A stretch of DNA of 64,000 nucleotides, taken from assembly GCA_976551045.1 (NCBI GenBank), contig CDPCPM010000180.1, positions 1 through 64,000 on the forward strand, read 5' to 3'. Below, piece by piece: positions 1-64,000 of the stretch. Position 1 is the stretch's first letter; each line of letters begins with the position of its first letter. The position numbers and the translations under genes are program-made. Source of the stretch: Glaucostegus cemiculus. Its lineage: Eukaryota. Below the pieces are notes generated by a model. The model ran no database searches. It was not told the origin of the DNA and saw nothing but the letters and a program-made list of their open reading frames with translations.

Positions 1-486
1 ATCCACTCCCCCACCACACCCTCCCCCACCATACCCACCTCCACCCCCTCCCCCACCCCCATTCACTCCCCCCACCCACACCCTTCCCGTCCCCACACCC
101 ATCCACTCCCACACCACACCCTACCCCATCCCCTCACCATACCCACCTCCACCCCCATCCACTCCCCCACCACACCCACCCACTCCCCCACCACACCACC
201 CACTCACTCACTCACTCCCACCCACTCACTCACTCACTCCCACCCCCATCCACTCACACACCACACCCACCTCCACCCCATCTGCCTCCCACTACACCCA
301 CCCATTCACTCAGTCCCACCCCTCCACTCACCCCCCACCACACCCACCTCCACCCCCATCTGCCTCCACACCACCCCCACCCACTCACTCACCCCCACCC
401 CCATCCACTCACACCCCCCACCACACCCACCTCCACCCCCATCCGCCTCCCCACCACACCCACCCACTCACTCACCCCCACCCCCA
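1..486. repeat. C/A-rich low-complexity degenerate tandem repeat (ccaccacacccacctccacccccatcc-like units)
   Basis: Almost G-free + strand with recurring ccaccacacccacc and cactcact units; the minus strand carries many G-runs. Confidence 0.9.
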
Positions 487-489
487 ACT

Positions 490-1196
490 AATGCTGCTGG
501 ACTGTCTGTTCTTCCTGCACTTTCTATTTTTGACATAAGGAACCTTCTATTTCTCCCATTTAACTACTTGTATCTTTATGCCGTAACTACTTGCCTTCCC
601 CCTACCATAGACATTGCCAAGGAAACACTTGAACGTTAAACCCTGCGAACACTAAAAATATAATAATTGCCAAACCTCCTGGCATCCATTGAAAATCTAA
701 ATATTTATTGTGGAAAGTAGCTCAAATACAATAGCTTTCCACGTTATGGGACCTTATTACTTCCTTTGGTGAAAAAGTGCAATTTTAGGGTAAATAATAA
801 TAATTATTTGCTGAAGCTAACTTGCTTAAGTGATATTGTATTCATTTGTTGTTTTAATGAAACTGACAAAGCAAACATTTTAATTTCTGTAAAGTAGTCA
901 TGTTTGAATATCAAGTTTTGAATAGCACATTGTTATGTTTATATTCCCAACAAACATCTGTTGATGTATCTAAATTGTGAGAGCTGTGTCTAAATTGCCA
1001 AGAGTTTCGACAATTTTTATATTTTTTTAGCGTTTACAAGGTTTAACGTTCAAGTGTTCCCTTGGCAATGGCTATGGTAAGGCAGAAGCAAATAATTATA
1101 GTGTAAAGTTATGAGTGGTTAAATAGGAGAAATAGAAGGGTTCCTTATTTCAAAAATAGAAAATACAGGAAGAACTCAGACAGTCGAGCAACAATT
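490..1196. repeat. Diverged inverted repeat, ~195-bp arms (490-684 and ~996-1196) with ~310-bp spacer; MITE-like element or inverted duplication
   Basis: Left-arm cattgccaaggaaacacttgaacgttaaacc matches the reverse complement of right-arm ggtttaacgttcaagtgttcccttggcaatg; the arms align end to end with mostly transition differences. Confidence 0.85.
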
Positions 1197-1544
1197 TGAC
1201 CACTCCTCCATAGTCCTTGGGCTCATACCACTCCACTGGCAGGGCAGACCCACCAGAGGGGTTAGGAATGTATACAGATGGGAGGGTAATCCTGGGAGTC
1301 TTAAAATTTGGCTCCAGACCCAGTGATGTTTCCTAGCATTAGATCAAGCAGGAGTAAGGAAATCTTCTGATTGCCATCTCTCATGCTTCCTCAGCAGATA
1401 AATTACTGTTCATCCGTGTTGAACAACACTTGGGAGAACCACTGAAAGTATCAAGGGCACTAAATTTACTCTGTAGGGGGACTTCATTGTCTGTTGACGA
1501 GAATGGCTGAATGCAGCCATCAAGACAGCCAAGTGCTGAAGACA

Positions 1545-2170
1545 ATGAAACTCAAAAAATGCAGATGCAGGAAATCTGATAATAAGTTATTAGAAAAGTT
1601 AGTTTTCAGAAGCAGAGGAGGTGGGTAAGGGCTAGTGAGAACAAGGGGAATATCTCTGATAGGGTGAGACCAAATGACATAAATTGGCAGTTGGAGACAT
1701 AATGACATAAATTGGCATTATGCTGCCCTGACCATGTTATATGTCGTAAAGAGCAAGGCTTTGGGATGTGCCCTGCAGACCTGACTGTGCTAATAGAAAG
1801 AGAAATATGAGCCAAAATAATGACAGTTCTGATCCAAACAGATAGAAAGAATGAATTACCTAAAGGTAGAGAATTCGATATTGGATCTGGAAGCTTGTAA
1901 TGTGCTCACTCAGAAGGTGATATGTTGTTCCTGAAACTTATATTGGGCCTTTTTTGAAAATAGCAGGAGGCCACAAGCAGAGGTCAGAGTGGAAGTGGGA
2001 TTGGGAATTAAAGTGGCAGGCAACCGGAAGCTCAGGGTCACTTCTGTGGACTGGAGGCAAGTGCTCCTCAGTCCAATTGCCCGATCTATGTTTGGTTTCG
2101 CCAATGGAAAGGAGCTGATGCAGAGAAAGGGCATGGTGCCAGATTGTGTCTGTTGCAGGCAGTGACTGAA
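1545..2170 (-). mobile_element. Degraded Penelope-like element, GIY-YIG region and 3' end
   Basis: Minus-strand translation SIGETKHRSGNWTEEHL...ELPVACHFNSQSH parallels the YIGETKR..DRF.EHL motif of the better copy at 59550-60880. Confidence 0.75.
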
Positions 2171-2199
2171 CCAGCATGACTGTAGCATATTCATCTGTT

Positions 2200-3685
2200 T
2201 CTGCCAGCATTGGTAGCAGTCACTGTCACATAGTTCTTGTGGAACTAGACCCCTGGATTCACTCAAGGGCCATCTTCATTGTGTGGCATTGCTATCATGC
2301 TAACTGGCAGAGACTCAATAGGTCTGGCAGCTCAGAGCTGGGTAAGCATGAGGTACTGTAGACCATGAGAAAGCAGCATAAGTGTACAATATCATAATCT
2401 ATGAGCTTGTGGTATAACCTTCACTTAACTATTACTATCAAGCCAGGGGATGAACCCAGGCTGGGAGAAATATGGAAGGCATACCTAAAAATGAGAGGCC
2501 AAGCACGTGAAGCTGCAACTCACGACTACGTATCTGCCAAGCAGCATGGAGTAAGCATAGCTAAGTGATCTTGCAGTGAATGGATCAGATCACGTTGTTA
2601 CAGTCCTGCCACATCTAGTCATAAATTAAGGAAGGAAATTAACTAGTTAAATGGAGGGAAGGTTGCAAGAACATCCCAATCAATAATGGCAGGGCCTAGC
2701 ATGCAAATCTTAAGGTCTAAGATATTTATTAGTCACATGTACATCAAAACATACAGTGAAATACATCTTTTTGCGTTGCTAAGAATGTGCTGGGGGCAGC
2801 CCGCAACTGTTGCCACTCTTCCAGCACCAACATAACATGCCCACAGCTCCTAACTCGTACGTCTTTGGAATGTGGGAGGAAACTGGAGCACCCGGAGGAA
2901 ACCCACGCAGACGTGGGGAGAACGTACAAACTCCTTACAGACAGTGGCCGGAATTGAACCCAGGTCGCTGGTGCAGTAATAGCATTATGCTAATGGCTAT
3001 GCTACCGTGCTGCCCCCAAACTGAATTAGTTGCCACAATGTTTAGCCAGAAGTGCTGAGTGGATCACCCATCTTGCATTGCTCCTGAGACCCTTGCCCAC
3101 TCAGCAGAGCCAGATTTCAGCCAATCGGCTGACATATGACAAAGGATAACATCCCAGCTGTCATACTGAAAAACCGTGCTCCAGAATTAGCTGCGCCTTT
3201 CACCCAGCTGTTCTGGTAAAATACTGTACTGGCATATGTCCAACAATGTGGAAAGTTGCCAGGTGTATCCTGACCACAAAAAAAGCTGGAGAGATCCAGT
3301 TTATTAAAACCCAATTAGTCTACTTCAATCAATATCAAAGTGATGTAGAGGTGCTATCAAGTGGTGGTGCTTCACCAGTAATCTGCTCACCAATTCCTAT
3401 TTTGGATTACACTACAACCACTTAGCTTCAGAGTTTAATGTAGCTTTAGTCCAAAGATTCCAGACATGAGATTAAATTGACTACATTTCACTGAGTGTGG
3501 CATTGAGGAAACATGGTAAGATTTGAAGTGAAAGGGCATCAAGGGGAAAGCATTCCAATGGTTCGAGTCGTATGCCACACAAATGAAAATGGTTGTTATT
3601 GTTGGTCAATCAACCCAGCTCCAGGACTGCAGGAGTTCTGCAGGGTAGTGTTCTAGACCTGGCCATCTTTAGCTGCTTCATCATT
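2200..3685 (+). mobile_element. Old non-LTR retrotransposon RT fragment (CR1/Jockey-group), interrupted by a SINE
   Basis: Degraded DNIPAVILK..APELAAP..QLF, WKVA.V.P..KK and cagggtagtgttctagacct (PQGSVLGP-like) motifs. Confidence 0.6.
2712..3015 (-). mobile_element. tRNA-derived V-SINE-type SINE (family A)
   Basis: Reverse strand shows a tRNA-like head with B-box gggttcaattcc and the V-domain core ctccccacgtctgcgtgggtttcctccgggtgctcc; near-identical copies at 27350, 28203, 46208 and 57675. Confidence 0.9.
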
Positions 3686-4575
3686 AATGATGCAGTAAAA
3701 TTGTTCATCTGCCCACGAAGCCAAATCTAAATTTTGTGCTGCATTTAATATTGCTAGAGAATTTATTAATATCACATCAACCTAAAACAGAGCAAAAGTA
3801 TAATGCAGTTGTTACTTGTTTTGATTTGTGTTAAACATGTGATGGTTTTCACTTTGTATAACATTCTTGTTACTCCTTCCCCTGGCCAAAGATTATTGAG
3901 ATTTAGATGTAAGAATCAATGCTTTTCATAGGCATGGACTTTTCTTTGAAAATTTTTGTAAACAAAATATCTTGGTGTTTGATGAGTAAAGTGAGATGAT
4001 CAACATGTATTGGCTTTAATGGACATTTTATAGATTACAGTATAATCCAATTTGGAATTTTAACTTTACAGCAATTATTCAGAAAATAAATTTACTTTTA
4101 TTTTCCCCAGTGTACAACATAATTAGATTGCACAAATGAATTATTATGTTTTCTAAAATAATAGTTCTACATTATTTTTTTTTGTTTAGAGCTAAATTAA
4201 TAGAATTACGTGCATTACTGCACTTATTACTTGGTTCCCCACACGTCCGATGTCCACAGATGGGGATGATCTTACAGTTCCCATTTAGAGTGGAGAGTTT
4301 GTGGAATAAGATTATCTTTGTTGATGTAATGATAAATCTGTTACAGAGGGAAAGTCTGATTCAGCAGTTAGGTTTAAATCAACCTGTTTGATTTTTAATC
4401 CTGTATTCTGGTTTAGGCATCAATTATATCGAGAATTTGATGTAGATTTTCCTTGATAAAAGAACGAGCACACGCTTATGCCATTACAAACCATTTTTCT
4501 CCAGTGTATCATTACATTGCTGATGCTTCACCAGTAACTTGAGTAATTAGCTCATTAATTGGCCTAACCTACAAT

Positions 4576-5048
4576 AATCAGAATCAGGTTTATTATCACT
4601 GATGTACGTCGTGAAATTTGTTGTTTTGTGGCAGAAGTTCAGTGCAAGACTAAAGACATAAAAATTACTATAAGTTATAAAAATAAATAAATATCGCAAA
4701 AGAGGAATAACAAGATAGGGTTCATGGTCCATTCAGAAATCTGATGGCGGAGGGGAAGAAGCTGTTCCTGAAACGTTGAGTGTGGGTCTTCAGGCTCCTG
4801 TACCTCCTCCCCGATGGTAGTAACGAGAAGAGGGCATGTCCCAGATGGTGAGGGTCCTTAATGATGGATGCCGCCTTCTTGAGGCACTGCCTCTTGAAGA
4901 TGTCCTTGATGGCAGGGAGGGTTGTGCCCATGATGGAGCTGGCTTGAGTCTACAACCTTCTGCGGCTGACACATTACAGCCTCCATGCCAGGCGGTAATG
5001 CAACCAGTCGGAATGCTCTCCACAGTACATCTATAGAAATTTGCAAGA
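4576..5048 (-). mobile_element. Rex1/Babar-type LINE 3' fragment
   Basis: ORF 4722-4931 KKAASIIKDPHHLGHALFSLLPSGRRYRSLKTHTQRFRNSFFPSAIRFLN is the typical Rex1/Babar C-terminus; tail aataaacctgattctgatt. Confidence 0.85.
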
Positions 5049-5089
5049 AGTTCTATCCCAGCCTGTTGTGTTGACAAATTGCAGCATAG

Positions 5090-5875
5090 CCTAAAAGAAT
5101 GCCAATTTATCAGTTTGTAACACTCCACTGTACCTTTTATATATGTAGTCATCAATGACAACATTCACCATTGCCTCCAATGCAGTAGCACAGTATCTTG
5201 AGAGCAAAAAGAAAGCATTTGAAGACCAAGGCCTCAATGCTAACATCAGTTGTCTGGCTCATGAGCAGCAATGATTCCTGCCTCCCATCAGCCCCATCCC
5301 TAACGTGTACTTTAGAGATATGGACAGCACAGAGTAGGCACCTCAAAGTACTGACTTCACAAAATCCTCCAAGTCTTTCGGCAACATGGGAAAACCAGTA
5401 CCAGGGTCCTCTCTGACCAATGTGCTCAGCATCAAAGCTTTGATCAGATTGAATGAGCTCCAGAGGGTAGATCACATCATCTGCATCGCTGACACCAGAT
5501 TCCTGAGAAGAACTCAAGGTCCATCATGGCAAGACATTTGAGGAAGACAGAGGAAGTGCTTCAAGAGCATTCTCAAAGTTCCCCTTTGTAAAACAAAACC
5601 TAGCATCTGCATCAACTCTAGGACCCCTGGTTCCTGACTGCTTGGTATCTAGAAGGAGCATCCAGGAAGCCAGTGTGCACCTTGGGCCCTATGACAGGAC
5701 TACATGGCAGAAGCAGTGTGCAGCATATGAACAACCCATTTGTCCTCCTCACCAAGCACCACCTTTGGCACAGCCTGTGGATCCTGTAAAGGTATCTTCA
5801 GCCAGCTCAGAGCTCTCAGAACTGGGGTGGAAGCAAGTCATCCTCGACCCTGGTGGACTGCCTCAGAGGAAGGAT
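5090..5875 (+). mobile_element. Degraded RTE-clade LINE 3' fragment
   Basis: Degenerate GG-Q-R-K-R-F-K-D-L-K region (ggaagacagaggaagtgcttcaagagcattctcaaa) and C-terminal zinc-finger-like remnant; homologous to 38960-39530. Confidence 0.6.
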
Positions 5876-6009
5876 TATTATCTTTGGATAAATAGATTTT
5901 AAAAAAAATTAGGCAATCGACAATCAGGTCTGATGCCAAATATTTGGCACTTCTGAGATGGAAACCAAGCTAGAAGTTGAATTTTCCTCAGCTTTTGTGA
6001 GTAGCTGGA

Positions 6010-6330
6010 ACAATGACACAATGACTAGAGCTGCTGCCTTACGGTTCAGGTGATCCAGCTTCAATAATGACCTCCAGCTCTGTGTGTGAGGAGTCTACAT
6101 GGTTTCCCTGTGCTTGTGTGGATCTCCTTCAGGTGCTCCAGTTTTATTCCCCATCCCAAAGACGTGCAGATTGATAGATTATTAGGCCACTGTAAATTGT
6201 CCTCAGTTTGTAACTGACTGGTGGAAGATGGGGGGATGAAGGGCATGTGGGGAGAATAGGTTATGGGAAAATTAACGGAAGCCAGTCTCAACATGATGGA
6301 CCAAAATGACCATCTCCTACTCCTAAGAAA
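6010..6330 (+). mobile_element. Older V-SINE-type SINE
   Basis: V-domain-like tgcttgtgtggatctccttcaggtgctccagttttattccccatcccaaagacgtgc followed by ggccactgtaaattgtcc. Confidence 0.75.
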
Positions 6331-7869
6331 TTGTATTGAAATGAAATGTTTGAAAAATACTTATTTGTACGAATACTCTTTCTGTTATTTGCTTCCATGG
6401 TAAAGTCTGGAACATTGGGTTGGGTCAAGTCAACTCAACGTGAGGCTTAGACTAGTGGGCCACAAAACATAGCGGCAAGACAGGTGACCCAGTGACTTGC
6501 CAATCTTCCAAGAATGTCCAGTTTCCAGTTTGAACAACTGGATTTTGGACATCTGACTTGTACAGCAATGTTCTATCTTAGAAACCTGCTTGACTGAATC
6601 ACTGGAAACTTTCAACAGTGATTTTGCAACGTTAATTGAGGCTATCAATTTGGTTGTGAATTTTGGAGGTTTTTATAGTCTGAGGTCCAATTTAAGAAAG
6701 AATGGACTGGAAGAGATTAGCTGGTAAATTGAGCCCATCAGTCTTGTAATCATTTATATGGGCAAATAATTTAAGCAAAAACATAGGGTCAATTTATGAA
6801 AACGAAAATCAGTGATTCTCTTGATATCCGAACAAATTCCAGCACTCCAGAGTGACTGGGTGAAGGATTCTCCCAATAAAACACTCCCTCTTTTTTAGGT
6901 CATCATTTGGGAAATTCGTTCACATCTCTGTTAATCAATGCACTTGCTGGCAGCTTGTTACATGCTACGTGTGGACCAAATTTAATTTTTGTATTATTTT
7001 GAAAGAACTTAACGAAATCTACTGAAGTCTGTACTTCCCTACAATGAGGAGTCCCAGCTGCTTAAACCCATTATGTTAGATGCAGGCCTTTGAACTAGGC
7101 TGTACCATTTAGGTAATTTCATAGAGGGCCCTATTAATCATCAGAAAGGAGAATCTTTTCAAATCTGTTTCCCATATTCAACAGCCTAATCCAACTTAGA
7201 TGTCACTTTCATTATAGTTGAACAATGTTGTGCATGCACGGTTACAGGCAATAAATGACATTTCTTTCACAAATGCAACTCAACTCTCAGAATGGGAGGA
7301 AACGTGTGTCTGAAGGTTGTAAAAATTGACTGTCATGATTCAGGCTGTTCAGTGATCAGCTGCATGTGAGTTATAACATGAACATTAAAGTGGTTCAGTG
7401 ACAGATTTTCTTCAAGCCTATTTGCGAAAAGCGGCCTGCTGTGAAACTTTGAGCGTAATTATGCTAAAATAACATTGTCCAAATACATGCCAGTAGGTTG
7501 TGTTATTTTTATGGACAATATGAGGAATTCTTGTCATGTAACTTTAGTTTTGCCCTTTGTTTTCCGTTTTAGATGGACATATTTAGCAAAAGCTCCCCCT
7601 GATTAATCTGACACATGTAATTGAAGATATTTCTAATGCTATACATTTCCTGTTTTATTAAAAAGATATGAAATTAATTTTTCCAATGTAAGTTGTACTG
7701 ATTTTCAAATGCAGGGAAGATGACTTACTCATAAGTTGGCTGGATCCACATTGTCGTCAGCATTCTCATCGTCAGTACACAGACACGTGCATTCCTCCAT
7801 GCACCAATGCCTGAACAACTCCATGCATGCATGCACGCTCACAATCCCCCACACATGCATACGTGCACA

Positions 7870-8002
7870 TTCTGTCCCTCTCCCACTCTCCCACATTCAC
7901 TCTCCCCTCCCTCTCTCACGCAATTTTTCTCTTCTCTCTCTCTCTCACACTCACTCTATCTCTTGCTCTCCCTCTCTCACACACTTACACACTCATTCTC
8001 TG

Positions 8003-8036
<34 letters not shown>
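7870..8036. repeat. Compound (CT)n/(CA)n microsatellite region
   Basis: Runs of tctctc and cacaca, ending in (ca)n at about 8018-8036. Confidence 0.9.
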
Positions 8037-8037
<1 letters not shown>

Positions 8038-8234
8038 AAAAAAAGGGCATTTAACATAAATAGGTGGGTCTTACCACAGAAGATGTGCCAGGTCAGGCTC
8101 ACAGTAGCAAGTTGACACTGGAGGGGTCCACAAAAGTTCAGTTTGCTATTTCTTGTAGGTCACTGTCCAGCTTAGTAGATTCATCAGAGGCTGGACATGA
8201 ATTTTAATGTAAATATTCCTTCATCTTTTTGCAG

Positions 8235-8340
8235 AGACTGAAACATTCATAAACGAGATACTAAAGGGAGAAAACCTGACAAAGAAGGCGAAAGAAAAAA
8301 GAGAAACACTTTTGAGAAAGTTTAAGGTTATTAAAACAAG
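8235..8340 (+). CDS. SKAP2: SKAP2-like coding exon (exon 2 equivalent, N-terminal dimerisation region), 106 bp
   Basis: Acceptor tcttttttgcag-like pyrimidine tract with ag, donor gtaaag. Translates (E)TETFINEILKGENLTKKAKEKRETLLRKFKVIKT(S), compared with recalled human SKAP2 DVETFVADILKGENLSKKAKEKRESLIKKIKDVKS. Confidence 0.92.
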
Positions 8341-8429
8341 GTAAAGGTTTTTGTGATTGTGGATTTTGAAAATCTTAAGTTGGTTAAGACATCAAAATAA
8401 ACAAAATATTGTCCTTGTCAATAGAATTG

Positions 8430-9295
8430 GCCAAGGGGTTGGTGTTTAGAAATAGGAAAGCTTTGTTACAATTGCGTAGGGTGTTGGTGAGGCCACATCT
8501 AGAGCATTGCACATAGTTCTGGTCCCCAAAAAGATAGAGCAGCTTTGGAAGCAGTCCTTTCTTAATTTTTTCTTAAAATTTGTTTTAATTTTATTTACAG
8601 CGCGGTGACAGGCCCTTTCAGCCCAACGAGTCCGCGCCGCCCATCCTTTTTAAACCCCCCCAAATTAACCTGCCCGTCCGTCTTTTGGAATGTGGGAGGA
8701 AACCAGAGCACCCGGAGGAAACCCGCGCAGACACGGGAGAACGTGCAAACTCCTTACAGTCAGCGACGGGAATCGAACCCCGACCGCTGGCGCTGTAACA
8801 GCATCATGCTAACCGCTGCGCTATCTTGCCGCCCCGCCCTTAAAGAGACTCACCAGACTAATTCCTGGGATGAGAGGATTGTCCTGTCAAGAGAGGCTAA
8901 ACAGGTTGGGTCTGTACACTTTTGGGACTTGAGAAAAATGAGGGATGATCTCATTGAAATATATAAGATCATAAGGAGGCATGACAGGGTGGACGTTTTC
9001 ACATGTGGGAGAATCTCGAACAAGAGGACATAGCTTTAAGATGAGGGGCAGAGGCACATAGAAATTCCTTCTTGTACAGAGTGGTGAACCCCTGGAATTC
9101 TCTGCCCCAGAGAGTTGTGGAGACTAGCTTATTGGAAATATTTAAAGTGGAGGTGGCTACATTCTTGAAAGATCAGGGGATTGACGGCAGTGGGGATCTG
9201 GCAAAGAGAAAAGTACCGAGGCCTGGGTTAGATCATCTATGATTATATTGAACGGTGGGGCAGGTGTGAGGGTCCTATTTTATTGTGTTCTTGTG
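8430..9295 (+). mobile_element. CR1 LINE 3' fragment split by a SINE insertion
   Basis: LVRPHLEHC...FWSP and MRDDLIEIYKIIR motifs, followed by a CR1-type 3' UTR. Confidence 0.8.
8558..8834 (-). mobile_element. Young, CpG-rich V-SINE-type SINE (family B, CR1-like tail) nested in CR1
   Basis: Same tRNA head and V-core as family A, but a different 3' part (ttgggctgaaagggcctgtcaccgcgctgtaaataaa plus A-rich tail on the minus strand); many intact CpGs. Confidence 0.85.
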
Positions 9296-9935
9296 AATTT
9301 AAAATATGTCATAATTAACCCAAGGGTAGAAGAATAAGTTTTCACGTTGAATTACAGGGAGAATTTGATAGGAGCTAACCTTGTTGGCCTCTACATGTTT
9401 TAGTGTCACAGATTATGTTAGTTATTCTGTATTCATAAAGCAATACGATCCATTTGCCCTTGTCATAATTTTAATTATAAGGTATCCTTTTATGATGTAT
9501 GGAAACTCACATGCACAATTATGGGAAAAATACATTTGAAATCGAAGTAGATTTAAAAGTTTGTTTAGCCTAGGTAAATTTGTAACTGATGTAAATATAA
9601 ACTTGGATTATTTTGAGAGTTGTACTGATTGGGAGAAGTGATATGCAAAATTTGTCACAAATCCACTGGTGGAGAAGAAAATCTCAATGTCAAGATTCAG
9701 GAGAAAATAATGAAAGCAAAAATCTGTAAATGCCGTAAATATGAAATAAAACCGTTTCAGTAAAAAACTCAAGGAGCAGCTGTGGGGAGAGAAACAAAGT
9801 AAGTGCTTCAGGTCAATGATCTTTTGACAAAACCTGGAATGTTTAGAAAATACTTGTGCATGAGATAATAATTATGAGCATTACAGAAATGTGTTTGTTT
9901 CTAGATTAAATTATCTCAAAAAATCTCTTTTTCAG

Positions 9936-9961
9936 CTATCCCCAGGAGTTCCAAGAGAGAG
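9936..9961 (+). CDS. SKAP2: SKAP2-like 26-bp micro-exon (exon 3 equivalent)
   Basis: ctctttttcag|CTATCCCCAGGAGTTCCAAGAGAGAG|gtaatt; splices in frame with both neighbouring exons to give SYPQEFQERG (human IYLQEFQDKG). Confidence 0.9.
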
Positions 9962-10589
9962 GTAATTATTTCTATTTAATATTTCTTTAAAGATCTTTTT
10001 AAATTATGATGTTTCATTTAACTGTTATCAAGGTGGATTTAATTTATTTTGAAAATCTGTCTGCGCTATCCTATCTCGCTCTGTGAAAAGGTTCTATGCC
10101 TTGTCCCATATGTTATCCAGTTCTTAATTGTTCAAGTGCTGAAGTGCTTATATTTTTTTATAAAGTACAATCATTCAAAGTACTGTATGAAAGAATGGCA
10201 TGGGAATAGGAGGAGGCTGCTTTCGACCTCTATGTGCAGATTATATTCAGTCTGCCATGCAATATTTCAACTGTACTCCCAGCCCCATTGCTGCCAAGTT
10301 AATCTTCCTAAGTTGTAGATAAGTACAAGAAAGCTACACCAATACACCTTTAAAAGAAGAAAAAAGAGGCTTGGTGATTTATGTACATAAGTATTTCAAA
10401 ATGACTCCAGGTTGATAAAATGTTTAAATAACAATAAGTGCTAGGTCTAATTCATTGCGTAATTGCAAGAAATAGTTAATTATAAACATAACTATAAATG
10501 CAGCATAATTTATAATTTTTGGTCCAATTTTGGACACCCTGCTTTAGTGTGAATAGTAAAGTTATGCAGAGATTTGCTGGAATAGAACA

Positions 10590-10685
10590 ACACGCATGAA
10601 ATGCTGGAGGAACTCAGCAGGTCAGGCAGCATCTATAGAGGGAAATAAACAGTCTCTGTTTCGGGTTGAGACCCTTCATTAGGCT
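10590..10685 (-). mobile_element. Penelope-like terminal fragment with decayed hammerhead core
   Basis: Reverse strand ctaatga agggtctcaaccc gaaac ... gactg ... gatgctgcctgacctgctgagttcctccagca. Confidence 0.7.
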
Positions 10686-11077
10686 TGCTGGAATAGAATC
10701 TTATTTTGAAGAAAATTAGGAGTTTTCATTCAATTAGAGAATATTAATAGATCAAGTATTTATTACAAGCTAAAAGACTGAAAGGAGAATTCGGATCTTT
10801 GTTTAAATAGAGTTGTTGGGACATCAAAAGGTTCAAAGAGAAGTGGATCAATATATTTGGCAGCAGGAAATTTAAACAGGTACAAGGAAAGATCAATGGC
10901 GATGGGGAAGAATTTAAACAATATCTCCTCAGAGTGTTGGTGGAGTGTGATGGGCTAATGGCACTTTCCTTCGGAATTTTTTAAATTCACTAATAGGCTG
11001 GGACATCACCAACTATTTTGTTTCGATTCTGAACAATATCCAGATTTTCTGAGATGGTTGGGTTGGTTGGGGGTAAT

Positions 11078-11095
11078 TGCTCCCTCTGCTGGTCA
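11078..11095 (-). promoter_or_regulatory. Candidate CTCF binding site
   Basis: Reverse strand TGACCAGCAGAGGGAGCA closely matches the CTCF core CCA(C/G)(C/T)AG(A/G)(G/T)GGC; lies in non-repetitive sequence. Confidence 0.5.
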
Positions 11096-11703
11096 AACAT
11101 TAACTAATGCAAATTTTGAGCAATTAATTGAGGAGGTAATTTAGTCAATGACAGTTGTAATCAATTGTAAGTTATTTTTGGTATTATGTTACTCTTTTAA
11201 AAGTTTTGATATTAGGTGAATCAGAAATATGCCAACCATGTGAATATTGAAAATGTGTATGCCTTTTAATGTACTGAAGGAACGCAATTTCTTTGTTATA
11301 ATTGCAATCTGTCTCTGCAAGGTAAATAGATGGTGCTTTGTATTTTCAAATATTTGTGCAATTTACAGGTAATTAATAAATTGTTTGCCTTCCATTTGAC
11401 AGTTTTCTTCATTTAAGGCATAAACATGAAGCAAGGTGCTTCTGGCAGAAATTTTAGTTGTGATAATTATCATTGGTGGTTAGTCCTCTATGGTATCGTT
11501 TATAATTTTTTTTAAAATGTACTTGGTGTCTAACTTACAGAAAGGTTATTTTAAAACAGAAAATTCTGTGAGTAACATTTTCCCTTTATAGCTTTTAAAC
11601 GTTTAAGTTAAAATTAGGGAATAGTGATTCGTATCCAGATTGTACAATGGATTTTGTTGATCTTCCAGTTAAATTGACTTTTCTCCCAAGATACCACTTG
11701 AAG

Positions 11704-11776
11704 AGGTCATGACCTGCAGCCTGTGGCCACTGGTATGAGGGTCACAGTTTGAGGTCAGCAAAAGCTTGTGTGAACC
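11704..11776. promoter_or_regulatory. Cluster of nuclear-receptor half-sites including a perfect IR0 AGGTCATGACCT
   Basis: AGGTCATGACCT 11704-11715, GGGTCA 11739-11744, AGGTCA 11752-11757, TGAACC 11771-11776. Confidence 0.45.
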
Positions 11777-12959
11777 TACAGGCAATAGTCTGTTATCTAC
11801 CAGCTGTGGACGTAGGATCAATGTCTAATAACTAGTATCTGTGACTCTCGATAGGTTAAGAAGGTAGTGACAGGGCAGCACTTTGGTAATCTGGCCAATC
11901 AGATTGATGAAATGAAAGCTGAAATTCAGTGTTTGCACTTCTTAAGACCCAAATGTATTTAACCAGAATGTGTAGTTGAGGATTTTTTAAAAGATTGATT
12001 CTGATTTGTATGGCAAACAGTACTTAAGGTAAATATAAGTTTATGACTACTTAGTTTTTGTTTCAAATCATCTTTTAACTAACATTATCCTTCCTTCTAT
12101 GCTGTTAAGTTGAAATGTTTCTGTTGCCTATTTTGCTTGAAGTATTAATTTACTGCCAGCTCAAAGAATGCATTGAACTTAGTGTCCAAATGTCTTGGAT
12201 AACATACATCAAGCAAGTGAAAGCATTGCAATGACTGAAGGGTGGGGGGGGGAGGTAAAATCGATTTACAGAAATTACAATATTTCCCAAATTATCCACA
12301 AATAGCAAAGTTTACTTATGGCAGGGGTTTATGCTCTTTATTTAAATACATGCTTCCTGTAGTGGAGCAAGTAATTTAATATTACTGCTCATAAATTAAC
12401 AATGTAAGTAGGTTTGCAAAAAAAATTGTCAGCTGGCTAACATGCACAATTTATGACTAGTAAGCTCAAGCCATTATTATAGCACAACAAAATGGGATAA
12501 ATGTTACAACATAAAACTGGATTGATTAATAGTTTGTGGGTTGTGAGTGGAGCAACTGCAATACTGACTCATGCTGTACTGACAGATTTTTGGCTGGACT
12601 TGGGAGTCAAGGGTTTACAACTCCACGTGGTTAAAATGATGACATCTTTTACTGTGCCAGTATAAAATTGTTAAATGTAACTAAATGTCTACTCCTGATT
12701 TGACTCTTCAAAGTTATTTATTTTTATGACTGACTTCATAAGGGAATAATAAAGATGCTTATCTTAAACACTCAGTACAACTGCTTTGAATTTACAAAAA
12801 AAATCAGGTGGAGGTCCCTTTATGTGATTTTTTTTGTTTGTATGCTGTAATTAGATGCCTAGTTTATTCAATTAGTGCTGCTTTGAAGTAAGGTGTTACA
12901 TAAGAATAAAATTCAATGCCTGCTAGGAAGGAATCTTCAGTTCTATTTAACAATACATC

Positions 12960-13172
12960 TAGAACATAGAACATTACAGCACAATACAGGCCCTTCGGCC
13001 CATGATATTGTGTCGACATTTTATCCTGCTCTAAGATCGATCTAACCCTTCCCTCCCACATAGCCCTCTATTACTCTATCATTCATGTGCCTATCTAAGA
13101 GTCTCTTAAATGTCTCTAAAGTATCTGCCTCCACCACCTCTTACGGCAGTGCATTCCATGCACCCACCACTT
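12960..13172 (-). mobile_element. CR1 3' end fragment
   Basis: tagaacatagaac tail plus acaggcccttcggccca terminal motif and gcattccatgcacccaccac (VVGAWNAL on the minus strand). Confidence 0.8.
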
Positions 13173-13365
13173 TAAATTAAAAGCTAAGCCTCCAACATTC
13201 AGGAATAGCATAATCAAATTGAATTGAATTATTAGAATATGTAGAGTGTTTTTCTGAAGTCATATGTTATAACTATCCAAGCAAAACCCTAATCTTAAAA
13301 ACATGCCTTTTTTGAATAAGCTCGTTTTTCAATATTAACATTTCCAATAGTCTCTATCATTATGG

Positions 13366-13650
13366 CTTTAGGCTTTAAAGTAATGGGTGGGAAGTTCAAG
13401 GGAGATAGCAGAGGAAGGTTTTTTACCCTGAGAGTGGTTGGGGCATGGAATGCGTTGCCTGGGGTGGTGGTGGAGGCGGGTACATTGTTCAAATTCAAGA
13501 GATTGCTTGATAAGCAGATGGAGGAATTTAAAATAGAGGGATATGGGTGAGGTAGAGGTTAGGTAGTCTTAGGTGAGGTTTAAAGGTCAGCACAACATTG
13601 TGGGCTGAAGGGCCTGTATTGTGCTGTACTGTTCTATGATTCTATGATTA
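13366..13650 (+). mobile_element. CR1 3' end fragment (same subfamily as 33449-34527)
   Basis: GFKVMGGKFKGDSRGRFFTLRVVGAWNALPGVVVEAG; tail ttctatgattctatga. Confidence 0.9.
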
Positions 13651-13879
13651 TGAAAAGTAGCACTTTGTTATGTGTTAAATCTAGTTGACATTTGGATTGT
13701 AAGATGGGCAGTTAACTTCTGGAACCTAGGTTTGAGTGACATTTGAATTATCGACCAAATGTTTTCACTTTTTTTCATCGGTTAACTTTTGGTTTTAATT
13801 CAGTTCATTGCTAATCCTGTAACCTTACTAAAAGATCAATAGGATGGTCACTGCAGGAATAGTAAATGTCACATTGGTA

Positions 13880-14300
13880 CATGACATGGATTCTCACCCC
13901 TCCTACCATCTCTTCACACTCTTGCCATCTGGAAGAAGGCTCCAGTACATCAGGGCAAGGACAACTAGACTGTGCAATAGCTTCTTCCCACGAGCTATCA
14001 GAACTGTGAACTCCCCTCATCCATCCATCACTCCTGCCAACACTAAAGGATGCTAGGCGTACAGAAACGCACCAGCACTTTAAATGTCCGCTGCCAGTAC
14101 GCTTACTTTAAGACTATTTATTAAGTTGTGCTATTTAATTTTGTGGTTCTAATGTTTTTAGTGTCTCACTATCTTTGTGTCTCTCAGTGTTTAGTTTCTT
14201 TTTTTTAATGTGACGAGCGCCTTGATCTGTAGAGTACGGTATTTCGCTCCTATGCATACTGAATGTGTATATGGTAGTGACAATAAAACTGATTCTGATT
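13880..14300 (+). mobile_element. Rex1/Babar-type LINE 3' fragment
   Basis: DSHPSYHLFTLLPSGRRLQYIRARTTRLCNSFFPRAIR; tail gtgacaataaaactgattctgatt. Confidence 0.8.
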
Positions 14301-14684
14301 TTCATGTGATAGCTGATGTAGATTAAAAAAACATTTCCTGTTTTGAAGTTACTTTAAGTAAGCCATGTGTTCACCTGTTATTGAGACTGCCCTTAAAGTG
14401 CTGTATGCTTATTACAAGAGAGGAAAGTAATTCATATTTGTATAATGTTTGTATATCTTATTTTTGGTCACTTTTCTGCAATAGGAGAGCTTTGGTTGCT
14501 TTGTGTGTCTACTGTTTGTCAGATTGTTATGTGGCATTGAAGAGAAAGTAAATATCGCAACATCTGCCAGGCATCACTAAGATGTGCACAGAGATCCAGC
14601 AATGAGAACAATAAATGAAGCTATGTATTCCTTCTCTGACCATGTTGTTCCCTTGGATAATGCAAGTTCTTTGGGCCAATGGCA

Positions 14685-16420
14685 AAACACAGCAAATGCT
14701 GGAAGTCTGAAGTCCATCTGGAAACGTTGGAGAAACTCAGCAGGTCAGGCAGCACACGTGAAAGAGAATCGGTTTCCTGGATCTGAAATCACTGTTCATC
14801 AGAACCAGGAAACATTGATAAGACGAGATTTAAGTTGCAGAGAAGGGAGAAAGGTAAAGAATGGAAGACTTCTGATAAGAAGGCATGAGAGATAGAGTAA
14901 CAAAATTAGAGATGGAGCAGGCAAAAAGAGGATGATAAAGTCTAGTGAACAGTGGAAGGTGTAAAAAGTGGAGGTGAATAAAAGCCATAGCTACCATAAG
15001 AAAAATGTGAGGCAGGTAGCTGGAATATCTGATTATTTGAAATGGTTGAACTCACTATTGAACCCAAAAGGTTGTAATGTGGTTGAGGTGCTGTTCCTTC
15101 ATCTGTCCTTGGACTTTGTTGGAACAATGTAGAAGTCAAAACCACACAACCTACACTGTAGAAGAGATGACATTGTGAGCACTGAATGCAGTATCTTGAA
15201 TTTCTAGAGTGGGCGGAAAACAATTGCTGAGGAAGCACTGGTGTGGAAATGGTGCATTAGGAATGGTGAGATGGAGAGACTGGGAGAATGGAATGTCTGC
15301 TGGAAAGGGTTGTGGAGGTGGATACAATAGGGTCTTTTCAAGAGACTGTTGGATAGGTACATGGAGCAAAATAAGATAGAGGGCTATGGGTAAGCCTAGT
15401 AGTTTCTAGTGTAGGGACATGTTCGGCACAGCTTTGTGGGCCAAAGGGCCTGACTTGTGCTGTAGGTGTTCTATGTTCCATTACAGAAAACAGTACAAGA
15501 GAAAATGTAGTCTCAGGATCTGTGGGAGCATGAGTTTTTAGTGGATGTTAGTAGCTATCCAATAGTTTGAAATGGCGAAAGCAAAGGGAGAATTTGAAGA
15601 AGAAACATGTGAAAGGGTAAGCGTGATGTAAGTTAGCAAGAAGTTGATGAATCTTCATAGTTCAAAATGAGAACTGAAAACTCTTGTACAGTTTTCAATG
15701 TATCATAAAAAGGAGTGAAGGAGGGACCTGACTAGGACTGAAACAAGGAATGTTGTATGTATTCCCATGGAGAGATCAGTACAGATTGTACCCACAGATT
15801 TTCATTAACTGTACCTTTCTATTTTGGAGGAGTGAGGGAAGTTCAGTGCGAGGAAAAAGATGGTAGAAGGGAACTAGGTGCGCCTCTGTTCAAAGAAGAA
15901 GCAGAGGGATCCCAGACAATCCTGTGTAGAAGAATTGCACATTCATGGTGAAAATGAACCAGCTGGGCCCAGGAAACTAGAAACTTAGAAAGCAAGAAAG
16001 TGCCAGAAGTACTTTGCAGTGAGTAATTATTATCAGAAACTCAGTGTAAGGGCTTTGGGATCGGAGTCAGTGCTTTCGAAGGGGACTGGGAAAAGTGCCA
16101 CGGAGTGTCAGAAATGTCGTGGATGTAAATGGGAATAGACTGGATGAAAAGAGAAACAATGGAGTCAAGTAGGAAGAAATGGATTCTGTGGGATGAGTAT
16201 AACTTGAAGCAATGGGTCTACCAAGACAGTCCTCCGCATAGAACTTAGGGAAGAAAGAGATGTGGGATGTTTATAGTTAGGGAACAATAAGGTAGGAGGC
16301 TGTGGAGGGAAGGAATGGGAGGAAACACCTCAACCACCAGAACAAATGGGAGGTCATTTTCTGAGACTGTGGCTTGATAATCAGTGGTAAGGTCATGGTC
16401 CTGAGGGAGTTTTAAGGACT
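14685..16420 (-). mobile_element. Degraded Penelope-like element with a nested CR1 tail (about 15315-15480, +)
   Basis: Terminal motif aactcagcaggtcaggcagca; minus-strand YCIQCSQC (GIY-YIG region); purine-rich + strand typical of the antisense of this family. Confidence 0.6.
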
Positions 16421-17079
16421 TGTCATTAATCTAGAGCTTGTCCATATAGGAGGAAGTTGCTTGTTTCCTGGTAAAATACTTGAAGACATTGAGACCATTG
16501 ATTCCAGGTGCTCTGAAGTTTCTGAGAATTTTATAAGGATGGAAATCAGAATCAGAATCAGTTTTATTGTCACAACCATATACATAATGCATCACATAAT
16601 GCATATAGCTTAATGGTGGTGGAAGCAAGCCAGGCATATTGGGTCAAGTGCAGAGCACTGGGCTCCATTGGGACTAAGTAAATATACAGCTAACTATTCG
16701 GCTTTGTTTTTGCTGTTTGAATCCCTTGATATCAGTTCCTGTGAAGATGTGGTATGTAAAACTGAGCAAAAAGATAATTTCTATTTACACACTCTCAGTT
16801 GATTTCAGCGTTGAGGTTATTGTAGATTTGAGACTATGACAAAATGCTGAAAACATCTTTGTTGATTGCAAGGAATGTTTTGACAATTAGCAAATAGTGA
16901 ACTTATTTGACTATTATAGCATTCAACCCTTTGTCATCGAGCTACATTGTCAGCTTCTCCTTGTAGTGAAGTAATATACTACTTGATATATGGACCAAGT
17001 TATGCCTGTAGTTTTGCTTGAAGCCTCTGCAATTTCTCAGTATAATTGTCAATATGTTTCAGGATTTGAAGTCTCAAGC

Positions 17080-19080
17080 TTATTAGTTCATGTCCTATCA
17101 TGTTCGAACCCCTTCAGCCAGTCTTCTGGCAGTGCCATGCCACTGAAAACAGTCCTTATCAAACTTGCAAATAACTAAACTATCTCTATTTGGCCCTTGC
17201 AAACCTGTTTCCTATCTTTCAGATGGTTGGCTCAACCTCTTCAAAGACATATTCCTTATCTGAGCAGGATTGCCCCTGTTTAGTTCCTATGCTTTTGTTA
17301 TTTAGCTGTAGTCAGGAATCTCTTGCAGTGGCTGCACTTCTCATTCCTACGAATTGCTTTTGAGGTTTTCAAAGGATCTATCCTTGGCCGTCTCTGTTTC
17401 TTATGTAAATGCAGTTGTTTGCCAATATTATAGCCTGCTCTGATCATTGCTAACCATCTATCTCAACAAAGTATGTTGGCCTTCATTGCAAGGGGATTGA
17501 GTACATCAACAAGAATGTGTTGCTGCAGTTGTATACAGCCTTGGTGAGACCCTATCTGGAGCTTTGTGTGCAGTTTTGGTCTCTTTATCTGATGAAGAAT
17601 ATTCTTGCATGGAGTGCAACAAAGGCCTCAACTGGCAGGACCGACTTATGAGGAGAGATTGGGTCAATTTTACCTGTATATACTGGAGTTGAAAGTTTTC
17701 AGAGGAGATCTTATAGAAGCCTATAAAATTCTATTAGGACAGAACAGGCAAGATGCAGAGAGGATATTCCTGATGGCAGGGGACTTGAGAACTAGGGGTC
17801 ACAACCTAGCTATCTGGGATCTGCCATCTAGAACCGGGACCAGGAGAAATCTTTTCTTCCAGACTGCAGTGAACCTCTGGCCTTCTCTACTGCTGAAGGC
17901 AGTGGAGACCAGGGCCTTGAGAATATTCAAGAAGAACTCTGTCCCCATAGCCATGGGGACAGATTTCTCCATCTCCTCCTTCGATTATCCATCCATCTCC
18001 TTCGATATGTTCAGCAATTTGGCCTCAGCAGCCCTCTGTGGTAGCTAATTCCTTAGCTTCACCGTCCTCTGTGAAGAAGTTTTTACACATTTGGGTTCCA
18101 AATTTCTAGCCCTTAACCTGATACTGTGACCAACGTTCTGGTCTCCTTAGCCAGGGAAAAGGTCTCCTCGCATCCAGTCTGTCTAGCCCTGTCAAAGTTT
18201 GTAATTTTCAGTTTAGTCCCCTCTCATTCTTCTAAAATCTAGTGAATACAAACTTAGTCAACCTATTCTGTCCTCATACAGCAGCTCCACCATCACAGGA
18301 AATGTCTGTTGAACCTTCATTGTTTTCTACCAATGACAAGATACATCCTTTCATCTGTCACATTTCCTATAATGTAAAAGGACTCCATTTGGTATTTCCC
18401 TGTAACTCTTCTCAATCTAACAATTGTACGTTGCCTTTCTGTTTATTCTACCAAAGTGGATAACTTCACAATTATCTTTATCAGCCATGTTTTTGCCTAC
18501 TCTCTCAAACTGTCTAAGTTTCCTTGAAATCTCTTTGCATTCTCATCACAATTCACAATCCCAGTTGTCTGGAAAAAAAAACAAAGTTGGATTCCTTTCA
18601 TTCATTGACAGTCCCCAGCTCTACCTCATTATTTTGCTGTCAACCCCTCCATTGATTAGTCTGTTTGACAATTCAGTATTGGCTTAGCAGAAATTTCCTC
18701 CAGTTAAGTATTGGGAAAGCCAAAACCCTTGGTTTTAATGTAGCTGCCTACTCTGCTCTCTAGCTGCCAGTTCTGTTTTTCATTGTGACCGTTTGCTGAG
18801 GTTGAATCAGACTTTTCTTAACCTCAGTTTAGCTTACCATTTTGGTGAACAGCTGAGCCTTTGACCCCACATCTTCTCTAAACCCAAGATTACCATTTCT
18901 ACCTCTGCATCATATGATGCTGCCTGTTACTGAGGTCATGTCACTATTATTCATGCATTCAAGAATACCAGGACTCTCCTTTTCAGCATTTCATATTGCA
19001 TCCTTCAAAATTTTGAGCTCAGTTGAAGCTTTGCTCATATCCTAATTCTCAAGTTCTGTTCACCCATCATCATGACTTTT
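17080..19080 (+). mobile_element. Old L2-like LINE remnant containing two oppositely oriented CR1 fragments (about 17465-17935 + and 18005-18560 -)
   Basis: L2-like STETAL.K..ND remnant (LKTVLIKLANN) and aaggatctatccttggcc; CR1 ORF 17605-18048 RGDLIEAYKIL...RTRGHNL. Confidence 0.6.
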
Positions 19081-19429
19081 TGATGAGGTGGAAGCAGAGT
19101 CTTTGAGTATTTTTTGAGGCAGAGTAGATAGATTCTTAATAAGCAGGGAGATGAAAGGTTGCTGGCAGCAGGCAGGAATATGGAGTTGAGGTTACAGTTA
19201 GGATTGCCGTGATTTTATTGAATGGCAGAGCAGATTTGAAAGTATGAGTGGCCCGCTGCTGCTCTTGTACTTGGGCTCAATGTTCAACTGATTTTCAAAT
19301 TCTCACCCTTGATTTTAAATACCGCCATGGATTTTATCCTTTATTTATATCTCCAGTCCAATACTCCCAAGATGTTCATAGTCCTTACAGAATTTCAATT
19401 CCAACCTCCTCACCTTAATCTCTCTACAA

Positions 19430-20040
19430 CCCTCTGAATAGAAGAAAAGTTCTAAATGTCTCAGCTCAACTCAGCCAAACCTAATTCTGAGACTATCATC
19501 TGCTTTTACACTCCCCAGACAGGGGAAATCTCAGAATGTTTTCTGCCTCACTGAGAGTCCATTTCAATCTTCAGAACTTTAGGGAACTTAAGCTGAGTTA
19601 TTACTTCTACAAAGGCAAATGTCCTTATTGCAAGATTCAGTCGAGAAAACCTGTTTCACTTACTTCAAAAGCATGAGTATTTCTACTTGGGCAAAGGCCC
19701 AAAACTGTATTCTGTACTTCAGGTGTCTCAACCATATTTGCAATGACTTTACTTGTATGCGCCAGTCCTTTATGTCATAGAAGCTAACATAATGTTTGCT
19801 TTTCCAATTGCTTGTGTGTACATGTTTTGTGCTTTGTATGCAAGATACTCAGGACTCTCTGAATACTAACCTTTCTCAGTCTCACCTTTCTTGAAAATAT
19901 TGTACCCTTCAGTTGTTTTTCGCCCTAAGTAATTAACCACATGCTCCTTATCAGATTTGTACTGTCACCTTATTACCCATTCACTTAACCTCTGTGTATC
20001 TTTTGGAGGCATCGTGCATATCTGTACTGTAGCCATGTCA
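19430..20040 (-). mobile_element. Highly degraded CR1 fragment
   Basis: Antisense CR1 motifs (cccaaaactgtattctgtacttcaggtg; aagctaacataatgtttgcttttccaattgc). Confidence 0.5.
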
Positions 20041-21184
20041 CGGGCAAAAAATCTATTCTGTTCTGGGTAAAATCTAACAAACTCAATTGATTGTGGACTG
20101 AATAAACAATAAAATCTTTCCCATATACAAGCAGCTGTTCTTGCCATTCCTTCTCAATTGTTAAGTACAATAATTTACAGTAATTTATACCTGTGCTCAG
20201 CAAAATACTAATTGTCTACTCTCCTGATGATTTGCATATTGATCAAGACGGCTTCCCTGGGCAATAGTTGTAGCTTAGCTGTTTGGGATGGTTGATGACT
20301 TTAAAGTTACTTCAGAAGTAAAAAGCTTTTATTCTCCTTGTGAAATAGAACTTGCAGGACTAATCCTTTCAGGTACCTGGCATGCTGTGATTTTGCACAG
20401 TTGTCTTATATGAGGGGTATGAGAAGCATTATTCACCTACAGGCATGTGATTTGGTTTCCTGTAGTTTGAACACACACGGCCTTTTGTGTGTGTTGCCAA
20501 GTTTACCTGAGAATTGGGGCGGAAAACTACAGTGCTTCAGCCTGTTGCAACTTTATCAGTGTTAGCTAGCATGGGATATCAACCTTTTCCACCAAGATTT
20601 CTTCTTCGTTCTCAACTGTAAAATCAAGTGTCATCTTCCTTGCATTGCAGTACAGAGGGTATCCTCCTCATCCTGGGCAAGGTGAAAGTACATCCAATAT
20701 TTGGTTGAGCATTTGGACAAATCTTTAGGTGAATTTTACATTTCTGAAAGGAAATAGCAGCTTTCAGCTGTTGAAACATCAAATCCCTCAGGCAGAAGTT
20801 CCGGCGACAGTAGTATCAGCCACTACATTTTGTCACTGAATGCTGTCGCAAGATTTTCTTATAACTTTTGCATCCTGTCAAAGCTTAGATTATGCAGGCT
20901 GGGGCCTTGGTTGTTGCTGAGACCCCAATGAAGAGAATGGCCAGAGAGATCAGCTCTCTTCATGCAGATACAATGAGTGTTAGTATGCAGAGACCCTAGA
21001 TGGTGACTTTAGACAGCAGGCCAGTTTCAATAAGATTTGGCTGAATTTATGTTGTCTCTTTCCAGTGCAACAAATCGACCTTACGAATGAGTCTGGCTCT
21101 TGTATCTTCTAACTTGCAATGCAATAAAATTTAGCATACTTGGGTAAAGCAGTTGTACCAGGATTTCTGATGGCTATTGTGTAT

Positions 21185-22009
21185 TGTTACGAAGTAGCTT
21201 ACTATAGGCAAATATCCCTTTAAGATGGGACATTGCGTGTGTGTGCCACGTATTACATCAACAGAAGATGGGACTAACGTGATGAGGTCACTGCAAGAAA
21301 GAAAAAGATAAGAGAGAGAGACAGACAGATGGAAAGAAAGAAGAAGGAGAGATGGCAGCCTGTTTTGTTTCTGTCGATGGATGAAGGACAGTAACTGTGT
21401 TTGTCACTAAAATCCGGGCATGGATTTCTGGAGTGGTCCAGTGGAGTTCACTTTGTCAGTAACCTGTAGAAGGACACAGGTGTTTGCGTGAACAACCACA
21501 TTTTGGATGCTCTTCAGAGTGGCAGATACAGTGGAACAAAGTGACGGAATTCACTTTGCTGCTAACCTGTAGAAGAACACAGGTATTTGCATGGACAGTA
21601 AACATACAAGGAGTTTTCAGGGTGAGAAAGTCACAACTGAGTAAGCCCTGAAGTGTCGTTTGAGTTTCGAGTGGAACATTCGGATTTTGTGATTCCTCTC
21701 TAATCTCTCTCTATATCTATGTTTTGTCTTCGGTGGACAGTGCTTGTGAAGAAGCCTTTATTCGTGTCATCTTACGGCTTACTGAACTGAACTTTAAGAA
21801 CTAATTCCTGGACTTGGAGTTTAGGAACTTGCCGCACACACACAACGAGTAGTTTTGGGTTTATAGTTTAAGATTTTAACATTATATTGTGTACTAATAT
21901 ACTAACTTTTTATTCTTATTTTGCATATTATCGGATGTAGTTATTAATAAAGTAGTTTTAACACTGAAGTATGACTTGGTGTGCTTCTTTTGTTGCTGGT
22001 TTCGTAACA
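21185..22009 (+). repeat. LTR copy 1 (825 bp, TG...CA)
   Basis: Ends TGTTACGAA...TTCGTAACA (9-bp terminal inverted repeat); AATAAA at 21946-21951; internal ~102-bp-period direct repeat (about 21444 and 21546); followed by the PBS. Confidence 0.9.
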
Positions 22010-22013
22010 AAAT

Positions 22014-22031
22014 TGGGGGCTCGTCCGGGAT
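22014..22031 (+). promoter_or_regulatory. Primer binding site, tRNA-Pro
   Basis: TGGGGGCTCGTCCGGGAT, the canonical 18-nt complement of the tRNA-Pro 3' end, 4 nt downstream of the LTR CA. Confidence 0.95.
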
Positions 22032-22181
22032 CTTCCCAAGATTAATGAGTGTCGTTCTGGGATCCAGTCCAAAGATTTGGTTTGCAGTCAAACTTAAGAC
22101 TGGTACTGGAGGTCTGAGTTTGGACATTGGGGTTGGTCCAATACATTTTCTTAATTGGCGTGTGTGTGGAAACCAGTAGCA

Positions 22182-22583
22182 ATGGAAGCGTTTATGAAAA
22201 AACCCACACCAAGTGGATTGCAGAGAATGAAGAAGTCTGAATTATTAATTCTTGCAACAGAGCTAAAACTTACAACAGTAACACAATCTATGAAGAAAGC
22301 AGATATCCAGAGAATAATAGCTGGCCATATGAAATTTGACTGTTCTGTTTTGAAGAGAAAGCAAGAAAAGGGAGCTGTGCCAACTTCCTGTTGTCAAGTT
22401 ATTAAACCCAGAAATAAAAGAGGTTTTGGGGAGGTAGTGAAAGATCAGTCCTTGCTAGAGATGAAGACTGAAGAGCTGGATGAGGTGAGGGAGGAATTCC
22501 GTTCATATCTATCAGAAGATTCCAGGTATTTTGTTACGAAACCAGCAACAAAAGAAGCACACCAAGTCATACTTCAGTGTTAA
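22182..22583 (+). pseudogene. Internally deleted gag-like ORF (133 aa) running into the inverted LTR
   Basis: gcaATGG start. MEAFMKKPTPSGLQRMKKSELLILATELKL...KKADIQRIIA resembles N-termini of fish Gmr1-like Gypsy Gag and is fused to a half zinc knuckle GHMKFDC. Stop codon lies inside LTR copy 2. Confidence 0.7.
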
Positions 22584-23356
22584 AACTACTTTATTAATAA
22601 CTACATCCGATAATATGCAAAATAAGAATAAAAAGTTAGTATATTAGTACACAATATAATGTTAAAATCTTAAACTATAAACCCAAAACTACTCGTTGTG
22701 TGTGTGCGGCAAGTTCCTAAACTCCAAGTCCAGGAATTAGTTCTTAAAGTTCAGTTCAGTAAGCCGTAAGATGACACGAATAAAGGCTTCTTCACAAGCA
22801 CTGTCCACCGAAGACAAAACATAGATATAGAGAGAGATTAGAGAGGAATCACAAAATCCGAATGTTCCACTCGAAACTCAAACGACACTTCAGGGCTTAC
22901 TCAGTTGTGACTTTCTCACCCTGAAAACTCCTTGTATGTTTACTGTCCATGCAAATACCTGTGTTCTTCTACAGGTTAGCAGCAAAGTGAATTCCGTCAC
23001 TTTGTTCCACTGTATCTGCCACTCTGAAGAGCATCCAAAATGTGGTTGTTCACGCAAACACCTGTGTCCTTCTACAGGTTACTGACAAAGTGAACTCCAC
23101 TGGACCACTCCAGAAATCCATGCCCGGATTTTAGTGACAAACACAGTTACTGTCCTTCATCCATCGACAGAAACAAAACAGGCTGCCATCTCTCCTTCTT
23201 CTTTCTTTCCATCTGTCTGTCTCTCTCTCTTATCTTTTTCTTTCTTGCAGTGACCTCATCACGTTAGTCCCATCTTCTGTTGATGTAATACGTGGCACAC
23301 ACACGCAATGTCCCATCTTAAAGGGATATTTGCCTATAGTAAGCTACTTCGTAACA
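22532..23356 (-). repeat. LTR copy 2, inverted (825 bp)
   Basis: Reverse complement of 21185-22009; same length, and no mismatch in the segments compared by eye. Confidence 0.92.
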
Positions 23357-23799
23357 GTATCCAGATTTGTTTTCACTTTGATTCTTCCAGGAATTTGAAG
23401 AGAGAAATATTGGAGTTAAAATGTTAAAGAAAATAAGACTTTTTTTATCTCTGAGGTCATATAATAATTTTTAGGATATTTGTGATACATTTACACTTCA
23501 AGCTTGCAACATGTTTAAACTTCTTATGATAGAATTTTGACTTTGCTTTAAACATCTACCCAAACTGGTTCCTAAATTAAGTGGTTACTAGATTTCTTCC
23601 TTCGGATGCCTTGCTTGTTTCAGTATTGGACAAACCCCTAATTCTAGAGTCTGGGAATATTTATACTTTGACAATGTAATCAGTGCAAGGCTGTGTGTTC
23701 AGCTACATCTATGCAAATAGAGATTTCATGTGGTTGAGCCAGACTGTTTAATGTTGGGTTTGATGCAGGGCTGAGTTTTTAAAAGAAAAATTCTCTTCA

Positions 23800-24450
23800 T
23801 CACGAAACTATCTATTTCCACCTCCATAATATTGTCTGACTCTGACCTTGCCTCAGCTCATTTGCTGCTGAAACCCTCATCCATGCCATTTTGCATCTCC
23901 AGACCTGATTATTGCTGTGCTCTTCTTAACTGGCCTCCTAGCCTTGACCTGGCACAAGCTCATATTCAACCAAAACCCTTCTCTTATATTGTAAGCTGCT
24001 TTAAGTCTGATTCACTCATTGTGCCTGTCCTTGTTGAGCTATATTAGCTCCTTTGCTAAGAATCTCTCAGTTTTAAAATCCGCGTCTATACCTTCATGGC
24101 CTTGGCTTCCTCTCCCTTTTCAATAACTCCCACCTTCTTACAGTCTCTTCAAACCTTATGGGCCTTCTAGGTCCTTGCACTCTGCAACTTCTGACCTTTT
24201 AATTATTCGTTTGTTTTTTTTTACAGCATTAGCAATGGTGCTTTCAGTTGTCATTGCCTGAAGCTCTAGAATTCTATCTCAATATTATCTCCTCTCTACC
24301 TCTTCATCTCTCTTCTTAAAAACTGCCTCCTTATATCAGACCCATGGTGTATTTATCCAGATACCTTTTGGTGTCTCAGTATCAGCATTTTGTTCAATGC
24401 TGCTCCCGTTAGGTGTTCTTATGGTATTTTTCCAAACACAAGTATTGATT
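23800..24450 (+). mobile_element. Old L2-like LINE 3' fragment
   Basis: HAF..SRLDYC..LL-like gccattttgcatctccagacctgattattgctgtgctctt and cactcattgtgcctgtccttgttgagcta. Confidence 0.6.
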
Positions 24451-24894
24451 CTTGAATGCATATTTTGTGTCTTCAAGGAATTGATAAAAATATCTCTGAA
24501 TAATTATGGTGCAAATATTCATGTTCACCATTAAGTAAGGGAACTTTTTTTTGGGGTGGTCCTAATTTTGTGCTCTTTTGCAGTCTTTTTCAGGCCACTC
24601 GCATTATTCATGCTTGTCAATATCTTATAAAAGTGTGTCTATATTTTCTTTCATCAAACCCCATATCTTAACACTACCACTGTTATTCTATTCCGAACCC
24701 TTCATACTACTTCAGTGCCTCTATTGAAAGTAGTCTGAGAAATTGTGCCTATGGGCAACGTTCTGGTGCTGCAGTTGTGGGTTCAGTTGTGGGTGTTGAA
24801 CATTATGAAAATTTCTTTTGTAAAGTGAATGTTGACAGATAGTTTGAGTGAGGTTTGATTTTTGAATCTTGACCAACTGGTACAATGTGCTCGG

Positions 24895-26036
24895 AGATTG
24901 GTGTGTAAGATTAGGGCTCACGCAATTGGAGGGAGGATATTAGCATGGATAGAAAACTGGTTGGCAGATAGGAAGCAAAGAGTAGGGGTGAATGGATGTT
25001 TCTCAGAGTGGCAGGCCGTGACTAGTGGGGTGCCACAGGGCTCTGTTCTGGGACCTCAGCTTTTTACGATTTATGTTAATGATTTAGAGGAAGGCATTGA
25101 GAATAGCATTAGCAAGTTTGCTGATGATACAAAGTTGGGTGGGAGTGCGACAAGTGTAGAGAAAGTAAGGAAAATTCAAAGGGACTTGGATAGGTTGGGT
25201 GAATGGGCGGAAACTTGGCAGATGAAGTTTAATGTGGAAAAGTGTGAGGTTATTCACTTTGGGAACAGGAACGGGAAGGCGAATTATTTTCTGAATGGTG
25301 TGGAGCTTGGCAAGGGGGAAAAACAAAGGGATTTAGGAGTATGTGTGCATCATTCACTGAAAGTGAATGAGCAAGTACAGCAGGCAGTAGCGAAGGCAAA
25401 TGGAATGTTGGCCTGTATTACAAGGGGAATTGAGTACAAAAGCAAAGAGATTCTTCTGCATTTGTACAGGGCCCTGGTGAGACCACTGCTGGAGTATTGT
25501 GTACAGTTTTGGTCTCCGGGATTAAGGAAGGATATCCTGGCTATAGAGGGTGTGCAGTGTGGGTTCACAAGGTTAATTCCGGGGATGTCAGGACTGACTT
25601 ATGCTGAGAGGTTGGAGAGACTGGGTTTGTACACGCTAGAATTGAGAAGATTAAGAGGGGATCTGATTGAGACTTATAGGATTATTAAAGGTTTGGACAG
25701 GATAGAGGTAGGATGTATGTTCCAGATGTTGGGGAAATCCAGGACCAGAGGGCATGAGCTAAGAATTAAGGGTATGCCATTTAGGACAGAAGTGAGGAGA
25801 AACTTCTTCTCACAAAGGGTGGTAAATCTGTGGAATGCACTGCCTCAGAGGGCAGTGGAGGCCAATACACTGGGCACTTTCAAGGAAGAGTTAGATAGGT
25901 TTCTTATAGATAGGGGTATCAGGGGATATGGGGACAAGGCAGGAACAGGTTATTGATCAGCCATGATCTCAAAATGGCGGAGCAGACTCGAAGGGCCGAA
26001 AGGTCTACTTCTGCTCCTATTGTCTATTGTCTATTG
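24895..26036 (+). mobile_element. Young 5'-truncated CR1 LINE with uninterrupted RT C-terminal frame
   Basis: ORF 24862-25956: [50 protein letters not shown]; 3' UTR ends in (ctattgt)n. Confidence 0.95.
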
Positions 26037-26184
26037 AGGCTGTCTTTTTTTAGCATTAGAAAGCACCTTGATGTTGAGGTCCAGCTAACTCTTTCAGTCA
26101 GAGCTAGCAAACGAGATAGATGAAGGGGGTCCCTGTGGTGGAGAGGATCAGATTCCCAGAGGGAGGAGAAGGACCATCAGTGGG

Positions 26185-26310
26185 ACCCTTGAGCTCTGTA
26201 CCAGCTTCCACCCCACCCTCAAATTCACCTGGTCCATCTCTGACGCCTCTTCCCCCCTTTCATGATCTCTCCGTTACCATCTGAGGAGACAGACCATCCA
26301 CTCTGTGAGG
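26185..26310 (+). mobile_element. Penelope-like RT fragment
   Basis: FHPTLKFTWSISDASSPFHDLS, matching the H.IKFT...LPFLD motif of Penelope RT. Confidence 0.65.
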
Positions 26311-26998
26311 CCTCTTTTAGCTCTGTAATCTGCATCATTTATATTCTGAACAGTTTTGACCAAACTTGCCATTTGTCTCAGGGTTTGGATATCTTTAAGG
26401 TAGATATAGATTGTTTCTTGGTAAATAAATGCCAGTTGGGCAACTGATTGTTCCATTGTATTCTGATTTCCATATTAAAATGAACTTTTCACATGGGCAG
26501 GTGACTTGGATTCTGACAGGAGGCCCCTTTCTGGATGATTTTGGCTGCCTTGTTTGTGTTTATGTAATTTTTGAGGGAGGATCTTGATATTCTGGAGAAA
26601 CAAAGGACTGCAGATGCCGGAATCTAGATGAGAAACGCGACGATGCTGGAGGAACTCAGCAGGCCTGCTCTGATCCTCCAGTGTCATCGTGTTTTTCATG
26701 TTGATATTGTGTCCGTGCCAGATGATTGGAGTGAAATTCAATCCTCCTCTTTTTGCAGTTTATCCGAAACTAATAGTTTGTAGGCAACAAACGTGGCCTT
26801 GCCAATGCCGATCATGTATCCCAGGAACAAGTTTGCTACCAGCTAGTTTGGCCCAATTTGCTCCTTTTCATCAACAAATGAACTTGCTATATCAATGCTT
26901 TTTTAAAATCTATTACACTTAATTACATTGTATTTTAGTGATCATTTTGCTGACACATAATCTGATGTTTAACTGTGCCCCTGTTTTAAATTTTACAG

Positions 26999-27097
26999 GG
27001 GAATCAGATGATTCTGACAGCCATGAAGAATCTTTACTAGACGGTGCTTCCTTGGCATCTGATCGTAATGATAACCATGAAGAAGCTATTGCTGATG
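26999..27097 (+). CDS. SKAP2: SKAP2-like coding exon (exon 4 equivalent, acidic linker), 99 bp, phase 1-1
   Basis: ttttaaattttacag acceptor and gtatgt donor. (G)ESDDSDSHEESLLDGASLASDRNDNHEEAIAD(G), compared with human ...ISLASERYDKDDEAPSDG; in frame with exon 9936-9961. Confidence 0.88.
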
Positions 27098-27349
27098 GTA
27101 TGTAAATCATCGTATGGTTTGCTTTTACCATTTTTCTTTAGAGACTGAAATGTGGACCTCCAATTTGATGATGTTCTCTGGAACCAGATTAGCAGCAAAT
27201 TCACGGTGATGTTGAATTGTGTTCCTTTTGGAGGGCAGCGATGAGGTATTGAAGAGCTCCCTCTAGTGGAATTCAGTGTATAAAGGGAAAAAAAACTTAA
27301 CTGCTGCAGCACAAAAAAGTCTTGATGGAAAGTTCATTTTAAAATAAAC

Positions 27350-27587
27350 TATGTTATTCACATGTACATCGAAACACACAGTGAAATGCACCTTCTGCGT
27401 AGAGTGTTCTGGGGGCAGTCCGCAAATGTCGCCACGCTTCCGGCGCCAACATAGCATGCCCGCGTCTTTGGAATGTGGGAGGAAACCCACGCAGACATGG
27501 GGAGAACATACAAACTCCTTACAGACAGTGGCCAGAATTGAACCCAGGTCGCTGGTGCTGTAATAGCGTTACGCTAACCGCTACACT
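27350..27587 (-). mobile_element. V-SINE-type SINE family A with internal deletions
   Basis: Aligns to 2712-3015 and 46208-46511. Confidence 0.85.
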
Positions 27588-27779
27588 TGTAGTCAACATC
27601 TAACAAATATCAAGTACATTTTATTAATTTCTTACATGTCACCTTTTCCCCACTTTACCCGCTCACCATGGTTGGCTTCATGCGAACAAGGAATTTCTTT
27701 GCACCCTGGTGTATGTGGCAATAAACTACTCTGAATTTGAGAATTAGCTTTAGAAATGTTATATGTTGTAAGACAGTTT

Positions 27780-28810
27780 ATAACAACAAAAGCAGAATGC
27801 TGGGAGGACTGAGTGAGTCAGTCAGCATCTGTGGAGGCAAAAAGGTGCAAATCTACATTTTGGGTCAAGACCCTACATCAGAACTAGAACATAGAACAGA
27901 ACAGACCCTTTGGCCCACAATGTTGAGCCGACATAGCTATTCCCTCCTACCTACAGAATGCCCATGTCCATCTATTTTTCTCTTATTCATGTGCCCATCC
28001 AAGCCCCTCTTAAAAGCCCCCATGAATTTGCCTCCACCACCCTATCAGGCAATGCATTCCAGGCATCCAGCACTCTCTCAGTAAAAAACATTACTCTCAC
28101 GTCTGTTCTGAACTTACCCACTCTCACCTTAAATGCATGCAACTGAGAGGGAAGAGGAAAGATTGCCAGTTTATAGCAACGGTGGGGAGGGGGGAGGGAA
28201 ATAGATACAAGATATTTATTAGTCACATGTACATCAAAACACACAGTGAGATGCCCCTTTTTGCATTACTGAGAGTATTCTGGGTGGCAGGCCGCAAGTG
28301 TTGCCACTCTTCCGGCGCCAACATTGCATGCCCACAGCTCCTAACCTGTATGTCTTTGGAATGTGGGAGGAAACTGGAGCACCCGGAGGAAACCCACGCA
28401 GACACACAGGGAGAACGTACAAACTCCTTACAGACAGCGGCCAGAATTGAACCCGGGTTGCTGGCGCTGTAGTACCGTCACGCTAACTGCTATGCTACTG
28501 TGCTGCCTATAAAGGCTGGGAGGTGATAGGTGGAACTAGATAGGGAGAGGATGATTGGCAGATGGAACCTGGTGAAGGGAGAAGATGGGAAAGAGGAATG
28601 GAGGGAGAAGAAAACTTCTGAATGTGTGTGGGAGGAGAACACTGGGGATGTGGGTGACCTACTGGGTCGTAAGCAGAATATGAGATGTTCTTCCAATTTG
28701 TGTTTGGCCTCTCCATAGCAATTGAGAAGGCTGAGGACAGATAGCTTGGTGTGGGAGTGGGTAGGAGAATTAAAGTGACGTGCAACTGGAAGCTCGAGAT
28801 GGCCGTAGTA
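27780..28810 (-). mobile_element. Penelope-like 3' region interrupted by a CR1 tail (about 27885-28142) and a SINE (28203-28507)
   Basis: Minus ORF ELPVARHFNSPTHSHTKLSVLSLL...KHKLEEHLIFCL; terminal decayed hammerhead-like ctgatgt agggtcttgaccc aaaa. Confidence 0.75.
28203..28507 (-). mobile_element. V-SINE-type SINE family A, full length
   Basis: High similarity to 2712-3015 over the whole length. Confidence 0.9.
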
Positions 28811-28834
28811 TACAGAGCACAGGTGTTCCAAAAA

Positions 28835-29680
28835 CAGCCACCCCACCAGCCTCCATATCTTCCGTATCATCCTCTGCCATTTCCGCCAGCTCCAGCATGA
28901 TCCCAGCACCAGTCACATGTTCCCTACCTCTCTACTTTCTGCAAGTGCTGCTCTCTTCAGGACAAATACACCCACCCTCCCCCTCCCCAGGCACTTTCCC
29001 CTGCACCTGTCCCTTCATTTCTCCCCTCATCACCATCCAGGGACCTAAATAACCATTCCAGGTGAGGCAGAGGTTCAACCGTGCCTCTTCCTACCTGGAC
29101 AACTGCACTCAGTGCTCACAAAGTGACCTCCTCTATGTTGGTGAAACCAAGTGTAGACAAGGTGACCATATTGTAATGGCCATCTTGAATTTCCAGTTGC
29201 ATGTCCTTTTAACTCTCCTTCCACTCCCACATCATCCTGTCTCTCCTTGGCCTTTTCCATTGCAACGGAGAGGCCAAACACAAGTTGGAAGAACAATGTT
29301 TCACATTATGCTCGGGTAACAATAGTATGAATGTCGGATTTTTCAATCTCAGGTAACCTACACCCCTGGTGCTCTCCTCCCACACACACTCACCTGTTCA
29401 TCTAGTTTTCTTCTCCCTTTGTTCAGCTTTCATAGAAACATAGAGAAACTAGAGCACAATTCAGGCCCTTCAGCCCACAAAGCTGTGCCGAACATGTCCC
29501 TACCCTAGAAATTACTAGATTTACCCATAGCTCTCTATTTTAATAGAAACATAGAACCCATCCCATCTCCCCACCTGGTTCCATCTGCCCATCGTTCCCT
29601 CCCCATTGGGTTCCTCCTATCAGCCTTTATCCCACCCCAGCCTTCTGATTATTGTTCCAGATTCCAGCATCTACAATTAG
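28835..29680 (+). mobile_element. Penelope-like GIY-YIG fragment, opposite in orientation to the adjacent copy; CR1 tail nested at about 29432-29555
   Basis: TIQGPK*PFQVRQRF...CTQCSQSDLLYVGETK. Confidence 0.75.
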
Positions 29681-31289
29681 TAAAAAAAAAAGTTGATTTT
29701 TTTATGTTCGTGTAGATTGGAAGTTTCTAATGAGATTTCCAGGATGTGCGGCAAATATTAAACTTAAATCAAAAGTAAGCACTTTTATAACATGGCACAT
29801 GCATTTGGGCATGCTCTTAACATGGTGTATCATCTGCTTGCTGACTTCATGTGTATATTCATATAGAAATGCTTTCTATTATATATATTAACTGTTTTTT
29901 AATGAATCAGAGTTGAAGTATATTTTTGATTGGATTGAAGTGTGTTTATTAATAACATCTCTTAAGTTCATTCTGTTAAAATGTGGTACTGAATTGTATA
30001 TTGCATAATGCCAGTATTTCATAATCTTTCTTTCCCAGCTGATTAATGTTAAATTACTAACCTGTGTTTTATTTTAAATTTACCTTTCCAACATGTTTAA
30101 TGTTCACCAATTTTCGACTTTGTCTTCCAAATTGGAACGTTACATTTTTGTACTAAAGAGTGAGGGGTTTTACAAGCACTCTGGTAAGCATAGGACTTCA
30201 GTGGCTGACATATGTGGTGCACTTCCCTTGATTTTCCAATACACGCTTCAAGTGCAAGGCTTCATGCCAGAAGTAAGCATCTGTTAAATCCTTCCTCAGA
30301 CTTCATTCAAACAACATGTTTATCAGTGTCCAATCTTCATCTCTCTTTACTGACACAGTACTATGTTCAATTGTATGCCAACCACATTGTCTGAAAAGTC
30401 ATTTGCAAAAGTTTTATTACTTATAATCATGTAAGGAACTTAAAAAATAACTGGCTCTATTTTTAAATGCTCAATTACAAAAGCTAAAAGCACTATTTAG
30501 CAAACTATGCCCAATGAAAGTAGCATATTTGGATTAAATTCATACATTTCCCAATCTTGCAATCTATTTGCTTTTGTGCATCAGTGCATTTGAAAATCAA
30601 GTGAAGTGTAAATTGGGCACTTCCATACTTGTTGGTTGAGAAAGATTAAAACTAGAACGTAGTCTCAGTGATTATGCAGGTAATTTCAGCTATTTGATTT
30701 TAACCTCACTGCATATGTGACTGAGTAAGAAGGAAATAGTTATTTTACTACCTGCAGAGCAGGTTTTTATGTACATTTTATGCTTGCATTTCCCCCACTG
30801 AAAAGCCATCAACATCATTACATATTATGTTTACCTTTAGTTTGCAGTTAAATATATAAAATTGATTCCAGTGCTGGATTATTTTGCTAGAAGCTTTAAC
30901 ATCAGAAAAGGAGGTTGGTATGTCAGAAGAAGCATGCTTGCTCTTTGTTCTGTAAATGTGCACCTATTTGCCAATCGTTAAGTTGATATTTGTTTTCTTC
31001 AACTACAATGCTCGCTGGCTGACATTTTAAGAAGGAAAGATTGAAATTTGTAGCCGTTCCCCAACTGTAAATACTCACAAAGAAGAAACTATGACCACAG
31101 TTTTTCAGTCTCTTGGGAATGGTGCCAGAGGACTGGAAGATTGCAAATATTACATTTTGTTCAAATAGCAGAGGACTAAATCTCACTGATCGTTCTAACG
31201 TCACTAAAGGGATAAATGCCGGAGTCATTTGTAAGAGACAAAATTCGGTCTCACTCTTAGAAATCTAGGCTAATAAAGTTAGCCACCAA

Positions 31290-32400
31290 TGATGTATTTA
31301 AGATGAATCTTGTATGAATAATGTGATTCGAGTTCCTTATTGGAATATAAGGAGCAGGCAGATGGAAGTATCGCTGTAGACTTTTCAAAGGCAATTGATT
31401 AAGTAATACATATCAAACGTTTTTAGAAGTAAGTGCATATGGTCTGAAAGGGATGGTGTGTTTCTGGAGAAGATTTGGCTAAGAGAAAGGAGCCAGAGAA
31501 AATTGATGCATGGGTATTTTTCTGACTGGAAGGAAGTTTAGGGAATTAGCTGAATGGCCAGAAGGGTAATGCCTCAGCATATTTTAATTGGCAGGATGTG
31601 ATTAGTGGCGTTCCGCAGAGATTTGTGTTGGATTCTCAACTGTTTATTAACAGCTCGAGTAGCTCTTTCTTCTATCAAAATTTGCTAATGATATACAAAA
31701 ATGAGTTTTACAAGTGGCATGAATGGAAGCATGAAGTTGCAAAGAGGTATTAATAAATTAAGTAAATTACAAACAGCCTGTGAGGGTTTTTGATATACGC
31801 AAGTGTGAAGTAATTCATTTTGGACTCAAAAACAATGCTTTAGAGTATTTCCAAAATGTCATGCACAAGTACAAAAAGTCAAAAAGGTGAATAGAATTCT
31901 GGCTTTAGCTCAAGGATTTGAACACAGAATTTAAACATAAAACTACCAATGAGTAAAACCCAGGTTAGACAACATCTGGAGTATTTTGAACAGTTGTGGG
32001 CAGTGCGCCTTGAGGAGGAGGTATCAGCTTTGGAGGGAGTCCAGAAGAGATAAAGTAGAATGATACCAGGACCTCGTGGGTTAAATTATAGGAGTTTATA
32101 GGAACAAAAACTCAATTCCACATTCCAGAATTTTGAGATTAAGAGACGCTTTGATCAAGATTTTCAAGATGTTAGTGGGGGAACTAATTGAGGGTAGAGA
32201 ATCTAGGAACTAGTGAAACAGAAATTTTAACTTCCAACATTGGCTGTTGAAATTTTTAAATCTGAAATTGACACATTTCTGTTAAATAAACATATTTAGG
32301 AAGATGGTGAAAAGGCAGGCATGTGGAGTTATGCCACGGATCATTTTGGTCGCATTAAATAGCAGAATAGGCTTTGGATGCTCAATTTCTGCCATGCTCT
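31290..32400 (+). mobile_element. Old degraded CR1 RT fragment
   Basis: DFSKA.D, SGVPQ, KFA.D and KCEVIHFG remnants. Confidence 0.7.
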
Positions 32401-33448
32401 TGGGGCAATTCAGTGTGGATTTGTGAAGTTATGTACTATGTGTAAACAATGGAGTGCTGCAAAAGAAAGGGAGTGTCGGGATGTACTTTAACAAATCCTT
32501 GCAGGTGGCAGGCCAAGTTGATGATTTTAAGAGTGTGTGTACAGGACACTTTGTGAAGTGCGTTGTTATACTTGGCCTGAATCGATCATTGGTTATATCT
32601 CGGCTCAGGTATTAAAGTAAAAATCCAGTGTACAAGTAAACTAAGGTCTTACTTTTGCACAGTTTTTGTACACTATATGGTAAAATTTTAAGTTTAATAT
32701 ATATTGTGTGTTGTCTGTACCTGTGTGCCTGTGATGCTGCTGCAAGTTTTTCATTGTATCTATACCTCACCATACTTATGCACAAGACAGTAAACTTGAT
32801 GACTTGAGATCCAGTTTACCTACTGCACTTGTGTGTTCCGGGGTCTTAAGTCAGGGAAAATTCTTAACATCTCCAAGCATCTTTTCACAAACTGTTCTCT
32901 TTCAACATGACCACTTTGCAAACGGTATGCAGAATGGGAAAACTTACTGTCTGGGTTGTAAGTTTGAAAAGTTTGTGAAACAAAGTGTGTTACCTGCACA
33001 GTTACCTATAACCTTGTGGAAGTCTGCAGAATGCAGGAAGCACTGAAGGCCTTCCCTAACAAAGCAAAGATAGGGAATTATGCACAGAAAAAGTGCAAGG
33101 GTAAAGCAACGACGAGCCAGATAAGCTGTTATGCTCGGGGTTTCAGGGAAGGAGGTGGGAAGGAAGAGAGTGTGTTTGGGTGGGAAGAGAGAGTTGTGGG
33201 GAGGGAGGAATAGGCTCATGGGTTTGGTGCAGAGATGCCTGAGCTTGCTTGCTTACATACATACCTTCCCTCTGTTTGTCTCTCCCCCTCTACTGTCTGC
33301 TTCTCTTGCCTCTGGCCACCTCTGCCACCTGGCCCCTTACACCCCAAGGCCCAAATTCTTTCTCTCTCACAGTTGCTGCTGCTGCCTCTGGTTGAGATGC
33401 AGCAGGAATAGGCATACTTGTGTGAAATTGTGGCGTTCAGCAGGGCAT

Positions 33449-34527
33449 ATAGAACAGTACAGCACAATACAGGCCCTTCGGCCCACAATGTTGTACCAAC
33501 CTTTAAACCACGTCTAAGACTATCTAACCCCTTCCTCTCACATATCCCTTTATTTTATATTCCTCCATATGTTTATCTAGTAATCTCTTGAAGTTGACCA
33601 ATGTACCTGCTTCCACCACCACCCCAGGCAGCACATTCCATGCCCCAACCACTTTCTGGGTAAAAAACCTTCCTCTGATATCTCCCTTGATCTTCCCACC
33701 CATTAATTTAAAGCCATGCCCTGTTGTATTGAGCATTGTTGCCCTGGGAAAGAGGCACTGGCTGTCCACTCTATCTATTCCTGTCAATATTTTGTGCACC
33801 TCTATCATGTCTCCTCTCATCCTCCTCCTCTCCAAAGAGTAAAGCCCTAGCTCCCTTAGTCTCTCCTCATAATGCATACTCTCTAAATCAGGCAGCATCC
33901 TGGTAAATTTCCTCTGCATCCTTTCCAATGCTTCCACATCCTTCCTATAATGAGGCGACCAGAACTGGACACAGTACTCTAAGTGTGGTCTAACCAGAGT
34001 TTTGTAGAGCTGCATCATTACCTCGCGGATCTTAAACTCGATCCCTCAACTTATGAAAGCTAACACCCCATAAGCTTTCTTAACTACCCTATCCACTTGT
34101 GAGGCAACTTTCAGGGATCTGAGGCTATGGACCCCCAGATTCCTCTGCTCTTCCACACTACCCAGAATCCTGCCATTAACTTTGTACTCTGCCTTGGAGT
34201 TTGCCTTTCCAAAGTGTACCACCTCACATTTCTCCAGATTGAACTCCATCTGCCACTTCTCAGCCCAGCTCTGCATCCTATCAATGTCCCCCTGCAATCT
34301 TCGACAATCCTCTACACTATCCACAACACCGCCAACCTTTGTGTCATCTGCAAACTTGCCAACCCACCCTTCTACCCCCTTCATCCAAGTCGTTAATAAA
34401 AATCATGAAAAGCAGAGGTCCCAGAACTGATCCTTGTGGGGCGCTGCTAGTCACAGCCCTCCAGCCTGAATGCACTCCCTCCACCACAACCCTCTGCTTT
34501 CTACAGACAAGCCAATTCTGAATCCAA
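33449..34527 (-). mobile_element. 5'-truncated CR1 LINE, with few disablements
   Basis: ORFs 34344-34694, 34046-34384 and 33524-34018: [49 protein letters not shown]. Confidence 0.95.
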
Positions 34528-35849
34528 ATTAATTGAAAAATGCTGCCATCACTGAGGTAGAAGGAGAATGTGAGAGACACTGAGAACCAGGACCGATGCT
34601 GGGGAGACAGTTCAATCTTTACCCTGGCAGCACATGGATGAGGGATCCAATATCTGAGGGAATGCTGTGGACCCTGTGTAGCTCCAGGTGACAAAAGCTA
34701 GCCACAGTTCAGGAAAACTTTCTGATATACAGTCCAGGGTACGTGGCATCTCCTTTGTTTTTGCATCCTTCAAAGAATTCCCAGGAAATCGAATTATTCA
34801 TTGGATTTTATGGTATCTGCCATGGTAGATGAAAGGGCGTGATTGAAGAAGCTTGGATTATTTTTCTTAAGAGGACATTAAAGAATTGTCTAGTGGAACT
34901 ATTCAAAATTATGAGGGATTTTAGTAGATCAACTGAGAAGATGCCATTTTATATGATAAAAAAGGTGGTGACCAGGAATCATGGATTTATAATTTTCAGT
35001 AGAAGAATTGGGACAGAAATTGCTTAACATGATTTAGTGTGTCACCCACTAAGGTTATTGTTTGCAACAGGAAATGTACCTTTTTCAAAGGTTTCACCGA
35101 TTTTCAACCCCTTCTAACTGGGGGGGGAGAAAATGACTAGTGGCAGAATAAAGCAATGTGTAAGCACTTTTTATATTAAGTTCACCACTTACGTCAGTAA
35201 AGAAGTACTACTTATTTCCAAAAATGTTACCTTAATGGAAGTGGCATGTGTATTGTAGATATACTGGGGCAAATCATCTGCCTGGGTGCCTGCACCACTG
35301 TTAGGTTTGAGTCAACAGTAGGAAGTTCCGCTTGTGTCACTTGTTGGCAGCACCCATATACCAGTGGACACCTCATGGAGTTCAACAGGAACACAGATTT
35401 CCAGATGTTCCCAGTTCTCAGGCACAGAAATATACATGTTCAGTTAGCACAAGTAGAGCAATATCATAGGAAGCAGAACTTCAACAGATGACAAAGCCTT
35501 TCCTGCATGTATTTGCCTGTAAGAGGCCATGCACTTTTTCATGTTGAGGTGCTTGTGCCGGCTTCTGAGTCGCAAACCGCTCCCACAAGTGCAGGTGACT
35601 GGTAATCCAAGGGCATGGAAGATTTATCCCAATATAATAAAATATTGAAGAAAGACTTAAAAGTGGGAACATTTTTGCTCTGTAGCGAATTGTGATAGGT
35701 AATAAGAATCAAAATATAATAAATGTAATTAAAATAGCTATTGTACATCTTCAGTTTCAGAAGCTTTTTCACTTTGTTGATTATAACAGGGAAAATATGT
35801 ACCTGTGACAGTCTATACCATGTCAGCATCCATTTACAAATGTTCAGAT

Positions 35850-36760
35850 ACAAGAGCATAAGAAATAAAAGCAAGAGAAGGTCATTGGGCTCCTCGTACC
35901 TGCTCCACTATTCAGTAAGGTCGTCAGTGATTGTTTACCTCAGTGCCATGCTCCTGAATTATCCCCTGGCTCCCTTAATACCTAAAAATCTATCAATTAC
36001 AGTCTTGAATACACTCAACAAATGAACTTGCACAGCCCTCTTGGGAAGAGCATTCCAAAGATTCACCACACTCTAGTTGAAAAACATTCTTCTCACCTCT
36101 ATCCTGAATGACCAACCCCCTAATTTGGGACTGTGACATCTGTTTCTAGACACCCCACCCAGGGGAAGCATCAACTCTGCGTCTACCCTGTCAAATAGAG
36201 TTGATGTTTCCCCTTAATGGGGTGTCTAGAAACATAAGAATTTTTGTATGTTTCCAACGAGATCTGTTCTCAATCTCCTGAATTCCAGAGAGCATAGGCA
36301 CAGTTCTGCCTAATCTTTCTTCATATGACTAACATTCTACAACATCCAAGGAACCTCCAGGACAATTTCTCTTTCACTTCTGTATTCTTCCTTTGGGAGA
36401 GAGACCAGATTTATACACAATATTCTCGGTACAGTCTCGCCAAGACTCCACATAATTGGAGCAAGATGACTTCTACTCTTGTACTTAAATCCACTTTGCA
36501 ATAACTGTTATTATACCGCCTTGGTTCCTAATTACTTGCTGGACCTACATGTTAACCTTCAGTGATTCATGCACAAGAAATCTCAGCTCCCTCTGAATAC
36601 CTACACCTTTCAATTTCTCACTATCTAATAAATGTTCTGACTTTATAATTTTTCCACCAATGTGCGTGACCTCACATTTTTCACATCTGCCCTGTCCTTG
36701 CCCAATAACTTAACCTGCCTGTTTCCCCCAAAGCCTCTCAGCATATTCCTTGCAGCCCAC
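35850..36760 (-). mobile_element. Old CR1 3' fragment containing a local inverted duplication
   Basis: cataagaaat tail and antisense RVVNLWNALP.RAV (cacagccctcttgggaagagcattccaaagattcaccac). Confidence 0.75.
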
Positions 36761-37049
36761 ACTGGCAGACTGAAGCTTTAATGTAAACCTTGTTATTTTT
36801 ATATTCTGACTTGTAATTCAAAGGTATCCTTATTGTACACCCATCGCCCCTGTGCTGTTGACCTACCAGAGCTCACAGTTAAGCAACAGTTCAATTTTAA
36901 TTTTTTTCTAATTATTGCTCCTTCCTATTCCTGTAATCTATTTCTGTAATACCTTCAGTGCTATAACCTTCAGGGATATCTAGGCTCCTCCAATTGTGAC
37001 CTTTTGGCCATTCATAAATTGAATTGCTGTTCAATATCATAAAGCCTTA

Positions 37050-37372
37050 GAGTCATATGATAGTGAAACAACCTTCAACCTAACAGTGTGCACCAACTAT
37101 CAAGCACTTACGTACACCAATCCCATTTAATTCTACCCACAGTCCCATTAAGTGTTCCAAATTCTATCAGTTACTTACACTGGGGATAATTTACAATGGG
37201 CCATTAACCTACCAATCACATCTTAGGGATATAAGAGGAAATTGGAGCACCCAGAGGGAATCCACATGGTCAAAGAGATAACGTGCAAACTCCACACAGA
37301 CAGCATCAAAGGTTAGGATCGAACCTGGGTATCACGAGCTGCAAGGCAGCAGCTGCACTTCTGTGTCACCCT
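37050..37372 (-). mobile_element. Old V-SINE-type SINE
   Basis: gaggaaattggagcacccagagggaatccac...acgtgcaaactccacacagacagca...ggatcgaacctggg. Confidence 0.7.
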
Positions 37373-37619
37373 GCTTTTCTCCTTCTTCCTTTAATACCGA
37401 GAATCATTTGCCATACTTTTACAGGTACCCTATGTGATTGTATTAATTTTAAAATGGTACTGTTCCATGCTCTGAAAGGTTTTGCTATGTTATGTGTGCT
37501 CTACAGATGCACCATGTTGTAGACTAGCTTATTCAAAACCACCATCAGTATTTAATTATATAATTTGAAGGCTGGCCAATACGCCTGTCAGCATGTTCTA
37601 GACCCCTGCCGCTGGATAT

Positions 37620-37935
37620 GATGGTGTGGTGAATGGAGCAGGCCTCACACCTTCAGTGACCCAGGTTTGATCCTGACCTAGGGTGCTGTCTGCGTGGACT
37701 TTGCATGTTCTCTCTGTGGTGCTCTGGTTTCCTCCCACATCCCGATGATGTGCTGGTTAGAAGGTTAATTGGCTACTGCAAATTCCCTCTGGTCGATGTG
37801 AGTCATAGGAAATTCAGGCTGAAGTTGATGGGTATGTGAGAGAGTAGAGTGAAATAAGTGGGGGGGGGACATTAATGAATGGACTGCTGTGAAGCAGTAT
37901 AGACCAGATGGGACAAATGGCCTCCTTCTACATCA
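37620..37935 (+). mobile_element. Old V-SINE-type SINE
   Basis: gacccaggtttgatcctgacc...gctgtctgcgtggactttgcatgttctc...gtttcctcccacatccc...ggctactgcaaattccc. Confidence 0.75.
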
Positions 37936-38560
37936 TAAGGAAATGTATGAAACATGCTGGTCAGATGACATTACAACTGACCTGCTCTACTGCTGGACCC
38001 AATACTCAGTTATGTACTTAGTGGAGAGACTTAATGCACTTCATTTTTGGCCCCTCAGTGTTAGCATGGCCCCATTCATTTGAATTCCTGACTTTTAAAT
38101 TAGTATTTTGTTACTAATTAATTTACACAAGGTGGTTTTAAATTATTTTTTAATTTTGAAAATTAGTTTAATAGTTTTCATTTTAGTTTTTAAAAAAGTG
38201 ATCATCGGAGATATTTAGAAAATGTGTGAAAGGGCTTCTGATAGCACAGACAGATATGGTCATAGATCCTGCTGTTGATGCTCATGTACTGCTCTGCTTC
38301 ATGCAATGTCCCCGGTAGTGAAGCTGACAGGATTTTGGAGCTGTGCAAAATGTAAGTGCAACCATAAACATCCCGCGAGAGATGAAATTGAAGCTAAATC
38401 TGACTCATTGGATTCCAGTGCACACTTCCAATCAGATTGCATACATAGAATTTTAATTTTAAACTTTGTGTATTTTTAATCTTGTGTAACCAATTTAATT
38501 GTAATCCACATTTGTACAATTTCGTATGAAAATTTGGACCGACTCCCATAGCTTGGGAGC

Positions 38561-38623
38561 CATATCTTGGCTAGGGCAGATATTAGTGATGAAATTCACT
38601 AATATCTGCCTTAGCCAAATATG
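38561..38623 (+). other. Near-perfect 63-nt hairpin (23-bp core stem, 6-nt loop)
   Basis: ttggctagggcagatattagtga (38567-38589) pairs with tcactaatatctgccttagccaa (38596-38618), with one G-U. Confidence 0.8.
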
Positions 38624-38754
38624 CTGGCACAGCCTTTAGCCAATTATTGAAAGAGGTTACCTGAAATTCAAGACCTCAGAGCTGACAAAAAACACTTGTA
38701 ATTCATTGGGCAGCAGTAATCTCTGCCCTCGTATATGTTTCTTCTCTCAGACGA

Positions 38755-39530
38755 TAATATGGTGGTGGAGGCCGGATCATTAAGTGTATTGATGGTGGAG
38801 GTGGGTAAATATTTGAAAGATCAAGGAATTGAGGATTATGGCAAAATGGCACAGAAGAGGAGTTGCGATCAGCATAGATCAGCCATGATCATATTGAATG
38901 GCGGGGCAGACTTAAGTGGCCTACTCTTGCTCCTATTTTCTCTTGTTCCTGAGATCTAGACTACCTTTGGAAGGCACCTCAAGACACTAGAAGTATACCA
39001 TCAATACTGTCTCAGTAAATCCCCCATATTCACTGCAAGGATAAATAAACCAATGTCAGTGAGTTATTCCCAAGCCAACATTCCCAGCTCCGAACTCCTA
39101 ATCTCACTCGGATGGCTATGTTGCTCAGGCCACCAGACTCCCAGAGCAGATGATCTGTTACCGTGGGAAGAGATTAGTAGTTGAACAGAAGGAAAGATTC
39201 CAATATGTGCTTAGAGCCTCCTTGAAGAAATGCAACATCCCCACTGATTCCTGAGAGCTTCTGGCCTACCAACCATCAGAGTGGAGAACGATCATTTGGA
39301 ACGTTATTAAATCCATGCATCAGAAGCACACAGGACCCTCACATAAGTGGCAGAAGCAGTGCACCTCCTTACAAGCTATCTACTCACCCAGCCACATCAG
39401 GCATCTGCTGCTCATCTGCGGAAGAGTTTGCAATTCCCACTTTGTCCTCATTAGGCATATCTGAACCCTCACAATCAGAGTTAGAAGAAGTTCTCTTTTA
39501 TCCTGAGGGACAGCCTAAGAAGAGGAGGAT
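38755..39530 (+). mobile_element. CR1 tail (about 38755-38950) followed by a degraded RTE LINE 3' fragment
   Basis: VVEAGSL..L tail, then RTE-like D..TNVS...QANIPS and GHV.R...RLP.Q remnants. Confidence 0.6.
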
Positions 39531-42500
39531 ATATTTATTTTGTATATTTGTGCTGACAAGCAGAACTGTGAATATTCATACATTAATATTAAATGTGTAC
39601 TATAAATTATTATCTGCATCTAGTATTTACTTATCAGCTTATTGAAGATGATGCTTCTTTGTTTTCATTGGAATCTGCATAATATTTAGTGATGAATTTA
39701 ATTGGTCACAACTGGAAGAAAATACACTAATATGTGAGCTATATTGAAGACCTTTAGCTGTTTCGTTACATTCCATTTGAGCGTCACTGAGTCAGTTTTG
39801 AGTAAATTCTGTGGCATTAGTGTTGCGCTTCCAAATCCTGTCCACGTGCAACCTTCATGTCTCATAAAACTCTGCAGTTGCAAATCATGTAGCCGATTCA
39901 GATCTGATGTAATTTAAATGCTAAACGAGAATTGCCCAATACGTTATTTGTGTACGCACCCTATTCACCGCTGAATTTTATGCATAAATTTTCTAATTTT
40001 TGAGGTGACGCTATTTTGATCAAGACCTTGAAGTTTAACTCTCTACTCCATTGTTTTACTATCGGAGATGAGAAAAAAAAATTGTGGAGTGACAGTATTA
40101 AAGAAATATTACCTCTGATAAATAATAGTTACTCACCTGCTTTCATAAGAGCACAGTAATTTTTTTCAGCTCTCTGTGGATGAGATATAAATGATACTTG
40201 TGCTTCTTTGTTCCCCTTTTTTTTCACCCTGCTGCCCCACATTGTATTTGGGAGCATATATTAACACTCAATTAGATTCAGGTTGCATGAAGAGCTTTCA
40301 ACAAATCAAATTTATAATATGTCTTTTTTTCCTTTTAATATTAGCATTCAGACAAAACATATTGGTTTGGTGGATTATAAATTTTCGTTGGTAATCTAGA
40401 ATAGATTTTTCATAAGCTTATGTAATTTTCGAGGTACTGTGAAGGTCAAAAAACTTACACCCATTTAGTCCTTTATTTCTGTGTCTGCTTTTCTCTTTCA
40501 ATCTCTGTCTGAGTCCTTCTAGTTCAAAAGTTCACTCAATTCCCAAATGACCACCTAATTTTCCAGTTATTCCCTCAAGCCATATGTGTTTGGGTTTCTT
40601 TATGGTTTATTAGGTACTGTAGGAAAGAAACATCCGTTATATCTTCTAATGTAATTCACACACACTTCAGTGGTGCTTCTTCTTGATTGCTGGCAGCAAT
40701 TAAGTCATAGCAAAGAAGGGTAATGCATGGACTCCCCAGGCCTGTGCTTCTCTGCAGAAGCTGACAAAGCCTAAAAAATAAATGCCAGCCCCACCGTTAG
40801 CAATCTGCCTCTTTTCTGGCTGCAAGACTGATTGATTGTGAAATCATAACTTGCTTCATGCTAACAGGGAGAGTTCACTGGTAGGTTATTGTGAGCGGAT
40901 AAAGCACTGGATGAGGTTTTGATTTTTCTGTATCGAATCTGGGTACATCAGATTAATGGAATTTCAATTACTGCATGGAATTGCCACTGCTTTGTCAGGA
41001 AAACTGATGGAGATTCTATTGCTATGTCTAGGAGCTAATACCAGATGCATAAAAGGTGTGCTCTTCCATTATACCAAAGAACAGAGAAAAATTGGAGTTA
41101 GATGGTTTTTAACTTATTGATGTCTGTACATCTGTCCTTTTCATTTTTCCCATCTCTTCAGATTGTTCTATTTGGTTTGACAGTGCAGTTCCAGTTTGAG
41201 TATATGAATCAGATTTAATGTGGATATTTCCATTTTTACTTTACTCACACTGCTGCTAATTGATAATATTCAACAAGTATATGCTGATGCTTATGGATAC
41301 ATTATCCTGAAAATGTACTTCAGATCTTATACTTTATAAGAGTAATTGTGGGGTGATTAATGAATCATTGTGATTTGCACAGAACCAGGAAATGAGCACA
41401 TTACTCACATGAAAATCATTGGTTATCAATATATTTTGATAGCACACTGTGTTTTAACTCTTGATAATCAGAGGTTTATTTTGTTTTGAAAAATCAAATT
41501 ACTTAAACAATTCAAAAAATCCAGCAACATTTAAGTATTAACTGAAATCAAATCACATTTGATGTGTCAGGGGATACATACCTATCTTGTTTTCAGAAAA
41601 ATGAGCGGTATTAATATATGGAAATCATTATTGACAGTGTGCGTAATTAATGTGATAAATTATATTGTTATGGGAATGATCAATACCAAGGCATATTGAG
41701 GTTTCAAATTTCTGTAATATCATGAAGTAGAAAAGAGTAGATGTCTAGGAATGATTACTAGGGTGTAATCCACTTGGAATTCAGATAATGTTTTAAATTT
41801 CATAGAAAGCTTAAATGGGCTTTAACTATTGGCTTACATAACCTTTACATCAGTTACAAATAATATAAATTGTTAAAATATAACAGAATTTTCAATTAAA
41901 TATTTCCAATAATTCTGTATGATTTTTGTCAAAACTACTACAAATAAAAGTATACTCCAATTGATGCATGGGCCATGCTTTTCCATGCAGCAGTGATGGG
42001 AACTGTCCATTTACCTGAATATTGCACAGACTGAATATTGCACAGGTTTGACAATCCTGGGAAAATTATCACATCAGCAATTGTATATCATAAACTTCAT
42101 CTTTTGATGGTAGTAATGCACTCATTGGTCACCATGTGACTAATTTGAATCATTATTGCAAACTTGTTGTTATCTGCTAAATATGGTCTTACATAATGTT
42201 AACAATCCTGACAGTGTTATAAATTTATCTAAACAATGTATAATTGATTGCTTAAATTCTTTTTCCATTGTACGTATATTTTATGCTGCCACTAATTCTC
42301 AGCAGCTCAAGATCATTGATTTAAACTTCAGTAGTGACCTGTAACATGCTGTAGGATTAGCAATTACAACGTATCATGATTGACATAATGACATGTTACC
42401 AACTGAAAGTATCCAAAATTAAATGGAATGACTCATAAAGATAATATTATTTAAGAAATTGACAACTGGGCCTTATTATGTGAGATTCTGAGGAACTTTC

Positions 42501-45379
42501 AAATATTTGAACTTTTCTTTCACAGTTACAGGTATAGATTAACGCATTGGAGTTACTCCTACTAATCTGTCATTTAAAAAAAAATCCTTACATAAAATTA
42601 TTACGGCTAAGGAATCTGTTCAGCCCATAAGAGTCCGTGCTATAAATTGAACAGAGTGTTTTTGGAAATCTGCAGCTTATTTAAATTTTTCTAATAGCAC
42701 TTTTATGTCTGATTAAGAAAAGTACCACCAGAAAAAGTAATATGGTTATTGACTCTCTATATATTCTAGACTTAACCATCAATATGGAGGTTTTTTTTAA
42801 AATATATATTTAATAAAAGAAAAGGCTTTAAAGGGGAAAGGCAGCAATCCATGACTATACTTGATTTATTTTGATATTTGTGCTGAAAAATCTCGTATAC
42901 AAGAACTACAAGATGATTGATGCAGCTTGTGGTGAATAGCAGAAAGTAACTAAACAAAGACATTTAATAGCTAAATATCTAACTTGGATATGTTTGTAAG
43001 CAATTAGCAAAAAAAACCTGCTAACATTAGCATAATGGTCAATTATTACTTAAAATTAAATAAAAATAAGTAAAATACAACAGCTATAATGAGACCTATA
43101 TTCCCTCTTAATTGATTGAAAGCCTTCCATTTATGGGTAATGGCCAAAAGTCATGAAAGAAAATTGAAACTACTTTTACTACAAATCAATATGGAAGGTT
43201 TCAGAAAAGGGGCATATTCTAATGTACTTGAAAATAAACAAAAAGTCATTGCTTGTTTAATCGCATTAATGGGATTATGCTCAGTGCAGTAGAGAATGTA
43301 ATATGATACGAGCCCACCCTTAACACAACCAGTCCTAAATTGCAGAACACATCTGCAGTGGATGGTGTGACACTTGGGTGTTCTGTTCAAGAGGAAGTAA
43401 ACTTAATTACCAGTGGTGGCCAGGGATTAAAAGGTATTGGTGGGGCACAATCCTATTGCAAATGAAACCACTCTTTCACATCGAGTGCCATAAACACAAC
43501 ACGTATAGATTACCTCTTTCCCATTTTCCTTCATGGAACATCAATTCATTATTTTCCATCGGCTGGTGGCTCCTGCTCCACTCCACTCCACTAAATGTTC
43601 GGGCTGGTTTCCCACCTCAGCTGACGTGTCATGTGCTACTGGTCTGCTGCTTTTGTTTCCACAGAGAGCAGCCAGTAGGTAAGTGTTACTTTAATTCTAG
43701 AACTTCCAAATGTGAACTATGGCCCAATGTCTACTTTTGTTTTAAGAGGGTAGGGAGAGTGACCGACTGTCACCTATACAGTCAAAATCAGCTCTTCTGG
43801 TATTTTTACTCTGTTGCTATTACAGGCACAGTTTGGAGTTTGTGGGTCATACACTACTGGCCCCTAATGAGTAGCTGCCACTGTTAATTTAAATTGGGCT
43901 CTTATACATTTGGAAGCCTGATTTAGAATTTAACTGAGCCCGTTGGGCTTCCCAAAGCTGGCAGTGAGATAGGAAGTTCAAATTCCAGTCTCTATTTAAA
44001 AAGCAGTTTTGTACTTTACAAGTACGAAGAGTCGAAATTCTCTTCACTGGCCCACAAACAAACTGCCTGCTAATCCTTCTGCTAACCCTGGCTGCTCTTC
44101 TCTGCCACGATCTGTCCTTTTTCTAACTTCGGCAGAACTTCTGCCTCCCTGGAATATTTTTCCCCCACTCTCTGGCTAGTTTTGTGTTCCCCACATGTAA
44201 ACATTAGAGCCGATAACTCTTTTTCCTCTTTCTGCTGCCTGTAGGTTCTGCTGTTCCCTTTCTTGCTATTTTCCCTCTGAACATTTTCCCTTTCAGGTAA
44301 GGGGTGATTCATGACGCCTTGTAATTTAGAGAAGATAAACATCAGCCCCTGTCGATCTGTAGTGATACAATTGCTTTGCTGAGTGTACTTCTTAATTTAA
44401 TGTTGAAATTTAATTTGCCCCCCAATCTCCTATATAGCTGAACCATCTGAATCCACCACAAGGCAAGATTTATTTTGAAGGCAAGGAATTAATGATACTT
44501 CCTTGTTCTAAATGGAAAATGTATTCTCAACTAGCATATTCTGAACCCTTATCAGTTTCACAGACAACACCTGAAAAATGTTTGTTGCTGGTTGCTTGAC
44601 GAGATTGGCTTGACTATCTACTCAGCCTTACAAATGGTCCCAGTGGGACATCTGGTTCATTCAGGCAGGTTAGGTTTTTTTTGCAAAGGAACCCTTTTCT
44701 TCCATTGCTGTCTTAAGCCACCTAATGTAGGAAACAGCAATCCAGTGTTTGTTACAAGATTTTGCTTGGTATCTATTAAGCCAGGCTTAGCATTTCAGTA
44801 CAATAAGTGAAACTATTTTAATAGTGATTTTTTTCCACTAAATTCTAGGTGAAGTTGAGAGCCAATTCACCAGTGTTATTACCCTGATTTTCCCACCTCT
44901 TCCCCCATGTCCTAATTTGGTGATAGTGCGCGAATATTTTTTGAAAAATAAAATAAGACTATTTGCACACATGTAGCTTTAGAGGCAGTACAAAGTGGCA
45001 TGTCAGTCAATAAAATATTTTAAAGATTGCATACCTATATTCTAACAAATATTTTGCATATAATGTCATAAGCTGAGTTTTACAGTATTTAACTCACCAG
45101 ATTTGTGAGGTAAATGCTGTTTTGGGCCACAAATAAAAAGTGTTGTTCGTCCTTTTGCACCAAGTTTACTCTTAAGCAGTCAGCTCAGTTCATCCTCTAC
45201 CATGTTGCTTGTCCTTTGCCCAGACCTTTTAAAATATCAGCAATGCTGCTGTGCCTAAGAAGAGGGAAGGTATTTCTGCTGGTCGACAACAAAAACAATA
45301 GCACTTATCTGTAATTTGAAGCCAGATCTTTCAGTGTTGAAGTTAGGAAATGCAGTAGGTGGCAGAAATTTAGAGAAAG

Positions 45380-45845
45380 TTGCCAGGAGAATTCCAAACA
45401 CAAACTGGAGGAACAGCACCTCATTTTCCATCTTGGAACCTTGCAGCCTAACGGTATGAATATTGGATTCTCCCACTTTAGGTAATCCCCACCCATTTCC
45501 CCATTCCCCACCAACACCCCCCCTCCCCACCATGCTTCTTCTCTTCTTCCCTTCCCTAGCCTCTTTTTTTTCTTGCATTTTACCCATGTCTTGGTGGATC
45601 TGCTCTCCCTTCCTCCCCCATACCTGCCTATTGCTGTCTCTTGCCTGCATCTACCTATCACCACCCTGTGTCCACCCCACCTCCTCTCTTTTGTCCACCT
45701 GTCACTGCTCTGCTTTTCCCTCCTATATATTGGGCTTCCTCTTTTCCTATCTTCAGTCCTGAAGACGGGTCCTGACATGAAACGTTGACCACCTGCTTTT
45801 CTCCACGAATGCTGAGTTCCTCCAGCATCATTGTGTTTTTCTTTT
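45380..45845 (+). mobile_element. Penelope-like 3' end with hammerhead-like motif
   Basis: KLEEQHLIFHLGTLQPNGMNIGFS, a pyrimidine-rich UTR, then cagtc CTGAAGA cgggtcctgacat GAAAC gtt gacca. Confidence 0.85.
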
Positions 45846-46207
45846 GGCAGAAATTTAGAACTGGTTTCCACAGACTGCAGGATATTTAAAGATATGGGGG
45901 CAAGGACAAATGTGTAGAGTTGCATCCCAGATCAGTCATGATCTTGCTGAATGGCAGAATGGGCTCAAGAGGCTAAATAGTCTAATCCTGTTTCTTTCTT
46001 ATGTTTTCTAGCTCGACACAAGACACATCCAGTCTGCCAGTCTGGCTAGTTGGTGGGTGGGTAACCTGTTGAGATAATTCAAAACAGCTACTGCTTTTAA
46101 ATTTGGAAGGGGCCCTACAGGAAATCCATATTGCTAGGGTTGACATCCCAACCATGTTATTCTCCGATTCTGCGTATTCACCTAATAAAAGAGATTGTAA
46201 ATGCATA

Positions 46208-46511
46208 GGGCAGGCAAGGTAGTGTAGTAGCCACTGTAAAGCTATTACATCGCCAGCGACCCGGGTTCAATTCCCGCGGCTGCCTGTAAGGAGATTGTAT
46301 GTTCTCCCAGTGTCTGCGTGGGTTTCCTCCGGCTGCTGCGGTTTCCTGCCACATTCCAAAGACGTACGGGTTAGGAAGTTGTGGGCATGCTATGTTGGCG
46401 CCGGAAGCATGGCGACACTTGTGGGCTGCCCCCCAGAACACTCTACACAAAAAGGATGCATTTCACTGTGTATTTCGATGTACATGTGACTAATAAAGAA
46501 ATCTTATCTTA
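46208..46511 (+). mobile_element. V-SINE-type SINE family A, full length
   Basis: Head gggcaggcaaggtagtgtag, B-box gggttcaattccc, V-core, tail gtacatgtgactaataaagaaatcttatctt. Confidence 0.92.
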
Positions 46512-48640
46512 AATGTTCTATGGGAAATTTGGGATGAAATTGGCTGCATTTTTCTGCATTACTTTCAGTGTCAGTTTATTTCCAAGTTACTGACAACTCT
46601 GCTCCTTTTGTGACTCTGTCTTGGCTGCTGGTTCTATAAACTCTATAGAATCAGCACATGGTTATTTGCTGCCATCTCTTGAGTATCCTGTGTCAGGTGA
46701 TTTATGAGTACCTTCAAAACATCCTAAAAATCAAACAGAAACATCTGCTATCCTTGAGAGAGCAACTATGCTGAACTGAAATTTAGGGATGGCGGAAGAG
46801 CATGGACTTTTGTATTCTCTTGGACAATAGTAACAAGGAAAAAGCAGGATTTTTGGGGGTATATCCTGTTTCTTGTTCCCTGGAAGTTTGGATGTTTGCT
46901 GTCAGTGCTGTGCTCCATTCCTGATTTGTTTACTTGTGAGCTACCATTCATTGCTTTGTAAGCAATAAGAAAGTAAAATGAATGGCTTGCTAACCTAGCC
47001 GTACAGCTCATGAAAATGAACAGGTATGAAATTTCAGCCTTATTTCTTTGTCTGTTGCACTATAAACAGTGAGTTTTTTTTCTGAAGGAAAAGGACAACT
47101 GAAATAATGAAGCAAATCTCTTGATCATATTTTCTCGGGCATATTTTTGTTTAAAGATTGACTCTACATTTCTTATTAGAGGGCACACTAGATTTAAAAA
47201 ATATATATTTCTGATGTGAAAGTATTAACCATAATTTTTTTTAATGCTGATAAACTCTTTCATGGAATAATAAATTAAGCTAAGTATACTGCAAATTGTA
47301 ATCTGATTGTAGGCCTCCAGGCCTAAGTCTATAATTAGAATAATTCTTGGCATACATAATCAGATCTTTTGAAAGAGAGCAGGACAGGCATAATCATTTT
47401 CTGTTCCTATGGTAACCACTAGTGTTAAACCATGGCTACCTGAATGATGTTTTTTTTAAAAAGAGCGTTGTTACTGTGAATTAATAAATATCTGTACAAG
47501 GTTACAGTAAAGCATTTCTTGGATTAAGTTTCAACCCTGTAGGAATTTCCGAGCAGATTAGTTCTAGTTTGTGAGAGATATACCGAATACAACGACAATG
47601 TGATTGCTTTTATGAAAACTGGAATGGTTTTAAAAAAGCTGATGGATGCTTGAGTAAAGGAAGTTAGAAGAAACTATTCTTTGTATTGATAATATTTTGT
47701 TTTTCAAACTATATCAGTTGGTCTTTCCAAATCTAGTCACAAGGTAGTTGATGTGGATTGCATGAACGAATTAAAATGTTTTGATTACGATTGCATGGCG
47801 GGAATATCACACAATGGTCTCAAAAGGTGTGATGCTGTAGACATTATCCAGAGGCTAGAGGCAAAACTGATTTCAGGATGGAATGAATGATGTGCCTGGA
47901 ATGTCTATTTATTAAATTACTCCTTTGTTAGATTCCTGAAATTATCTCCTTAAGGGTCATTAATAGATTGAGAAAACTACATTGATGCATGCATGGTAAA
48001 TTTGGAAGTTAGGCCATGATTTGGATATTAAAAGGTATTTAGGGTCTTTTAATTCCAGTATTTCCTTTTCAACCCTTTTCATGAAAGAAATACCAATATT
48101 AGATTTACAGTATTTTCTTTAAAAGGGAAAATATATATATTTTTTAATCAACACATCTCCTTTGTGAACTTGTTAGCTCAAATGACCTGTTTTCAGAGGT
48201 GAAACAGGATCAGCACAGTTTAAAGGTCAAAACAAAAGCGGCTGACACTATGTTCATGATATGAATGTACCAATAAAAAATTTTCACCACTGGACTGGTA
48301 AGAAATTTAAGCCACTTTCAAACCTTTTCTGTTAATACTAAGCTTAAAATAACATTTTGTTTCTTGCTACCTTTGCTTGTAAAGCCCTGAGTCAGATTTT
48401 GTATGGACTATACTCAATGGAGAATACCTTTTGTGGGCAATGTCAGTGATATTAAATTCTTTGCCGTGTAGTGTTAAAATGGGAATTTAATTTTAGCACA
48501 AGTTGTGTGATTGGTGCATGTGAAACAGTGAAATAATTCTTTATAGTTGTTAAATGTAAAAAAAAACACATTGTACATTGTCTCCAAATTGTACCTATTA
48601 ACCAAACTGAATGGTTGAAATCACTTTTCCCAAAAGTGAT

Positions 48641-48693
48641 TTGTGGGCCGAAGGGCCTGAATTGTGCTGTAGGTATCTATGTTCTATGTTCTA
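48641..48693 (+). mobile_element. Very short CR1 3' tail insertion
   Basis: ttgtgggccgaagggcctgaattgtgctgtaggtatctatgttctatgttcta. Confidence 0.8.
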
Positions 48694-51574
48694 AAACTCT
48701 GACAAATGTGTGACGATGCTGGAGTGATCTGGAGTAAGGACAATGATTTCTGATTGCACTTCTTTATAAGGTGACATTTCCTTCCTCCTCGTTTGCTACA
48801 CTTACAGTGTTCCCTTTCCTTGTCCCTTCTTCTTCATCACAAAGTATTCCTCAGTTGTGAGCCAGGAAGCAAACCTGTCTCTCAGACTCTCCCAGTGTAA
48901 ACAGCTGGATGGCGACATTTGGTTTTCCTGTAGCTTATTTACCTTGCGCCACTTTTCCACTGGCGATGGCAGCTCAGCTGAGATCAGGTGCCCAGTTTGT
49001 AGAGAATTGCAGGTGTGCACAATGGAAGATATTTTTGTGACTATTTTTTTTTGAGAAGTAGGCTCATTCATATTAAAACCAAGGTGCTTTCATTGGTTGC
49101 TCGTACAAAATATGGTGAAAAAGAATGCAATTGCACATCATTCTCTTAGTTTCATTTTTCTGCTAAAGAGATGATTACTTATTTATAATTTCTTAAATGT
49201 AATTTAGTAAAGCACATGTATATGTTACAGACATAGCTTTTAACTGACAAATCTTACAGACTTCAATGTTTTCTTCATTGAGGCTCTAGACACATCAATC
49301 AAAGGGCTAAAGACAGGTCCAATGAGGTGAGGTAGATGCAACTAGTGGTTAACATTTTTATTAGAACAGAAATTACATTGCTTTGGTTTTTGGATCGGAA
49401 GCTATGGGTTCCAGCTGGCAATTGCTATTGCAACTATCAAGGAAGTACATTTTGTTTTTGAAATGATGGACTAAATCTGAACAATCCCAATTCACAAGTT
49501 ATTATACAGAAATTTTGTTTCATTATGCGTCCCAATCCATTGCTAGTGACTTGAACAGAACCATACTGCTATTGCCGTTGGTTGATTGAATGTGCACAGA
49601 AAAGCCTAATGGTGACAGCCCTTGTCAGGATAGAGTTCAGCTGGCGGTCAGCAACAGATAATTCAAGATTGCTTCCGAGTTTGTAGCTGGCGGAATTTGC
49701 TGCCTACCCTTTGCCGGCAGAGCTTCTGAGTCCAGTTATTTTGATTAGCAAGGAAACATATTCACTTAGCAACTGCATTTGCACAACACACAGCACTTAT
49801 ACTGCCTCAGAAGGTTTTGCATTGTAAAGGTACAATTGTACTTCATTGTTGATTGATGAACAAAAGAGTTCTGTCTTGTAGTGATGCCAGTCTGTCTGTT
49901 TATTACAATTACTTTGAATTATCATATCTGTGTGAATTAATTGAAGTAAGTTAATACCTGTATAAACTGCAGAGGTGAAATGTTTCAGCTTTCTTTAATC
50001 TAATCCGCGTAAATGTGTGATTTATCTTTTGTTTGCTGTGGAGCTTTCAAATTGTCAGCCTGGGGCGTTCAGACTTTTTAATTGAATGAAAGTATTTACA
50101 ACTTCAGCGGTAAACAAGGGGTGTGAAGGAACGGAAGACCTTTATTGCCTTTGCATGCAAATCTGCCAGGAAAAGGGGACATTTTATTGCTTTATAACCT
50201 TCCTCACCCAGTCTAAATTTCTTAGGAGAAATCTAGAAAGGGATAAAGGGAAAATGGTTGTGGCTCAGCAGCTTGTTTCAGATGTTGATGAGCTTGTCAC
50301 CACTTTTATATGTGTTTTCACCGGAATGGGATTGGAGATAGAAATTTTGATGTGCTGTGAATTACAGAATTTAGGAAATTATTTCTTGTGAAGTATAATA
50401 CATTTTTTTCTCTTTTTCGGCACTGCATATATAAATTTATAATAATTTGGAGAACTTAGTTCTGTATTACTTGCAAATCAACCAAACACACTGCATCATT
50501 ATGCTATTAAAATATATGTGCAGAGTGTGGAGAACATTTTAAAACTGATTGTAAGAAAATTGCAGTTTCTTAACATCAAGAAATTAATACATTTTCAGAA
50601 TAAGGATTTCACAGTAAATTTTAGATGAGTTTGTGCTGGTATTTCAGTGGAAATATCCTTCTAAAACAAGCGGACCAGTTGTATTTTGTAAAAAGTAATG
50701 ATGGAGGTTTAATTTTTTTCTCATTTGTATATTTGGACATGTGCAATATTTCTCTTATAGAAAGCTTCAACAGTATTAAACATTAATATTCTCTTGTTTT
50801 TACTTTGTATCCATTTCTGAATGCCGTTTTACGGGAAGATTTGATGTGTCCTAATTCACATTTCTAAAACCAGACATCTACAAACAACATTTGGTTTTGA
50901 TGTTTGTATTATTCATTTTGAGGCTATGTTGAGTATTTAAGCTGGTGCTAGTGTTGGGAAAGAAAATATACAATTTATAATACTTAAATGTTAACTATTT
51001 AATCTAGTGAGGGTTAGTTGAACATTCCTCTGGACTATCCAATAGCAAAGGATTTTAATCAATATATGAATAACCTTCAGTGAATAATTTTATCATCTCT
51101 GGACTTCTTTTCAGATGTCATCTGCAATAGCAGTAAAGGAGGTGTTTTACATTTTTATTGTTTCATGGCAGATTCTGCTTTATTATTCTGTTAAGAGTTT
51201 GAGCCAAATTTCTGAGGAAAATGCCTTTTAAACATGAATGCAAATGTGGGTGCAGATTGAGCTGATTTGCTAACTACAGCAAAAGCAGCAAAGTTACAGT
51301 CATGCAAAATTAATAACAAACATTCCCCCTCCTGCCTCACTTATTGCTACCTCATTAACCACTTTAAAATTATCTTCTGTATATGATTTACTTTTGCAGT
51401 GCTTGATCAGCAAGGCACTTGCCATCCATTAACTTGTTCATTTATAGAGTACGGGCTCTACGTGATAAAAAGATTTTGTCAGAGTTTAGCACGCAGCATC
51501 TTTTGCTGTATTATTCACAGTTAGCCTAGCAAAATGCTACTTTCACGATATTTTTAAAAGAAATCAGTGTATGG

Positions 51575-52640
51575 ACAATGTTGGCTTGGCCAGCATTTCT
51601 TGACCATCCTCAATTGCCATTGAGCCGCTGGCAGCTGAACCACATTAAATCACTGCAATCCTGCTGAATGTACTCCCAGAGTGTTGTTGGTTCAGGAGTT
51701 CCAGGGGATGCAAACTTGGTGATAATTACAGCGTGTTTCCAAGTCTTGATGGTGTGTGATTTTGGTGGGGGGGGGAGGGGAGAGACTGCAGTAGTAGAAT
51801 TCCCATGACTCTGCTATCCTTTTACTTCCTGTTGATAGAGGCCACATGCATGGGAGGTGCTAACAGAATAGCCTTGTCAAGCAATTGCAGTGCTCTTTGG
51901 ACGGGAATGTTTTTGCAATGGCTAGGAAAGGTTTAAATTAAATTAAACTTAATTTAATTAACTTAGAGGGATGTGGTCCAAATGCTGGCAAATGGGACTA
52001 ACTCAGGACGATACCTTGGTTGGCATGGATGCGTTGGGCCAGTGGCCTGTTTCCATGCTGTTTTATACTGAATCTGCACAAATGACACATGTTGCAGCCA
52101 GAATGTGCAGGTCTTGGAGGGAGGGATGGTAGACAGAATGCTAATCAAGCAGGCTACTTTGTTCCGAATAGTGGCAAGTTTTTTAAGTGTTCTTGGAGCT
52201 GCATTTGCCCAGGCAAGTGGAGAGTAATCACAAGATTTGGAAAAGTGGAAAGGCCTGGTGTGTCAAGAGTTGAGTTGCACGCTCACTTCAGGATACTCAG
52301 CCTTTGAACTACTCTTGTAGCTACAGTGTTTATGTGGCTGATCTAATTAAGTCTTGTGTCAATACTGACTTCCCAGGATATAGATGATGGGCAACTAGCT
52401 GATGGTAATGCCATTAAGATATAAAGGTAGACAGTTAGACACTTGTGAAGAAATGGTCATTGTTGGACGTCTGTGGTTCAAAAATGTTACTTGCCATTTA
52501 TTGGCCCATTCAAGAGAGTTAGTTAGGATTTGCAGTATGCAAATGCAGATACTTTCGATTTATGAGGCATCACAACTGAAATTATACAATCAGCAATGAA
52601 TAGCTACACATTTGCCTTGCGTTAAAAGCCAGACCATTGA
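51575..52640 (-). mobile_element. Old LINE remnant (same group as 1200-1520 and 2200-3685) with a CR1 tail at about 51920-52070
   Basis: Degenerate similarity to the family at 2200-3685 in reverse orientation; CR1-type tail ttagagggatgtggtccaaatgctggcaaatggga. Confidence 0.45.
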
Positions 52641-53249
52641 TGAAATATCAAGGTTGCATCTACATTGAGGCATTAACAGAAACCCAGCAAATGGATAATG
52701 TTATGCTCCCCATTTGGTTATACCTTTTATCTCCTGTCCTGCTAAAATGGCCGAATTGTATCTTAATCTGTATTTTCCTCTAGTACTCACTCCTCGGTTA
52801 GCATCTCATTTGTTCCAGCCCTCTTATCAATATTTTGAAATATTCATTCTCTGCCACCCTCAAGCCCCATAAAACATTTTCTCACCATAGTACCTTATTC
52901 TTTATTCTCCCTTAATCTTTCCCTTTGTTTAAACTCTCTGAACCCCTTATTCATGATGGAGCTTGCTATTTCACATGGTATTGCTAGTTCCATTGTTTGA
53001 TCACAGGTAAGGCCTTTTTTGATTATTTCTGTGCATCACTCTCTACCCCATTTCTTTGTTCAGATTTTGCAAGAAACATCTTCCTATTTCCCCAGTTTTC
53101 AAATTCTCACCCTTAACTTTCCATGCATTGCAATATTTCTGAATTACTTATTGGTACAAACAATTGCCTCTGCCTTTTATAAGCTAGACTCCATTAGGCT
53201 GCTGCTGTTGGTATAGCTTTCAAATCCTAACGTTAGAAGTTTGAACAGA

Positions 53250-55960
53250 TTACAGCATACAACCTTTTTATGCATTTACTACAGAATTGGCTGGACCACA
53301 GAAACACTATTGGACCTTGATCTCATCTGCCAAGTGTTGCAGGATCATTCTGGGCTTTGAAAATAAACCTGACTTCTTTACCACAGCCTGGTTCCTTAAA
53401 AACTAATCTTCTGTCACAAAATTTGAGATGATCTGTTAAATTACTGCTTACTGCTTTCCTGCCTTCCCTAAATCACTGGGCCAAAGACCAAGATGCCCAG
53501 TTCTCAAATCCACATCTCTCTCAAATCTCCTCTAATATCCTCTCCAAGTGTATCTTGTCCATGAATTCCACTTCCTTTTCCCTTGACCACCAGTAGCCAA
53601 TCATCAAGCTTCCTTTCTTGGCCCCATCCTTAGCTGATATTGTTTAGGGTTTTGTCTCCTTCACATGTGCCATCAACATCTGTTTCTTTAAATAAGCAGC
53701 ATCTTGTCCACCCCATCTTTGTAAACTACCGTTCCATCTTCGGCTCCCCTTCTCCAAAGTACCTGAACTTTGCCCCTCAAATCCATTTCCTCCTTTCCTA
53801 GCATTCCTTGTTAGAATTCCTCCCATCAGGTTTCGATAACCGACACTGCACCAAAATAGCTCCAATCAATATCAACAATAGCATCTTACGTGACCATCAA
53901 GAGGAATTTTACCGTTTCTTGCCATTTTAGGCCTTTGTATTGCCAATGACATGATTGACAGCACAGTACTCTGCAGCCTTCAAGAAGACATAATAGTCTA
54001 GTTCTATTCTTATCTATGCAGTCATTGGCAGGGAATCATCCACAAATAGCTTATCTTCCCATGTCTGCACTATTTCCTCTCTCCCCAAAGGAATTATCAT
54101 TGGACCCTCCTTTTTCTTACTTGCACACTTGCCTCTTGAGATTATCGCAGGAAGTCAGCCAATTTCCTCGGGATCTGATGATAACAAGCTTTACCCAAAC
54201 ATCACCTCTTCTGACTCATTCAATATCACTAAATTCTCTTTCTGCCTGTCTGCTGTTTAATACTGGATGAACATAAATTTCCACCATTTGGGAAGACAAA
54301 AGCTATTGGCCAGAATTTTTCTGCAAGGTGACAACGAGTCTGAGACTTCTATGGATGCCTTGTCAAATGCCAATGTATCAAACATATCCACCAAAAGTTG
54401 GCTCCATGTCTTTCTATATATTCTGGGGAATCTAGCAGCAGAATTGGAGCTTGCTGAATTTCCAGCACATGCTGGGTATCTGTTCTCAGATCCTGTACCA
54501 GATTAGAAAGGTGAGAGAGAAAATAAATTCACTTTCTAATTATATGTGGTTTGTTTAATGTCTTTAAGAATTTGGTGTTTGAATTATTTATTTTTAATTG
54601 TTAAATTCTTTCACTTTTAATAGTATTTAAGCATTTCTGAGTTTGAGATATTCAGAAACATGTTGAAACCTTGATAGCTTTAACATCTGGCAACACTGAG
54701 GGCTGGACTTTATTGGTTGTCAAAGCTGTTGGGCAAGTTTTATGGCAAAACTTCTCCACTGTGTTATTTAAGGTCCCATTTGCTCAGGGACTCGAGGACA
54801 CTGGATGCCAGCAAGTTATGTCTGCTACATCTTTAAAAAAACGAGTTTGGGAGAGTGCCAGTGAAATCTAGACTCTTGTTGTTGGGTCATAGAGTAATAC
54901 AGCACGAAAACAGGCTCTTGGGATCAACTGGTCCATGCTGGCCAAGATGTCCATCTAAGCTAGTCCCATTTGCCCACATTTTTTCCCATAACCTCTAACC
55001 CTTTCCTATCCATGTATCTGTCCAAACATCTCTTAAATGTGGTTATTGTGCCTGTCTCAATTACTTCCTCTGCCCTTCAGCTCCCTTTTGAATCTTTCCC
55101 CTCTCATCTTAAACCTATGCCCTCTAATTTTTGAGTCCCTTACCCTGGGAAAAAGTATGTGCGTTCTATGCCCCTCATGATTTAATACACCTGTATAAGA
55201 TCACCCCTCAAAGTCATAGTCATTCAGCACAGAAATGGCCCTTCAGCCTTTAGTAATGCAACTTTACTTCTCCCTGGGAACTCTCGGAAACTAAATCAAA
55301 CTGTTTGCCAGCTTGATGCCGAATCTGTCATTTATCTCCACAACCGCTAAGATGCCTGCTTCCTCCTGGATTGCCAAATTTTGTTCCCCACTCAGTTCAT
55401 TTGCTATTCAGTCCCTTCATCACTTCTTTCTTAACTTCAGACTGGATTCTTTCCATGTGCTCCTGGTCCGCCTCATTCTTCCACCTTGTTAATATGAAGT
55501 CATTTCAAGCTTTCCAGTCTGTGCTTAAACCAGCCTCAGATCCCATTCATCCTTCAGCCCTCACTCACTGACACACATTTGTTCTAAGCAAACAGTGCTT
55601 TACCTTCAGAAATTCTCAGTGCATTTTAAATCTGACCACTATCTTGCTTTTAACTACCTTTTTGTAATCTCCTCCGACCTTACAATTAATCTAGAAATCT
55701 CCTCTACATCAGTGATGAACATCCCAGACTTCAATTGCTTTACCCTTAGTAGTCATGCCTTCACTTGTCAAGATCTCTATAGCTAGGGATTCCTCCCTAA
55801 ATATCCTCACTTCTCTACATCTCACTCCTTTTTTTGTGTGATCTATAAAATGTACTTCTATCATGTGCTCCAATTTCTCCTAGTGTGGCTCGGTGACAAA
55901 TTTTATTTGGTAATACTCCTCTGGTGCTTTGATGTTCTGGCAGGTTAAGACACTCTACAA
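53250..55960 (+). mobile_element. Scattered old L2-like LINE remnants with a nested minus-strand CR1 tail (about 54885-55215)
   Basis: ccgacactgcaccaaaatagctcc (H.TETAL-like), ggaattatcattggaccctcctttt (QGS.LGPLLF-like), ccatgccttca-type L2 3' region. Confidence 0.45.
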
Positions 55961-57674
55961 GTACACACTGATATTACACTGTGAGCAGTGTGAAAGGAAA
56001 TCATATCTGTTTTGTCAGTTTTATGTACGCCCATTTGAGGCGATGAACAGTGTCTTAAACGTGATTGTGCTTTGATCTCCATTTTTTTTTAAACCATGGA
56101 AAGTGGTGCTGTGTCTTTTTTTCCCTTTGAAGTTATAGCTGCTGCAGTGGCTAATTGAGGGGGCTGCTTGGGATTTTAATTAAGAGGTGGGGCATTTTCG
56201 ATCTGGTGTAATCCAGTACAGAAACATGGGAGAATTTTCACAGAAGCTCACCGAAATGCATTTACTGTATGCAGTGGCCAAGACCACATGCCGACTCCAG
56301 CCCTCATAGGATAGGAGTTTAGTTTGCCCCAAAAACATCTTTCAGGGTTCTTTGCCTTACTTTTCTGCATGCCTTCCTCAAGGCAGCTTCTACACGATAC
56401 TCAGAAAGCTGCAAATGCTCTAATTCTGAAATAAAACCAATATTCTGCAAACACTGAGCAAGTCAGACAACACTTGCGGAAAGGGAGGCAGTTAATGTTT
56501 CAAGACAAAGACCCTTATATTATGCAGTCCATAATGCCAAAGAATGCTGGAAAAATGCTCCTGGAACAACTTCCCAATCTGTTTGCAAAATGTATTATTT
56601 AGTTCTATTGACACTGAAGGTCTCAGTGGAAGAGTATGTTTCAGATCTACTCCATTATAAACAAACTAGGTAGTGGATTTCTCCACAAGAACTTGAACCA
56701 TCTTTTAGCTCAACAGAGAATTTTTTTGTAAGTATAGACAGAGAGTTTGAATTCAGAAGCAAGTCTGTAGTATGTTTGACATGTTGGAACATTCTCTAGT
56801 ATATGGCAGACATTCCTTTGCTACCAACATTATTTACTTGGCTGGGTAATGTACCTCCAAATGTCCACTCTTCTGGTTCTTGGTGCCAACCTCTCAATTT
56901 AGTAGTGTTTGTATTTATAGAAGATCATGTGTTTCTGAATGAGATATCAGTCCTTTGTTTTTTTTCATGAGTATATTTGACCTTTTGGTGAAACCAACTG
57001 TCTTCATTGTTACTCTTCTTCATGTACCTATAGATGCAGCAAAGACTGTGAAACCAGACAACCTCTTGTAGCACTGAGGATTTGTGCTTTAAAGTTGGTT
57101 GTGGCATTAACCCAGTACTGCTGCAGCATTGGCATCTACTCAGCAACATTGAAAATTGCCCAGTTATGTTCAATCCACAAAAACCAGGACAAATTAAATC
57201 TGGCTAATTCCTACCCACTCAAACTACTCTCAATGAGTGGCTCTGCTACTAATGATGACTAGGAAGGCTTAGAAAAGTTGATTTGGAAGAGGCCCCCTTT
57301 GCATGCTTTTACAGTATGTGTTGAAGCTTCTCTTGCATATTACTGTGAACAGTTATGTTGTCAATAACTAACTGTACTATATCATTTAGTTGATATTCAT
57401 ATTTCTGATGAATTGTCCATGGTTATAATGCTTAATTTTGCAATTGTACCACATGCTTGTAATTAAATGGCTGTGAATTTTTACTTTTTTGGATGTTCAT
57501 ATGCATCCCATTTGTTGTAATTTTCATTTCAGAGATTTCATTTTTGGTGGTCTTCCACTGATGAATGCTCTGTGGATGTCTAAGATAATATAGTTATTAA
57601 GTTACTTTTGTTCTAAAAGTCGAAAGGTAGCCCTCAATTCTTCTCAAACTTGCAGTCTTGTCTTACGTAATTTA

Positions 57675-57976
57675 TAAGGTAAGATATCTTTATTAGTCAT
57701 ATGTACATTGAAACACACAGTGAAATGCATCTTTTCACGTAGAGTGTTCTGGGGGCAGCCTGCAAATGTCACCGCACTTCTGGCGCCAACATAGCACGCC
57801 CACAACTTCTTAACCCGTTTGTCTTTTTTTGGGAATGTGGGAGGAAACCGGAGCACCCGGAGGAAAACCACGCAGACATGGGGAGAACGTACAACCTTTT
57901 TACAGACAGCAGCCGGAATTGAACCCGAGCCGCTGGCTCTGTAGTAGTGTTACGCTAACCGCTACACTACCGTGCC
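57675..57976 (-). mobile_element. V-SINE-type SINE family A, full length
   Basis: Reverse complement of 46208-46511 at high similarity. Confidence 0.92.
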
Positions 57977-58644
57977 TTTTTTTTTGGACCTGGTCACTTG
58001 CTTAACTGGTCAGAACTCGAAATTATTTAGAACTTCTCTAACAGCTTAATTGAGGTGTTGTAGAATAATTTTCACTTGTATTATGAGATGGATATTTGTG
58101 ACATTTACATTCATTCTAATTTAATCTATTCAGAGGGATATTGGGAAAATATTTGGTAATAGAGCTGGATATGAACCATGTTATTTCCTTTTGCCATGGT
58201 TATGATCAGACTTGCTTAGTTTAATCAATATTTAAAAAAAAAATGTATGATGTTTCCACATTGGGGCATATTGCATGATCTGAATGGATTATATCAATAG
58301 CTACTTAAGTTACTGTATAACCGTCTTCATTGTTTGATGGGATTAATTGTGTCAGGATTCTGAGTATATAAAAAAATTATTTTGCCTCTAAGTGTTGTTG
58401 GACCTATATCTCTATGTCTCCAAATTATTTTATCACCTGTCATTCATGGCCAAATGGGATCAAAATTTTCTAACAACTCAATTACCATTATCTGTAGTAA
58501 GTTGTTTACACCAGTAGGTGTTTTTACCATGAACTAAGCAAGAAAGTTTTCCATATGGCTTCAGCATTCAATGCATAATTTTATCTTTCGGTGCAAGAGT
58601 CAGAACGATTTAAGTTGTGGCCATTGCTGAGTACGAGACGGTAT

Positions 58645-59065
58645 AAATTCAAGGGAGGGGAAAAATTTAAAGGAGATTTGTGAGGCAAATATTTTACAGG
58701 GAGAGGGGTAGGTGTCTGGAGCACACTGCCAGGGGAGATGGTAGAAACAGATACAATAACAAAGTTTAAGAAGTATTTAGACAGATTTGTGAACAGGCAG
58801 GGAATAGAGGGATATGGACCATGTGCAGGCAGATGGGATTAGTTTAATTTGGAATCACGGTCAACACAGACATGATGGGCTAATGCACCTATTCTCATGC
58901 TGTACTTTTCTATGTTTATTGAAGAGAGCGGTAGAGATTGCCATGTACCTTCTGCAATATTTATTTATTTTTGTAACTTATGGTAATTTTTATGTCTTGC
59001 ACTGTACTGCTGCTGCAAAACAACAAATTTCATAACATATGTCAGTGATAATTGATTCTAATCTT
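58645..59065 (+). mobile_element. CR1 3' fragment followed by a Rex1/Babar-type tail (about 58955-59065)
   Basis: GGKFKGDL*GKYF..R.VGVWSTLPGEMVETD; second part matches the tail of the element at 4576. Confidence 0.7.
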
Positions 59066-59549
59066 CTGTTGGGTGCAGTGATATAATACATAAAACATAT
59101 GCAGAAGATACTAAAATCTGTTGTTAAATTATTTTCTGAACACTATATGGAAACTGTAACAACAAGCTAACTTTAAAACAACATTTCTCTTTATTTTTAA
59201 TCCTGATTTTTGTCATATAAGGAAAATAAAGATGCACTTATTGATGTTGGAAATCTGAAGATTAGGGCAGTAGTAGGCCAAATCCTTGAGGCTGTTCATT
59301 TAAACTAAGTAGCACCCTAACTTGGTGCACAACTTTTGCTCTAAATAGTTTTATACCGAATGCCATCTATCAAAAAAAAATCTGTCAATCTCAGTCTCAA
59401 AGTTTTTAATTCACCCAGCCTTACCAGCATTAGGGAATTATTTTCAATTTTCTACAACTCACAAGCAACATATACTATCCCATACTATTCAAATGTTGTA
59501 CCAGCTCTGTCATATTTATAATTCTGGTTCAAGTAAATTAGCTTACCAC

Positions 59550-60880
59550 AGTCCACTGACATCTTCTACAAACCCACTGATGCCCACAGCTACCTTGATT
59601 ACAGCTCCTCCCACCCTGTCTCTTGCAAGGACACGATCCCTTTCTCTCAATTTCTCTACCTCCGCCACATCTGCTCCCATGGTGAGGTTTCCACTCCAGG
59701 ACATCAGAGATGTCCAACTTCTTTACTAACCGTGTCTTCTCTCCTACTGTGATCAAGAGAGCTCACACCCACATCTCTGCTATTTCCTGCACCTCTGCTC
59801 TCACCCCCACCCCTCCCAGTCCCAACAGGGATAGGGTCCCCCTTGTCCTCACGTTTCATCCCACCAGTCTACGTATCCAACACATCGTTCTCCGCCCCTT
59901 CCGCCATCTCCAACGGGACCCTACTACCAAGCATATCTTCCCCGCCCCACCCCTTTCTGCCTCTCGCATGGACCGCTCTCTCTGTGACTCCATGGTTCAC
60001 TCCTCCCCCTCCCATCCTGATTCCACTTCGGGAACTTTCCACTGCCCCCGCCATAGCTGTAACACTTGCCCCTACACCATTTCCATCACCTCCATCCAGG
60101 GACCCAAACAGTCCTTTCAGGTGAGGCAGAGATTTACCTGCACCACCCGTAATATCATCTACTGCATTCAGTGCCCCAAGTGAGGCCTCCTCTACATCGG
60201 CGAGACCAAACGTAGATCAGGTGACCGCTTCGTAGAACACCTACACTACGTCTGTAACCGCGATCTGCAACTCCCCGTTGCCAGTCACTTCAACTCCCCC
60301 TCCCCCTCCATCACTGATATGTCAGTCCTCGGCCTCCTCCACTGCCAGGAGAAATCCAAACGCAAACTGAAAGAACAACTCATGTTCCATCTTGGAACCT
60401 TGCAGCCTAATGGCATGAACATTGAATTCTTCCACTTTATGTCAACCAACACCCCTACCCATCCCCACCTTGCCTCTTCTTCCCTTTCCGGGCCTATCTC
60501 TTTTTTTCCTCCGCCAATTTTTTCCTCCTTCTCCTTTTCCTCTCCTCCCCTCCCCCCATGCCGCGGGTCCCCATATCTTTGACCCATCCCCCAGTGGATT
60601 TACTCTCTCCCTCTTACCCTGTACCTGCCTATTACTGTCTCTTACCAGCATCTACCTATCACCACCCTGCCTCCCCTCTTTTGTCCAGCTATCACGGCTC
60701 TGTTGCTCTGGTGGTAATATTTGGCTTTCCCTTTTCCTGTCTTCAGTCCAGAAGAAGGGTCCTGACCCAAAATGTTGACCACCTGCTTTTCTCCATGGAT
60801 GGTGCCTGGCCTGCTGAGTTCGTCCAGCATCTTTTGTTTTTCCATCTAAATTCCAGCATCTGCAGTCCTTCGTTTCTCTA
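59550..60880 (+). mobile_element. Penelope-like element: RT thumb, GIY-YIG endonuclease and 3' terminus (5'-truncated, disabled)
   Basis: TDIFYKPTDAHSYLDYSSSHP..CKDTIPFSQF; RVPLVLTFHP; FTCTTRNIIYCIQCPK*GLLYIGETKRRSGDRFVEH; decayed hammerhead at 60744-60781. Confidence 0.9.
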
Positions 60881-60969
60881 GTTTACTATAGTGTAGGGCA
60901 TAACTAATAATAATTTGTCCTGATCTCAGTAGTGTGGTGTGGTAACATGGCCCTTGGAAAATAACAGGA

Positions 60970-62685
60970 TTGGGAAGAGTGAACACTGATATATGAAAGG
61001 GAAATCATTTTTGACAAAACTGTAACTGATTTTTAAACTCGTAACTAGCAGTGGAGATAAATTTCAATCAGTTCATACCATGTATTTGGATTTTCAGACG
61101 ACCATCAATAAAGTGTCACAGAAAGATTATCAAATGAAATTAGAGTAGTCATAAAGGGGATAAAATATTGACATAGTTTGAGAATTGGTTAACAGACAGA
61201 AAACTGAATAAGAACAAATGGGTTATTTTCAAATTGGGAGCTATAACTACTGAAGTGCCACAGGGATCAGTAATGGGGTCATGGCTATTTTCAATCTGTA
61301 TCAATGATTTGGATGAGGGAATCAAATGTAATATGTCAGAGTTTGCTGATGATCCAAAGCTATGTGGCAGTGTGGGTTGTGAGTAAGGTGCAGAAAAACT
61401 TCAAGGGTCTGTGGACAGGTTAAGTAAATTGGCAAAGACATGGCAGATGCAATATAATGTGGAAAAATGTGAGGTCATCCATTTTAATGGAAAAAATTGC
61501 AAGGTAGATTATTTGTTGCAAAGTGAGAGAGAGAGAAACATGTTGGTATACAGAAGGACCCAGGTGTCTTTGTATACTGAAAATTAATATGCAGGTTCAG
61601 TGAACAATTATTGGTATTGGTTTATTATTGTCACTTGTACTGAGGTACAATGAAAAACTTGTCTTGCATACCGATCGTGCAGGTCAATTCATTACATAGT
61701 GCAGATACATTGAGTCAGTACAGAGTGCTCTGAGGTAGTACAGGGTAAAAACAATAACAGAGCAGAGTAAAGTTATGGCTACAGAGGAAATGCAGTGCAG
61801 GTAGACAATAAGGTGCAAGGTCACAACAGGGTAGATTGTGAGGTCAAGAGTCCATCTCATTGTATAAGGGAACTGTTCAATAATCTTATCACAGTCGGAT
61901 AGAAGCTGTCCTTGAGCCTGGTGGTGTGTGCCCTCAGGCTCCTGTATCTTCTGCCTGATGGGAGAGGAGAAAAGAGAGAATGACTTGGGTGGGTGGGGTC
62001 TTTGATAATGCTGGCTGCTTCACCAAGACAACGAGAGGTAAAAACAGAGTCCATGGACGGGAGGCTGGCTTCTGTTATGTGCTGGACTGCGTCCACAATT
62101 AGGAAGGCAAACACTATATTGACCTGTATGGCAAAAGGATTTGGATGCAAGATATCTTGCCCCACTTGTACATAACCCTGGTGAGACCATGTGGAATATT
62201 GTGTATAGGTCTGGTCTCCCTACCAAAGGAAGGGTATACTTACAATAGATGGAGTTTAATAAATTTTGCCAGATTGATTCTTGGGATAGTGGGTTTACCT
62301 TATGAAGAGGGATTAAGCTGACTATGCCTGTACTCAAGTATTAAGAAGAATGAGAAGTGATTTCATTGAATTGCGCAAAATTCTAATGTGGCATGGCAGA
62401 GAAGGTGCAGAGCTGATGTCTCCTGTGTCTGTGGTTTCTACAGTCAGGGACACAATATCAAAATAAAGAGGTGGATATACAGGACAGAGATGAAAATAAA
62501 TTTCTTCATTCAAAAGATGGTCAATCTTTCAAGTTCTGTGCCCTAAGAGAGTAGGAGAGGCTCAGTCACCAAGTATATACAAGACGGGTTTGATATATCT
62601 TTATCTAAATAAAGGAATCTGGATTTAAGCCTGAAAGTGGTGCCAAGGTATAAGATCAGCCATGATCTTACTGAATAGCCAATCA
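60970..62685 (+). mobile_element. Old CR1 RT fragment split by a Rex1/Babar insertion
   Basis: YLDFQ, VPQGSV.G, FADD.KL, WQMQYNVEKCEVIHF and LVRP..EYCV remnants. Confidence 0.85.
61611..62094 (-). mobile_element. Rex1/Babar-type LINE 3' fragment with 7-bp flanking duplication acaatta
   Basis: AASIIKDPTHPSHSLFSPLPSGRRYRSLRAHTTRLKDSFYP; acaatta at 61604-61610 and 62095-62101. Confidence 0.88.
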
Positions 62686-63439
62686 GTTTGTTGACAAGTG
62701 GCCAACATTCAACCATGATGACAATGTGATCAAATTTTAATTAGGGTTGAAAAGGAGTATAAAACATTAAGAATCTGGATAATGTTTGGACTAACTTTTA
62801 TTGGGGTAAGGTGGAAACTGATGGCAGCAAGCTCGCTAAGATGTCATCAAGTTGACTTGAACAAGGTGTCCAAGAAAGATTTCTTACCACAGCAGTTATT
62901 GATGCCACTACAAAGTGAAAGGTTTGCTTCTCAAGCAAATGTGCTATGGGTAGAAAAGAGATGCAAATTAACAGAATTGAGGTAAAAGGCATTAAAAGCT
63001 TTAATAGATAATGTAGATCCAGAGGACATGAAGGAATGTCGAGCAAAGCACTGAAAATAGATGGTAAAAGTTACAGAAAATAACATGAAGAAACACACAA
63101 GGGATATCCAGATTTTTTACAATACATACAACAATGTAGGCCCATGTAAAAATGCAGGTAATATTGCAAATGAAAATAAGGAAATGACAGATTTTTGAAT
63201 AGTTACCTAGTATTACATTAAGGGGCTATTGGCTTACTAAGGTTTACAGAATCTTTTGTATGTCAGTTAGAGAGAAGCTTTTTCTACTGTTGGTCTCGTC
63301 AAGAACAACAGACCATAATTTTAATGTCAAGGCTAGGCCATTTCGAGAGAAACTGAGAAATGCATTTTGTGGAAAGTGCAGTTACCACTGAAACTGTTTC
63401 TTAGAAAAGCAGAGGCTACTAACTCAATAATGTTAAATT

Positions 63440-64000
63440 TGGTAAATTGGTTTATTATTGTCATACGTACTGAGCTATAGTGAAAAGCTTTGTTTTGCAT
63501 GCCGTCCATACAGATCATTTCACCACATCAGGATATGGAGGGAGAATAAGGGAACAGCAATAACAGAATGCAAATGCAGAATAAAGTGTCACAGTTACAG
63601 GAAAAAGTGCAGTGCAGGTAGATAATAAGGTGCAAGGGTCATGATGAGGTAGATTGTGAGGTTAAGAGTCCATTTTATTGTACAAGAGGACAATTCAATA
63701 GTCTTACAAGAGCAGGATAGAAGCTGTCCTTGAGCCTGGTGGTACGTGTTTCCAGGCTTTTGTATCTTCTGCCTGATGGGGGGGGGGGGGGGGGGAAGAA
63801 GAGAGAATGTCTGGGGTGGGGGGTTGATTATGTTGGCTGCTTTACTGAGGCACCGAGGAGCGTAGACAGAGTCCATGGAGAGGAGACTGGTTTCTGTGAC
63901 ATGCTGAGCTGAGTCCACAACTCTCTGCAGTTCCTTGTGGTCTCAGGCAGAGCAGTTGCCGTACCAAGCTGTGATGCATCCAGATAGGATGCTTGCTTAT
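63440..64000 (-). mobile_element. Rex1/Babar-type LINE 3' fragment (continues beyond the window)
   Basis: Paralogous to 61611-62094; MDSAQHVTETSLLSMDSVYAPRCLSKAANII. Confidence 0.85.

Follow-up and report, generated by a model that had tools for sequence, protein, structure and literature searches.

A Gypsy-derived unit with identical, inverted LTRs between copies of GTAT in Glaucostegus cemiculus

A Gypsy-derived unit in the genome of Glaucostegus cemiculus carries two identical long terminal repeats (LTRs) that face each other in inverted orientation. We regard the structure as real, unusual and mechanistically informative, and it is most likely a single recent accident. The origin that we favor, at somewhat better than an even chance, is that reverse transcription of a Gmr1-like Gypsy element went astray once, very recently, and that the resulting molecule was inserted by the integrase of its family; the unit would now be a one-off dead end. 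The window analyzed here is a stretch of 64,000 nucleotides (positions 1 to 64,000 of contig CDPCPM010000180.1, assembly GCA_976551045.1), and all coordinates refer to it.

Anatomy and insertion of the unit

The two arms of the unit (21185-22013 and 22528-23356) are reverse complements of 829 bp each, with 0/829 mismatches on direct alignment, and they enclose a spacer of 514 bp. This bears out an initial annotation of the same DNA, in which the arms had been described as reverse complements of equal length. The inverted repeat extends by 0 bases outward and 0 bases inward, and among the 25 longest of the 56 inverted pairs listed for the 64-kb window it is both the longest and the sole pair at 100%, the runner-up measuring 267 nt at 89%. 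The sequence GTAT stands directly outside both arms and exactly abuts the TG/CA ends (Table 1), as had also been reported at the outset. Two random 4-mers of the composition of the window are equal with a probability of 0.005, and it is therefore unlikely that this target-site duplication arose by chance, unless the integrase favors such sites. Both outward-facing ends of the unit are U3 ends and no purine tract (PPT) was seen 5' of either LTR, in agreement with the earlier description.

Each arm consists of an LTR proper of 825 bp, which starts with TGTTACGAA, ends with TTCGTAACA and bears a 9-bp terminal repeat, followed by a linker of 4 nt (AAAT) that separates the terminal CA from the primer binding site (PBS) and belongs to the arm, not to the LTR. 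The initial reading of each arm as a true LTR is upheld by the TG...CA ends, the 9-bp end repeats and the AATAAA signal, but the last 4 nt of the proposed LTR proved to be this linker. Arm 2 likewise stops exactly at the PBS boundary, the point of tRNA priming. The observed/expected ratio of CpG is 0.58 in the LTR vs. 0.25 in the window, which together with the absence of mismatches suggests that the insertion is young, although an arm copied later would likewise be identical.

Table 1. Features of the inverted-LTR unit and its borders (coordinates in the window)
Feature	Coordinates	Strand	Remarks
Target-site duplication, left copy (GTAT)	21181..21184	+	Flank comparison; chance 0.005
LTR 1, 825 bp	21185..22009	+	U3 outward; TG...CA; 9-bp terminal inverted repeat
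Two 52-bp internal repeats, presumed U3	21443-21494 and 21546-21597	+	83% alike
AATAAA, presumed polyadenylation signal	21946..21951	+	With the PBS, fixes LTR direction
Linker AAAT	22010..22013	+	Between terminal CA of LTR 1 and PBS
Primer binding site	22014..22031	+	First bases of hairpin loop
Presumed untranslated leader	22032..22181	+	Between PBS and first ATG of ORF
Gag N-terminal piece, 49 codons	22182..22328	+	46.9% identical to P0008 residues 3-51, E 1.7e-8
Gag piece, second half of zinc knuckle to just before protease	22323..22518	+	53.8% identical to P0008 residues 431-491, E 2.5e-14
9-nt stretch from the end of Gag homology to arm 2 (Ile-Pro-Gly)	22519..22527	+	Probably protease-integrase stretch
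Linker, inverted copy (unprocessed U5 end)	22528..22531	-	Stops exactly at PBS boundary; inward extension 0; chance match of the 4 nt by composition 0.008
LTR 2, inverted, identical to LTR 1	22532..23356	-	U3 outward; no PPT before
Target-site duplication, right copy (GTAT)	23357..23360	+	Flank comparison

Insertion as a single unit by an integrase is the simplest account of the TG...CA ends together with the 4-bp duplication, and it is likely. The initial annotation had inferred it without considering that the 9-bp repeat at the LTR ends permits a later rearrangement in the host chromosome that retains an older duplication and gives the same sequence, and it is therefore not proven. The surroundings consist of old repeats, including a reverse-transcriptase fragment at 24859-25956 (Pfam RVT_1, E 2e-15). 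No host gene or exon was found among 144 stop-free pieces drawn from 986 unmasked pieces of the window and from two further lists (0/144 matching Pfam at E 0.001), and Rfam returned no match for the window or for the element.

The spacer and the parent family

The spacer opens with the PBS, which we take to be of the tRNA-Pro type. A PBS-like stretch with 15/18 bases alike stands at the same place in a relative that is described below (L003:6782), and no sequence matching the PBS was found in PMC7472051 or PMC5210030. The gag-like ORF that had been annotated behind arm 1 is real (22182-22583), but it is a fusion of two distant Gag pieces and runs into arm 2. The pieces are joined in frame at a shared Gly-His, probably a DNA microhomology, and the deletion between them spans about 380 codons, including the SCAN capsid and most of the zinc knuckle. 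No transposase or integrase gene was found between the arms, nor was any LTR-derived match found inside the spacer.

A HMMER search with this ORF over 1.84 billion protein representatives gave 6 matches, all of them ordinary Gag pieces and none better than 1.3e-11, and the nearest named relatives come from Pristis pectinata. Both spacer pieces match one of these proteins (P0008 = XP_051866833.1), which carries a SCAN domain (residues 289-379) and a zf-CCHC domain (residues 422-437), the SCAN part itself being deleted in the window copy. Against Pfam, the spacer ORF returned Rho_N alone, as a weak match (E 0.1). When residues 215-537 of P0008 were used as the query, 1122 longer relatives were obtained, and the best 120 of these were used. 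The closest among the 120 listed, P0009, is also from Pristis pectinata and is 54.5% identical to the spacer over 66 aa; its domains run in the order SCAN, integrase, RT and RNase H. The order PR-IN-RT-RH was seen in the relatives P0009 and P0012, the window copy being without pol. This is the order given for Gmr1-like elements in a recent preprint (bioRxiv 2025.03.03.638093), and Gmr families occur in fish (PMC11117352). From the Gag homology and the SCAN-IN-RT-RNase H order of the relatives, the parent is, as judged by sequence, a Gmr1-like Gypsy element, which supports the Gypsy origin first proposed and narrows it.

Normal relatives at the DNA level were sought in a collection of prokaryotic genomes, where a scan based on 17 aligned relatives gave four loci (L001-L004), apparently eukaryotic DNA within bacterial and archaeal bins. 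The most informative of these, L003, has direct LTRs (96.9% alike over a 382-bp overlap), a purine tract that abuts the TG of its 3' LTR, and a 2-nt linker and similar PBS behind the 5' LTR, while its integrated 3' LTR ends at CA without a linker, a pattern seen at this one locus. A PPT-like purine tract precedes TGT in 3/4 loci (L001, L003, and L004) and none is clear in L002.

The inner junction of arm 2 lies just beyond the Gag homology, which ends at Ser-Glu (about 22517-22518), where the relatives continue into protease. The 9 nt that follow, together with the first 5 nt of arm 2, fit a block behind the protease that is present in 105/120 of the listed relatives (42 distinct forms) and lies 116-124 codons downstream in the 80 relatives with a measurable distance. 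All 10 matches of the Ile-Pro-Gly peptide type fall in this block, and a random 9-mer scores equally at the fixed register with a probability of 3e-4. The block was also the best site across the polyprotein of the relatives, at 12.7 bits with the next at 4.8, in a scan of 29 aligned relatives, selected from the 42 long ones among the 120. However, 894/20000 random 9-mers score equally somewhere once the whole polyprotein is considered (P about 0.045), and P0009, the nearest listed relative, reads differently at this block. A stretch of U3 (21570-21588) also resembles the junction at 15/19 bases, with 3 mismatches within the 9 nt (P 0.02, 5000 draws). No exact copy of the 9 nt was found in U3 or the flanks within 20-24.5 kb, and templating from these sources is kept as a minor rival. 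A second deletion of about 120 codons, including the protease, thus probably precedes arm 2. From the fit of the 9 nt and the 5 arm nucleotides, ATTTT would be a microhomology shared by the internal sequence and the inverted U5 end, a reading toward which we lean on the strength of proteins from other species.

Origin of the inverted arrangement

The favored course of events would have taken place in the particle, where a plus strand of the form U3-R-U5-PBS-gag would have halted on an internally deleted template, shortly past the protease region. A second strand, a plus-strand strong-stop DNA without the PBS (U3-R-U5-linker) of the kind that would arise normally as a Gypsy intermediate, would have paired 3' to 3' with this stalled strand via about 5 complementary bases (ATTTT/AAAAT), or the two may have been joined bluntly instead. 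Extension of each strand on the other would then have produced a duplex in which two identical LTRs face each other, with a single PBS, two U3 ends and no PPT. The 9 bp common to both ends of the LTR could have let integrase accept the two U3 ends, making the 4-bp duplication. The parts themselves are seen in the sequence, whereas we infer how they were joined, that a Gmr1-like element used strong-stop DNA lacking the PBS, and that integrase acted on the product.

The 4 nt at the inner end of arm 2 give a pointer to how the molecule arose. It is established that LTR ends are processed at CA, and this agrees with the pattern in L003, where the linker is found only behind the 5' LTR. Where it stands at the inner end of arm 2, the linker therefore marks a reverse-transcript end that was not processed, unless it reflects microhomology at that very place. 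In Ty3, the second plus-strand strong-stop DNA made after tRNA removal ends at U5 without the PBS, and is then displaced by a third round (PMC5371799). The extent of arm 2 is the same, from U3 through R and U5 to the tRNA junction without the PBS; the Ty3 intermediate, however, anneals by R-U5 to the minus strand and so yields direct LTRs (PMC5371799), whereas arm 2 is joined head-on to internal sequence. A random fold-back point would have had about 1340 candidate positions to choose from, which argues for reverse transcription, and the 0/829 mismatches fit both arms having come from one template. Several points weigh on the other side. The junction microhomology draws on proteins of other species and is weakened by the look-elsewhere result, the different reading in P0009 and the rival match in U3. 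PBS-less strong-stop DNA is documented in yeast Ty3 and not in Gmr1-like elements. The literature searched, mostly excluding subscription papers and older retrovirus work, yielded no published integrase-inserted Gypsy copy with inverted LTRs, and the reverse-transcription reading therefore has no precedent to lean on.

The same 9-bp end repeat that would have served the integrase also permits a route after insertion to the same sequence, and it is unlikely, if still worth some weight, that the unit began as a normal insertion with direct LTRs, which underwent rearrangement in the host chromosome afterwards. A replication fork could have left the internal region for the opposite strand of LTR 1, copied this LTR backwards and returned via the 9-bp repeat, or a second copy nested in reverse could have become a solo LTR, a deletion between 9-bp ends having removed the rest. 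With this repeat, the 9 bases just before the right GTAT do not depend on orientation, and an older duplication would be kept; the identity of the arms is equally expected of a copied arm, the internal region already bears one sure and one probable deletion, and AAAAT occurs just twice in arm 1 plus the spacer, leaving few landing sites for the switch. Two or three events would be required, however, and nothing in host repair favors a landing exactly at the PBS boundary, which in the nested version would be a coincidence of 0.008. Moreover, no trace of pol, of a PPT or of a third LTR was found in the window. A considerably less probable origin is autointegration, in which the processed U5 end would have joined in reverse to the interior of its own element before the product was inserted via two U3 ends. 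Two-LTR circles with an inverted part are known products of such autointegration, and are sometimes abundant (PMC7197481), and ATTT could be the target sequence if the 9 nt derive from the post-protease stretch. Integrase joins at CA, however, and the agreement between the linker and the following 4 nt would then be due to chance (0.008); an inversion circle is also without free U3 ends, and it keeps the U3 of the 3' LTR linked to the PPT, whereas the unit has no PPT.

An artefact of assembly, in which a collapsed LTR was traversed the wrong way or two loci were mis-joined, has a similarly slim chance of being correct. Perfect identity is also expected of a collapsed repeat, the family looks young from its CpG ratio, and the joined empty site is without a long match elsewhere in the window. 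The GTAT duplication would, however, be a 0.005 coincidence, the inner junction coincides exactly with a biologically meaningful position, a fold-back read chimera would mirror the left flank whereas the right flank differs in sequence, and there are 0 N in the window. We give as little credence to a replicating non-autonomous family, in which the integrase of the family, or a Ginger-like transposase, would copy the unit or cut and paste it in the manner of a terminal inverted repeat (TIR) element. The initial annotation had raised this possibility, and it finds no support so far. The identical arms would fit a recent move and the short, multiply deleted interior is as in non-autonomous families, but no second copy of the LTR or spacer, and no solo LTR, occurs in the 64-kb window. 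The chimeric ORF was not found in the protein sets by exact look-up (0/3 forms) and by word search (0 matches among 217 longer candidates and 0 among 5 near-length candidates), which is weak evidence, short ORFs within repeats being seldom annotated. Scores in a comparison with the ESM Atlas reached 0.83 at most and were not used as evidence. Normal retrotransposition of the unit appears to be blocked by the lack of a PPT, of a 3' R in the right direction for minus-strand strong-stop DNA and of pol, and it is most likely a dead end. We give an equally slim chance to the reading that head-on plus-strand joining is a repeatable Gypsy route and the unit a member of a multi-copy TIR-like family, the kind of intermediate from which Ginger1 has been proposed to derive.

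Some further readings were tried and rejected. A nested solo LTR would have the right flank continue gag-protease; in tblastn searches, first with 5 relatives and then with 120, no match at a useful E-value lay outside the spacer. Arm 2 is not the 5' LTR of another copy in inverted orientation, since the sequence adjoining it on the inside is not the complement of the PBS. Had a 3' LTR been flipped in place, a PPT would be expected at the inner junction, where it is absent.

Comparison with known systems and significance

By their definitions, the unit is not a DIRS, Ginger or TRIM element. It resembles a canonical LTR retrotransposon in the PBS behind the 5' LTR, the TG...CA ends and the short duplication, but departs from it in having neither direct LTRs, which L003 has, nor a PPT before the 3' LTR. 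With Gmr1-like Ty3/Gypsy elements it shares Gag pieces 47-55% identical to Pristis pectinata proteins with SCAN, zinc knuckle and IN before RT, as well as a TG...CA LTR, a short linker and a PBS resembling that of L003. It differs from them in its inverted LTRs, the second of which keeps an unprocessed linker at the inner end, and in the absence of PPT, capsid, IN-RT-RH and probably protease. An inverted LTR pair is called a classic structure for the locust Gypsy-25 in PMC8786324. The autointegration inversion circles of Ty1 and of Arabidopsis SISYPHUS (PMC7197481) also have an LTR reversed onto their own interior; these, however, are extrachromosomal dead ends with a processed-end joint in which the PPT side is kept, whereas the present unit is chromosomal, has a duplication and retains the linker.

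TGTNR ends and a 4-bp duplication are common to Gypsy LTRs and are not diagnostic of Ginger. The unit does have the TIR geometry of Ginger1 and Ginger2, ends that fit TGTNR (here TGTTA) and a 4-bp duplication (PMC2836005), and to this extent resembles a replicating TIR family. It lacks a transposase, however, and its arms of 829 bp are 3x the longest listed Ginger TIR (40-297 bp), while the targets are CCGG/CCGT for Ginger1 and RTATAY for Ginger2 vs. an empty-site 6-mer of TGTATC here (PMC2836005). Bao et al. (2010) suggested that the Ginger1 TIRs derive from two LTRs in opposite orientation around an integrase, which can be counted in favor of a replicating family; their proposal involves two separate insertions, whereas the present unit looks like one molecule (PMC2836005). 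GingerRoot elements have 6-bp duplications (PMC6839031). DIRS1 likewise has inverted long terminal repeats around retroelement sequence, but its arms are non-identical and it has an internal complementary region and a tyrosine recombinase (PMC7192593). The unit, in contrast, has identical arms, no copy of an LTR end in the spacer, a Gmr1-like Gag, a PBS and a duplication. The LTRs of TRIM, LARD and TR-GAG elements are direct. Like the unit, these elements are short and internally deleted with a PBS and a gag remnant, but they keep both PBS and PPT (PMC13570524), whereas the unit has inverted LTRs and is without a PPT.

The arrangement may also have consequences for expression. A 751-nt test piece across the spacer folds to a long perfect stem that closes at the PBS (-320 kcal/mol; z -20.8 from 20 shuffles), and a transcript from either LTR, if the locus is transcribed, would be predicted to form a long hairpin RNA. 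In maize, Mu killer is a hairpin locus that feeds small-RNA silencing of its parent family, and by analogy the present locus could feed small-RNA silencing of its own.

The inverted LTR pair with a duplication, the inner arm of which stops at the PBS boundary, provides a signature for scanning genomes, and LTR finders built on direct repeats would be expected to miss such units. If the family reading were true, an LTR retrotransposon would have been caught becoming an element with the shape of a DNA transposon. Even as a single copy, the unit would preserve in a chromosome a reverse-transcription intermediate that has been known chiefly from yeast particles, and it suggests that, in the germ line of an animal, a molecule bearing two U3 ends can be a substrate for insertion by a Gypsy integrase. 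It also shows, in one molecule, the arrangement of opposite LTRs hypothesized for the origin of the Ginger1 TIRs, without the integrase gene which that origin needs.

Reading frame and internal repeat of the inverted-LTR element

Across the first deletion, which fused two pieces of Gag, the frame of ORF 22182-22583 (window coordinates) is preserved, and thus a 133-codon ORF stays open and reads on into the inverted LTR. The N-terminal piece of this ORF bears a weak likeness to Rho_N/SAP/HeH folds. The internal repeat of U3 resembles the inner junction, where the spacer meets the inverted LTR, in 15 of 19 bases at 21570-21588 and in 13 of 19 at 21467-21485, a likeness that is probably due to chance.

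Other repeats and retroelement remnants

The perfect LTR pair of the element contrasts with diverged inverted pairs in the window, which are old repeat pairs of an ordinary kind. The window also holds a reverse transcriptase fragment that we take to be CR1/L2-like, with kindred fragments at 17596-18048 and 33524-34697. The interrupted ORFs towards the end of the window are presumably Penelope-like; a Pfam search of a 165-aa piece of them gave no match, and related pieces lie near 28490-29320 and 45255-45931.

Further repeats and retroelement remnants in the window
Feature	Position	Strand	Remarks
Tandem-like low-complexity repeat, family D1	13-486		Start of window
Diverged inverted pairs of short repeats, close together (I8, I16, I13, I5)	12965-13638, 28686-29295, 543-1139		71-84% complementary
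Non-LTR reverse transcriptase fragment	24859-25956	+	365 codons without stop; Pfam RVT_1, E 2e-15
Interrupted ORFs	59686-60582	+	Resemble C-terminus of Penelope-like element

Gmr1-like elements in prokaryotic bins

The Gmr1-like element at positions 6398-10262 of locus L003, whose 5' LTR is truncated and whose interior is shortened, lies within a contig of 350 kb that bears the title Denitrobaculum sp. MAG; chimeric assembly is the likely cause. Loci L001, L002 (Heimdallarchaeota MAG) and L004 (Breoghania MAG) are animal-type Gmr1-like retrotransposons on short contigs in prokaryotic bins, and protein P0103, named Campylobacter sp., belongs with them; they are most likely contamination. The ends of the L004 contig overlap by 129 bp, as expected of a circular contig. 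The presence of such sequences in prokaryotic bins bears on claims of eukaryote-like genes in these bins.
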